From positions 87,546,001 to 87,610,000 of the forward strand of contig CM059432.1 of assembly GCA_030390025.1 (NCBI GenBank): 64,000 bases of DNA, in the 5' to 3' direction. A program made the translations under genes and the position numbers. Source of the stretch: Squalus acanthias (lineage: Eukaryota). A model generated the notes under the pieces. The model did not search any database. It was not told where the DNA came from and saw only the letters and a list, made by a program, of their open reading frames with translations. Positions 1 through 64,000 of this stretch are shown one piece after another. Position 1 is the first letter of the stretch. Each line of letters opens with the position of its first letter.

Positions 1-120
1 CCTCTCCATCCCTCCATCTCAACCTCACTCTATGGCCAGAGGGTCTTAAAACCCCAATGCACAACACTCATCCAACACCTATGGCCCTTTCATCAAACAC
101 ACACACACATTCCACACTTT

Positions 121-228
121 GCATACAGTAAGGGCTATTCACCTATGGGAGGCACATCAGGCAAGACCATGGCTGCATACAGTAAGGGCTATTCACCTAT
201 GGGAGGCACATCAGGCAAGACCATGGCT
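121..228. repeat. Perfect 54-bp tandem duplication in the putative intron of the Myb-partner gene
   Basis: gcatacagtaagggctattcacctatgggaggcacatcaggcaagaccatggct occurs at 121-174 and 175-228. Confidence 0.95.
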
Positions 229-263
229 GTATATTTACTCAGATGCTGTCCTTTTTCTTGCAG

Positions 264-426
264 GCCAAGCTGGCTCATAATAGGAGACAGCAGCAACGGA
301 CAGGTGGAGGGCGGCCTCAGCTGCAACCCCTCAGCGATCTTGAGGAGCGCGTCCACAGGATTGTGGCAAGCCGGGTGATCGGTCCCGTCGCCACTGGAGA
401 CGCCGACCCCGTTCTGGACAGCAATG
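264..426 (+). CDS. Internal exon of the Harbinger Myb/SANT-like partner gene
   Basis: Acceptor ttcttgcag ends at 263 and donor GTAAGG starts at 427. Encodes AKLAHNRRQQQRTGGGRPQLQPLSDLEERV. The HN..(R)TGGG.P motif follows the trihelix/Myb domain in Harbinger partner proteins and recurs in relics at ~5800 and 50551. Confidence 0.8.
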
Positions 427-585
427 GTAAGGTCATCACCTTTTTGTCCTCTGTCCTTCCACTTGTCCCTCACAACACCAGCCTTTGACACTTTCAATCC
501 AACTTGCTAACTCGCTGCACTTATTCCTCCCTTACTGCCACCCTGTCCTCACGCTAAAGCCACTCTTGTACCTCCCTGCTTTCAG

Positions 586-1569
586 ATGGTGATTCACCAG
601 CTGAGGAGACGGGCCCTGAAGCTGCCACTGGGAGTGATGCTGCAGCTGAGGAGGAAGAGGAAGCCAGAGCATCAGTGCCACCCTCTCCCGAGGAAGCCCA
701 TGCCGACACTGGGAACACGCCTTCCCCGGAGGGGAGCAGGGGGGAAGGGGCTGATGAGGGTGAAGCTCCAGGACCCAGTGGGCTGCAGCAACGCCATGGG
801 GGGGGGGGGTAGGGAAGAACGGGGGCCTTTTCCCCAGAGGGAGAGTATGCCAGACACTCCTACTGCAATGGACGCAGAGGAGGAGCGGCTGATCGCAGAA
901 ATGAACACCCAGGCAGTGGGCATGCACACTGAGCTCATGGGTGCAGTGGGAAGGGTGCCCGAATGCATTGAGTCACTGGCAAGGAGTGTGGAGCACTTCG
1001 CTGTAGCACAGGCGGATGCCACACTAACGCTTAGTGCTGCAATTCAGTCACTGGCTGCCGTGATCCCATCTCTGACTGCTCTGATACAGACTCAGATTGA
1101 GGCCACGCGAGCACAGACTGCTGCCAACCTCGATGGTTCGTGCACATGTCCCCGGGGCTGTCACCGTGCCGCAGCAGGCCAGCAATCTGTTCTCCGGCAG
1201 ATTGCTCCGGATGCTGAAGTGCTGCCCCGTGGGAGTGCCAGTGTGTCGGGCGAGCAGGGAGTTGCTGTCCTCTCTCACGATGACAGCATTCCTGCTGCCA
1301 ACACTGTCACTTCTCCACTGCACTTGCCACCGCCTGTAGGACAGACTGCTGCCGCCCATGCAGAGTTGGTGCAGTCTGCAGCCGGGCCCTCCAGGCCCAG
1401 AAGTGGTCGAGGCCGTCCTTCAGGGGCATCTGCAGTGTCAGGGTCTGACGAGCAGCAGCCTTCCACCAGCCTTGCTGCAGCCACTGAGGTCCCATTACGG
1501 AGGAGCAGTAGGGTTAGAAGGGGGGAAGTGCGCAAGGGAAGGAGATCACCCTCGAAGGGCAAAAAGTAG
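586..1569 (+). CDS. Last exon of the Myb-partner gene, with an apparent +1 frameshift at G12 (798-809)
   Basis: Acceptor ttcag ends at 585. The phase-1 splice reads DGDSPAEE...APGPSGLQQRHGGGG* (TAG 810-812). Removing one G joins this to the long open frame REERGPF...KGKK*. AATAAA at 1747. Confidence 0.7.
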   Translation: MVIHQLRRRALKLPLGVMLQLRRKRKPEHQCHPLPRKPMPTLGTRLPRRGAGGKGLMRVKLQDPVGCSNAMGGGGREERGPFPQRESMPDTPTAMDAEEERLIAEMNTQAVGMHTELMGAVGRVPECIESLARSVEHFAVAQADATLTLSAAIQSLAAVIPSLTALIQTQIEATRAQTAANLDGSCTCPRGCHRAAAGQQSVLRQIAPDAEVLPRGSASVSGEQGVAVLSHDDSIPAANTVTSPLHLPPPVGQTAAAHAELVQSAAGPSRPRSGRGRPSGASAVSGSDEQQPSTSLAAATEVPLRRSSRVRRGEVRKGRRSPSKGKK

Positions 1570-1863
1570 GAGGTGTGACAAAACGCTGGTCATTTTTTTA
1601 TTAAAGGTCGAGGTTCGTGGTCCAACTTTTGTTTAGTGTTTTGGACATTATCTCCAGGTTGTGAGAACCAGTTATGTTATTGACTGTTTTTTTGTGTTTA
1701 TTTCTATGAGTTTGTCATGAGGAATTGACACACACAGAGTTTGTAAAATAAATAAGTTTCTGTATTCAAAATATACATGGTTGGTCGTTGGAATTATTGG
1801 TGCCTTGGCCGGCTTAGGGGTTGCGTGCTGGGTTCATTAATGTTGGTAGCAATGGCAGGGGCC

Positions 1864-3024
1864 CTAGAAGCGGCTTGCTATTAGCCGTTGACGGACGGCC
1901 CTTGCAGTTTGACCATTGTGGGCCGCCCTCCTGCCTTGGTGCTGCTGATGATCATCATCCTCGTCCTCTTCCTCCTCTTCCTCCTCCTCCTCTGGTGGTG
2001 CTCCAAGGCCTGGTGGCATTGGCTGGGTCCTGAGGATTGCCATGTTATGCAACATGCAGCACATGACTACGAAGTTCGATACTCGCTCAGGCGAGTACTG
2101 CAGGGCTCCTCCGGAATGGTCCAGACAGCGGAACCGTTGCTTGAGCACGCCGATTGTGCGCTCAATAATGTTCCTGGTTGCTTGATGGCTCTCATTGTAC
2201 CGCAGCTCAGCAGGGGTGTTGGGCGTACGGAGCGGTGTCATCAGCCAGGTGCTCAATGCATACCCCTTGTCCCCGAGAAGCCAACCAACTGGCTGATGCG
2301 GTGCCTCAAAAAGTTCTGCCACAGTAGTCTGGCGCAGGATAAAAGCATCGTGGCAGCTGCCAGGATACTGGGCATTGACAGCGAGTATCAGCTGTCTGTG
2401 GTCACAGACCAACTGGACATTCAAGGAATGGAACCCCTTTCTGTTCCTGAATTCCTCTGCATTCTCACGCGGAGCACGCAAAGCCACATGCGTGCAGTCA
2501 ATGGCGCCCTGCACCATGGGGAAGCCCGCTACCCTCGCAAAGCCCAGAGCGCGGTCACGCTGCTTGTCTGGGGTCATGGGGAAAGAGATGAACTCTCGTC
2601 TCCTTCTGAAGAGGGCATTTGTGACCTGCCGGATGCAGCAATGCACCGCGAACTGGGAGATATTGGCGAGGTCCCCAGCAGCAGCTTGGAATGAGCCAGT
2701 GGCGTAAAAGTTCAAAGCCACTGTGACCTTCACTGCCACCGACAGAGACGTCCTGGACCTCAGTTGAGGCTGCAGATCTGGCTGCAGCAGGTGGCAGAGC
2801 TCAGTGACCACCTCCTTGCTGAATCGCAGCCTTCGCAAACACAGCTCCTCAGACATATGGATGTAGGAGAGCTGTTCACAATATACCCTGGGAGGGTAAG
2901 CTCTCCTGTACATACGCCTGATGGCCCTCCTCCGTCTGGCCATCATTGCCACTCTCTCTCTGCGTCTCTGTATCCTCCGATTCAGCTGGAGCAGGACGAC
3001 GCCCCCAATCAGTGCAGCCCCCAT
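1864..3024 (-). CDS. PIF/Harbinger DDE transposase (HARBI1-like nuclease family), intact, ~386 aa
   Basis: Motifs LRRLRF, ALNFYATG, GAIDCTHV, NRKGFHSLNVQLVCD, GSCHDAFIL, LLGDKGY, RNIIERTIGVLKQRFRCL, CCMLHN and an acidic tail. The first ATG is at 3024; the ORF-track start at 3093 is TTG. Confidence 0.95.
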   Translation of the reverse strand: MGAALIGGVVLLQLNRRIQRRRERVAMMARRRRAIRRMYRRAYPPRVYCEQLSYIHMSEELCLRRLRFSKEVVTELCHLLQPDLQPQLRSRTSLSVAVKVTVALNFYATGSFQAAAGDLANISQFAVHCCIRQVTNALFRRRREFISFPMTPDKQRDRALGFARVAGFPMVQGAIDCTHVALRAPRENAEEFRNRKGFHSLNVQLVCDHRQLILAVNAQYPGSCHDAFILRQTTVAELFEAPHQPVGWLLGDKGYALSTWLMTPLRTPNTPAELRYNESHQATRNIIERTIGVLKQRFRCLDHSGGALQYSPERVSNFVVMCCMLHNMAILRTQPMPPGLGAPPEEEEEEEEEDEDDDHQQHQGRRAAHNGQTARAVRQRLIASRF

Positions 3025-3220
3025 ATTCTCTTTGCAAGCAAAGTAATGAGGGACAGCAACTAAAGTAGCAGCAAAGTTAGGATCAATAGGCAAAACTACC
3101 TCACAAAGCGTTGAGTCAATGTAGAAGTCTCTCTCTCTCTCTCTCCCCGAATCTCTCTCTCTCTCTCAGAACGAGTGGTGCATAAATGTCGACCACAGAA
3201 AAAGACAGGAAGAGGCCCCC

Positions 3221-3365
3221 TTTAAATAGTGCCCCCCCCAGCCCCACAGCGATTGATAGCGTTCCAGTCTTCCGGTCGTTGGAAGCGCCAGGCGGTAAGG
3301 CAGGGGGCGCCACTCAATTTCCGCTCCGGGGCGCCACAAGGGCGTTGCACCATGGAATGACGTCA
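3221..3365 (-). promoter_or_regulatory. Putative transposase promoter module (TATTTAAA plus CRE-like TGACGTCA)
   Basis: TATTTAAA on the minus strand at 3221-3228 and TGACGTCA at 3358-3365. The same pair occurs at 33484/33621 and at 49893/49861. A (CT)n tract lies at 3127-3167. Confidence 0.45.
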
Positions 3366-3541
3366 CAATCTGCGCGCGCAGGTGGTCATAGCGGTAAGTT
3401 TTAGCGCCGCCGCACAATCTCAAGTTAAGTTCTCGAGCGGCGCAAACATCGCTGCGCCCGGGCGTTAGCGGCTTTGCGCCCCATTAGCGCCCTCTTAAGG
3501 CGCTAACGGGAGGCGCAACCAACTGAATTTTTACCCCCTAA

Positions 3542-4185
3542 TGTTCCTCCTCATCTCTCTGCGCACATGTTCTCACATTTCTCGCTGCCGACGCTCCCTC
3601 CTTCATAGATCCTGGAGGGCGAGGTTGACTGCCAGTACAGCCCCCATTAATGTTACCAAGTGTAGAAGTTTGAATCTTTGAAGAATAAATGTAGCTACTT
3701 TTTAGTTGCCAGAAGACTCCTGATACAAAAGAACCTTGAAATTACTGAATGAAACTATTGCAGTGGGTGAAACTAACAAAAAAACACTGAAACTGCACTA
3801 ACCTGACAGCTGCGAGTGATTACTGAATATCCCTTTAAATAACATCCCTGGAGCCGGCTTGCTGGTGCTGCACACTAGCTCTCCCTGTCGGTGTTTACTC
3901 CAGGCGGTGATCTAAGTGGCGAAAATCAATTTTGCAAATTGGGCGGTCAGTGAGCATTGCACACTCACTAATGTCACAATCTACCTGACGTTGACATTCC
4001 TGCCGATACCTCTTACCGATGGTGCTACGGCGGGGGGGGGGGGGGGGGGGGGGGCGGGGGGGCGGGGGGGCGGATTTGGGGTGCGCTGCTGGATTCGCCT
4101 CACCCCGGCGATACTGGTCTAGCGCCCCATTAGCGCCATCTACTGGCACTAACGGGAGGCGCAAAGGGGACGAATTTTTCTCCCC
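3542..4185 (-). mobile_element. Older Harbinger relic (transposase N-terminus plus right end) into which the young element inserted
   Basis: Minus strand from ATG 3647 reads MGAVLAVNLALQDL*RRERRQREM*EHVRREMRRN up to the TAA junction. Terminus GAATTTTTCTCCCC at 4185 with the shared gccccattagcgcc...ctaacgggaggcgcaa block. Confidence 0.8.
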
Positions 4186-4747
4186 TGATCTTCTATGGGC
4201 TTCTGACACTGCAGCAGTGGGGCTCAAAATCAAAGTAGCAACAGGAATTAGGAATCCTGTTCTCTAACGCAGATGCATGGACAATGCCCATGAAATGCAA
4301 ACTGGCCATGTCAAATATAGATGATCAGAGATTTCTAAACTTGTCTGTATTTTTCCCATTTTTGTAATAATAGGCAGAACAAAGTAATATGTGTGGGTAA
4401 GAAACACATATCTGTTGCTTCAGTCATTAAATATCACAAGCTTGGCACTTGGTTGCTGCTGAAACATTTTTCTCAGAAAAGATATGTTTACTTTATTAAT
4501 GCTTTTCCTGAAAAAGGTGTATTTCATAATGTGAATCTATTATCTTGGGTTAGAAATGAAGCCAGATAAAACGGAGTGAAACAACTCAGCTTGGTAAGTA
4601 GGTTTCTTTAATGCCGGCTGAAATCCAAAACAACTGGTGCTTAGAGAGGCAGACTGTGCAAGACAGAAGGATGAAAAATGGGAAGAAAGAAAAACAAAAA
4701 CTCATATTGAAATTGACTATTTGCTTTGAAAGAATGCTTACTAATAT

Positions 4748-4955
4748 ATCATAGAATCTTATAGCACAGAAGGAGGCCATTCGGCCTGTAGTGCCCATGC
4801 CGGCTCTTTGAAAGAGCGATCCAATTAGTGCCAAAACCCCGGCTCTTTCCCCGTAGCCATGGAAATTTTTATTTTTCAGACATATATCGAATTCCCTTTT
4901 GAAAGTTACTATTGAAACTGCTTGAACCACCCTTTCAGGCAGTGCATTCCAGGAA
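4748..4955 (-). mobile_element. CR1-clade LINE 3' fragment
   Basis: WNALPERVV...FKREFD...GYGERAG C-terminus, plus a CR1-type 3' UTR and (ttctatga)-type tail. Confidence 0.8.
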
Positions 4956-5129
4956 GGGATACTTCCGAGGATAAAAAACAAAGAAAGCAGGGGGGAGGTA
5001 GAAGGGGTTGGGGGAAAATGTCATAAACAATTTTGTGGATAAATCATTCACTCACTTATACAGTGAAATAAACTTACTTACACTTCCTGTCAATCGTGTG
5101 CTTGTGCTTTGCAGCCTAGATTTTGCACT

Positions 5130-6920
5130 GGGGAGGAATTCTGAGCAGAAGTAGGGTGGAGTCTGATTTGTGCCCCTTGTTGTGAAGTGGACTGATTGCT
5201 CTCATTTCTGGGGTTAGCGTAATCTAAATATTCAGATTGAGCTTCAGGTGTCAGGAACGGCACTGATTGGGAGCTCACCTTTTGGGGGTGACAACCAACG
5301 CTCTCCTCATTTTTTTTTGCGTGCACGGTCCCTTTAACGGGCTGTGCGGCCCATTCAAAATTGCGCGCATGCGCAAAATCTCCCATTCAAAAGCCGGTAA
5401 GCGGCCTGCGCGGGACCTCCAGACAGCTGTGTGGCCGAGCAACTTAGCGGAAGCGTTGGTGGCAACTAGTGTACTGCTAAACAGTGCAATCTGAGAGGGC
5501 ATATCGGAATAACAGACAGGGAAGATAGCAGGCCCATTACATAGCCTATCTAGTTTTTTATCCATTAATAGTAATTGGCAGCTGATCAGACAGACTATAA
5601 GATGGCCCTGTCATCCTTCACGTCTGATATCGTGATGTGCATTCCCAGCATGCACTGCTCTGCACCAGGAGTGCAAAAGAGAAAGATTCCCTTTCTAATT
5701 GCTTGGTGCATGCAACTATCATCACGGGCTGCGTACTGTTACAGGGTTTGTACTTCCTCTCTTGTTAAACAAAGGTAATTCTCATTTTTGTATAATTTTT
5801 CATAACAGCAAAGAGAGAGCAACGACAGGTGGTGGACCCCCCAAACCACCACTTCCTCATCCACTACAACGAGGGAGTTCTCCAAATGCTGGAGAGAGGC
5901 CACAGAGGGGGTCAGAGATTGGGAAGTAGGAAGGCGGGTGCCAGCGGGGGGGACGGGGGTGCGGGTGGGCTTCATGATGATATTCTACTTCTCTCCCTGC
6001 TGGCATTCCTCGTACTGAAAGTCACATGTGAAAGTTTGCTTCTTGGCAACCATTCTAACATCTCTTCCTTTTTTCCTCCTTTAGACATGCCAGAGGAAGC
6101 AAACATCCGTGGAGTTGGCCTTACCAGTACTTCAGAGTACATAGTCAAGCATCAGCAAGAAACATCCACCCAGAAGAATTAGTGAGCCGGAGGGAAGTGC
6201 ACTGGATGACACACAGAGCACGAGTGAGCAGGAGCGGCTGGGGATGGAACATAAGGAGGGAGACATTGCTGACTGGGTCCTGCTTTTAATTGAAGGATGC
6301 TTGCAATTCATCAAGTGCATGTGCAGGCACTGGGGGCTCTGACAGTCAGTGCGTTTTAGATGACGGAATGAGTGGTACCTTGATGAACATCTTGGCATCA
6401 GTGCTGTCCAACCTGGACATATGGCAGCTCCCAGGACATCTCAGCAGAGGAGCCCCTCAGAGCAGCCTATGCTTCCTCTATGGATGATCAGACTGCTGTC
6501 ACAGAGGTCTAAGGTGGCAGAATGGACAGGGCTGTCACTTCCGATCTCCAAACGATGGGGGCTGGGCTGCAGACAGTTATTTCTCCTTGGGTTTTACTGC
6601 ACCTCTTGGTAAACGCTCTTAACCAGAGTGCAGTGTGAAGGGTTAGTTGTGGAAAAGTTGCTTTAAGAGGGTGAAGAGTGTGCTGGTGCCCAGGGTGGAC
6701 AAGGAAAGAAAGGAGAGAGTACCTCCTAATTGGTTGCTAAAGAGTACAGGCTGAACTGTGTTTTTAAAGGCTGCATGGAAGTTTCCAGGTAGTTCAGCTG
6801 CTTTCACCTGTTTTACACCAGTTTTACATTCATACCTGCACCAATGGGAATTAGTGAGCAGACCTGGGAAACTCACGTGTAACTCCCTCTAGAGGTCACT
6901 GGTGGGTGCAATTTTCTTTT
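5130..6920 (+). mobile_element. Degenerate Harbinger relic (Myb-gene exon remnants)
   Basis: FHNSKERATTGGGPP at ~5797-5842 and a CpG/GCGCATGCGC-rich left part. Boundaries uncertain. Confidence 0.5.
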
Positions 6921-7142
6921 CAAAGGAGGAACTCATTTTGAGGAAATTGTAAGACATGGTGGCGGTTCCCAAGAAAGTTAGATAGAACGTATAGCACAGA
7001 AACAGAATATTCGGCCCAACTGGTCCATGCCAGTGTTTATGCTCCACCTGATCTTCCTCTCACCCCTGAAAGTGAGCATTCACTTATGCATTGGTATGCA
7101 GCTGGTCACAAATGAACTACACACTGAGAGAGTGGAAACCTT

Positions 7143-9370
7143 GGGGGAAAAATTGGACATTGACAGAAATCTGCCGATGTCACCGCGGCCTTGGTTTACG
7201 GCCGCTGAAAATGGCCGCAGCGCTACCGGGCAAAAATTCGCGCTGGGGGTTGGAGATTTGTAGCCCAGCGCTAACTTACCATGTAACGCCCTCCTGGTGG
7301 CGTTAGTGGAGGCATCCGACCCGGAGTTCCCATCCTGAAGTGACGTTGCAGCTTCTTACAGCCTCTGGGAGCGAGGCTGTGAAGTTCGCAATGAATTGTG
7401 GGCAATTAAAAGGGCTATGAATTAAAGGGGCAATGCGTTCAGAACTAATAAAAATTATAATCAAGTGCAAAAATGCATTTTTCAGACCCTACTGCCTTTC
7501 AAAAAAAAAACATTTACATTAAAAAGAAGTCCCAAATAGGGGTCTTCAGCACTTAAAGCTGAATTCCCTTCCGAACCTCAAAACATGGGACAAGTGCTTC
7601 AGCACTAACACAAATGACTCAGCAAGCCAGGGAAGGGACACCCAGGGTCTAGCACTTAGCACTCCAGCTTTGTGCCGGGGATTAACACTGCAAGACAGGT
7701 CCTCTACCCACAGCGGCCAGGAAGCCCTCCAGAAAGAAGGATGTGGGACCACATTACCGAGGCCATCACTGCCAGCAGTATCACCTTCACCACCTGGCTC
7801 CAGTGCCCAAAGAAGCTTCATGACCTGAGGCCACTGGTCAAGGTCAGTGAATGCATCTTCAAAAGCTGTCTCCTACCAACTGCACCACTAGCCTCACACA
7901 CTGCTCAATGCATGACTCCCTCCCTCCCCCAATCACTCACCTACGAACAATCTGCACCAATCACGAGGCACATCTCCCATTCCTAGCCTCACCTCAACCC
8001 CTTGAAGGAGAAGGAGCAGGCCATTCTTGGCAGGGGCATGGCTGAGCCCTTGGCCAGCGGCAGGGCAGAAAGGATACAAAATGCTGGTATCCTCATACGT
8101 TATTCTCCTTCTCGCATGCACCTCTTGCTTTCCTGCCCTCCCCTCACCACACCTCCACCCTTGTGCCTTCCTCATTTCACACACCCAAGAAATGCAGCCT
8201 GCCCAGCCAGTGGTTGACCAAGAAGAGGGAGAGGAGAGTGAAGCAGAAGAAGAAGAAACACCGTCACTCGATTTGACACTCACAGCCACCAGCTCCTCAA
8301 GGTCGACCAGCAAGGCCATTTGCAGTGCCCCCCACTGAAAGTCAGCAGCCTTCCACCAGCCATGCTGCAGTCACTGGGGTAGCACTGTGTGACGTCAGTA
8401 GGATAGGCAAAGGCACACACAAGACAGTCACTAAAGGAATGCATAAGGGTGATGAGTTGATTTCTTGATGTCACATTGGATGGATAGATGTATAAAGTTG
8501 GATTGGAAAGTTTGCTTTGTGGTGGCTTTTATTTCAGCATTGTGGCTAAGACGACGCTGTGATGGTCAATAACAGAGGGAAGGTAAGGTGTGGGACTAAT
8601 GTTGAAAGGGGAATTGGGGTTGTGGTCACTGGTACTGCGGGCGGATCATTCAATCCCGGATATCCCAGCCAGAAAGGGGTTGTCTGGGTTGCACCCTCCT
8701 CTTCTGCTTCCTCCTTTTCGGCTTCTTCCTCTTCTGTGTCTTCCTCTTCCCTCTGCGAGCGGATGCTGTAAATCTGAAATGACAGCATAAAATGCTGGAA
8801 ATACTCAGCTGGTCAGGCAGCATCCTGACCTGAGACGTGAACTCTGTTTCTCTCTCCACAGATGTTGCCTGACCTGCTGAGATTTACAGCATTTTATGAA
8901 TTCTCTGTCTCCTTCCTTTACCATCTGAGGCCTTTCAAGCATCCAGCAGCACTCCCTACACACTTAAAAATCTTTTAACATGTACTGCACCAAGCCACTA
9001 CTTCAATAAAATCAAAAACCCTGTTCAAAAGCTTAAATGTAAACTTACCTGAAAGATGTCTATGTCTCTTTGAGAGTTGCTAACAGCACCTCTGTCAGTC
9101 TGCTTGCACGCTGGGTTTACCTGGCGTGCTTAGGACCCAGTGCTGAACTCAGTGCTATGGTCAAAGTTCGCCCTGGCTGATGCCGACTGATGCCACCAGA
9201 GCGCCATTTTTCTTTTCAGGACGATGCTACTTATCGGCAGCGCTACCGGGACTTTGAAAATGGAGGATGTCGCGCGACCTGCCACCAGCTGGCGGAAGAG
9301 CGGCGGCTGCCACTTTCTTGACTTAACGGTGCGCTAACGGGTGGCGCTAAGGTAGGAAATTTCTTCCCCC
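7143..9370 (+). mobile_element. Degenerate Harbinger with Myb-domain exon and transposase remnants
   Basis: Ends GGGGGAAAAATT / AATTTCTTCCCCC. RQVLYP...W..I...TWLQCPKKLHDLRPLVK|gtcagt at ~7690-7842. Acidic exon EEGEESEAEEEETPSLDL, and an acidic tail on the minus strand at ~8700. Confidence 0.7.
8763..8898. repeat. Short palindromic element derived from a Penelope-like 3' terminus
   Basis: aaaatgctggaaatactcagc.ggtcaggcagcatc and its reverse complement. Matches 26490-26580. Confidence 0.75.
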
Positions 9371-11610
9371 TTATCTGTTCAATTATGTATTTGATCAAGG
9401 GAATGTGACCAAATGGGTCAAATCTTTGACTCCTGGGACTTTGTGGATTCTGCCAGACGGCGCTAAGTTATTTTTTAAAGCGTCCAGAAATGTGTAAGCT
9501 AGTTCCTTCAAACTGACTTCCACTTTCAGTGTAATGGCTAACAACCCTGGATGCCAGTTTTCTACTGGTGTGTTTATGATTCAGCACAAATGATGGAAAA
9601 TGGAACATATGGCATCAGCACATCATTATCATCTCATTCACAGTCAAACACTGAAAAGTTCGGCAGGCTCAGAAATAGATGGAGATCCGGCCCCGTTTTC
9701 CACTGCTGTATGCCCAATTACCTTCCTAAAACCAGGTGAAACATGCCAGGTGTGTTCCTGATGGAAGAGGAGGAGCTATCCCTGGGTAACATTTCTGACT
9801 TTAGAGAAATGTACGTTTAGAGGGAACATCTTTTGATTAAACATCACCCACTGTTTGGCTCTGCTGCTTTCTATACTGAAAATCAAAGGATCAGCATATT
9901 TACATAATAAAAGACAGACAGCCATGCCACAATAACATCGGGGTGAGAGGTGGGAAAGCAATGTACCAGTCTATGGAGCACCCCAAGTTGGAGGAGGATG
10001 GGAGGGGAGGACATTTCATGTGGTGGGAAGTCGGAGACCTGGTGCAATATAAAGATATAAAACCTGTTGCTGGTTAAAGGGGCAATGGCATCACCGCAGG
10101 AGGCTTCCAAACTTGGATAATGAGGTGGCAGCAAAGGGCAAGAGAAGGGCAGCACACTTTTCCAAGTAGAGAGTGCTGATGACGGTTTTGTTACTGAGTG
10201 ATAGACAGAGCACGAGGTCCCGGATGAGTTACGAGTTACAGTGGAGTCTGACACTGCTGAGCAGAGGCTAAGTAGATGCCAGTCCCCTGGACGAAGAACC
10301 TGTGGACTCCAATCTCAGAAGTACTGCTCTGAAAAGAAGGAGGCTGGATGAGCCTCACAACGACAGGCAGGGATTCAGGCGCACCTTAGAGGATGCGAGG
10401 CAGGTGACAATACCGCAGACTCCATTGATATCCTTTTTGCCAACATCTACAATGCAGCACTGCTTGGACTGAGTGGCAGCTTCAGGAGCATCTACATCCC
10501 TCCCAATAATAGGAAGGCCTCCAGACCAACATGGAGGCATTGACTACGAGCCTACAAGCCTTCAGAGGCCGTTTGGAGAGAACTAGGACAACTGCTTCTG
10601 AGATCATATGGGGAATCATCTGTCATAGATTCCAGGATCTCAAAGCTGTAATTTCTTAGGGTTTGCAGGATCTAATTGCCACCATTAGGTCTTCCCTTCC
10701 ACTGATCAGTGGCCAGTTAGGTCCAGGGTCCTGTGCAAGTGGTATGGCAAGAGTCAGCCTGCATGATGCTCCTCTCACTCCTCATGGCAGCACATATGAG
10801 CTTTCCAGTTAGCCCCCTCAAATGCCTCTACAAGTAGGTGAAGGAGACACAAGCAGACTGCCCATGCATAACAGATAGAGATGGTACCTTTAGCAGGGTT
10901 CTCCTGGGACTCAGCTGCCCCAAGACAGGGGATACATCAGTCGCAAGAAGCTCATATTCCCATATTGCAGCCAAGGACATCTGGCATCTCTGGCTTACAA
11001 ATAGCACCTAGATGGAGCACCAGAATAGGCTTAAAGAAAGTACCGGGCAGCAAGGGGAAGCATGATGTTAAGAAAAAAGATTTGGGCCCTGAATTTCCAC
11101 AGTGTAATGGAAGTAGCGTCCTGTGCTACCTTTCACTCTAAAACGTCTTGTACAGAAAATATTTTACATAATTAAATACTTTGGCCTAGAATTTCCTCAC
11201 TGTTGTACATGGATAAAGCAGCTTCTACCCAACTTCCCTTGTAGAAAATTTGCCAACGCCGTTCCAACACAGTAAATGTGCCAGAAACTGTGAGAAAATT
11301 CACCCCCTCTACAAATAGATACAATTTCAACAGGAGTGAAGAAATATTTTGAGGTACAATCTGTAAGCTTGTCCAATTTTTCCTTTCGCTTGATGAGCCA
11401 CTTCTCAGCATCCCGTGGCCCTCCATTCGGCATTCCGACTGAGCTGAAGAAACTCACCCAGCCAAAGCAGCAGATTGGTAATGGTAGGCGGCTCCAAAAC
11501 CATTCTCTAATTTTGTGATATGTTTTCAGAATGGCAATGACAGAACTGCACTGGTTAATAATAAATAAAAAGCAAGCTCAATGTAGACCAATAAAGTTAT
11601 TTTAGTAATA

Positions 11611-11812
11611 AAAACAGAAAATGCTGGAATCACTGAACAAGTCAGGGTGTGTCTGTGGATAGAACAAAGGAGTTGACATTTTGGGTGTGGAGCCTTCATC
11701 AAAACTGGTCGAAATCAGTTTAGACAAAGAGTCCACACCTGAAATGTTAACTGCTCTGTTCTCTTCACAGATGCTGCCTGATGTACTCAGTATTTACAAC
11801 CTTTTCTGTTTT
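11611..11812. repeat. ~200-bp fold-back palindrome of two inverted Penelope-like termini
   Basis: The arms are reverse complements around 11709-11714. The right arm is homologous to 26460-26560. Confidence 0.75.
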
Positions 11813-11854
11813 TGTTCCCGATTTTTAGCATTCACAGTTTTTTATTTTTAAGAA

Positions 11855-13100
11855 ATAAAGAACTTGCATTTATATAGCGCCTTTCACAACCTCAGGACAT
11901 CCCAAAGTGCTTTACAGCCAGTGAGTACTTTTGAAGTGTAGTCACTGTTCTAATGTTGAGAAATGTAGCAGCCAATCTGCGCACAGCAAGGTCACATAAA
12001 CAGTAATGAGATACATAGAATCATAGAATGGTTACAGCACGGAAGAAGGCCTTTCGGCCCATCGAGCCCGTGCCGGCTCTCATGACCAGATAATGGCCCA
12101 GAAATTGATCTCGCTCTGTTCCCGCGGGGGTAAGCCTTTCCCGCGATGTCTCACCTCGCTTATGCTTTTTCTGATCCAGCTCGCACGAAATTGATGTTCC
12201 AGACATCAGCTGTGCTGGGCTTGCGCATCCCAGCGGCGTAGTTAATTCGTGCGAGCTGTGGGATCACGTGACTCAGTTAGAGCCAATGGCAGCACACCAT
12301 CTTCCATTCATAAGTCTCACAGCATAGCTGAGAGACTTATGAATCTTACACCCCCCCAAAATAACAGCTAAACCTCAATTAAATTTAAAAAAAAACCCAT
12401 CACATTAATAAAATAAGTATAGTTAATTAAATTAACCATTTTAAATAAAAAATTAAATTTTTGAAAAAATTTAAAATCTTTTAAAAAGTTATAAAAATAA
12501 ACTTACCTGTCTTTAAAGTCTATAAAAAAGATATACCTGTAAAAAAAAATTCAAAAAAATACTTAATTCACTACTTACCTTCTTAAAAGCGGGTCTTACT
12601 CCTCCTTTTTACATTTCCAAAATCTTCAGTACTTACCTGCACGTCCAAAGCATGAAGTGCACAGCGTGCGCGCAGCCTGTAGCGCGCACGCGATGCACTC
12701 CGGCCCCGCCCCCTTTTCGGAAGAGCAATTGCCGGTTTTCAGCGCATGCGCAGGGCATGCAGAAAACCGGCAATTGGAGTGGGAATACGCGAGAGTATGC
12801 TGTGCGTACTCTCGCGTCCCGGGATCAATTTTCGGCCCACTATGTTTTATTGATGTTGGTTGAGGCATAAATATTGGTCAGAACACCGGGGGGGAACTCC
12901 ACTGCTCTTCTTTAAATAGTGCCATGGAATCTTTTACATCCATCTGCTAGGACAGACCAGGCCTTGGTTTAATGTCTCATCCGACACTCCCTCAGTACTG
13001 CACTGAGGTGTGAGCCTAGATTATGTGCTCAAGCTTCTGGAGTGGGACTTGAACCCAGAACTTCAGAGGTAAGAGTGCTGCCACTGAGCCAAGGTTGACA
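11855..13100 (-). mobile_element. Deu-domain tRNA-derived SINE (SacSINE1/AmnSINE-like), split by a CR1 tail and a MITE
   Basis: Reverse complement of the SINE at 48735-49187: tail at 11855-12010, body and head at 12840-13100. Confidence 0.8.
12095..12838. mobile_element. Non-autonomous Harbinger-like MITE
   Basis: Imperfect TIRs GGCCCAGAAATTGATCTCG / CGGGATCAATTTTCGGCCC, AT-rich core, interrupts the SINE. No clean TSD. Confidence 0.75.
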
Positions 13101-13383
13101 GCTTAACTTTATTTTAGTATCAGTTTGATCAGATTTTCTGCTCTGGAGTATGTAACTTGACTCGTTTTAGAGTCATTTTCATGCAATGTGAAAACACTGA
13201 CAAAGACTGCTTCCAATAAAACAGTTGATGGTTCTTAACACTGGTTTCTTTTTATTGAGAAGCTTCCCATGTCTCCAGGAATCTTCTGCCCCACTGCAGA
13301 TTTTCAGTTCTAACATACCCTGGACCTCAGATTTCTAAAAGGTTGGACAAGCATTTTACGATGAGCATTTTACAAGACATTTT

Positions 13384-14248
13384 GGGCTGGATTTTACCAG
13401 CTCTGAGGAGGCAGGTTTGGAGGCGGGACTGCTGGCAAAATCAAAGAGAATGGGAGCAGGTCCCGAACCCGCTCCCAATCCGCCTCCAAACAATCTTTCC
13501 GGGAGTCGGGTCTCCGATTTGCGCAGGGACCCGACTCCTAGCGGCGGGAAGAGGATTATAGCCACTTAACTGCCGTTAACAGGTAGTTAACAGGCAGTTA
13601 AGAGGCTTTTTCCCACTTTGAGACTTCTGCTGCGGGTTTCCTGACATCGGGGTACCCCGCCAGGGTAAGTGAGGTGTGCTGTGCGTATATTGTAATGTTT
13701 GTGTATAGATGACAGCTGCAGACATGGTGTGAAGGATCCATAGGACACTGGTGAGTATCAGAGGTAAGGAGATGTTGAGAAAGTCATTTTTAATGTGTTT
13801 AGATTTTTTTGTAAGTGACAAGCTTTGAAGTGTTTGTGTGGCCTCACCTCATTGGGAGAAGTGACAGATCGCTTCTGTAACCTCACCTGTAGCTGCCATC
13901 TGTTTTATCCTAAGGAGAGAGTCATTGGAGAGCCTTGGTACAAGGGCTGACCTTTGTACAGTGATTGTCAGTGCTAGACAGCATCTCAATGCTGTCAAAC
14001 ACTGACAGATCATCTGTCAAAAATAAATGGTACATGTCCCTTTAAGAAAACCGGCAGATGAAGCGTCATCAACTGACATCATCTGACACTGGCTTTCCCT
14101 TAATTGGCTGGCAAGCCCGCAGGGTGGGCTTAACAAGGCCAATCAGGGGAAAATAGCATCTGTGCATTGGACATCGCTGGGGGCGGGACTAGAACCCGGA
14201 AGGCAGCACTCCCGCCCCCAACTCGTCTCAGCAGGTAAAATCCAGCCC
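13384..14248. mobile_element. Non-autonomous Harbinger-type element with perfect 15-bp TIRs
   Basis: GGGCTGGATTTTACC (13384) and GGTAAAATCCAGCCC (ends 14248), with TTT on both flanks (3-bp TSD). Confidence 0.88.
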
Positions 14249-15707
14249 TTTGATTCTGCGATTCACCACCATGATGCATGTTTCCAATAAATTGATCCAA
14301 TACGAGCAAAATAAAACTGGATTGTGCAGTGTGGTGACCCATCCTGTTATTCTATAATCTTCCAATTTTACACAATATATATTAAAAAAAAATACAGGCC
14401 CAGATATTCACCTGCTCACATGGTCGCAGGGCCCACATTAGATTGATGCTGGCAGCTCATTATAATGAGTAATGAGCCAGGCGTGCAGTCAGAGCTACCT
14501 GCGCTATTCATTGGCTGCATGCCTGTTTGGGGAGTGGGAAATTGGACTTCACTGATGACACTTAAAAGCAGCCAACGCCCCTTAAAGGAGCGGTGCACAC
14601 TGGCTGCAGAGAGCAGGGAAATGCTGTGAAGGTCTAAAATGGCTGGAAGATGTACAGAGAGGCCTCCAGGTGCTTTTTGCAGGATGGTAGCCATGGTCCA
14701 GGCTGTCACCAGGAAGAGTGAAATCCTATTCACACTACTGCCATAGATGCTCAGGTGGCTGCCATCTTGGCTTTGGAGCCAGTGTTGAGAGGGGCTTCCA
14801 GAGTGTTACATCACTCCGGCACTCTGTTCTCCCACAGAGCTTTAGGAGTGTTGAGGAGCTGTCCCAGGAGAGCGGCCTTTGCTCCATATGAGAGGCATGC
14901 TGTCTTCTCTCAGGATGACGTCACACTGCCCCTCTGTCATCCTCTCCTCCAGTGCCTTTCTCAGTGTCACACAGTCAGCTGGGCCAGACTGCCCCGGCCC
15001 ATGGCGAGATGCTGCAGTTTGCAGCCGGGCCCTCAAGGCCAAAAGCTTGGAGATGTCATTGATGTCACCTACTGCAGCCTGGGACAACCCTGTGGCATAA
15101 AAATTAAGGGCCACATTGACCTTGACAGTCACAGGCCGCTCTCCTGGGACTGCGTCTCAGCACTCCTAAAGCTCTGCGCAACAACAGAGTGCCGGAGTGA
15201 TGTGACGCTAAGGAAGCCCCTCTCAGCAGTGGTTCCAAAGCCAAGGTGGCAGTCACCTGTGCATCTATAGCAGTAGTGTGAACAGGATCTCCCATGTCCT
15301 GGTTCAAGGCTTGAGTTGTGGCTGAAGTGCTCCTTGAAGACCTGCTATGGGTATGGCCTCCTGCATAGTGCCCTTCTCCTGGCTCTTCTCTCAGCTGCTC
15401 TTGTTATTTTCTCTCTTCTTTGCTGAGCCCCCTTGTCCACCAGCCCCAAAGGCAAACCTACCAGACCAACCATGAATTAAAAAAAACTGTTTTGAAGGCA
15501 GCCAAAAACTTGTTAGAAGTCACAATTCAGTTGTAGAGGGCAGAAAATAGGCAAAAAACACCTAGAAGCTAACGAGTAGCCTAAAAGGATGAATCAACAC
15601 CTAAGCTATTTTATAAAAAGGATATAGAGGCACTGGAGAGGGTGCAGAGAAGATTTACAAGGATGATACCAGAAATGCGAGGGTATACATATTAGGAAAG
15701 GATGAAC

Positions 15708-18706
15708 ATAAGAACATAAGAAATAGGAGCAGGAGTAGGCCATTCAACCATTCGAGCCTGCTTCGCCATTCAATGAGATCATGGCTGATCTTCTGCCTCA
15801 ACTCCATTCACCGGCCCTATCGCCATATCCCTTGATGCCCTTACTAGTCAGAAATCTATCGACTTCTGTTTTGAATATACCCAATGACTGAGCCTCCACA
15901 GCCTTCTGGGGCAGAGAATTCCAAAGATTCACCACCCTCTGTGTGAAGAAATTTCTTCTCATCTCAGTCCTGAATGGCCTACCCTTTATCTTGAGGTTGT
16001 GGCCCCTGTTTCTAGACTCCCCAGCCAAGGGAAACATTCTCCCAGCATCCACCCTATCAAGCCCTGTAATAATTTTGTATGCTTCAATGAGATCCCCTCT
16101 CATTCTTCTGAATTCAAGAGAATACAGGCCTAGTTTACTCAAGCTCTTCTCATACGACAGTCCCACCATCCCAGGAATCAATCTCGTGAACCTTCGTTGC
16201 ACTCCCTCTATGGCAAGTATATCCTTCCTTAGGTAAGGAGACCAAAATTGTACACAGTACTCTAGGTGTGGTCTCACCAAGGCCCTATATAATTGGAGTA
16301 AGACTTCTTTACTCCTGTACTCAAATCCTCTTGTAATGAAGGCCAGCATACCATTTGCCTTCCTAATGGCTTGCTGCACCTGCACATTCACTTTCAGTGA
16401 CTCATGTACATGTAAGGTTTCCAAAATTTGCAGATCCCCAACCTAAGGAAAAAGGACTTTGGAACTACCTCAGAGTGATAAAATTGCATTTGGGCCTAAC
16501 CTAAGGAATATAAGACCAAAAACCAAGTTTTGGCATTTTAAAACTATGTCCAGGCCTGTAAAGGAACAAGAAGATGGGTTCGACCTCTGTAAAAGCAGTT
16601 TTGGTTATTGCAGTTAATTGCACTGTCTGGGGAACTGGGATGACCCTACTCAAGCCCCAGCAGGCATTAACATTTTCACAATAGACCCTGGGAGAAGACA
16701 GTCCCACCCAAAATAACAGGCCCCATCAAACCGATTACAGGGCCCATCAGAAAACATGCATAATACAAATCACTCAGGACCAGTCTATAGAAAAGACTGA
16801 GTCCAGCCTAGAAACCCAAAACACGAAACCAATCACCAGTGATCAGCCAAGGAGATCGACAGGAAGCAAACCATCCCAAAACCCATTTGACACTTACTGG
16901 TAACAGGCCCGCCAAAATTCAGACAATGAACTGAGTAGATTTGGCGGGTAGATAAGGCCATGTTCAATGGGTGAGATTGAAGGCCTGTTAAAATCCCAGT
17001 TCACGGGCTAGTAAGTCATTACCGATTTACGAGCCCGCCAAAAACCAGACAATGAACTGAGTAGATTTGGCGGTAGATAAGGCCACTTCAATCTAGTATA
17101 ATTGAAGGCCCATCAAGCAGTTCAAGGTCGAGTCGTCAGTTGCAACCGGTGGTCATCAGAAGAAGAAGAAACCAGGAAGAAGAAAACCCGAGCTGGAAGC
17201 GAGTCGGCATCGCTCACCACTCAGACACACCTGAGTCCAGCTCGTGAAGATGCCACCTCGACGGACCTCCAACAACGGTCCCAACACAGTCACCCGGAGC
17301 AACAAGCAGCAACAAGTCACCGACAGCTTCACGAGGTCGACCGACACACTAAACAAGACCTAAAGCCATCGCGGAAACCAAAGGCCTCACGAAACCAACA
17401 ACTGCGCATTACCCCCAACTGACCGGGTAATAGCAGGCCACCGCGACCAACAAAGACCAACTCCAGGGAAGAAAACCCTTAGAACCGCAAAGTTTCCACA
17501 CTACAAACTACTCCTGACTTACCCCTGGGTAAGATTTTCCCCAAAGACTCTAAACCCTACTGCTAAACCAAAGAAATTGGGTACTCACCAGATAAATCCA
17601 AAACGACATCCTACCGCATCAGCGGACTCGCGAAGACTGACCAGAGACCCAGGTGAAGTCCTCTACCGCATATGGGGTACAGCAGACACTAACCGCCATA
17701 AACAGCGAACCCCAAAACCGCGATTTAGCCCAACTGTCAAAGGATTGGTGAGCATTATCCCTGGTCCTTCAAAACCTAACTTAGCTAGTAAAGTGGGGTT
17801 GGGAGGGGTGAAGTATTGTTCTACTGTCATTTCCCTCGCTTGTACCGAAGTGTTCCCTACCTTTAGAGTATTAAAGTGTTATTACTTGTGTCTGACCTTT
17901 TAATAAAGATTGAAGTTCTTTCATCAAACTCAGTTGTCTGCTGCACCTTTGTATCACAACCCCCAAATAAGTCCAAGGTCTAGAACCAAGGGAGTGGGAG
18001 CGATTCGAACCGCTCAGAAGTCAGAGGTGAAGCTGACACAAACCACCACCCCCTACAACAAGGACACCCAGGTCCCTTTGAGCATCTGCATTCCCCAATC
18101 TTTCACCATTTAGGAAATACTCTGCCTTTCTGTTTTTTCTATCAAAGTGGATAACTTCAAATTTATCCACATTATATTCCATCTGCCATGTTCTCGCCCA
18201 CTCATGAGCCTGTCGAGATCCCCTTGAAGCCTCTTCACATCCTCTTTGCAACTGACACTGCCACCTAGCTTTGTGTCATCAGCAAATTTGGAAATGTTAC
18301 ATTTAGTCCCCTCATCCAAATCATTGATATAGATTGTGAATAGCTGGGGCCCAAGCACCAATCCTTGCGGTACCCCACTAGTCACAGCCTGCCATTCTGA
18401 AAAAGACCCGTTTATCCCTACTCTTTGTTTTCTGTCTGTTAACCAATTCTCAATCCATGCTAGTATATTACCCCCAATTCCATGTGCCCTGATTTTGTTC
18501 ACCAACCTCTTGTGTGGGACCTTATCGAAGGCCTTCTGAAAATCCAGATACACCACATCTACCGGTTCCCCTTTGTCTACTCCACTAGTTACATCCTCAA
18601 AGAACTCCAATAGGTTTGTCAAACAGGATTTCCCTTTCATAAATCCATGTTGACTCTGCCCAATCTTACTATTAGTTTCTAAGTGCCCAGTTATTGCATC
18701 CTTTAT
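15708..18706 (-). mobile_element. CR1-clade LINE ORF2 (RT) fragment, 5'-truncated, split by a solo LTR
   Basis: [63 protein letters not shown]. Tail (ttcttatg)n. Confidence 0.93.
16411..18057 (+). mobile_element. Probable solo LTR (1647 bp)
   Basis: TGTAAGG...CCCTACA termini. Cleanly interrupts CR1 catgtaca|aggacacc with ACA duplicated. ~60-bp internal direct repeat (~16905-16970 / ~17032-17092). AATAAA at 17902. Confidence 0.75.
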
Positions 18707-19595
18707 AAGGCTGGGTCTCATTTCTCTTGAAAAAAGAAGGCTGAGGGGTGACCTAATAGAGGTGTATAAAATTATGAACAATTTTGACAGAGTGGATACA
18801 GAAAGAATGTTTCCACTTATGGGGAACAGCATAACTAGAGGCCATCAATATAAAATAGTCACCAAGAAATCCAATAGGGAATTCAGAAGAAACTTCTTTA
18901 CCGAGAGAGTGGTGAGAATGTGGAACTCACTACCACAGGGAGTGGTTGAAGCAAATAGTATAGATGTATTTAAGGGGAGGCTAGACAAGCATATGAGGGA
19001 GAAGGGAATAGAGGGTTATGCTGATAGAGTTAGATGAGGAAAGACGGGAGGAGGCTCGAGTGGAGCATAAACACCGGCATGGACTGGTTGGGCCGAATGG
19101 CCTGTTTCTGTGCTGTATATCCTATGTAATCCTATGTAATCCTACATAAAGCTGTATGGAATGGATCAGCCCTGTAAGTAGCATTACTGTAGGGTCCTTG
19201 CTGCCTGTTAGCAGCATGAGTCACTGAGCGAGTTTATCACATGGCAAGTCAGGTGCTGGGGCAGACCAATTTCAGAAACGGGCCCAACAACAAGCGTAGG
19301 ACCTTTATTTAAATATTACAAGAAGGCTTTTTAATACTTCCAGCGCACACCCTGCACAGCTGTGGAGGAGCCCGGTCCAACATTGCGGGTGGCGTATTTC
19401 TGGCGTGGAATGAGCACAAACTCACTGCCTGCCATATTAGCCCATTAGGCACTCGTTTTATATCTGTAAAAGGGGCACTGCACGATCATATTCTTGACCA
19501 CAGCATTTATACTTAAGCTCCTAGTTACTGTGGATTGGCTGTTCCTGAGTTCAGATCTAATTAAGTGATCAGGGACATGAGGCTGCATTTGGTGT

Positions 19596-20505
19596 CAGCT
19601 ATGGCTCAGTTGGTAGCACTACAGGACAAAGCAGCCCGCTTGATTGGCACTCCATCCACCACCTTAAACATTCATTCCCTCCACCACCGGTGTAACATGG
19701 CTGCAGTGTGTACCATCTACAAGATGCACTGCAGCAACTTGCCAAGGCTTCTTCGGCAGCACCTCCCAAACCCACGACCTCTACCACCTAGAAGGACAAG
19801 GGCAGCAGGCACATGGGAACACCAGCCCTCCAAGTTCCCCTCCAAGTCACACACCATCCTGACTTGGAAATATTTTGCTGTTCTTTCATCGTCGCTGGGT
19901 CAAAATCCTGGAACTCACTACCTAAAAATACCGTGGGAGTACCTTCACCACAGGGACTGCAGCGGTGTAAGAAGGTGGCTCACCAACACATTCTCGAGAG
20001 CAATTAGTGATCGGCAATAAATGCTGGCCTTGCCAGCGATGCCCACATCCCGGAATGAATAAAAACCAAGAAAAAAACCTTGCCTCTGACTCAGAAGGTT
20101 GTGAGTTCAAGCCCCACTCCAGAGACTTGAGAACAAAAATCTAGACTGACACTCCAGTGCGGTACCTAGGGGGCGCTGCTCTGTTGGCGGTTCTGTCTTT
20201 TGGAATAGATGTTAAACTGAGGCCCCATCTACTCCCTCAGGTGGATGTAAAAGGTCCCATGACACTATTTCAAAGAAGAGCAGGGGAGTTATCACCAGCA
20301 TCCTGGCCAATATTTTTTCCTTAATCAATGTTCCAAAAAACAGATTATCTGGTCATTATCGCATTGCTGTTTGTGGGAGTTTGCTGCGTGCAAATTGGCT
20401 GCCACATTTCCTACATTACAACATCAACTACACTTTAAAAAAGTACTTGATTGTCTGTAGAGCGCTTTGGGATGTCCTGAGGTCATGAAAAACAAGTCTT
20501 TCTTT
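19596..20505 (+). mobile_element. Deu-domain tRNA-derived SINE interrupted between its A and B boxes
   Basis: A box TGGCTCAGTTGG at ~19602 and B-box-like GAGTTCAAGCCC at ~20103. Deu core ggtggatgtaaaaggtcccatg. L2-like tail. Confidence 0.85.
19621..20078 (+). mobile_element. Non-LTR retrotransposon 3' fragment (same family as 34709-36107)
   Basis: QDKAARLIG...LNIHSLHHR...YKMHCSNLPRLL and an A-rich tail. Confidence 0.85.
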
Positions 20506-20580
20506 TTCTTTTTCTTTTCACAGTGCAGACGCCAGAGATTTGGGGAAACAGCAAGCAGGATCCAGTGACCCTCCTTGGTG

Positions 20581-21153
20581 CACTGAGCTCTCTCTGGGTC
20601 TCCTTCTCCCCCAGTGTCACTGAGCTCTCTCTGGGTCTCCTGCTCCCCCAGTGTCACTGAGCTCTCTCTGGGTCTCCTGCTCCCCCAGTGTCACTGAGCT
20701 CTCTCTGGGTCTCCTGCTCCCCCAGTGTCACTGAGCTCTCTCTGGGTCTCCTTCTCCCCCAGTGTCACTGAGCTCTCTCCGGGTGTCCTTCTCCCCTGTG
20801 TCACTGAGCTCTCTCTGGGTCTCCTGCTCCCCCAGTGTCACTGAGCTCTCTCTGGGTCTCCTGCTCCCCCCCTGTCACTGAGCTCTCTCTGGGTCTCCTG
20901 CTCCCCCAGTGTCACTGAGCTCTCTCTGGGTCTCCTGCTCCCCCAGTGTCACTGAGCTCTCTCTGGGTCTCCTTCTCACCCAGTGCCACTGAGCTCTCTC
21001 TGGGTCTCCTTCTCCCCCCCTGTCACTGAGCTCTCTCCGGGTGTCCTTCTCCCCCCCTGTCACTGAGCTCTCTCTGGGTCTCCTTCTCCCCCAGTGTCAC
21101 TGAGCTCGCTCTGGGTCTCCTTCCCACCCAGTGTCACTGAGCACTCTCTGGGT
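20581..21153. repeat. 37-bp minisatellite, ~15 copies
   Basis: Unit cactgagctctctctgggtctcct(t/g)ctcccccagtgt. Confidence 0.95.
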
Positions 21154-22639
21154 ATCCTCAGCTTAATGCTGTATCACAGCTCAGGATACTGGAAATGCAT
21201 CAGAATAGTGTCAAAAGTCAAAAATTCCTTGGGGGTGGGGGGATGCCCCCAGATACCACTAGGACATCTATTTCATGCCATTAGAGCTCAATCCCCTCTT
21301 CAAAGGTTTCTAAAACCAGCACTGCAAAAATTGCATTTTGTGCATTGAAAATTTTCCCCGTAATACAACTGACAGAATATTGGGTACAACTGCAGTCGTC
21401 ACAAGTTCATGTCCCACTGCATTCCTATTGTAATTCATTCCTTTTGCCTGTCATACATGAGGCCAGGTTTCAGATTGCATAGAAAAACAATCCTAATTGG
21501 CAAATATGATCTCAAAACACTAATAAAATCCTGAAATCCAGTCAAATACCGATGTCTGGAGCGTGCATCAGCTCCTTTCATTGGTGTCTGAAGTGTCATA
21601 GGACCCCAATTAGCATATTAAAAGTAGCTTCCAGCCTTGAACAGGTGGGCACTCTCCAGCCGCCTATTTCCAGGATGGGTCGAACATAACCATGGTAAGT
21701 GTTGCATCGCGATTTTCGGAATGCATGCGTCCTGTTCCCACCTGGTGGAGGACCTGAAAGTCGACCCCAAGATGTCTTGTGAGGCATGCTTCCCTATAAT
21801 CTTCATCCACCTTTTTTAGCTCAGCCCTCCATTAATAATGTATAGATAGGAATCCCCTTTGGGAGACCCACGATGATGGTCTTGTCAGATTTAAGTCATT
21901 TTTTTCAAATTTAGCTCAGTGAGTATACAGAGGAAGGAAGAAGTCCCCCTCTTTAGCTTCAAAACAAAATATAAATGACAAATCACTTCAGTATTCCTCA
22001 AAAGTTTTGGGACACTCAGGAGGCAGTATAACACTTACTTCCACCTTGATGGGTTGCTGCTGTCATCTATCGTGTTGTGGCAAAAGGGGTGGAACCTTGG
22101 CATGTACAGATCTTTCCCCATTCCTTACCCCCACCTCCCTCTAGATTGCACGATTTTAACATGATTATTTTAGAGAGAATTCTAGGATAAGTAGTTAGGT
22201 GTGATGATGATCATTAATGGGCTATTGTGGTCTCCTGGAGTTTAACTCAATTCAGGGGTTGGAGAGGAGAATTTCTCTGAGCTTTTCTTAAATTAGCTGG
22301 AGAACTTTTCCTATTTTTCTGCCTCTCCCAGGCAATTGCATGGTTAAGAGGTGAGTAAATGCTGTACATGGTTGTACCATATCTGGATGGGTTAGGCTTG
22401 ATGAGCTTAATGGCCTTTTCACAGGCTTTTTTTTCAAATATTGCACTCAATTTGTAATTGGTTTCAATCTTGTATGTAGAAGGCTGTCATCAGTGGGAAT
22501 AGACCTGTATGGGGCCATGTCACAAGTGAGAGTCCCACAGGCATCAATTGGGACCAATGCTGTTCATTATCTTCATTAATCATTTTGATTAGGGATTACA
22601 CAAGTTTGCACAGGGGTTAGGAATTTAGACCAAATCAAT

Positions 22640-23600
22640 AGGTTGTTTTCTGATTTAGAGAGGTTAGGAGACTGGGCCCAAGATTGGCAGATGTCTTCAA
22701 AATAGATAAATGTAGTGTTATACATTTGGAGCTGGGAAACTCCATGTATGTTTATACCATTGTTTATATCATGCAAGGGTACCTGCTAAAGGTTATAGAT
22801 CAAGAGAGGGACTGCGGGGTGGGGGAGGGGCCTGTTACAGCTGATAAATCATCGAAGATCCACAAGCAATGTGATGAAGCTATTGGGAAGGCAAATTGGA
22901 TTTAAGGTTGTATTGCTAGGACCATACAATATAAAACTAAGAACACTTACAAGGCTTTAGTACATCTTCACTTGGAGTACTGTATCAGCTTTGGTCCACA
23001 CACATGGCTCGGCTATCAACATCCTGGAGGGCAACCAAATAAGGGCATCCAGTCTCAGTACTTAGGCTCTTAATTATTTTCATTAGAGAAATGCTGGCTT
23101 AGAGGAGATATCTTTGGAAAGAGTTTAGATTCTATCTAGTTAAATAGGGTATTTGAGATGGGCAAGGATGGTAGAGCTAGGGAGCATGCATATAAAATCA
23201 TTAGGCAAAGAGTTAGGTTAGATATTAGGAAGTACTTCTTTTCATAATGAGTTAAGCGCCCTCTGGAAGAGGTGGTAAATGTGGATTCCCTATAGTCTTT
23301 CAAAAGGGAGCTGGACAAGTTCCTGAGAGAGGAGGACATTTCCAGTTATAGAGGATAAGTTTTGGCTTAACTGGGTTAAGAAAGATGTATGGATTACTGC
23401 ATGGAGTTTTGCTGATTGCCTTAGGAGGTTGGAGAAGAATTTCCCAGAGTTTTTCCAATATTGGCCTTAGGGTTTTTTTCCTCTGTTTTCTTTTCCTCTT
23501 CTGGGAGATTGTGTGATTAAGAGTTAGGTAAGTGGTATATATAGCTGCACCATGACTGGATGGGGCAGGGCTGATGGGCTGGATGGCCTTTTCCCATCCT
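22640..23600 (+). mobile_element. Old degenerate CR1 3' region (a similar 3' piece lies at 22150-22420)
   Basis: Decayed KCSVIHL, HLEYC and FKRELDKFL-like segments plus a 3' UTR. Confidence 0.65.
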
Positions 23601-24559
23601 TTTTTTATGTATGTTTTGTGCATATACCATGAGTCCTTATCACCTTGACACACAGACTAGATGGATATCTGTGAGCTCTTGAAGAGGAATCTGGAGAGTC
23701 ACACAGGCGTGCCATGTGCTATTTGTTATCATAAAGGCCACTGTTCCTGGTGCTAGATGATGAAATGACTGAGCAACACATTATAGCAAGAGGTGTTGTG
23801 AGCCTTATTTGCTGTCTTTGAAGATACTTATATTTTTACTTATTTATGGCTAAACAAAGAACTGATGAAAATAATCAATATTCACCCTATTAAAATGATC
23901 TGCTGTAGAGTTTCTGATTTTAACTACAATGTTTACTTAGCTTATTAGTTGCAATTGCAATTGTTTGCTCTGCTTGTCTCTCCACCTCCGATAATGCATA
24001 CATGTAAAGTATGCCATCAACTGGTGCCTGGGTTTCAGTGTGTGGAGACTGTTTGTGTAGAAGTTTCTCTCTCTTTCTTTTTATATATCTTTTTATGGGA
24101 ATAAGTTATGTGAAGGAAAACAGAGCTGGGAAATAAGAGAGGTAAGGACAAGTGTGGATCTGAGCCAGAAAACTAAGCCAGCATCAACAGGATTGGATCA
24201 GCAGTAGTGAGCCAGAATAGAGTTTTTGTTATAAGCTGTCTGTGGTGAGATGTTTAAAGGGCTTTCAATGTTGGCATGCTATAATAACCATAAACTTGAT
24301 TGCTGTTGCAACTGGGCATCCATTTACATGTAAAGATACATTTTCCTTTTACTTCTAAACGCCATTAAGATAATTATTTTAAAATCAGTATTGCTTTTCT
24401 TTTCATTTTTACACATTTAAGAACACAATGATCTTATATGTGTAAATCAAAATTATATTTGATTTACACTTGATATTGGAGAGATAAAAAGAAAAAAAAG
24501 CATAAAATCTACTGGAAATTAAACACAAAACAGAAAAATTCTGGAAATGTGCAGCAATA

Positions 24560-25150
24560 AATAGAAATTTCATATAAGACGGTCACTGATAGGCTGAGGA
24601 CCTTATAGGAAGACAAGATACCAGGCTCAGATGGATTTTATACAAGGTTCCTTAAACTAATGGTTAGCAAAATTGGTCACATACTTGCCACAATCATTAG
24701 GGAATCATTAGAAATGAGAGTAGTGATTGAGGATTGAAAAGTAGCTAACATAACATTAACATTTAAAAAGGGACATAGGGATGCCCCAGAAAACTACAGG
24801 CTGCTGTGCAAAAAGTATTAGAAGATATCCTGAAAAACAGGATATTGAAACATCTAGATAGGTATGAAATGGTAAGAGGGAGTCAACATAGATTTATAGG
24901 AGGGAGGTTTTGCCTAACTGGAGTTCTCCAAGGAAATTATAGACCTTCTTGACAATGGAAAATCTGTGGATATGATAATACGTTTAGATTTCAGCAAGGC
25001 TTCTGGTATTGTGTCACACAAGCGCTAGATCCCCAAGGGAGGAAAGCATTGAATAGGAAGCAAGCTTCTGAAGTAGATTGAAAATAGGCTAAGCCAAAAA
25101 AACAAAGGGTTGTTGTAGATGGAGGTGCATTAACATGGCAAGGGGTTACC
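24560..25150 (+). mobile_element. Old degenerate CR1 RT fragment
   Basis: Decayed (W)KVANI..FKKG..D.P.NYR, SQH.F and LDFSKA segments. Confidence 0.65.
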
Positions 25151-25573
25151 TAAGAACATAAGAAAGAGGAGCAGGAGTAGGCCAATCGGCCCTTCGAGCC
25201 TGCTCCGCCATTCAATAAGATCATGGCTGATCTTCTACCTCAACTCCACCTTCCCGCACTATCCCTATATCCCTTGGTTCCCTTACTATCCAAAAATCTA
25301 TCGCTCTCTGTCTTGAATATACTCAATGACTGAGCATCCACAGCCCTCTGGGGTAGAGAATTCTAAAGATTCGCCACCCTCTGTGTGAAGAAATTTCTCC
25401 TCATCTCAGTCCTAAATGGCCAAAACCCTTATTCTGAGACTGTGACCCCTAGTTCTAGGCTCCCCAGCCAGGGGAAACATCCTGCCAGCATCTACCCTGT
25501 CAAGCCATTTGAGAATTTTATATGTTTCAATGAGATCACCTCTCATTTTTCTAAACTCAAGGGAATATAGGCC

Positions 25574-26594
25574 ACGATAGGATTCCACTTGTCCTCACCT
25601 TTCACCCCACCAGCCTCCACATTCAACGGATTATTCTCCACCATTTTTGCCACCTCCAGCGTGATCCCACCACCAAACACATCTTCCCCTCACCTCCCCT
25701 TTCAGCATTCCAAAGGGACCGCTCCCTCCACGACACCCTGGTCCACTCTATCACCCCCAACACCCCTTCCCCTTCGCCCGGCACCTTCCCATGCAAGCGC
25801 AGGAGATGCAACACATGTCCTTTTACCTCCACCCTTCCCACTGTCCAGGGCCCCAAACACTCCTTCCAGGTGAAACAACGATTTACTTGTACTTCTTGCA
25901 ATTTAGTATACTGTATTCGCTGCTCACGATGCGGCCTCCTCTACATTGGGGAGACCAAACACAGATCCGTTCAGTCTGTAAGGGTGACCCCGAGCTTCTG
26001 GTCGCCTGTCACTTTAATTCTCCGCTCCACTCCCACTCAGACCTCACCGTCCTCGGCCTCTTACACTGTTCCAATGAAGCTCAACGTAAGCTCGAGGAAC
26101 AGCACCTCATCTTTCGATTAGGCACTTTACAGCCTTCTGGACTCAACATAGAGTTCAACAATTTCAGACCATAACCTCTGCCCCTGTCCTTTTTTTCCCA
26201 TTTTTTTTCTCCCTCTCACATGGCAGCTGTCTTTCATTCTGCCAGTGCCAGTTACACTTCATCTAGAGCCATCTTTTGTTTCTTAACTTGTCCCATTACC
26301 ATCTCCTTTTGCCTTGCACCATCTCTTAATCTCTCTTAATGTCTCTTAATCTCTCCTACCTTCCATCCTATCACAGACCTTCCCTTTTGTTCTTTCCTCC
26401 CCTCCCCCCTTTCCCTGCCCCTACACTTGCTTAAAATCTGTTACATCTCCAGCTTTATCCAGTTCTGACGAAGGGTCATCGACCTGAAACATTAACTCTG
26501 TTTCTCTCTCCACAGATGCTGCCTGACCTGCTGAGTATTTCCAGCATTCTCTGTTTTTATTTCAGATTTCCAGCATCCGCAGTATTTTGCTTTT
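25574..26594 (+). mobile_element. Penelope-like retroelement 3' fragment with GIY-YIG endonuclease remnant
   Basis: DRIPLVLTFHP, CKRRRCNTC, FTCTS.NLVYCIRCSRCGLLYIGETK, VACHFN, RKLEEQHLIFRLGTLQPSGLN. 12-bp TSD GGAATATAGGCC at 25562-25573 and 26595-26606. Confidence 0.92.
26461..26497 (+). ncRNA. Minimal type I hammerhead ribozyme-like motif in the Penelope 3' end
   Basis: AGTT-CTGACGA-AGGGTC-ATC-GACCT-GAAA-CATT-AACT: core boxes, stem II and an AGTT/AACT stem I. Confidence 0.6.
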
Positions 26595-27784
26595 GGAATA
26601 TAGGCCTAGTCTACTCAACCTCTCCTCATAGGAACACCCCTCCTCCCCATCCCAGGAATCAGCCTAGTGAATCTTTGTTGCACTCCCTCTAAGGCAAGTA
26701 TATCCTTCCTTAGGTAAGGAGACCAAAACTGTACACAGTACTCCAGGTATAGTCTCACTAGGGCCCTATATAATTATAGTAAGACTGCTTTACTCTTATA
26801 CTCCAATCCCTTTGTAATAAAGGCCAACATACCATTTGCTTTCCTAATTGTTTGCTGTACCTGCATGTTAACTTTCTGTGATTCATGTACAAGGACACCC
26901 AGGTCCCTCTGAATGCAAACATTTCCCAGTCTCCCACCATTTAAAAAATATTCTGCTTTTCTATTTTTCCTGCCAAAGTGGATGACTTCACGCTTCTCCA
27001 CATTATATTGCATCTGCCATGTTCTTGTCCACTCATTTTTAAATAGCTGAGGCTCAAGCACTGATCCTTGCGGTACCCCACGAGTTACAGCCTGCCAACC
27101 CGAAAATTATCTGTTTATTCCTACTCTCTGTTTTCTGTCCATTAACCAATTCTCATTCCATGCTAATATATTGCCCCCAATCCCACTAGCTCTAATTTTG
27201 TGTAATAACCTCTTGTGTGGCACCTTATAGAATGCTTTTTGAAAATCCAAATACATTACATCCACTGGTTCCCCGTCATCTACCCAACTAGTTACAACCT
27301 CAAAAATATCTAAAAGATTTGTCAAACACGATTTCCCTTTCATAAAAACGTGCTGACTCTGCCCAATCATATCATGATTTTCTAAGTGCCCTGTTACCAC
27401 ATCCCTAAGAATAGATTCTAGCATTTTCCCTACTACTGATGTCAAGCTAACTGGTATATAGTTCCCTGTTTTCTCTCTCCCTCCTTTTTTGAATAACGGG
27501 GTTATGTTTGCTACCTTCCAATTTGCAGGGACTGTTCTAGAATCTAGGGAGTTCTGGAAGATCAAAACCAATGCATCCACTATCTCTGTAGTCACCTCTT
27601 TTAAAACCCTAGGATGTAGGCCATCAGGTCCAAGGGATTTGTCGATTTTTAGTCCCATTAATTTCTCCAGTACTATTTCCTTACTAATACTAATTTATTT
27701 TATTTCCTCATTCTCGCTAGACCCTTGGTTCCCCACTATTTCCAGAATGTTATTTGTGTCTTCTACCTTGAAGGCAGATACAAA

Positions 27785-28806
27785 GGGGGGAATTTTAACC
27801 TAAAAAACCGGTGGGTTTGGATCGTGGGGGTACTTAAATTGTTAAAAATCGGATTCCCGACCTGAAGCCACCCATCGCCTGTTTTAACTGAGGTGGGGCG
27901 GGAAGCAGGACGGGGGTGGGCAGCCAACCCACTTCTAGGAGGCAGGACGTCATTTCAATATTATAATGAGGCTGGAAGCCTCTTTTTTAACCTGCATTTT
28001 GTTTTTAACTGCATGTGGACGGGTTTCACACACTTCGTAAAATCTGGCAGTTACAGCGAGGCGGGGACTGCTGCATCCCGGAGGTAAGTGCCTTTATACT
28101 CTCTACCTCCTGGATCCAGGGTCCCTACCTGGCCCACCCCCTGCGATCGGAGACCCCCCTACCAGGCCTCCGATCACCCCTCCTCCAGGCCTCCCCCACC
28201 CACCAATGATGCTGAGGCTGGCCATGATCTTCTCTCCCCCCCACAATCCTCCGGTGGCTGGCCATGATCTTCCCTTCAACCACCTCCCCATCATCTGGAG
28301 GCTGGCCACGATCCTCTGGTGGGCAGCCACGATTTTCCCTTTACCCCCCGCGATCATCCGGCTCCGATCCTCTCTCCCACTCTCGCCGATCCTCTGCCCG
28401 AACACCCCCGCACCTGATTTTTTAACGGCCCGGCATGACTCCCAATCCTCTGCCTGACACCCCCACCCCCACCCCACCCGATCCTTTTAATGGTACAGCC
28501 TGACCCCCCGATCCTCTGCCCGCCACCCCCCACCCGATCCTTTTAATGGTACAGCCCGACCTCCCGATCCTCAGCCCGCCCCCCCCCACCTGATCATTTT
28601 AACAGCACGGCCCCCACACGAACCCTCCCTCCCTCCTCTGTGCAGCCTAGTGCCACAGGCATACCCACCCACAGCCAGCCAGCCTCTCAATCTATCTGGC
28701 TGTGGGCGGGAAATCGAGGCCTCGCATGCAAATCAGGCCTTGCTGTTAAAGTCGGCAGGGCCCACGGGAAACCCTGCCTCTCGCCTTCTTCCTTAAAATC
28801 CAGCCC
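27785..28806. mobile_element. Non-autonomous Harbinger-type element with a C-rich GATC-repeat interior
   Basis: Ends GGGGGGAATTTTAA / TTAAAATCCAGCCC. AAA is duplicated at the CR1 site gatacaaa|gtattc. Confidence 0.85.
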
Positions 28807-29794
28807 AAAGTATTCATTTAATGTCTCTGCCATTTTCTTATTCCTCATTATGATTTCGCCTGTCTCTAAGGGACCCACATTTACTTACGCTAATCTCTTC
28901 CTTTTACATACCTATAGAAGCTTTTACAATCTGTCTTTATGTCTCTTGCTAGTTTACCCTCATATTCTCTTTTCTCTTTCTTTATCAATTTCTTGGTCAT
29001 CCTTTGCTTAATTTTAAAATCCTGCCAATCCTCAGGCTTACTATTATTTTTGGCAACATTATAAGCCTCTTTCTTTAATCTAATCCTATCTTTAACTTCT
29101 CTTGTTAGCCATGGTTGGACTACTAATCCCATGGGGTTTTTATTCCTTAGGGGAGTGTATATTCGTTGCGAATTATGAATCAATTCTTTAAATGTTTGCC
29201 ATTACTTATCTACTGTCATATCTTTTAATCTAGTTTTCCAATCTACCTAATCCAACTTGCCCTCATACCTACATAGTTTGCTTTGTTCAGATTTAAAACC
29301 CTAGTTTCAGACTTAGCTAAATCACTCTCAACCTCAACATAAAATTCTATCATATTATGATCACTCTTCCCCAGAGGCTACTTTACTACAAGGTTATTAA
29401 TTAACCCTTTCTCATTGCACAATACTAGATCTAAAATAACCCGTTTCCTCATTGGTTCCTCGACATACTAATCTATAAAACAAGCTTGAGTACATTCCAT
29501 GAACTCGTCCTCCACACTATTACTGCAAATTTGGTTTGCCCAGTCTATATGAAGATTAAAGTCTCCCATGATTACTGTATTACCATTTTTACATGCACCT
29601 CTAATTTCCTGATTTATACTCTGCTCGACACTACAACTACTGTTAGGGGCCTATAAACTACTCCCACCAGTGTGAGTAGTTGCCCTCTCACCAGCTGCCC
29701 CATCAAACACTCCCAGGACAGGTACCGCATTGGTTAGATATAGGAGAATACCTTGCCCTGAAAAGCATGGTACCTGCATAACATAAACAATGAA

Positions 29795-30975
29795 ACAACA
29801 ACAACAAGAACAACAATTTATATAGCGCCATTAATGTAGTAAAAAATTCTGCTCATTCAGTACTGGATGTCGGACAAACAGTCTGACAATTTAGAGACGG
29901 TGGAGGGGTTGAGAGAGGTCTGGGGGTCTGGAACTCACTGCCTGAAAGGATGGTAGAGGCGGGAAACCTAACCACATTTAAAAAGTACTTGGATGTGCAC
30001 TTGGGATGCTCTAACCTGCAGGGCTATGGACCAAGAGCTGGGAAGTGGGATTAGGCTGGATAGCTCTTTGTTGGCCGGCATGGACATGATGGGCCAAAAT
30101 GGCCTCCTTCCGTGCTGTAACTTTCTATGATTCTATGATTCTAGGTGGTGGTGAGGTAGAGCTGGGTGTCGTCAGCGTACATGTGGAAACTGATGCTGTG
30201 TTTTCAGATGATGTCGCCAAGGGGAAACATGTAGATGAGAGATAGGAGGGGGCCAAGGATAGATCCTTAGGGGACACCAGAGGTAACGGTGCAGGATCGG
30301 GAAGAGAAGCCTTTGCAGGTGATTCTCTGGCTATGATTAGATAGGTAAGAATAGAGCCAGACGAGTGCAGTCCCACCCAGCTGGACGACGGTGGTGAGGC
30401 ATTGGAGGAGGATGGTGTGGTCAACCGTGTCAAAGGCTGCAGAGAATGATAAGGATGAGGAGGGATAGTTTACCTTTTTCACAGTCACATAGAATGTCAT
30501 TTGTGACTTTGATGAGAACCATTTCAGTACTGTGGCAGGGGCAGAAACCTGATTGGAGGGATTCAAACATCGAGTTCCGGGAAAGATGGGCACAGATTTG
30601 GGAGGCGTCAACATGTTCAATGACTTTGGAGAGGAAAGGGAGGTTGGAGATGGGGTGGTAGTTTGCAAGGACGGAGGGGTCCATGGTTGATTTTTTTAGG
30701 AGAGGGGTGATGACGGCAGATTTGAAGGAGAGGGGGACAGTACCTGAGGAGAGAGCACCGTTAACAATGTCAGCTAACATGGGAGCCAGGAAGGGAAGTT
30801 GGGTGGTCAGCAGTTTAGTGGGAATAGGGTCGAGGGAGCAGGAAGTGGGTCTCATGGACAAGATGAGCTCGGAGAGGGCATGAGTGGAGATAGGAGAGAA
30901 ACTAGAGAAAGATGCAAGTTCAGGGCTAGGGCAGGGAGGAACGTTAGAGGAAGTTTGGCCTGGTGAAAATTTGCT
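29795..30975 (-). mobile_element. L2-clade LINE fragment
   Basis: SCSLDPIPTKLL, NYHPISNLPFLSKVIE, QSGF, AFDTVDHTILL, GVP. (aac)n tail at 29795. Confidence 0.88.
29915..30142 (+). mobile_element. CR1 3' end inserted in L2
   Basis: tggaactcactgcctgaaagg... with a (ttctatga)n tail. Confidence 0.75.
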
Positions 30976-31080
30976 TGCTTGCTGTGACCACAGTGATATT
31001 GTTACATTTGCTATCACGACTGTAGTGATTTGAAATCACAGGACTGCAGACAGAAACACATACAGGACAGCAGATATTCA

Positions 31081-32800
31081 GGCCAAGATTTACCGGGGTG
31101 TCAGCAGGAGCAATCGGTCGGGTGGGAAAGTGTATTTTTTCCCCAGTGGTCGGGACACCGTTGTCAAACCACCGCCACGTACCTTTCCCTGATGTCGGGT
31201 CTGTCAGCATACTTATCTGACAAGCAGCGGCGGGCGATCCAATTCAGATAAGTATGACCTTGTTTAGAAATCATTAAGAATACATTTGAGCTCACCTTTT
31301 GATTTTACGTGCTCGCCCATGGGGTCCTCGCTGCTCGGGGATCACATCTGTTAAGCTGAGGCGGGAGATGAATGGACATTGAATCAGCTGATTGCTTGAC
31401 AGCTTGAAATGTGCTATAAAAGCTCCCACCTCACAGCTGTTCACTTTCCAAGCTCAGAAGCTGTTGCTTACTGCATTTGGAAGACAGATTGAGCTTTATG
31501 CAGGTTGCAAGTATTTGGAGCAAACTCTGTATCCAGTGCCACCTCTCTCACCATTGACAGATTGTTTCTGTCAACTCAACTTAACCTGCCATCTATTACA
31601 TCAGCATCGGTGCCCTTAAAACTATCTCACCTTGGTCCTCAGAATTCCACCACGATCAGCCCCAACACCAGCAGCACCAGGCACACCACCAGCACCAACA
31701 ACACCAACCTTCTCTGCAATCAACTGATGCTGCACAGGACACAGGGCATCAGCACCTGACCACATTGATGCCCGGGAGGCCAGGGATGGCTTCACCATGG
31801 CCAGATTAACTTCACTTGACACTGTACACCCTGGCTGCCACATGATGCGCCAGGTTGGCACCACCCCACACCAACACCATAAAGCATTCCTACAATGCCC
31901 AAGCCATTCCTTTCACACTCATCACCATTGCGGGGGGTACTGTTGTGTCTCACCATTCATTGCAACTCACTAAGCCACTTCCAAAGGCGCACACAAATCC
32001 GTCCAAGAACGCAAAGTGTTGAAAATAAAGGTTTCAATGTTTGACACCACATTAACAGAAACTTCACATGAACATTGCATAAAACACCCAAGTGCATACC
32101 CTTGTGTGTTGTTAGTTGGTATGATTGCACGAGCATGAGGGTGAGTGTGAGGGGTGGCTAGTGAGATGGGGATGTGATAATGTAGATAGAGAGTGATGGG
32201 TGGAGGTGCAAGGTAAGTTGGCATGTGTAAGAATGTGCAGAAGTAGGGTAGGGAAGGCAGAGTGTTGAGTGTGGCTTTGTACTAACATTTCGTGATCTAC
32301 TGAGATCATTGAAACGTTTGCGGCACTGCACCCAGGTCCTCCTGACCGCATCCCTGCTTGTGCCCTCCTCTGCAATGTGCAACCAGGCTGTGTTGATCTC
32401 CTGGGGAAGTGTCTTCTACCCACCAGAAGGGAAGAGGACCTCCCTGCGTGCTGTGACTCCCTCCATAAGCATATGGAGGGAGTCATGGGAAAGCCTGGGT
32501 GCAGCCCTGCACGTCTGTGCAGTGATTGTCAGTGTTTGCAGCACCTCAATGCTGTAGAACACTGACAGCACAAACGTCAAAATAAATTTGGCCATGATCC
32601 CTTTAAGGAAACTGGCTGATGATGCGTCATCAAATGACATCACCAGACTTGCTTCCTCTAATTGGCCGGGAAATACGCTGGGCGAGCGTAACAAGCTCAA
32701 TCAAGATAAATTCATTTCAGTCAGCAGGATGGAGCCAGCAGTGGGGCTGCAACCCGCCACCGACATCGCCCGCCACGGACCCGCCGAGGTCAGCAAACTC
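31081..32800 (-). mobile_element. Harbinger relic with a Myb-domain exon on the minus strand
   Basis: AAPRLSHDSLHMLMEGVTARREVLFP...WLHIAEE...RRTWVQCRKRFNDL (32290-32510). Left end GGCCAAGATTTACC. Confidence 0.75.
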
Positions 32801-32903
32801 GCGTTTGAAAGTTTCCTGATATTTACACAAAGGTGAGACTATTTGGTTCTTTGACAGCGGTTCTTTGCTAATGAACATTTAAGGAGGCAGTATGAGAATC
32901 TCT

Positions 32904-33800
32904 GGGGGAGAAATTCGATATCGCCCTGTTTGGGGCGCAATTATCGGCCGGGCGCAAAGTTTAGCGCCTGTCGCTAATTATCGCCTCTGACTGCAAACTT
33001 GGCTTCTATCGTCCCTGGAGGTGATTGCAGCGCTAAATCAGGCGCTACACACCTCTCTTAAGGCACTATCGCCGAGGAGCGAGGCGCTACCTCAGAGCGC
33101 TGGCGAAGCTCCTGTGCTGTCAGTCAGCAATGGAACACAGACACACTAGAGCCAGCCAGTTCTTAAAGGGGAGGGTCGATCTTGCTCTCCATCCACACCC
33201 TGCTCATTGCAGCCTTGAATCTCGACCTGGAGAGACCTGCACATCAAATCTGCTGGAAAGAACAATGGAGAGGCCCAGGGAAAGAGCTCAGAGTGCAGCC
33301 CCCACAGTCTCTTCTAAATCGATGCAAGGAAGGTCAAATCAAAATGAACCTGCAAAGTGCTGCTCAGTATCCAAAACTCCTTCACACAGAGTTGAATCTC
33401 TCCAGAAGTCTCTCTCTCTCTCTCTCTCTCAGAATGCGTGGTGCAAAAATGTCGCCGACAAAAAAAGGCAGGAAGCGGTCGCCTTTAAATAGCGCTCACC
33501 CAGTCCCTTCCCGACTGCAAAACCTTCCGCTCAACCTGTTGTTGCTAGCGGCAGGCGGAAAGGCAGGGGGCGCCACTCAATATCTGGTCCGGGGCGCTAC
33601 TGGGGTGTTGCACGCTCGACTGACGTCACGATCTGCGGGCGCAGGAGATCGTGGCGGTATTGTTTAGCGCCGCCGCAAAATATCTGGTCAATTTCGTGAG
33701 CGGCGCAAACATTGCCGCGACCGGGTGCTAGTTGCTTTGCGCCCCATTAGCGCCCTCTTAGGGCGCAAACAGGAGGCGCAAAGCAACCAAATTTTTCCCC
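32904..33800. mobile_element. Internally deleted derivative related to the young Harbinger at 1-3538
   Basis: 33405-33800 is collinear with 3125-3538 ((CT)n, TATA, TGACGTCA, terminal block). Ends GGGGGAGAAATT / AATTTTTCCCC. Confidence 0.85.
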
Positions 33801-34019
33801 ATGTCAGGTTATAACTGGCAGCGTGCTGATGATGTGCACATGTTTAAGGTGGTTCGGAGGCAATTGACACTCAAGCAGCCAAACAAAGTTGGCAGCAGCT
33901 ATTGCTGTGCAGCAATACAGAAAGAATGAAGCCATATATTTTACTTGGAAGTCTCCATTCCAAAACTGCTAACGTCACCAGTAAGAGGAAACCATGTTCT
34001 CCCTCTTCTCCTACTTCAC

Positions 34020-36190
34020 ATTAGTTGGTTCCATTACCCAGTGGGCAATCCCCCTTCCCTGACCACTGTCTCAGGCTGAACCAGACTGTTCGCACACTCG
34101 CCATCCTATTTGACTCTGAGCTGAGGTTACGAACCCATATCCTCTCCATTACAAAGGCTTACTTCCGCCGCTGTAACATTGCCTCGACCCATCTTAGCTT
34201 ATCTGTTGCTGAGACCCCCATCCAGACTCAATATTCCAACGCTCTCCTGCCCGGCCTCCCACCTTCCATAAACTTGAGCTCATCCAAAGCTGCCCTATTC
34301 TGACCTGAACAAAGTCTCACTCGCCCATCATCCCTGTGCTTGCTGACTTACATTGACTCCCAGTCCATCAATGCCTCAATTTTAAAAATCTCATCCCTGT
34401 GTTCAAATCCATCCATGGCCTCACCCCTCCCTATCTCTGTAACCTCCTCCAGCCCTACTAATCTCCAAGAGCTCAGTGTTCTTCCAACTCCAGACTTTTG
34501 TGCATCCCCTAATCCCTTCATCCCACCATTGGTGGCCGTGCCTTCAGTCTTCTCCGCCCTAAGCTCTGGAGTTCCCTCCATAAACCTCACAGCCATTCCA
34601 CCACTCTCTCTTCCTTTAAGACCCTTATTAAAACTTACCTTTTTGACTAAGCTTTTAGTCACCTGTTCTAATATCTCCTTCTTTGGCTTGGTGTCAATTT
34701 ATGTCTTATTACAAAAAGCAGGACAAATCCAATCCGGCCAATTACCGCCCCATCAGTCTACTCTCAATCATCAGCAAAGTGATGGAAGGTGTCGTCGACA
34801 GTGCTATCAAGTGGCACTTACTCACCAATAACCTGCTGAATGATGTCCAGTTTGGGTTCCGCCAGGACCACTTGGTTCCAAACCTCATTACAGCCTTGGT
34901 CCAAACATGGACAAAAGAGCTGAATTCTAGAGGTGAGGTGAGAATGACTGCCCTTGACATCAAGGCAGCATTTGACGGAGTGTGGCATCAAAGAGCCCTA
35001 GTAAAACTGAAGTCAATGGGAATTGGGGGGAAAACTTTCCACTGGCTGGAGTCATACCTAGCACAAAGGACGATGGTTGTGGTGGTTGGAGGTCAATCAT
35101 CACAGCCCCAGGACATCGCTGCAGGAGTTCCTCAGGGCAGTGTCCTAGGGCCAACTATCTTCAGCTGCTTCATCAATGACCTTCCCTCCATCATAAGGTC
35201 AGAAGTGGGGATGTTCGCTGATGACTGCACAGTGTTCAGTTCCATTCGCAACTTGTCAGATAATGAAGCAGTCTATGTCCACATGCAGCAAGATCTGGAC
35301 GACTTTCAGGCTTGGGCTGAAAAGTGGCAGGTAACATTCGCGCCACACAAGTGTCAGGCAATGACTGTCTCCAACAAGCGAGAGTCTAACCACCTCCCCT
35401 TGACATTCAATGGCATTACCATCACCGAATTCCGCACCATCAACATCCTGGCGGTCACCATTCACCAGAAACATAACTGCACTAGCCACATAAATACTGT
35501 GGCAACAAGAGCAGGTCAGAGGCTCGGTATTCTGCGGCGAGTGTCTCACCTCCTGACTCCCCAAAGCCTTTCCACCATCTACAAGGCACAAGTCAGGAGT
35601 ATGATGGAATACTCTCCACTTGCCCGGATGAGTGCAGCTCCAACAACACTCAAGAAGCTCGACACCATCCAGGACAAAGCAGCCCACTTGATTGGCACCT
35701 CATCTACCACCTTAAACATTCACTCCCTCCATACTGTGGCTGCAGTGTGTACCATCTACAAGATGCACTGCAGCAACTCGCCAAGGCTTCTTCGGCAGCA
35801 CCTCCCAAACCCGTGACCTCTACCACCTAGAAGGGCAAGAGCAGCAGGCGCATGGGAACACCACCACCTCCAAGATCCCCTCCAAGTTACACACCATCCT
35901 GACTTGGAAGTATATCGCCGATCCTTCATCGTCGCTGGGTCAAAATCCTGGAACTCCCTCGCTAACAGCACTGTGGGAGTACCATCACCACACGGACTGC
36001 AGCAGTTCAAGAAGGCAGCTCACCACCACCTTCTCAAGGGCAACTAGGGATGGGCAATAAATTTTGGCCTTGCCAGCGACGCCCACATCCCATGAACGAA
36101 TAAAAAGATATATGCTCCTGCGGAGCACGTTGGGACATTTTTCTACTTTAAAAGCACTATAATAAATGCAAGTTGTTGATTTTGTTGTTG
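34020..36190 (+). mobile_element. L2 LINE 3' fragment split by another LINE
   Basis: Decayed L2 C-terminus at 34020-34708. Tail ttgggacattttt...aaatgcaagttgttg at 36110-36190. Confidence 0.75.
34709..36107 (+). mobile_element. Non-LTR retrotransposon (CR1/Jockey group) 5'-truncated copy with a long open RT frame
   Basis: NYRPISLLSIISKVME, QFGFR, ALDIKAAFD, GVPQGSVLGP, FADD. AATAAAA end. Confidence 0.9.
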
Positions 36191-37596
36191 CTTACACTGA
36201 CTAGTGGAAATAATCTAAGTACAGTACCTATGTTATAAGGAAAAGAAAGACATTTGAGTAGTACATTTATACCAGAGTGATTCTACTCATAAACAATAAT
36301 CAGAATTTTCTCCTTCTAAACTTTGTAAAAGTCTAGCATGTGACTGAAATCATTTTACCAATTAGCGGGAGCTGTAGGACCTATTTTCTGGACCTGGTGA
36401 TGAAACATTAAGACCAAAGTGTAGTGCACTTAGTGCTTACCAGTATCAGCTGGACTAGCTTGGAAGATTTCTTGAGGTCACCTTCATTATGTGCACATAG
36501 CAAGCTTCCAGCCTGGGTTAAGCCTGCTGGCAGAAGGTTGCTGTCAGTGGAGGGTGGGTATTAGAAGCTTAGAGTATTTCCTTAGATATTCCATTGGCTA
36601 CAGGGGTGCTGATAGCTGTTGTAAGTGGTCTGAGAATCTTACATTTAGGAGTGTGCCCATACTGCCCAATATCTAAGTATATGATAGTCTAACTCAGGGC
36701 TGTACCAATAGACCACCTTGTGATCTGAACCAGATATTTGTGTCTTTCATACAAACCCCCTTGAGCTTCTCCAATCTTCTTGAAGGCAGACAGAGAAAGC
36801 ATCTGGCAAGACGAGATCAGATAGGAATTGTTAAGCTGCTTTATTTCACAGCAATTGAACATACAGGGCAAAAGTTATGATCAAACTTACTAGAGGAAGA
36901 ACTTGTCTTCACACTAACTTTATTATAATGACAGAGAATTTGGAACAGAATTAATCAACTTTTTGGGTGGGGACACAACTGATGCTGAATAAAAATGGCC
37001 TGATTTTAGGAACAAATTAAACCGCAGCGAATACATGTACAAAGTCAAAAGAAGGGCGTGTGGTAAGGAGAAGTCAAGGTGACTGACTGGTCAGGTACAA
37101 AGACAAATAAGACATAAAGAAAAATGTTTCTATAAACTAAAAGTACATAATATCCAGCAAAACAAAGACAAGTACTGTGAACAATTAAAGAAACTAAGGT
37201 TGCTATTAGATCAGCTAAAAGGTTAATGGAAAATAGGATAGTGGACAACTGTGGTAGTAATGGGAAAAGTTTTATTAGCTACGATAAGAGTCAGGGTCAG
37301 TCAAAGACTGTACTGGGTCACTGAATGATGCTTAAGGACAGGTTAGAAAGGACTCTCAGGGTATGGTTGAGATACTAAATGGTACGGTGCATTGGTCTTT
37401 ACTCTTGAAGATGATACTCAACTGACAGCATCAAGTGGTGCTGTTCACAGTAAATTTGTTAATATTAAAATTGGTCACTTTCTGTCTTTCATTTTCATAT
37501 GTTTGTTATTTTCATGTGTTTGTAATAATGCAAAACAATGAACTTACTATAGCTTTCATCTCCATTTAAAAAAACTGTTTGCTTTAAAAACTCATT

Positions 37597-38310
37597 GGGC
37601 CATAATTTGCTGGCAAAGTAATGGTGAGGCTAATAGCGTTGCCGTTGTTTATGCGCAAATGCTACAGAAATTTCAGGCGAAGGCAGATGCACGGTTAAAC
37701 ACAGAAATCCAGAAGTTGTTGTCGGTGATGTGCCGCTCCGCTGTTAGCTTTGCGAAAACGGCTTTTTGCTGTCTGGCTCACCATTGAAATGCATTGAATG
37801 GCGTAAAGTTGCTGTACTTGTGCGTTAGATACAAACTAAACTCGCCACAGAAAGTTAAGTCTTGTCCATTTCAAGTCTAAGTAGCCTTTTAAAGACTTGA
37901 TAAGTGTTAACTACTGCCAGTTGACCTCTCTGGCACTGAAAATTAACTATTATAAGTTGTGCAGTCTCAGTCCTTCAGGTTTTGATTGTTGTTGGAGATT
38001 TTAAAAATGTAAAATGTAAAGTTAAACTTTTTTAACTTTTCCTTTCTGTCTCTTTTCTCTCTTACTTGTAATCCAATTTTTCCTACCATCTCTTTTTCAC
38101 TTTCTGTACCGAATTTACCCACTTCCACTTCCTTCTATACAGATGCTTGCTCTGTTCACTCAGGTCCTCGATGCCCAGTTTTCCTCACTGCCCCGTTATC
38201 AGCTCGCACTTTCAGCAACTTGCCATGCCAAAATTTAAAAAATATAAAAGTGCAAGGGCAAGTCGAATGGCAGATGCCATTAGATGCCCTGCCACAGCAA
38301 ATTATAGCTC
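37597..38310. mobile_element. MITE with 16-bp imperfect TIRs
   Basis: GGGCCATAATTTGCTG / CAGCAAATTATAGCTC (14/16 match) and an AT-rich core. Confidence 0.75.
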
Positions 38311-38605
38311 AATCTATCTTTTAAATAACTTTAAAAAAATCCTTTTTGTGGAAACATGTCAAAATATTCAAAAACGCAACAGTGGGAAATGAAATGGTGC
38401 TGCATCTGTTTAAAGGGGTTACTGCAACAAAAACTAGAACTGACTGGCTAGTATGCAAAGCTCCTGTATTTGCAGATGCTGCTTTGAATATTCTTGCGCA
38501 AAAAGTACCACAAAGGAGGGTTGCTCTATTTGGGACTTTAGGGCACTCTCTCAACAGTAGAAATATACAGCCTGCTTGGCAGGAATTGGCGGACATCTTA
38601 TATGC

Positions 38606-38895
38606 TGTAGAATCATAGAAGCTTATGGCACAGAAGGAGGCCATTTGGCCCATCGTGTCTGTGCCGACCGCAAAGAGCTATCCAGCCTAATCCCACTTTC
38701 CAGCTTTTGGTCCGTAGCCCTGTAGGTTACTGCACTTCAAGTGCATATCCAAGTACTTTTTAAATGTGATTGTGGTTTCTGCCTCAACCACCCTTTCAGG
38801 CAGTGGGTTCCAGACCCCCACCACCCTCTGGGTGAAAATATTTCTCCTCAACTCCTCTCTAATCCTTCTACCAATTACTTTAAATCTATGCCCTT
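38606..38895 (-). mobile_element. CR1 3' fragment
   Basis: Same 3' UTR and tail as 29915-30142 and 4748-4955. Confidence 0.8.
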
Positions 38896-39293
38896 ATAAC
38901 TTTATTTGTGCCAAATAATCAAAAGTCATGGGTGCATATTATAAAAAAGGTTAATAACCTCAGAAAAATTGCAATGATAAGGCTAGCCAGAATTTCATCA
39001 TGCCAGCTAGATAAGCAAACTGTGCATGCTGAAAAGAATTTCCTCTCACCCTTTTAAACCCTCAGAAAGCAACTCTTTCCAACTTTCAGTACAAGCCAAT
39101 ATTGCATCAGGCACATTTTATCACTCCAATTTCAACCTGGAACTGTTGGATTAAAATTTGTAAAGATGAGCACACACACCAACCTTACAATACAACCTAT
39201 TTCTATGATCCATGCTTCTTGACACATGTGCACATTTGGAATGCTGGACACTTAGGTGTTACTCGATGTGTTCTTCAAGCTTCTCAAATCTAC

Positions 39294-40310
39294 GGCCCTG
39301 ACTTTTCACAATGTTAGTTACACCGTAGTTACGCTGTTATTGCATTGGAAAGTTACAGCGCTCAGCAGCAGAGGGAGTTACAAGCACATTTCCTGGGTAA
39401 GATAATTAGCACATGAACTGGTGTAAGTATTATCATGATGTGTAAAACTAGTGTAAGTAACTGAACCCCCAGGAAACGTGAGTGTAATACTGGTGTAACT
39501 GTTTAAAATCACTCTGCAGACTCCATTCCTCAGCATAACCCTGGGAGTGTTTTCTCTCTGAGTTCTGCTCAAATCTCTCCACTCCATTTATAACTCACAT
39601 CTTTACTCTATATTGGTAACCAAATGGCAATGTAGCTGGTGCCTGTGTTCACTGGGCAAGCAGGCAGAAGAGGTGGAAGAAGAAGATCAGTGAACTTCTC
39701 GGAGGAGGACTTTTATGCCCTTTTAGACAAGGTGAAGGAAAGGAGGCACCGTCTCTTGGGACAGTGCACCTCCAAGCCTAGCAGAGCAGTCAGCCGTGCT
39801 GCCTGGAGGAGGTGACACTGGCACTTAAGGCTAAATCCCTTACTCCTAAGACAGCAGAGCAGTGCAGGAAAAAAATTGATGATCTCACCAGATCTGGCAA
39901 GGTAAGGCACTCACAGTGGTTTTCCTTTCTTCCTTGCTCACCATGGGCAACACCACAGTATTCACCTGTTCAAACTATACTCACACTTCTAATCCTTCAT
40001 TCTGCACTCTGGTTACGGGAATCTTCTAACTTCCTGTCCTGCATTATGGCTACACACCTCCCCCAACACACAAAATTACCTTGCACAATTCCCAAAACAT
40101 CTTCCTCCATTCTACCATCTTCATACCCCCCACATCTCTTAGTTCACCTTTCCCATCACATAGGCTGCAGACTTCTGCACTGCTAGCCTTACCCTCACTT
40201 ACTTATGTCGTTTCAGGAGCAGCTGGCCCACAATGCAAGACAGACCACTGGGCATATCAACACTGTGCCCCCTCACCCCGCATAAGAAGAAGGCTGTAGC
40301 AGTGCTGGAC
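39294..40310 (+). mobile_element. Harbinger relic, left end with a Myb-domain exon
   Basis: NFSEEDFYALLDKVKERRHRLLG...AW...KTAEQCRKKIDDLTRSGK|gtaagg (donor at 39902). Confidence 0.75.
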
Positions 40311-40945
40311 CAGCCACATAAATGCCGTGGCTACATAATTAGGACAGAGGCTGGGTATTCTGCGATGAATGGCTCACCATCTGATTTCTCAAAGCCTCTC
40401 CATCATCTACAAGGCACAAGTCAGGAGTGGGATGGAATACTCTCCACTTGCCTGGATGGCTGCAGCTCCAACACCATTCAAGAAGCTCGTCACCATGCAA
40501 ATTAAAGCAGTCTGCTTGATGGGCATCCCATCCTGCATGTTAAATATCCACTCCCTTCATCACCAGCACACTGTGGCTTCAGTGTATATTTTCTACAGGA
40601 TGCAGTACAGCAACTCGGTAAGGCTTCTTCAACAGCACCTCTGAAACCTGCAACCTCTACCACCTAGAAGGACATGGGCAGCAGGTGCATGGGAAAACCA
40701 TCATCTTCAAGTTCCCCTCCAAGTCACACATTATCTTGGCTTGGACATGTATCACTGTTCCTTCATTGTCGCTGGGTCAAAATCCTGGAAATTCCTAACT
40801 AGCAGCACTGTGGGAGTAGCTTCACCACACTGACTGGTTCAAGAAGAAGGCCCATCACCACCTTCTTAAGGGAAACTAGGGATGGACAATAAATGCCAGC
40901 CTTGCCAGCGATGCTCACATCCCAGGAATGAATATTAAAAAGAAA
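40310..40945 (+). mobile_element. Non-LTR retrotransposon 3' fragment (family of 34709-36107)
   Basis: YKAQVRSGMEYSPLAW...LNIHSLHH. Confidence 0.85.
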
Positions 40946-41286
40946 ATCATGATTGGCCAGCAAGCTATTAATGCTATAAGCATGGCAGTAGCCAGATTGA
41001 ATAGGAAGTTTTGGGAGAGATGGGCATAAAGTTGGGAAGCATCTTGCACTTTCAAGGACCTTAGAAAGGACAGATAGGTCAGAGTTAGGGTGATAATTGA
41101 AGAGGACAGATGGATTGGAGGTAAGCATTTTGCGGAGCTGTGTGATGATGGCTGTTTTGAAAAGGAGAGGGATGGTGCGTGAACAAAGAGAACCATTTAC
41201 AATGTTGGCAAGCATAGAGCCAGAAGGGGTAGTTGAGTGTTAGGTGCTGAGTGGCAAGGGGATTGAGGGAGCAGAAGGTGGGTCTC

Positions 41287-44200
41287 AACAACAACAACTT
41301 GTATTTATATAGCGCCTTTAACGTAGTAAAACATCCCAAGGCGCTTCACAGGAATATTATAAGACAAAAATTTGACAACGAGCCACATAAGGAGAAATTA
41401 GGGCAGATGACCAAAAGCTTGGTCAAAGAGGTGGTTTTAAGGAATGTCTTAAAGGAGGAAAGAGAGGTAGCGAGGCGGAGCGGTTTAGGCAGGGAATTCC
41501 AAAGCTTAGGGCCTAGGCAACAGAAGGCACGGCCACCAATGGTTGAGCAATTATAATCAGGGATGCTCAAGAGGGCAGAATTAGAGGAGCGCAGATATCT
41601 CAGGGGGTTGTGGGGCTGGAGGAGATTACAGAGATAGGGAGGGGCGAGGCCATGGAGAGATTTGAAAACAAGGATGAGAATTTTGAAATCGAGGCGTTGC
41701 TTAACCATTGCAGGTCAGTGAGCACAGGGGTGATGGATGAACGGGACTTGGTGTGAGTTAGGACACGGGCAGCCGAGTTTTGGATGACCTCAAGTTTACG
41801 CAGGGCAGAACGTGGGAGGCCAGCCAGGAGTGCGTTGGAATAGTCAAGTCTAGAGGTAACAATTTTAACATTTCAGTACTTTGACAGGGGCGGAAACCTG
41901 ATTGAATGAATTCAAACATGAAGTTCCGGGAAAGATCGGCACGAATTTGGGAGGCGCCAACATGTTCAATGACTTTGGAGGGGAAAGGGAGGTTGGAGAT
42001 GGGGCGGTAGTTTGCAAGGACGGAGGGGTCCGTGATTGTTTTTTTGAAGAGAGGGGTGATGATGGCAGATTTGAGGGAGAGGGGACAGTACATGAGGAGA
42101 GAGAACCATTAACAATATCAGCTAACATGGGAGCCAGTAAAGGAAGTTGGGTGGTCAGCAGTTTGGTGGGAATAGGGTCAAGGGAGCAGGAAGTGAGTCT
42201 CATGGACAGAATGAGCATGGAGAGGTCATGAGGGGAGAGTGGAGAGAAACTGGAGAAAGTGTAAGGGGTCAACGGTACTGGTGCGAGGTTAGGCCTTCGT
42301 TGCCTATACTATTGCTTGCTCTGGTCTCCGGCCAGCCTTTTTGCAATAAGCACCTGTGAGTGGTTCGACCCACTCGCCCTTACGGTTCTGACACCTGGAC
42401 TTAGATGCAAGGAGCAGTAATGCAGAGAAAACTCAAATAGACCCGGTTGAATAGCACAAAATGAATATCTTTATTGCATGGCGTCTAAAATCATGAAATA
42501 CATGTCATAGGCGCAGATCAAAGAGAGTACAAGTATACACACGTTCATAAAACTTGGTCTATGGAAATGAGGAACACACGACACATCGTAAAAAGGGGAA
42601 CACATTATACATTAACCTTAGAAAAACCACCCTCCCTCAATATACCTAAACTACGTCTGGATTTGTAGGATCGGAAAACATGCTCACCACTCGGTTCACT
42701 TTGGAAATTTAAAGTGAGGCACTCAGCTCGTTTCGCTGCAGCGCCTGACTGTCACGTGTTTGGAAGGGTTTCTGCACCCCACTTGTTTACTCTCGCTGCC
42801 GCGAAAGGCAAGCCAGACTCCCTGATGTCATGAAGCAATCGATGGACTCAAACCGGATCGTGAAGTAGTTCGTAGAATTCAAAGGAAACGGTACATGTAG
42901 AAGTCGGTAGAATTCAAAGATGAGTTCTGTCGTTATATTTTCGGGCGCGGTCGGGGTTTACTGACCGTGGCGGCACGTGGAATTTCTTCTCGTCTTTCTT
43001 CTCGTCTTTCGTCTCGTCACTCGGGCCTCCGGGTCCGGACACCGTTTACCGACACTCGGGATGGTGTACCCTGTTACTTGCCCTATCGAGGCGGTTCATT
43101 CCGATTGAGCTCCACCCAACACTCGAATAACCGACCAGCACGGCTAAGAGTCAAGAGTCAAGAGAGTCCAGCAAGAGCTTCAGGAAGAGTCCAGACAAAA
43201 TCAAGAGCCCAGAGTCAAGGAAGAGTTCAGGAAGAGACCGATGGACATTTGTCCTCTATAGTTATACTGTTATGTCGGCCTTATCTCCTGCTCAAATCTA
43301 AATGTTATCCTTTGTGTGATTTTGGCGCTCAAAACTCCCAGCATGGGGCGATTATCTTCTTAACGGGTTTCGGTAGCACCTGAAACTGGCCAACTATCCG
43401 TTAATACCTTCTCCATTGTTGAGCCAGCCAGGATGTGTATGAATCGTCTCCTCGACTGGTTTTGGGGCCCCCCGAATACTGGCTTAATCACCCGCCAATG
43501 TCTCTCTCATTGTTGAGCCGGGGGGGTATTTGTGTATTGATGTGTCTGGATGGGCCTTCGATTGCCCAGTTCAATGATCCTTACTGTGCGTAGGAAATGA
43601 TTCCAGCACTTATATCATTGCTATTGTTCAAAATGCAAACGGGTTGCATCCTGTCTTTATCAATGTGTACCGAGTACGATCCAATCTCATACTGAATGTA
43701 TATTCGACGCCATCTTGTCTGCCCACTGTGTCTCTGGAAGCTTCTGCCATGATGTGCGGCGGCCATTTTACAGGCTTCTGCGTCCTGTATTATCAGGACA
43801 GCATTTCGTTTAATAAAATTATAAATTGAATCTGCTTCTCTCATGTTATTTTGAATCGCGATAATTGCGAAACTCTACAAAAGATGTGAGTTCAAGGCTA
43901 GGGCAGGGGGGAACCTTAGAGGAAGTTTGACCCGGTGGGATAGGAGAAGGAAGGGAAGTGGCAGAGGCAGCTGAACGGATGGTCTCAATCTTAGAGACAA
44001 AGAAGTCCATGAGCTCCTCATACTTGTTGTCGAAGGTAAGGGTGGAGGAGACAGGGAAGAGGGGTTTAAGAAGACGGCTAGCAGTAGAGAATAGAAGCTG
44101 GGGTTTATCTTTGCATTCCAGAATGATTCTGGAATAGTGAGCAGTTTTGGCAGACGAGAGCAGAACCTGATAATGCTTTATGTGGTCCAGCCAGATCTGG

Positions 44201-46000
44201 TGGTGAATGGCTAAACCAGTTGTCCGCCATATCCGTTCAAGTCTGCGTCCCTTGGACTTAAGGAGCGAAGATGAGGGCTGTACTGGGGAAACGGCCAAGG
44301 TGAGAGAGGGTAATTGATTTAATTGGGACGAGGGCATCATAGGTGGTGGTGAGGGTATGGTTGAGCAGATCGGTAGCTGCAGAAATGTCGTGGTAAATGG
44401 AGGGCCAGAGGCTGGACAATGGGGATTTCAGAAATGCAGTTGTAAGAGAGTTGGGAGAGAGTTTTTACCAGGGGCGGACACAGAAGGATGTAGGGTTGAG
44501 GTGGCGGGGGGGGGGGATGTGGTGGAAGAGGGCTGTGGGTAGAAAGCAATACGAGGAAATGGTCAGAGATGGCCTTATCTGCAATTGACACAATGGGAGT
44601 AGCGAGGCCACGAGAGATGGCAAGGTTAAGGGGGTGGCTGTGAATATGGGTTGGGGGTATTTACATGGGGGGAGAAATTAAGGGAAGATAGGAGGGTAGT
44701 GATCTCAGAGGAGAGAGAGCATGATGAATTGAGATGGAGGTTGAAATCACCGAGGATGAGAAGTCGTTCGGTGCAGAGGCTGAGGGAGGAAAGCAGTGAA
44801 GATATCTCGGTAATAACATCTTTTATGGTACTTGGGTGGGCGGTAGAGAACGAGAATTTTGAATGCGAGGTGAGGGGGTGGAAAAAGGTGAGATGCTCAA
44901 AGGAGGAGGAAGTGCCGGCGGAGTAGGGGGACAGACCAAACTGTGATATGGTAATGAGAGCCGCACCGCCACCACGGCAAGTGGTGGAATGTATAGCCTG
45001 GTGGGGAGGCTTCATTTAAGGGGAAGGTGTCATCGCCCCTCAGCCAGGTTTCCGTCAGGGCTGTGATGTCAATGCAATCATCCACAATAAGCTCATGGAT
45101 GGCAAGAGCCTTGTTCACAAGTGAACGGACATTCTGGAGGGAGATGCGGAGAGGGGAGGTGATAGTTGATCCGCTGCCAGAGTCCACAGGGTCAGCACTG
45201 GGAGGGATGAGTTGGACGGGGAGGAGATTGGCAGGATTAGCCCCCAACAGGCGCGCTGGGTGGGAAGCTCGGCGAGAGAGTAGGATGGGACAGTTGGGGT
45301 TGCTGCTCATGAGGAGGCAGTGACGAGTGCCACGGTGGACCTTTTGGAGGATGCCAAGAGAGGCACAGAGGGAAGCTGTAGGCTTATCCAAGAGGGAGTC
45401 AAGCCTGGATGGTGGCAGGAGTGTAAGAAGGTTGAGGAGTAATGAAGGATTGGTGTAGGAATTTGGGAGGGCAGAGTATCCGAGAGAGGAGAGATGAAAG
45501 GAGGCATGACGACAAGAGAGAGCAGTCAGGGAGGGATAGAGAGAAAAGGAAAAGGGGGGAGAAAAATGTGGAAATAGAAGTGAACTGCTCAGTCTGGAGT
45601 GGCAGCCAAAATGCGCACACGAATGGACACAGGGAAAAACTCAAGTTACATAGGCCTGGTTATGTAATAATTAATGGGATACATATTTCCTGATAGCAGG
45701 GAATAGGTTGGAGATAATAGTAGGAAGACCAGAGTTAAAGTCAGAGATCCCATGGAGGGATAAAGTTGATGTAGGTAGAATGGAATCGGCATGGACCATC
45801 GACGAACTGTTGTCCATGTTTGGAGACAGGTGTAGCAGGCGAGTGAAGTACAGAAGCTATTTGAAGGGTAGAGAATTGGAGGATGGAGGTTATTGTCATA
45901 GGAATAAGAATCGGTTGCGGTGCAGAAAGATGATGGTGAAATTGACGCAAGTTGGAGGTCGCCATAGATCAAAAGCAGAGGAGAAAATGTAAAACCACAA
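41287..46000 (-). mobile_element. Long L2 LINE (APE endonuclease to 3' tail, RT core deleted near 41865), split by a solo LTR
   Basis: LQNVRSLVNK...ALTETWL, LLILGDFNLH, ISDHFL, NYRPISNLPF, RAFCCLGPKLWNSLP. (aac)n tail at 41287. The 5' boundary is uncertain. Confidence 0.88.
42260..43879 (-). mobile_element. Solo LTR (1620 bp) with a 4-bp TSD
   Basis: TGTAAGG...CTCTACA termini with AAAG on both flanks. Interrupts L2 gagaaag|atg (compare 30901-30920). AATAAA on the minus strand at 42470-42475. Confidence 0.85.
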
Positions 46001-46933
46001 GTCAACGACCAGCAAAGCTGAAAAACCAGTAGAACGAGTTACCGGACAGCAGTGAAACAGCAGCTGCTAGCCAGAAGCCAACAATGCTGAAAAACCAGTA
46101 GAACCAGCTCAGCAGAGAGACAGACGCAGTTTAAAAGTTATTGAAAAAATCTTTTAGCAGTAGAATAAGAGACACAGCAGATGAGTCTTACAGTGTAATC
46201 CAGTGCAGTCCAGTGCAGAAGCGTAGTCTAGACATCCAGAGAAGTCCAGGAGTTCGGAAACCAATTTGAAAAAAGAATTCAGCAGCTTAAAACTTGAAGC
46301 GACTGAGTGGCAGAGCAGAGTCACAACATCTGAGTTAAACAGTGTCGTCCAGTCCTGATGACAGAGGAATCCAGGTGACTGGGAAGTCAAATTTCAGCAG
46401 AGTTCCAGCAGTTGAAAGGAGTTCAGTCACAACAGAGAAGAAGCAGAGTCGGGGGTGGGGTGGGCAGTGGGCTCTGCACAGGTAGCTTTAAACTTATAGT
46501 TTGAACTTGTAGTTTGGGCTAAAATGCATCCACTATCAGAGTGAGGGTATCTTAAGCAATGGAAGAAAGGAGATTGGGGGAAGAAAGGGCGAAGGATGGC
46601 AATGGATGACCAAGGATACAGTTGCAGAGGGGAACAACTCAGTAAGGATCTGTCGGCCCAGGATCCATCTTGTTAGATGGTAGAGGTGAGTTTTGTGAGA
46701 GCCTATGGTGGGGGTGGGGGTTGACAGAGTGACAGGGATTGGAGTTAAGATGCAGGGTTGGGCGGGGAAATTGGGGAATGTCTGGGACAGTGGGGACAGG
46801 AGGAGGGGATACAATAGAGGCAGCTGTTGCATGGTGGCTCTCAATGTAAGAGGCAAAATAGTTATAACATTATGAGTATGATCCCACTTACATTTAAAGA
46901 AGCCCCTTAGTCAATTCAAAGTTAATGTTATGA

Positions 46934-47695
46934 TAACATCAAATGTTAGAAGAGCATGGCATGTTGCTCCATGTATTAAACAATACCAGTTATTGAACCT
47001 TCTGATCATAAAGACTTACGCTAATATTATAATAAAACATTATGACTGACAAAGTAAGGATATATATGATTGTAGTAAAATCCTTTAAGTCAGATGCGCA
47101 TTAGAGGCAAAGTACTTGGCCAAAGCAACATCTTAAACTTAGTACAATGCACAAAAGTTGAAAACTTAAAACCAGATGTACTGGCAGTCAGTTGCTCCTG
47201 TCTGAACCTTGTAACTGTTCCACATCCATATGCAATGTGCCTAATTTCATAATATTTGGTGAATAATGATGCCTTGTGTTTCTTTATTACTTGTAAGAAA
47301 AATATTGTTCGTTTTTCTTCATTTAAAATGTAATGACAGGACATCAGTCATGTTGCTAGCTGTTGAAAAGATTATTTCAACCATAATTAAACTGGCAGGA
47401 CTACCCAGGTATATCCTCTCTATATAACTTTCCTGAATGTATGGCTATTAGGCTAAGATCCATACAACTTATGAAACTGTGTTGGATGAAAGGTGTCAGT
47501 TACAGATCCTTATTGACTAGAAACAATAAATCACTAAAAGGTGTTGTCTGCATACTGTGTTCTTTCCAGTCTCTTATGGCAACCTCATTATAATTGCTGT
47601 GCTTCAGTGCAATGTCTTTATGATCAGAAGCTTCAGTAACTGGCATCGTTTAATACACAGCGCTACATGCCATGCTCTTCTAAAACTTGACGTTA
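46934..47695. repeat. Diverged long inverted repeat (arms 46934-47015 and 47614-47695)
   Basis: tagaagagcatggcatgt...ttctgatcataaagac matches the reverse complement of the right arm. Confidence 0.85.
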
Positions 47696-48734
47696 TTTGT
47701 GTTTAATTTCGAGACCTAAGAATGATAGATCCTTAAAATTATGACTTAAAAATGACCAGGTTCATTCCTTATTGTCAAAGGATGATTTGGAGTGCATTTG
47801 ACTTTACGATGAGTGTTTTGAGAATACGAGTGTTTTATTACCCATCTGTCGGATGGATTTTGCAGGAAAGCGTGGAGGCAAGGTAAGAAACCAGACACAG
47901 GCACATTGTTTTCTCATCAGAACCTATGGTGGCAAAATTCAGTGAAGTGAGAAAATGTCATAATTTCTGACATGTGTTTACAAAAAGCCAGTTAAAGTTT
48001 TCTTTCAAACTGTGCGTCAATGGATTTTCCAATGCAAAATTCACAGAGTCATTTTTGTCCATTACATTTTATAAATATAACCAGCATACTATACCAAAAA
48101 ACAGACATGACTGAATTCATGCCATACATAATTCAATGATTTCTGTTTTTCAGTGTGAGTAGCTACTGTACAATGGTGGAAATAGCCAAAAGTTCCCTAA
48201 GGATGTTGCAGATCGCCTTTCATATATAACTAGAGTGCATGACCTACATTGCACATTCTTATTTGGTCTTACTGTGTTTTTGTCAGTGACAATTTACTAC
48301 AATAATTTGCTGTGCTTTTCTAATGTGTATTATGTTTGTAAAATACTGTTCACTAGTTTCAAGTTGCCATTTATGCAGTGTTCAGTTTTATAGCTACAAT
48401 TTACATGCATTGCATATCTGTGAAAGGTCAGTTTGCACATAAACTTATGGTAATAACATAAGTGGTGGCAAGGAAGGTGATAAGGAAGGTGTAGAAGAGA
48501 AGGAAGGGGTGGAAGAGTTGAGATTTGTTCAGCAAGCATCAGGTATTGTTTGAGCGCTGAGCTTTCGTGCTGGGTGCATCCAAAAGTTGCTGATTGAACA
48601 CATGGACAGTATGGAGAAGCTCTTTGACTCCATCCTAAGGTAATAGAAAGGATGGGTGGCTGGTTGTCTGGTATTGGTGAGACATCAGCACTATTTGCAA
48701 CTGTAGTGGCCACCATAGTTGATTCAATGTCAGC

Positions 48735-49187
48735 CCAGTAGTAGCACTGGCACCTCTGAGACAGAGTTCGCGGGTTCAAGGTTCACTCCAGAGACTTGAG
48801 CACATAATCTAGGTTGACATTCCGGTGCAGTACTGAGGGAGGGCTGCACTGTCGGAGGTGCTGTCTTTTGGATGATATGTTAAATCGAGGCCCTGTCTGC
48901 CATCTCAGGTGGACGTATGAGATCCCACGGCACTATTTTGAAGAAAAAAAGAGGAGCTCTCCTGGTCTCCTAGCCAATATTTATCCCTCAACCGACATCA
49001 CTAAAACAGATTATCCAGTCATTACCTCACAGCTGTTTGTGGGAGCTTGCTGTGCGCAGATTGGCTGCCGTCTTTCCTACATTACAACAGTGATCACACT
49101 TCAAAAGTATTTCATTGGCGGTAAAGCACTTTGGGACATCCTGAGGTCATGAAAGCTGCTATACAAATGCAAGTCTTTCTTTCTTTC
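48735..49187 (+). mobile_element. Near-complete Deu-domain tRNA-derived SINE
   Basis: B box GGGTTCAAG, core ggtggacgtatgagatcccacggcactatttt, tail ctttgggacatcctgagg...aaatgcaagtctttc. Confidence 0.88.
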
Positions 49188-49695
49188 ATTGGGGAGGAAA
49201 TCAGGAGCCTCTGAGAGGAGCATTGTTTTGTCCTCCAGCAGAGGAGTGTTTCTCTGAAGGGGAGGCTTTCCATTTGCAAGTACAGGCACAGAAAAAATCA
49301 GATGGTGAAGTATCAGCATGAGTTCAGGCCCTGTCCAGAAACACTCCTGAAAGCAGATGTACTCTAGCAACTCAAGCACAGGAATTTCCTGGCAGTGCTG
49401 AAGGAATATCAGTGGTAGGTGCCATGCCAGTCAGAACAAACCCAGAGACAATAGCCCCAGTTCCCAGCTTCTGGCTCTTTACCAGAGGAGCACTAGATCA
49501 GGGCAAGCAATACTGTACATAGAGGAAAGCAAGTAGTGGTAAGCACACGTAGAGGATACAATGAGGTCATAATATGTGCACATAGGCGTTACATTCATAC
49601 AGACCTAAACTCATATCAAAAAATGCAACTCTCATAAACAGAATAACATCAAGAATAATACTCCCTGCCATTAAAAGCTACAACACAAAGACAAT

Positions 49696-50748
49696 GGCCA
49701 GAATTTTCCCTACTGAGTCGGGTCGGGTGCGTGCGGGGCGCGTCGTGGGTCGGTACCGCGATGTATTGATCAGCCCGCTCTTCACAGCAACTTTAGCGTA
49801 ATGGCCCCTATTAAGGCAGACATGCGTGTTTCCCGGCCCTATTAAATGGTGCAGGTCTGATGACGTCATCGATGACTCATTTCCAGCTGGGTTATTTAAA
49901 GCAGCCTTGGCCACATCGTATTTGAAGGTTCATGTAGGAATGTGCAGGGAGGATTGGAGAGGAGTGTATTGTTGCGGAGAAATAGAAAAATAACTGCATA
50001 AAAACAGAGGGCTGCACCCCGCTTTTCTGATGAATCGCTATATATTCTTGTGGAGGGAGTCAGACCACGCAGGGAGATCCTCTTCCCTGCTGATGGGCAG
50101 AAGAGACCTCCTCAAGATACCAAAAGAGCCTGACTCCAAATTTCTGTAGAGGTCAACAGCAGGGATGTCGTAAGGAGGTCCTGGGTGCAGTGCAGGAAGC
50201 GCTTCAATGATCTGATGAGATCAGGAAAGGTGAGTGCAAAGCCACACTCACCTTCATCCTGATGTGCTAGTCAACACATCCTCATCACTCTGCCTCCTCC
50301 TGCACATTACTCCTCACACCAACCTACCTTGCACGTCCACCCATCCCTCTCTCTCTATGTACATACTCACATCCCCATTTGACTAACTACCCCTCACACT
50401 CACCCTCATCCTAATGTAACACCACAGAAAGAGGCCATTTGGAATTGTCACCCCACTCCCTCATAGTCACCCTCTACAGATGTAACCCACACATTCCTTA
50501 CACTCATTCCATCACTCTCACTCAAACTTCTCTTCTTTCCCTCCTTGCAGGAGAAGAGAGCCCACAACAACAAGGAAAAAGAGAGAACCGGAGGTGGCCC
50601 TCCATCCTTCAATACCTTAACTGCAGCAGAGGAGGTGGCCCTGGAGGTCTCAAGAGCTGCAGAGCTGCTGGCGGTGGGAGACGGATAGAGGGGGTCCTCC
50701 CAGCAATCTCATACAGCCACATGGCATACAACAGTCACTCATATGGTG
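49696..50748 (+). mobile_element. Harbinger left-end relic with a nearly intact Myb/SANT exon and the following exon
   Basis: 50008-50229 reads RAAPRFSDESLYILVEGV...RA*LQISVEVNS...RSWVQCRKRFNDLMRSGK|gtgag. From 50551: EKRAHNNKEKERTGGGPP. Confidence 0.88.
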
Positions 50749-50749
50749 A

Positions 50750-51071
50750 GCATAAGAATATAAGAAATAGGAGCAGGAGTAGGCCATTTGGCCCCTCGAG
50801 CTTGCTCCGCCATTCAATAAGATCATGGCTGATCTTCTTCCTCATCTCCACTTTCCTGCACCATCCTCATATCCCTTGATTCCCTTAATATTCAAAAATC
50901 TATTACTCTCTGTCTTGAATATACTCAACGACTGAGCCTCCACAGCCCTCTGGGGTAGAGAATTCCAAAGATTCACCACCCTCTGAGTGAAGAAATTTCT
51001 CCTTATCTCAGTCCTAAATGGCTGAATCCTTATTCTGAGACTGTGACCCCTGGTTCTAGACTCCCCAACCA
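50750..51071 (-). mobile_element. CR1 3' fragment
   Basis: SRTRGHSL...RRNFFTQRVVNLWNSLP and tail. Confidence 0.88.
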
Positions 51072-52189
51072 TTTGGCCTAGATGGGATTTTGAGCTAGTT
51101 TATATTATGCTTTTGCAATGGTTAAATTCAGGCCACAGTGATTAACTTCAAGTAACAGACAAGCTATCTGGGAATGTTGATTAGATGCAGTAATTAGGCA
51201 ACAGATGAAGTAGTTAACGAAATTCACAATACCATATCAGATTAAAACATGAGCAGGTGTTATTAATGCATTGCACAAAGGGTGGAACCTGCAACTGGAA
51301 ATGATTTCAATCATTGAGCAGAGCAGGGAGCCCAGCTGAGCAGGTATTGCTTCCTACCCCGAGGTGCGGGAGGTTTCTGAGGCAAAGTGGTAAGCCAATT
51401 CTCAGCACAGAGATCTGAGGGAGGAGTCAGAGTTCAAGTTTTTGACTTCTCCTCTTGCTGGGTAAAGAAGTCTGCAGTGGGTTTGAGTTTGAAACAGTCA
51501 AGAGACAGAGAACACTCTCTAAGTAAGCGTCAGTCAGTTCACCGATACTGACTAATAAAGTGAAGGGTAGGCTCATATCAGGGGAAAAGTTTGCATAATT
51601 TATTATTTTTGATCTTACAAGGAGCAGTGGGAAATAAGTAAACCTTGCTGTAATAATGGTATGCTTTTCAGTCATGTAGATCATGTAAAATAAACCAGTA
51701 TGTTGGTTTGCAATTGGCCTTGTCTCACAAGAGTGCTTATCAATCCACCTTTTGGAAGATAGGAGAAATGATCATGGAGCATGTGTGAGATAGCAGTAAA
51801 CGCAACATGGCTCCCAGATAAGAAGCATATTTCTGATCGTGAGGGATGTAACATTCGCTTATGTGATTGACCAGTGACTCTGGTCCCAACAGAATATTTA
51901 GTGCAGACCCAAAATTTATAACACTGATCTTGTGGCTGGTAACAGGCAATAAAATCCTTCAAACAAAACAAAATAGGGCACAGTAGCATTTGGAAAACCC
52001 AGCAAGGCTGGGGATGTGGAGGCCCTGTCGATCTTAACAATGATGCCTCATTGAAATAGTCTGCTGCAGATTCCCGCCCGACAGTGACCAAATTGACAGC
52101 CTGGCCGGGGGCGGGAACACAAGCGACAGGAGGCTGCAGCTGGGGAGCCGTGGGGATGTTAGTGGGGATGTGGTCGGGGGCAAAAGGGA

Positions 52190-55100
52190 GGTCTTCATGC
52201 GATCGGGGGTGGGGTGGGGGGGGGGGGTGTCTTGCCCTGATTGAGGGAGGGCGGGGGATTCTTCCTTCAATCGGGGGGAGGGGAAGTCTTGCTCTGATAG
52301 GGGTGGGGGGTCTTGCCCTGATCGAGGGAGGGGGGTCTTCCTGTGAATGGGGGGAGGGGGGTCTTGCCCTGAACGGTGGGGGGGGGGGGGGTCTTGCCGT
52401 GATCGGAGGGAGGGGCTTCTTGTCATGATTGGGGGGTGGGCGGAGTGTCTTGCTGTGATCGGGGGGGGGGGTCTTGCTGTGATCGGTGGGGGTCTTGCTG
52501 TGATCGGAGGGAGGGGCTTCTTGTCATGATTGGGGGGAGGGCGGAGTGTCTTGCTGTGATCGGGGGGGGGGGGGTGGTCCTGCTGTAATCGGGGGGTCTT
52601 GCTGTGATCGGGGGAGTCTTGCTGTGATCGGGGTGGTCTTGCTGTGATCGGGGGTTCTTGCTGTGATCGGGGGGTCTTGCTGTGATCGGGGGGGGGGTCT
52701 TGCTGTGATCGGGGGGTCTTGCTGTGATCGGGGGCGTCTTGCTGTGATCGGGGGCGTCTTGCTGTGATCGGGGGGGTCTGGCTGTGATCGGGGGGTCTTG
52801 CTGTGATCGGGGGGGGGGGTCTTGCTGTGATTGGGGGGGTCTTGCTGTGATCGGGGGGGTCTTGCTGTGATCGGGGGGGTCTTGCTGTGATCGGGGGGGT
52901 CTTGCTGTGATCGGGGGGTCTTGCTGTGATCGGGGGGGTCTTGCTGTGATTGGGGGGGTCTTGCTGTGATCGGGGCGGGGGTCTTGCTGTGATCGGGGCG
53001 GGGGTCTTGCTGTGATCGGGACGGGGGTCTTGCTGTGCTCGGGGGGGGCTTGCTGTGATCGGGGGGAGTCTTGCTGTGATCGGGGGGTCTTGCTGTGATC
53101 GGGGGGGTCTTGCTGTGATCGGGGGGTCTTGCTGTGATCGGGGGGTCTTGCTGTGATTGGGGGGGTCTTGCTGTGATTGGGGTTGGGGTCTTGCTGTGAT
53201 CGGGGGGGGTCTTGCTGTGATCGGGTGGGGTCTTGCTGTGATCGGGGGGGTCTTGCTGTGATCGGGTGGGGTCTTGCTGTGATCGGGGGGGTCTTGCTGT
53301 GATCGGGGGGATCTTGCTGTGATCGGGGGTGGGGGTTCTTGCTGTGATCGGAGAGTCTTGCTTTGATCGGGGGGGGGGGGGTCTTGCTGTGATCGGGGAG
53401 GGGGTGGGATCTTGCTGTGATCAGGGGGTCTTGCTGTGATCGGGAGTTCTTGCTGTGATCGGGGGGTCTTGCTTTGATCGGGGGGGGGGGTCTTGCTGTG
53501 ATCGGGGGGGTCTTGCTGTGATGGGGGGGAGTCTTGCTGTGATCGGGGGGGGTCTTGCTGTGATCGGGTGTATTGCTGTGATCGGGGGGTCTTGCTGTGA
53601 TCGGGGGGTCTTGCTGTGATCGGGGGGGTCTTGCTGTAATTGGGGGGTCTTGCTGTGATCGGGGGGTCTTGCTGTGATTGGGGTTGGGGTCTTGCTGTGA
53701 TCGGGGGGGTCTTGCTGTGATCGGGGGGTCTTGCTGTGATCGGGGGGGTCTTGCTGTGATCGGGGGGTCTTGCTGTGATCGGGGGGGTCTTGCTGTGATC
53801 GGGGGGGTCTTGCTGTAATTGGGGGGTCTTGCTGTGATCGGGGGGTCTTGCTGTGATTGGGGTTGGGGTCTTGCTGTGATCGGGGGGGTCTTGCTGTGAT
53901 CGGGGGGTCTTGCTGTGATCGGGGGCGGGTCTTGCTGTGATCGGGGGGGGTCTTGCTGTGATCGGGGGGTCTTGCTGTGATCGGGGGGGTCTTGCTGTGA
54001 TCGGGGGGGTCTTGCTGTGATCGGGGGGTCTTGCTGTGATCGGGGGGTCTTGCTGTGATCGGGGGGTCTTGCTGTGATCGGGGGGTCTTGCTGTGATTGG
54101 GGTTGGGGTCTTGCTGTGATTGGGGTTGGGGTCTTGCTGTGATCGGGGGGGGTCTTGCTGTGATCGGGGGGTCTTGCTGTGATCGGGGGGGGTAGTCTTG
54201 CTGTGATCGGGGGTGGGGTCTTGCTGTGATCGGGGGGGTCTTGCTGTGATCGGGGGGTCTTGCTGTGATCGGGGGGTGGGGTCTTGCTGTGATCGGGGGG
54301 GTCTTGCTGTGATCGGGGGGTCTTGCTGTGATCGGGGGGTCTTGCTGTGATTGGGGTTGGGGTCTTGCTGTGATCGGGGGGGTCTTGCTGTGATCGGGGG
54401 GGTCTTGCTGTGATCGGGGGGTCTTGCTGTGATCGGGGGGGTCTTGCTGTGATCGGGGGGTCTTGCTGTGATCGGGGGGTCTTGCTGTGATCGGGGGGTC
54501 TTGCTGTGATCGGGGGAGCCTTGCTGTGATCGGGGGGTCTTGCTGTGATCGGGGGGTCTTGCTGTGATCGGGGGGTCTTGCTGTGATCGGGGGGTCTTGC
54601 TGTGATCGGGGGAGCCTTGCTGTGATCGGGGGGTCTTGCTGTGATCGGGGGGTCTTGCTGTGATCGGGGGGTCTTGCTGTGATCGGGTGGTCTTGCTGTG
54701 ATCGGGGGCGTCTTGCTGTGATCGGGGGGGTCTTGCTGTGATCGGGGGTGGGGGTTCTTGCTGTGATCGGAGAGTCTTGCTTTGATCGGGGGGGGGGGGG
54801 TCTTGCTGTGATCGGGGAGGGGGGTGGGATCTTGCTGTGATCGGGGAGGGGGTGGGGTCTTGCTGTGATCGGGGGGGTCTTGCTGTGATCGGGGAGGGGG
54901 TGGGGTCTTGCTGTGATCGGGGGGGTCTTGCTGTGATCGGGGAGGGGGTGGGGTCTTGCTGTGATCGGGGGGGTCTTGCTGTGATCGGGGGGGTCTTGCT
55001 GTGATCGGGGGTGGGGGTTCTTGCTGTGATCGGAGAGTCTTGCTTTGATCGGGGGGGGGGGGTCTTGCTGTGATCGGGGAGGGGGTGGGATCTTGCTGTG

Positions 55101-58100
55101 ATCAGGGGGTCTTGCTGTGATCGGGAGTTCTTGCTGTGATCGGGGGGTCTTGCTGTGATGGGGGGGAGTCTTGCTGTGATCGGGGGGGGGTCTTGCTGTG
55201 ATCGGGTGTATTGCTGTGATCGGGGGGTCTTGCTGTGATCGGGGGGGTCTTGCTGTGATCGGGGGGGTCTTGCTGTAATTGGGGGGTCTTGCTGTGATCG
55301 GGGGGTCTTGCTGTGATTGGGGTTGGGGTCTTGCTGTGATCGGGGGGTCTTGCTGTGATTGGGGTTGGGGTCTTGCTGTGATCGGGGGGGTCTTGCTGTG
55401 ATCGGGGGGTCTTGCTGTGATCGGGGGGTCTTGCTGTGATCGGGGGGTCTTGCTGTGATCGGGGGTTCTTGCTGTGATCGGGGGGTCTTGCTGTGATCGG
55501 GGGGGGGGGGGGGTGGTCCTGCTGTGATCGGGGGGTCTTGCTGTGATCGGGGGAGTCTTGCTGTGATCGGGGTGGTCTTGCTGTGATCGGGGGTTCTTGC
55601 TGTGATCGGGGGGTCTTGCTGTGATCGGGGGGGGTCTTGCTGTGATCGGGGGGTCTTGCTGTGATCGGGGGGGTCTTGCTGTGATCGGGGGCGTCTTGCT
55701 GTGATCGGGGGGGTCTGGCTGTGATCGGGGGGTCTTGCTGTGATCGGGGGGGGCGGGGTCTTGCTGTGATTGGGGGGGTCTTGCTGTGATCGGGGGGGTC
55801 TTGCTGTGATCAGGGGGGTCTTGCTGTGATCGGGGGGGTCTTGCTGTGATCGGGGGGTCTTGCTGTGATCGGGGGGGTCTTGCTGTGATTGGGGGGGTCT
55901 TGCTGTGATCGGGGCGGGGGTCTTGCTGTGATCGGGGCGGGGGTCTTGCTGTGATCGGGACGGGGGTCTTGCTGTGCTCGGGGGGGGGCTTGCTGTGATC
56001 GGGGGGAGTCCTGCTGTGATCGGGGGGTCTTGCTGTGATCGGGGGGGTCTTGCTGTGATCGGGGGGTCTTGCTGTGATCGGGGGGTCTTGCTGTGATTGG
56101 GGGGGTCTTGCTGTGATTGGGGTTGGGGTCTTGCTGTGATCGGGGGGGGTCTTGCTGTGATCGGGTGGGGTCTTGCTGTGATCGGGGGGGTCTTGCTGTG
56201 ATCGGGGAGGGGGTGGGGTCTTGCTGTGATCGGGGGGGTCTTGCTGTGATCGGGGGGATCTTGCTGTGATCGGGGGTGGGGGTTCTTGCTGTGATCGGAG
56301 AGTCTTGCTTTGATCGGGGGGGGGGGTCTTGCTGTGATCGGGGAGGGGGTGGGATCTTGCTGTGATCAGGGGGTCTTGCTGTGATCGGGAGTTCTTGCTG
56401 TGATCGGGGGGTCTTGCTTTGATCGGGGGGGGGGGTCTTGCTGTGATCGGGGGGGTCTTGCTGTGATGGGGGGGAGTCTTGCTGTGATCGGGGGGGGTCT
56501 TGCTGTGATCGGGTGTATTGCTGTGATCGGGGGGTCTTGCTGTGATCGGGGGGTCTTGCTGTGATCGGGGGGGTCTTGCTGTAATTGGGGGGTCTTGCTG
56601 TGATCGGGGGGTCTTGCTGTGATTGGGGTTGGGGTCTTGCTGTGATCGGGGGGGTCTTGCTGTGATCGGGGGGTCTTGCTGTGATCGGGGGGGTCTTGCT
56701 GTGATCGGGGGGTCTTGCTGTGATCGGGGGGGTCTTGCTGTGATTGGGGTTGGGGTCTTGCTGTGATCGGGGGGGTCTTGCTGTGATCGGGGGGTCTTGC
56801 TGTGATCGGGGGGGTCTTGCTGTGATCGGGGGGTCTTGCTGTGATCGGGGGGGTCTTGCTGTGATCGGGGGGGTCTTGCTGTAATTGGGGGGTCTTGCTG
56901 TGATCGGGGGGTCTTGCTGTGATTGGGGTTGGGGTCTTGCTGTGATCGGGGGGGTCTTGCTGTGATCGGGGGGTCTTGCTGTGATCGGGGGCGGGTCTTG
57001 CTGTGATCGGGGGGGGTCTTGCTGTGATCGGGGGGTCTTGCTGTGATCGGGGGGGTCTTGCTGTGATCGGGGGGTCTTGCTGTGATCGGGGGGTCTTGCT
57101 GTGATCGGGGGGTCTTGCTGTGATCGGGGGGTCTTGCTGTGATCGGGGGGTCTTGCTGTGATTGGGGTTGGGGTCTTGCTGTGATCGGGGGGGGGTCTTG
57201 CTGTGATCGGGGGGTCTTGCTGTGATCGGGGGGGGTAGTCTTGCTGTGATCGGGGGTGGGGTCTTGCTGTGATCGGGGGTGGGGTCTTGCTGTGATCGGG
57301 GGGTGGGGTCTTGCTGTGATCGGGGGTGTCTTGCTGTGATCGGGGGGTCTTGCTGTGATCGGGGGGTCTTGCTGTGATTGGGGTTGGGGTCTTGCTGTGA
57401 TCGGGGGGGTCTTGCTGTGATCGGGGGGGTCTTGCTGTGATCGGGGGGTCTTGCTGTGATCGGGGGGTCTTGCTGTGATCGGGGGGGTCTTGCTGTGATC
57501 GGGGGGTCTTGCTGTGATCGGGGGGTCTTGCTGTGATCGGGGGGTCTTGCTGTGATCGGGGGGTCTTGCTGTGATCGGGGGAGCCTTGCTGTGATCGGGG
57601 GGTCTTGCTGTGATCGGGGGGTCTTGCTGTGATCGGGGGGTCTTGCTGTGATCGGGGGCGTCTTGCTGTGATCGGGGGCGTCTTGCTGTGATCGGGGGCG
57701 TCTTGCTGTGATCGGGGGCGTCTTGCTGTGATCGGGTGGTCTTGCTGTGATCGGGGGGGTCTTGCTGTGATCGGGGGGGTCTTGCTGTGATCGGGGGTGG
57801 GGGTTCTTGCTGTGATCGGAGAGTCTTGCTTTGATCGGGGGGGGGGGGGTCTTGCTGTGATCGGGGAGGGGGTGGGATCTTGCTGTGATCAGGGGGTCTT
57901 GCTGTGATCGGGAGTTCTTGCTGTGATCGGGGGGTCTTGCTTTGATCGGGGGGGGGGTCTTGCTGTGATCGGGTGTATTGCTGTGATCGGGGGGTCTTGC
58001 TGTGATCGGGGGGTCTTGCTGTGATCGGGGGGGTCTTGCTGTAATTGGGGGGTCTTGCTGTGATCGGGGGGTCTTGCTGTGATTGGGGTTGGGGTCTTGC

Positions 58101-61100
58101 TGTGATCGGGGGGTCTTGCTGTGATTGGGGTTGGGGTCTTGCTGTGATCGGGGGGGTCTTGCTGTGATCGGGGGGTCTTGCTGTGATCGGGGGGGTCTTG
58201 CTGTGATCGGGGGGTCTTGCTGTGATCGGGGGGGTCTTGCTGTGATCGGGGGTTCTTGCTGTGATCGGGGGGTCTTGCTGTGATCGGGGGGGCCTTGCTG
58301 TGATCGGGGGAGTCTTGCTGTGATCGGGGGGTCTTGCTGTGATCGGGGGGTCTTGCTGTGATCGGGGGCGTCTTGCTGTGATCGGGGGCGTCTTGCTGTG
58401 ATCGGGGGCGTCTTGCTGTGATCGGGTGGTCTTGCTGTGATCGGGGAGGTCTTGCTGTGATCGGGGGGTCTTGCTGTGATCGGAGGGGGGGGTGGGGTCT
58501 TGCTGTGATCGGGGGTCTTGCTGTGATCGGGGGGTCTTGCTGTGATCGGGGGGGGGTCTTGCTGTGATCGGGGGGACTTGCTGTGATCGGGGGGGGGTCT
58601 TGCTGTGATCGGGGGGGGGTCTTGCTGTGATCGGGGGGTCTTGCTGTGATCGGGGGGGTCTTGCTGTGATTGGGGGGGGGTCTTGCTGTGATCGGGGGGG
58701 GGTCTTGCTGTGTTCGGGGGTCTTGCTGTGATCGGGGGGGTCTTGCTGTGATCGGGGGGGGGGTCTTGCTGTGATCGAGGGGGTCTTGCTGTGTGTTCGG
58801 GGGGGGGGTCTTGCTGTGATCGGGTGGGTCCTGCTGTGATCGGGGGGGTCCTGCTGTGTTCGGGGGTTCTTGCTGTGATCGGGGGGGTCTTGCTGTGATC
58901 GGGGGGTGGGGTCTTGCTGTGATCGGGGGGTGGGGTCTTGCTGTGATCGGGGGGGAGTCTTGCTGTGATCGGGGGGTCTTGCTGTGATCGGGGGGTATTG
59001 CTGTGATCGTGGGGTCTTGCTGTGATCGGGGGGTCTTGCTGTGATCGGGGGGGGGGGTCTTGCTGTGATCGGGTGGTCTTGCTGTGATCGGGGGGGGCTT
59101 GCTGTGATCGGGGGTCTTCCTGTGATCGGGGGGGAGTCTTGCTGTGATCGGGGGGTCTTGCTGTGATCGGGGGGTCTTGCTGTGATCGGGGGGGTCTTGC
59201 TGTGATCGGGGAGTCTTGCTGTGATCGGGGGTGGAGTCTTGCTGTGATCGGGGGGGTGGTGTTGCTGTGATCGGGGGGTCTTGCTGTGATCGGGGGGTCT
59301 TGCTGTGATCGGGTGGGTCTTGCTGTGATCGGGGGGTCTTGCTGTCATCGGGTGGGTCTTGCTGTGATCAGGGGGGGTGCTTGCTGTGATCGGGGGGTTT
59401 TGCTGTGATCGGGGGGGGGGTCTTGCTGTGATCGGGGGGTCTTGCTGTGATCGGGGGGCCTTGCTGTGATCGGAGGGTCTTGCCGTGATCGGGGGTTCTT
59501 GCTGTGATCGGGGGGCTTGCTGTGATCGGGGGGTCTTGCTGTGATCGGGGAGTCTTGCTGTGATCGGACGGTGGGGTCTTGCTGTGATCGGGGGGCCTTG
59601 CTGTGATTGGGGGGTCTTGCTGTGATCGGGGGTCTTGCTGTGATTGGGGGGGTCTTGCTTTGATCGGGGGGTCTTGCTGTGATCGGGGTGGTCTTGCTGT
59701 GATCGGGGAGTCTTGCTGTGATCGGGGGGTGGGTTCTTGCTGTGATCGGGGGGGTCTTGCTGTGATCGGGGGGATCTTGCTGTGATCGGGGGGGGATCTT
59801 GCTGTGATCGGGGGGTCTTGCTGTAATCGGGGGGTCTTGCTGTGATCGGGGGGTCTTGCTGTGATCGGGGGGGTCTTGCTGTGATCGGGGGGTCTTGCTG
59901 TGATCGGGTGGTGGGGTCTTGCTGTGATCGAGGGTGGTCTTGCTGTGATCGGGGGGTGGGGTCTTGCTGTGATCGGGGGGTCTTGCTGTGTTCGGGGGGT
60001 AGTCTTGCTGTGATCGGGGCGTCTTGCAGTGATCAGGGGGGTCTTGCTGTGATCAGGGGGTCTTGCTGTGATCGGGGTGTCTTGCTGTGATCGGAGGGTC
60101 TTGCTGTGATCGGGTGGGGGTCTTGCTGTGATCGGGGGGGTCCTGCTGTGATCGGGGGGGGTCTTGCTGTGATCGGGGGGGGGTCTTGCTGTGATCGGGG
60201 GGGGGTCTTGCTGTGATCGGGGGGTCTTGCTGTGATCGGGGGGGTCTTGCTGTGATCGGGGGGGGGGTCTTGCTGTGATCGGGGGGGGGGGGGTCTTGCT
60301 GTGATCGGGGGCGGGGGGGGTCTTGCTGTGATCGGGGTGTCTTGCTGTGATCGGAGGGTCTTGCTGTGATCGGGTGGGGGTCTTGCTGTGATCGGGTGGG
60401 TCCTGCTGTGTTCGGGGGGGTCTTGCTGTGATCGGGGGGGTCTTGCTGTGATCGGTGGGTGGGGTCTTGCTGTGATCGGGGGGGGAATCTTGCTGTGATC
60501 GGGGGGTCTTGCTGTGATCGGGGGGTATTGCTGTGATCGGGGGGTCTTGCTGTGATCGGGGGGGGCTTGCTGTGATCGGGGGGTCTTCCTGTGATCGGGG
60601 GGGAGTCTTGCTGTGATCGGGGGGTTCTTGCTGTGATCGGGGTGTCTTGCTGTGATCGGGGGGGACTTGCTGTGATCGGGAGGGTCTTGCTGTGATCGGG
60701 GGGTCTTGCTGTGATCGGGTGGGTCTTGCTGTGATCGGGGGGGGGGGTCTTGCTGTGATCGGGGGGTCTTGCTGTCATTGGGTGGGTATTGCTGTGATTG
60801 GGGGGGGGGCTTGCTGTGATCGGGGGGTTTTGCTGTGATCAGGGGGTGTCTTGCTGTGATCGGGGGGTCTTGCTGTGATCGGGGGGCCTTGCTGTGATCG
60901 GGGGGTCTTGCTGTGATCGGGGGGTCTTGCTGTGATCGGGGGGGTCTTGCTGTGATCGGGGGGTCTTGCTGTGATCGGGGAGTCTTGCTGTGATCGGACG
61001 GTGGGGTCTTGCTGTGATCGGGGGGTCTTGCTGTGATCGGGGGGCCTTGCTGTGATCGGGGGGTCTTGCTGTGATCGGGGGGTCTTGCTGTGATCGGGGG

Positions 61101-64000
61101 GGTCTTGCTTTGATCGGGGGGTCTTGCTGTGATCGGGGAGTCTTGCTGTGATTGGGGGGTGGGTTCTTGCTGTGATCGGGGGGGTCTTGCTGTGATCGGG
61201 GGGATCTTGCTGTGATCGGGGGGGGGGTCTTGCTGTGATCGGGGGGGTCTTGCTGTGATCGGGGGGTCTTGCTGTAATCGGGGGGTATTGCTGTGATCGG
61301 GGGGTCTTGCTGTGATCGGGGGTGGGGTCTTGCTGTGATCGAGGGTGGTCTTGCTGTGATCGGGGGGTGGGGTCTTGCTGTGATCGGGGGGGTCTTGCTG
61401 TGTTCGGGGGGGTCTTGCTGTGAGCGGGGGGTCTTGCAGTGATCAGGGGGGTCTTGCAGTGATCAGGGGGGTCTTGCTGTGATCGGGGGGTCTTGCTGTG
61501 TTCGAGGGGTCTTGCTGTGATCGGGGGGGGTCTTGCTGTGATCGGGGGGGTGTCTTGCTGTGATCGGGGGGTCTTGCTGTGATCGAGGGTGGTCTTGCTG
61601 TGATCGGGGGGTGGGGTCTTGCTGTGATCGGGGGGTCTTGCTGTGATCGGGGGGGTCTTGCTGTGATCGGGGGGTATTGCTGTGATCGGGGGGGTCTTGC
61701 TGTGATCGGGGGGTCTTGCTGTGATCGGGGGGTCTTGCTGTGATCGGGGGGTCTTGCTGTGATCGGGGGGGTCTTGCTATGATCGGGGTGTCTTGCTGTG
61801 ATCGGGGGGGAGTCTTGCTGTGATCGGGGGGGAGTCTTGCTGTGATCGGGGGGTCTTGCTGTGATCGGGGGGAGTCTTGCTGTGATCGGGGGGGGAGTCT
61901 TGCTGTGATCGGGGGTGGAGTCTTGCTGTGATCGGGGGGGGTCTTGCTGTGATCGGGGGGGTCTTGCTGTGATCGGGGAGTCTTGCTGTGATCGGGGGTG
62001 GAGTCTTGCTGTGATCGGGGGGGTGGTGTTGCTGTGATCGGGGGGTCTTGCTGTGATCGGGGGGTCTTGCTGTGATCGGGTGGGTCTTGCTGTGATCGGG
62101 GGGTCTTGCTGTCATCGGGTGGGTCTTGCTGTGATCAGGGGGGGTGCTTGCTGTGATCGGGGGGTTTTGCTGTGATCGGGGGGGGGTCTTGCTGTGATCG
62201 GGGGGTCTTGCTGTGATCGGGGGGCCTTGCTGTGATCGGGGGGTCTTGCCGTGATCGGGGGTTCTTGCTGTGATCGGGGGGCTTGCTGTGATCGGGGGGT
62301 CTTGCTGTGATCGGGGAGTCTTGCTGTGATCGGACGGTGGGGTCTTGCTGTGATCGGGGGGCCTTGCTGTGATTGGGGGGTCTTGCTGTGATCGGGGGTC
62401 TTGCTGTGATTGGGGGGGTCTTGCTTTGATCGGGGGGTCTTGCTGTGATCGGGGTGGTATTGCTGTGATCGGGGAGTCTTGCTGTGATCGGGGGGTGGGT
62501 TCTTGCTGTGATCGGGGGGGTCTTGCTGTGATCAGGGGGTCTTGCTGTGATCGGGGTGTCTTGCTGTGATCGGAGGGTCTTGCTGTGATCGGGTGGGGGT
62601 CTTGCTGTGATCGGGGGGGTCCTGCTGTGATCGGGGGGGGTCTTGCTGTGATCGGGGGGGGGTCTTGCTGTGATCGGGGGGGGGGTCTTGCTGTGATCGG
62701 GGGGTCTTGCTGTGATCGGGGGGGTCTTGCTGTGATCGGGGGGGGGGGTCTTGCTGTGATCGGGGGGGGGGGGTCTTGCTGTGATCGGGGGCGGGGGGGG
62801 TCTTGCTGTGATCGGGGTGTCTTGCTGTGATCGGAGGGTCTTGCTGTGATCGGGTGGGGGTCTTGCTGTGATCGGGGGGGTCCTGCTGTGATCGGGGGGG
62901 GTCTTGCTGTGATCGGGGGGGGGGGTCTTGCTGTGATCGGGGGGTCTTGCTGTGATCGGGGGGGTCTTGCTGTGATCGGGGGGGGGTCTTGCTGTGATCG
63001 GTGGGGGGGGTCTTGCTGTGATCGGGGGGGGGGGGTCTTGCTGTGATCGGGTGGGTCCTGCTCTGTTCGGGGGGGTCTTGCTGTGATCGGGGGGGTCTTG
63101 CTGTGATCGGTGGGTGGGGTCTTGCTGTGATCGGGGGGGGAATCTTGCTGTGATCGGGGGGTCTTGCTGTGATCGGGGGGTATTGCTGTGATCGGGGGGT
63201 CTTGCTGTGATCGGGGGGGTCTTGCTGTGATCGGGTGGTCTTGCTGTGATCAGGGGGGGTCTTGCTGTGATCGGGGGGGAGTCTTGCTGTGATCGGGGGG
63301 TCTTACTGTGATCGGGGGGAGTCTTGCTGTGATCGGGTGGTCTTACTGTGATCGGGGGGTCTTGCTGTGATCGGGTGGTCTTGCTGTGATCGGGGGGGGC
63401 TTGCTGTGATCGGGGGTCTTCCTGTGATCGGGGGGGAGTCTTGCTGTGATCGGGGGGTTCTTGCTGTGATCGGGGTGTCTTGCTGTGATCGGGGGGGACT
63501 TGCTGTGATCGGGAGGGTCTTGCTGTGATCGGGGGGTCTTGCTGTGATCGGGGGGTCTTGCTGTGATCGGGTGGGTCTTGCTGTGATCGGGGGGGGGGGT
63601 CTTGCTGTGATTGGGGGGTCTTGCTGTCATTGGGTGGGTCTTGCTGTGATCGGGGGGGACTTGCTGTGATCGGGGGGTCTTGCTGTGATCGGGAGGGTCT
63701 TGCTGTGATCGGGGGGTTTTGCTGTGATCAGGGGGTGTCTTGCTGTGATCGGGGGGTCTTGCTGTGATCGGGGGGTCTTGCTGTGATCGGGGGGCCTTGC
63801 TGTGATCGGGGGGTCTTGCTGTGATCGGGGGGTCTTGCTGTGATCGGGGGGGTCTTGCTGTGATCGGGGGGTCTTGCTGTGATCGGGGAGTCTTGCTGTG
63901 ATCGGACGGTGGGGTCTTGCTGTGATCGGGGGGTCTTGCTGTGATCGGGGGGCCTTGCTGTGATCGGGGGGTCTTGCTGTGATCGGGGGGTCTTGCTGTG
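52190..64000. repeat. G-rich satellite (TCTTGCTGTGATC + G6-8)n, ~19-21 bp unit, running off the window end
   Basis: Homogeneous from ~52450. Several hundred units, with degenerate precursor units at 52190-52450. Confidence 0.98.

Follow-up and report, generated by a model that had tools for sequence, protein, structure and literature searches.

The first lines of a 64,000-nucleotide stretch of Squalus acanthias DNA (the window) raise the question of whether a shark genome carries a two-gene Harbinger transposon that can still move. The start of the window is likely to be the right-hand 3.5 kb of one two-gene Harbinger-type (PHIS) cut-and-paste transposon from a shark-or-ray family (Table 1). 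The copy is an ordinary young member of a known superfamily, and the Harbinger kind itself is not new.

Table 1. Features of the element at the start of the window
Feature	Position	Strand	Basis or remark
Left end and Myb/SANT exon 1	upstream of position 1, beyond the window
Part of intron 1, Myb-like gene	1..263	+	54-bp tandem duplication at 120-233
Exon 2 of Myb-like gene (AKLAHNRRQQQRTGGG...), helix right behind the Myb/SANT domain	264..426	+	homologue alignment
Predicted intron 2, 159 nt, GT..AG, phase 1	427..585	+	splice signals; gap in homologue alignment
Exon 3 of Myb-like gene, frameshifted; codes for an acidic linker, a helical region and a basic tail	586..1569	+	homologues, frames
Frameshift: 12-G run (798-809) and premature TAG (810-812)	798..812	+	homologue frames, contigs
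AT-rich spacer between both stop codons; poly(A)-type hexamers at +1600, +1747, -1597, -1697	1570..1863	.	putative function
Harbinger-type DDE transposase, 386 aa, intronless	1864..3024	-	Pfam, triad, homologues
Transposase upstream region, candidate promoter; (CT)n tract and TATA-like TTTAAA at 3221	3025..3240	-	common to the element at 33 kb
CpG-rich subterminal region, 8x (A/T)GCGCC in both orientations	3240..3523	.	motif count
Right terminal inverted repeat, inward GGGGTAAAAATTCA	3524..3537	-	similar ends in window; sister-copy loose ends
Probable 3-bp target duplication CTA	3538..3540	+	sister-copy divergence point, flank pattern

The transposase and its convergent partner

The transposase ORF runs unbroken on the minus strand from an ATG at 3024 to a TAA at 1864 (386 codons, 1161 bases), and its GAIDC, LGDKG and IERT motifs place the catalytic residues at D176, D252 and E288, with DD35E spacing; the uninterrupted transposase with three catalytic motifs described in an earlier note on this DNA was thus borne out. 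The product matches Pfam DDE_Tnp_4 (PF13359, E 1.5e-39), so that the HARBI1-like transposase with intact triad that marks Harbinger/PHIS elements in the broad sense is present, and in an AlphaFold2 model (mean pLDDT 85.5) D176 is predicted to lie within a strand and E288 within a long helix. All of the first 68 relatives listed came from sharks and rays, the closest being proteins of Pristiophorus japonicus labelled ‘putative nuclease HARBI1’ (P0002, 65% identity, the best value; P0003, 60%). Among the 110 relatives spanning all three catalytic sites, only 54 retain D, D and E, as the window protein does. Twelve of the 18 differences listed within the transposase were synonymous, as expected where a family spread under selection for function. 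A PDB sequence search gave no match at E ≤ 0.1, and Foldseek gave none at E ≤ 0.001; the weak Foldseek rows obtained (retroviral integrases and DDE transposases only, best 4.4e-3) contribute nothing.

The convergent partner (exons 264-426 and 586-1569, plus strand) is, judging by the homology of its predicted exons, a Myb/SANT-type gene. Exon 2 aligns with P0123 at 140-192 and P0008 at 83-116, in which PF13873 occupies 67-143 and 13-85, respectively, and the shark proteins to which exons 2 and 3 are similar carry PF13873 directly ahead of the matched part. The second gene of broad-sense Harbinger/PHIS elements was therefore recognized through homology, the PF13873 part itself lying upstream of the window, and no Pfam match was obtained on any partner piece within the window. 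Exon 3 had nine relatives at E ≤ 0.001 (HMMER, best 42%), and sharks were the source of all seven looked up; word-index searches for partner relatives were empty for part of exon 3 (8000 candidates scored) and for exon 2 (60 candidates). The sequence searches brought up no near-identical protein on record. The DDE transposase with its triad and the convergent Myb/SANT-type partner agree with the vertebrate two-gene Harbinger that the earlier note had proposed.

The element was further compared with contigs from runs X1 and X15 (organism A) and from X11 and X8 (organisms B and C); this comparison drew on 32 pieces, on 40 of 211 variants and on 15 joints out of 43. The splice signals of the partner are canonical (...CTTGCAG before 264, donor GTAAGG at 427, acceptor ...TTTCAG through 585), and its splicing is predicted from them; the 426-to-586 joint was absent among the 15 of 43 joints listed. 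X15, for which an RNA origin is a guess, has contigs that run through both introns without that joint being listed, and so behaves like DNA; it speaks neither for transcription nor against it. In intron 1, the X11 and X15 contigs extend 130 and 100 letters past position 1. That both break off at 149, once 30 letters of the repeat have been read, points to a 54-bp tandem duplication common to the family.

The break in the Myb-like gene as assembled

The claim of a convergent spliced partner stood as to orientation and splice signals, but the assembled frame is broken at 798-812, which had been missed. The spliced frame stops at the TAG past the 12-G run, and the remaining protein sits in another frame: the shark homologues P0123, P0124, P0126 and P0127 match frame +3 to about 800 and frame +1 beyond. 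As assembled, the frameshift removes about 250 C-terminal residues of the Myb-like protein; since a protein ending at the codon near 810 would retain the Myb domain, its loss of function is presumed. An intron skipping the TAG (GT 809-810 to AG 836-837) was rejected because, at under 30 nt, it would be too short. Contigs of organisms B and C spanning 798 have 5 G and are in frame there, with seven letters absent at 798 in one contig each of X11 (depth 45.7/45.7) and X8 (40.5/42.5).

It is quite unlikely that the copy is intact, autonomous and still able to move, the 12 G being a homopolymer assembly error and the true run being in frame. With so many G in a row, an error of one base could mask an in-frame partner gene, this run is the sole break seen in either gene (no other stop interrupts the 1161 and about 1150 coding bases), and the complete catalytic triad and the low divergence of the copy favor such a reading. 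However, since the spanning family contigs show 5 G, an in-frame copy would need a real expansion plus an error. Moreover, private changes have accumulated, two of them at conserved transposase columns (C49, where R is commonest, in 49 of the 67 rows with a residue, and M321, where V is commonest, in 74 of 101; 120 relatives), and among the rows listed there was neither the spliced joint nor a near-identical long piece.

An improbable alternative is that the frameshift is shared, the copy belonging to a subfamily whose Myb-like gene is dead but whose transposase is open and which was amplified in trans in this organism, with the G run inherited from its parent. Transposase-only variants multiply in sea kraits, according to excerpts of PMC8437027, and for the organism-A runs X1 and X15 neither the 7-letter gap nor any other length difference was listed at 798 (among 40 of 211 variants) despite cover. 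The X1 and X15 pieces are short, though, none among those listed spans 798, and a 7-base gap may have been clipped.

Right end, copy number and age

The element most likely ends at 3537, to judge from the sequences compared: the sister copies, to which the right end GGGGTAAAAATT is common, diverge from the window past this position, and their loose ends begin there. Similar ends occur at 4184, 9369 and 33800, and left ends at 7143 and 32905; a related 896-bp element (32905-33800, the 33-kb element) has both ends present. The TAA reported to follow the terminus is indeed found at 3539-3541, but the favored register gives CTA as the flank, and the target duplication is probably CTA rather than the less likely TAA, since the sister copies part past 3537 and the flank pattern at other elements fits only that register. 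Right flanks in this register are CTA in the window and AAT, CAT and AAA in the loose-end rows. Among five two-ended related elements in the window, an exact 3-bp duplication was found in two (TTT at 13384-14248; CTT at 7143-9369, in one of four registers tried) and was absent in three.

The motif (A/T)GCGCC, which was chosen from these same ends so that its count is not blind, occurs eight times in 3240-3537 (mononucleotide-shuffle mean 0.9, maximum 4, 500 shuffles), seven times at one end of the 33-kb element and eight at the other, twice in the transposase ORF and not at all in exon 3. The Myb-like protein may bind at these repeats. CpG observed/expected was 1.17 at the end seen vs. 0.39 over 1-52000, and the regions around 12-13 kb, 17 kb, 32.5-34 kb and 42.5 kb likewise contain 500-bp bins with values of 0.85-1.11. 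Because such bins lie elsewhere in the window, including at the 33-kb element that is only 75-80% alike, CpG richness was rejected as a mark of age; the ‘undecayed CpG-rich ends’ hold for one end, the other being beyond the window, but do not mark the copy as recent.

The family is very high-copy and of low divergence. Summed depth in X1 (which is not equal to copy number) was 1.1e5-1.8e6 over 1-3600 vs. 7-10.7 over the unique flank 4201-4500, to which one X1 contig is identical but for 1 difference in 248 nt. Although X11 comprises only 8.7 million letters, it covers the element, and several distinct flanks lie behind 3537. Past about 4200, X11, X15 and X8 were without cover, from which nothing follows for insertion orthology. 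Several derivatives with two ends and no fewer than six additional remnants of Myb exon 1 lie within 52 kb, and seven organisms contain at least half of the element's sampled words. A domesticated single-copy host gene pair of the HARBI1/NAIF1 type, which the earlier note had named as one finding that would overturn its proposal, is hardly credible in view of this very high copy number, even though the transposase frame is open and databases label its relatives ‘putative nuclease HARBI1’. Domesticated HARBI1-type genes are single-copy and without terminal repeats, whereas here depth exceeds that of the flank by four to five orders, many flanks occur past the end, the terminal repeat is kept and the partner is broken. 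In a quick tree, loosely used (45 of 121 proteins, the first 45 of 79 covering the core), the window protein fell outside every well-supported cross-species group and was placed among copies from sawshark, with an SH-aLRT of 93 that falls short of the 95 mark.

The copy diverges from the family contigs by 1.1-2.0% (23/2029 differences in the listed element pieces for X11, 21/1476 for X15 and 44/2193 for X8), and some of this is subfamily difference rather than post-insertion drift. At 14 of 39 listed sites, 5 of the 14 being CpG-type, the window's letter is in the minority in each run that covers the site, and at 1083 and 1584 it is near single-copy depth in X1 (20.3 and 12.5); the copy bears a few private and CpG-type changes. 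At the mutation rate of the epaulette shark, given in part of PMC10587355 as 7e-10 per site per generation, 3-14 listed differences would correspond to approximately 1-6 million generations. The copy is therefore young by divergence, as had been claimed, but with such a slow rate it need not be recent in years.

Mobility and relation to known Harbinger families

Harbinger transposition requires the transposase as well as the Myb-like protein, as stated in the accessible text of PMC9179366. Given the frameshift that the assembly shows in the Myb-like gene, the copy is probably not self-sufficient, and its possible mobility as an autonomous element is unsupported; the two intact ORFs by which Han et al. 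(2015) recognize a potentially active family are lacking in this copy as assembled, owing to the frameshift at 798-812. Most likely it is a non-autonomous, slowly decaying remnant of a past burst, movable only with a Myb-like protein from another copy. Its fresh look would be due to the youth of that burst, measured in sequence change, and to the slow mutation of sharks. By analogy with Harbinger3_DR and Pong/PIF, the spliced Myb/SANT protein would bind motifs repeated in the subterminal region (in this family probably (A/T)GCGCC) and would recruit the DD35E transposase, which would cut at the GGGG...AATT ends; insertion would take place into a 3-bp site within a loose A-N-N-Y / R-N-N-T flank. 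The frameshift would correspond to a slipped G run in the Myb-like gene.

The zebrafish element Harbinger3_DR (Sinzelle et al. 2008, via excerpts of PMC3016246 and PMC9179366) is likewise a two-gene vertebrate Harbinger with both genes required and a 3-bp site within a palindromic target. Likened by description, its target AAACAC-CWG-GTCTTT differs from the right flanks CTA, AAT, CAT and AAA found here and, unlike the shark family, it has been reconstructed and assayed, being active in vertebrate cells (PMC3016246, in part). Harbinger-Snek of sea kraits, as described in parts of PMC8437027, is also a high-copy, low-divergence Harbinger of a marine vertebrate, possibly still moving, whose variants (full, single-ORF, and short and non-autonomous) resemble the shark family by description; it is for Harbinger-Snek that horizontal transfer was demonstrated, along with intact copies and with RNA covering both genes. 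The PIF/Harbinger and NuwaI groups of PHIS (PMC4482050, in excerpt) share two ORFs (DDE; Myb/SANT), a length of about 4 kb or more and a short terminal repeat opening with GGG. They are defined by TWA and CWG duplications, and the flanks of the window family fit neither: TAA, a TWA, appears only in the disfavored register as regards the narrow PIF/Harbinger group (Han et al. 2015), and no CWG flank was found for NuwaI, while the terminal repeat, in opening with GGG, is in keeping with the latter. No shark Harbinger family was found in a literature search with Repbase, Dfam and subscription journals outside its scope, where the family may be catalogued, and the word ‘Harbinger’ has no occurrence in PMC11979771.

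The significance of the finding is small as it stands, two-gene Harbingers being known from many vertebrates and one having been rebuilt and shown to transpose. As for the suggested reconstruction as a gene-transfer tool, the family is a fair candidate but this copy is not, and the kind would not be new, Harbinger3_DR having already been rebuilt (PMC3016246, as excerpted). Its spread of about 1% and its mostly synonymous changes make the family well suited to a transposition assay built on a consensus, and also to testing of the (A/T)GCGCC repeats as Myb sites. In the portion of PMC9179366 available, Harbinger was not found in the elephant shark and checks of other cartilaginous fish were called for, a call that a very abundant, low-divergence family in cartilaginous fish answers. 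It is unlikely that the family is still mobile in elasmobranchs, with near-same sequence in at least seven organisms through horizontal transfer or repeated bursts, intact two-gene copies in the genome that work without reconstruction and a 3-bp target looser than those of the TWA and CWG groups. If true, a vertebrate Harbinger would be active by nature in the very lineage for which one survey found none (elephant shark; PMC9179366, same portion), and intact mobile copies or interspecies transfer would bear on the persistence of DNA transposons in slowly mutating shark genomes.

Transposase and Myb-like partner gene

Position 1 of the window falls inside the element, whose two convergent genes and neighbouring features are listed in the table. 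The transposase is open, as the earlier note had claimed, and all three catalytic motifs were recovered: its ORF matched Pfam DDE_Tnp_4 (E 1.5e-39), with D176 (GAIDC), D252 (LGDKG) and E288 (IERT) in DD35E spacing, and the AlphaFold2 model (mean pLDDT 85.5) assigns the first D to a strand and the E to a long helix. Among 8000 candidates 307 relatives were found, the first 68 listed being all from sharks or rays (best identity among them, 65%), which points to a cartilaginous fish as the host. The complete triad is noteworthy, since D, D and E are all kept in only 54 of the 110 relatives covering the three sites. Well-supported shark/ray "HARBI1-like" groups were also observed (P0005/P0006, P0012/P0014, P0030/P0031, P0007/15/16/18/19/23, P0036/41/45), several of them spanning distant genera with short branches and the catalytic E absent; these may be Harbinger transposases that cartilaginous fish have domesticated.

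Neither the exon 2 nor the exon 3 piece of the partner matched Pfam, and two word-index searches retrieved no relatives of it. A HMMER search yielded nine, and the seven looked up were shark proteins. The Myb/SANT domain PF13873 is present in two of these relatives, P0123 and P0127, and the exon 2 alignment begins where this domain ends in P0123 and P0008; therefore, exon 1, with the domain, would lie upstream of the window, beyond whose position 1 contigs from two runs extend by 100-130 letters. Splicing of this convergent gene is predicted from its splice signals; no 426-to-586 joint was present among the 15 of 43 joints listed, and contigs from X15, a run of organism A, cover both introns. 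The gene models P0124, P0128 and P0008 fuse Harbinger Myb-like exons with RING/B-box, an Ig-domain protein or transposase, and represent either annotation chimeras or exon capture.

Features of the element and its surroundings
Feature	Position	Strand	Remarks
Partner exon 2	264-426	plus	canonical splice signals
Partner exon 3	586-1569	plus	canonical splice signals
Transposase ORF	ATG 3024 to TAA 1864	minus	intronless, 386 codons
Flank repeat	3541-4184		X1 depth 1e4-1e5
Older 2.2-kb Harbinger derivative	7143-9369		CTT duplication, fifth C counted as target
865-bp element	13384-14248		perfect 15-bp inverted ends, TTT duplication
Decayed Myb/SANT exon-1 remnant	32296-32502	minus
896-bp internal-deletion derivative of related family	32905-33800		flanks CTG / ATG, one base different
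Decayed Myb/SANT exon-1 remnants	38454-38609, 39696-39904, 50014-50235

Frameshift in the partner gene as assembled

With the exons joined in phase, translation of exon 3 runs through ...GLQQRHGGGG to a stop (TAG 810-812) directly preceded by 12 G (798-809). Four shark homologues (P0123, P0124, P0126, P0127) matched frame +3 until about 800 and frame +1 thereafter, and therefore have a single reading frame across the change. The partner is thus frameshifted as assembled at 798-812, which the earlier note had overlooked.

In Harbinger elements, according to PMC9179366, the Myb-like protein contacts the transposon ends as well as the transposase, with which it is imported into the nucleus, and neither gene is dispensable; by analogy, the Myb-like protein studied here would bind the element ends and its transposase and go into the nucleus jointly with it. 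Because both genes are needed and the partner is frameshifted as assembled, this copy is most likely unable to move by itself, though a partner supplied by another copy could still make use of its end and its transposase. The 12-G run may be private to this copy, common to a subfamily, or wrong by one letter through assembly error. An intact copy masked by homopolymer error is quite unlikely: among the four runs compared, the single spanning contig each of X11 (organism B) and X8 (organism C) is without 7 letters at 798 and carries 5 G, in frame, against 12 G in the window. The lack of a row for this gap in X1 or X15 (organism A) counts against the frameshift reading and would agree with a partner dead throughout a subfamily amplified in trans, but the short pieces listed for these runs never cross the site, and such a subfamily-wide loss is unlikely.

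Copy number, divergence and age

The family is present in high copy number. Summed X1 depth, which is not itself a copy number, was 1.1e5-1.8e6 over 1-3600 vs. 7-10.7 over 4201-4500, where one X1 contig differs from the window at a single position over 248 nt. The depth gap of four to five orders, the coverage of the element even in X11, which comprises just 8.7 million letters, and the different flanks behind its end exclude a single-copy gene, named in the earlier note as part of a refuting case, and make a domesticated gene extremely improbable. At least half of 391 sampled words were present in 14 of 21 listed runs (organisms A-G plus one further run), which may reflect close kinship or horizontal transfer; that the family is still mobile or was transferred between species is doubtful.

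Divergence was low: the listed element pieces differed from the window at 23 of 2029 positions in X11 (8/8 pieces), 21 of 1476 in X15 (7/8) and 44 of 2193 in X8 (7/8), flank pieces being dropped. Of 40 variant rows listed among 211, 39 were used (flank row 4427 was dropped), and at 14 of these the window's letter is the rarer one in each run with cover, including five CpG-type changes and six rows where its letter represents <1% of X1 depth; at 1083 and 1584 its letter stands at about single-copy X1 depth. Twelve of the 18 listed transposase rows were synonymous (9/12 family polymorphisms vs. 3/6 window minority letters), and C49 and M321 stand where relatives most often have R and V. With the epaulette shark rate of 7e-10 per site per generation given in PMC10587355, 3-14 changes in 3537 bp would correspond roughly to 1.2-5.7 million generations; across the rate interval of that source the span widens to 0.6-28 million. 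The estimate uses another species' rate and changes counted among listed variant rows, CpG sites mutating faster. The low divergence favors the recent origin proposed earlier in terms of sequence, though not necessarily of years, and the frameshift as assembled speaks against autonomous mobility. The right end is CpG-rich as claimed (o/e 1.17 vs. 0.39 overall), although values of 0.85-1.11 occur at further elements of the window.

Termini, neighbouring elements and affiliation

Read inward, the right end is GGGGTAAAAATTCA. In X11 and X8, loose ends set in after 3537 (four contigs each) and after 3538 (one contig), so that the terminus most likely lies at 3537, with flanks AAT-GTCT, AAA-GAGT and, counting the shared C, CAT-GATT. 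The flank pattern A-N-N-Y-[3 bp]-R-N-N-T, tested on window elements, fits both sides of the two with an exact 3-bp duplication (13384-14248 and 7143-9369); three further two-ended elements have no such duplication. For the studied element only the end at 3537 fits R-N-N-T (CTA-ATGT, not TAA-TGTT; chance of a match, 0.13), whereas one X1 loose-end row of the 33-kb-like subfamily fits the 5-C register. With the end at 3537, the target duplication is probably CTA, and the TAA previously proposed is less likely. The last 300 bp hold eight copies of (A/T)GCGCC and the two ends of the related 896-bp element seven and eight (shuffle means <1), the motif having been picked from the same ends; by analogy, these are candidate Myb sites. 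In this 896-bp element a left end that carries a terminal repeat and the opening codons of a Myb-like gene (MERPRERA, ATG 33265) is fused to a right end with 75-80% similarity to 3011-3536, and it would show by analogy what the left end beyond the window looks like.

The flank repeat contains a long G run (4029-4073) and terminates in another Harbinger-like right end (4184-4185) with 75-79% similarity to that of the studied element; the studied element probably inserted into an older relative. In the 2.2-kb derivative, Myb exon 1 (7663-7842) survives in decayed form and exon 3 as a remnant (8277-8453). The exon-1 remnants at 32.3 and 50.0 kb are arms of a 262-bp inverted pair (I1), and a rearranged relic at 14697-15314 has 185-bp inverted arms of Myb-like exon-3 sequence on either side of a piece of transposase (15043-15132). 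A 37-bp minisatellite occupies 20581-21158, and a G-rich unit of 19-20 bp, GGGGGGGTCTTGCTGTGATC, is repeated in tandem about 560 times over >11 kb (52571-64000), with longer-period structure too.

Broadly defined, the Harbinger/PHIS superfamily includes this element; with its end at 3537 it shows neither the TWA duplication of the narrow PIF/Harbinger group nor the CWG of NuwaI, and as assembled this copy lacks the two intact ORFs used as a criterion in the same source (PMC4482050). Its mode of working would be that of Harbinger3_DR, rebuilt earlier and active in vertebrate cells (PMC3016246), and its family is high-copy like Harbinger-Snek of sea kraits (PMC8437027). The paper listings searched, which do not extend to Repbase or Dfam, contained no account of a Harbinger family from sharks; PMC9179366 calls for checking further cartilaginous fish. 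The two-gene Harbinger is a known kind of transposon, to which this shark family is added as a further member.
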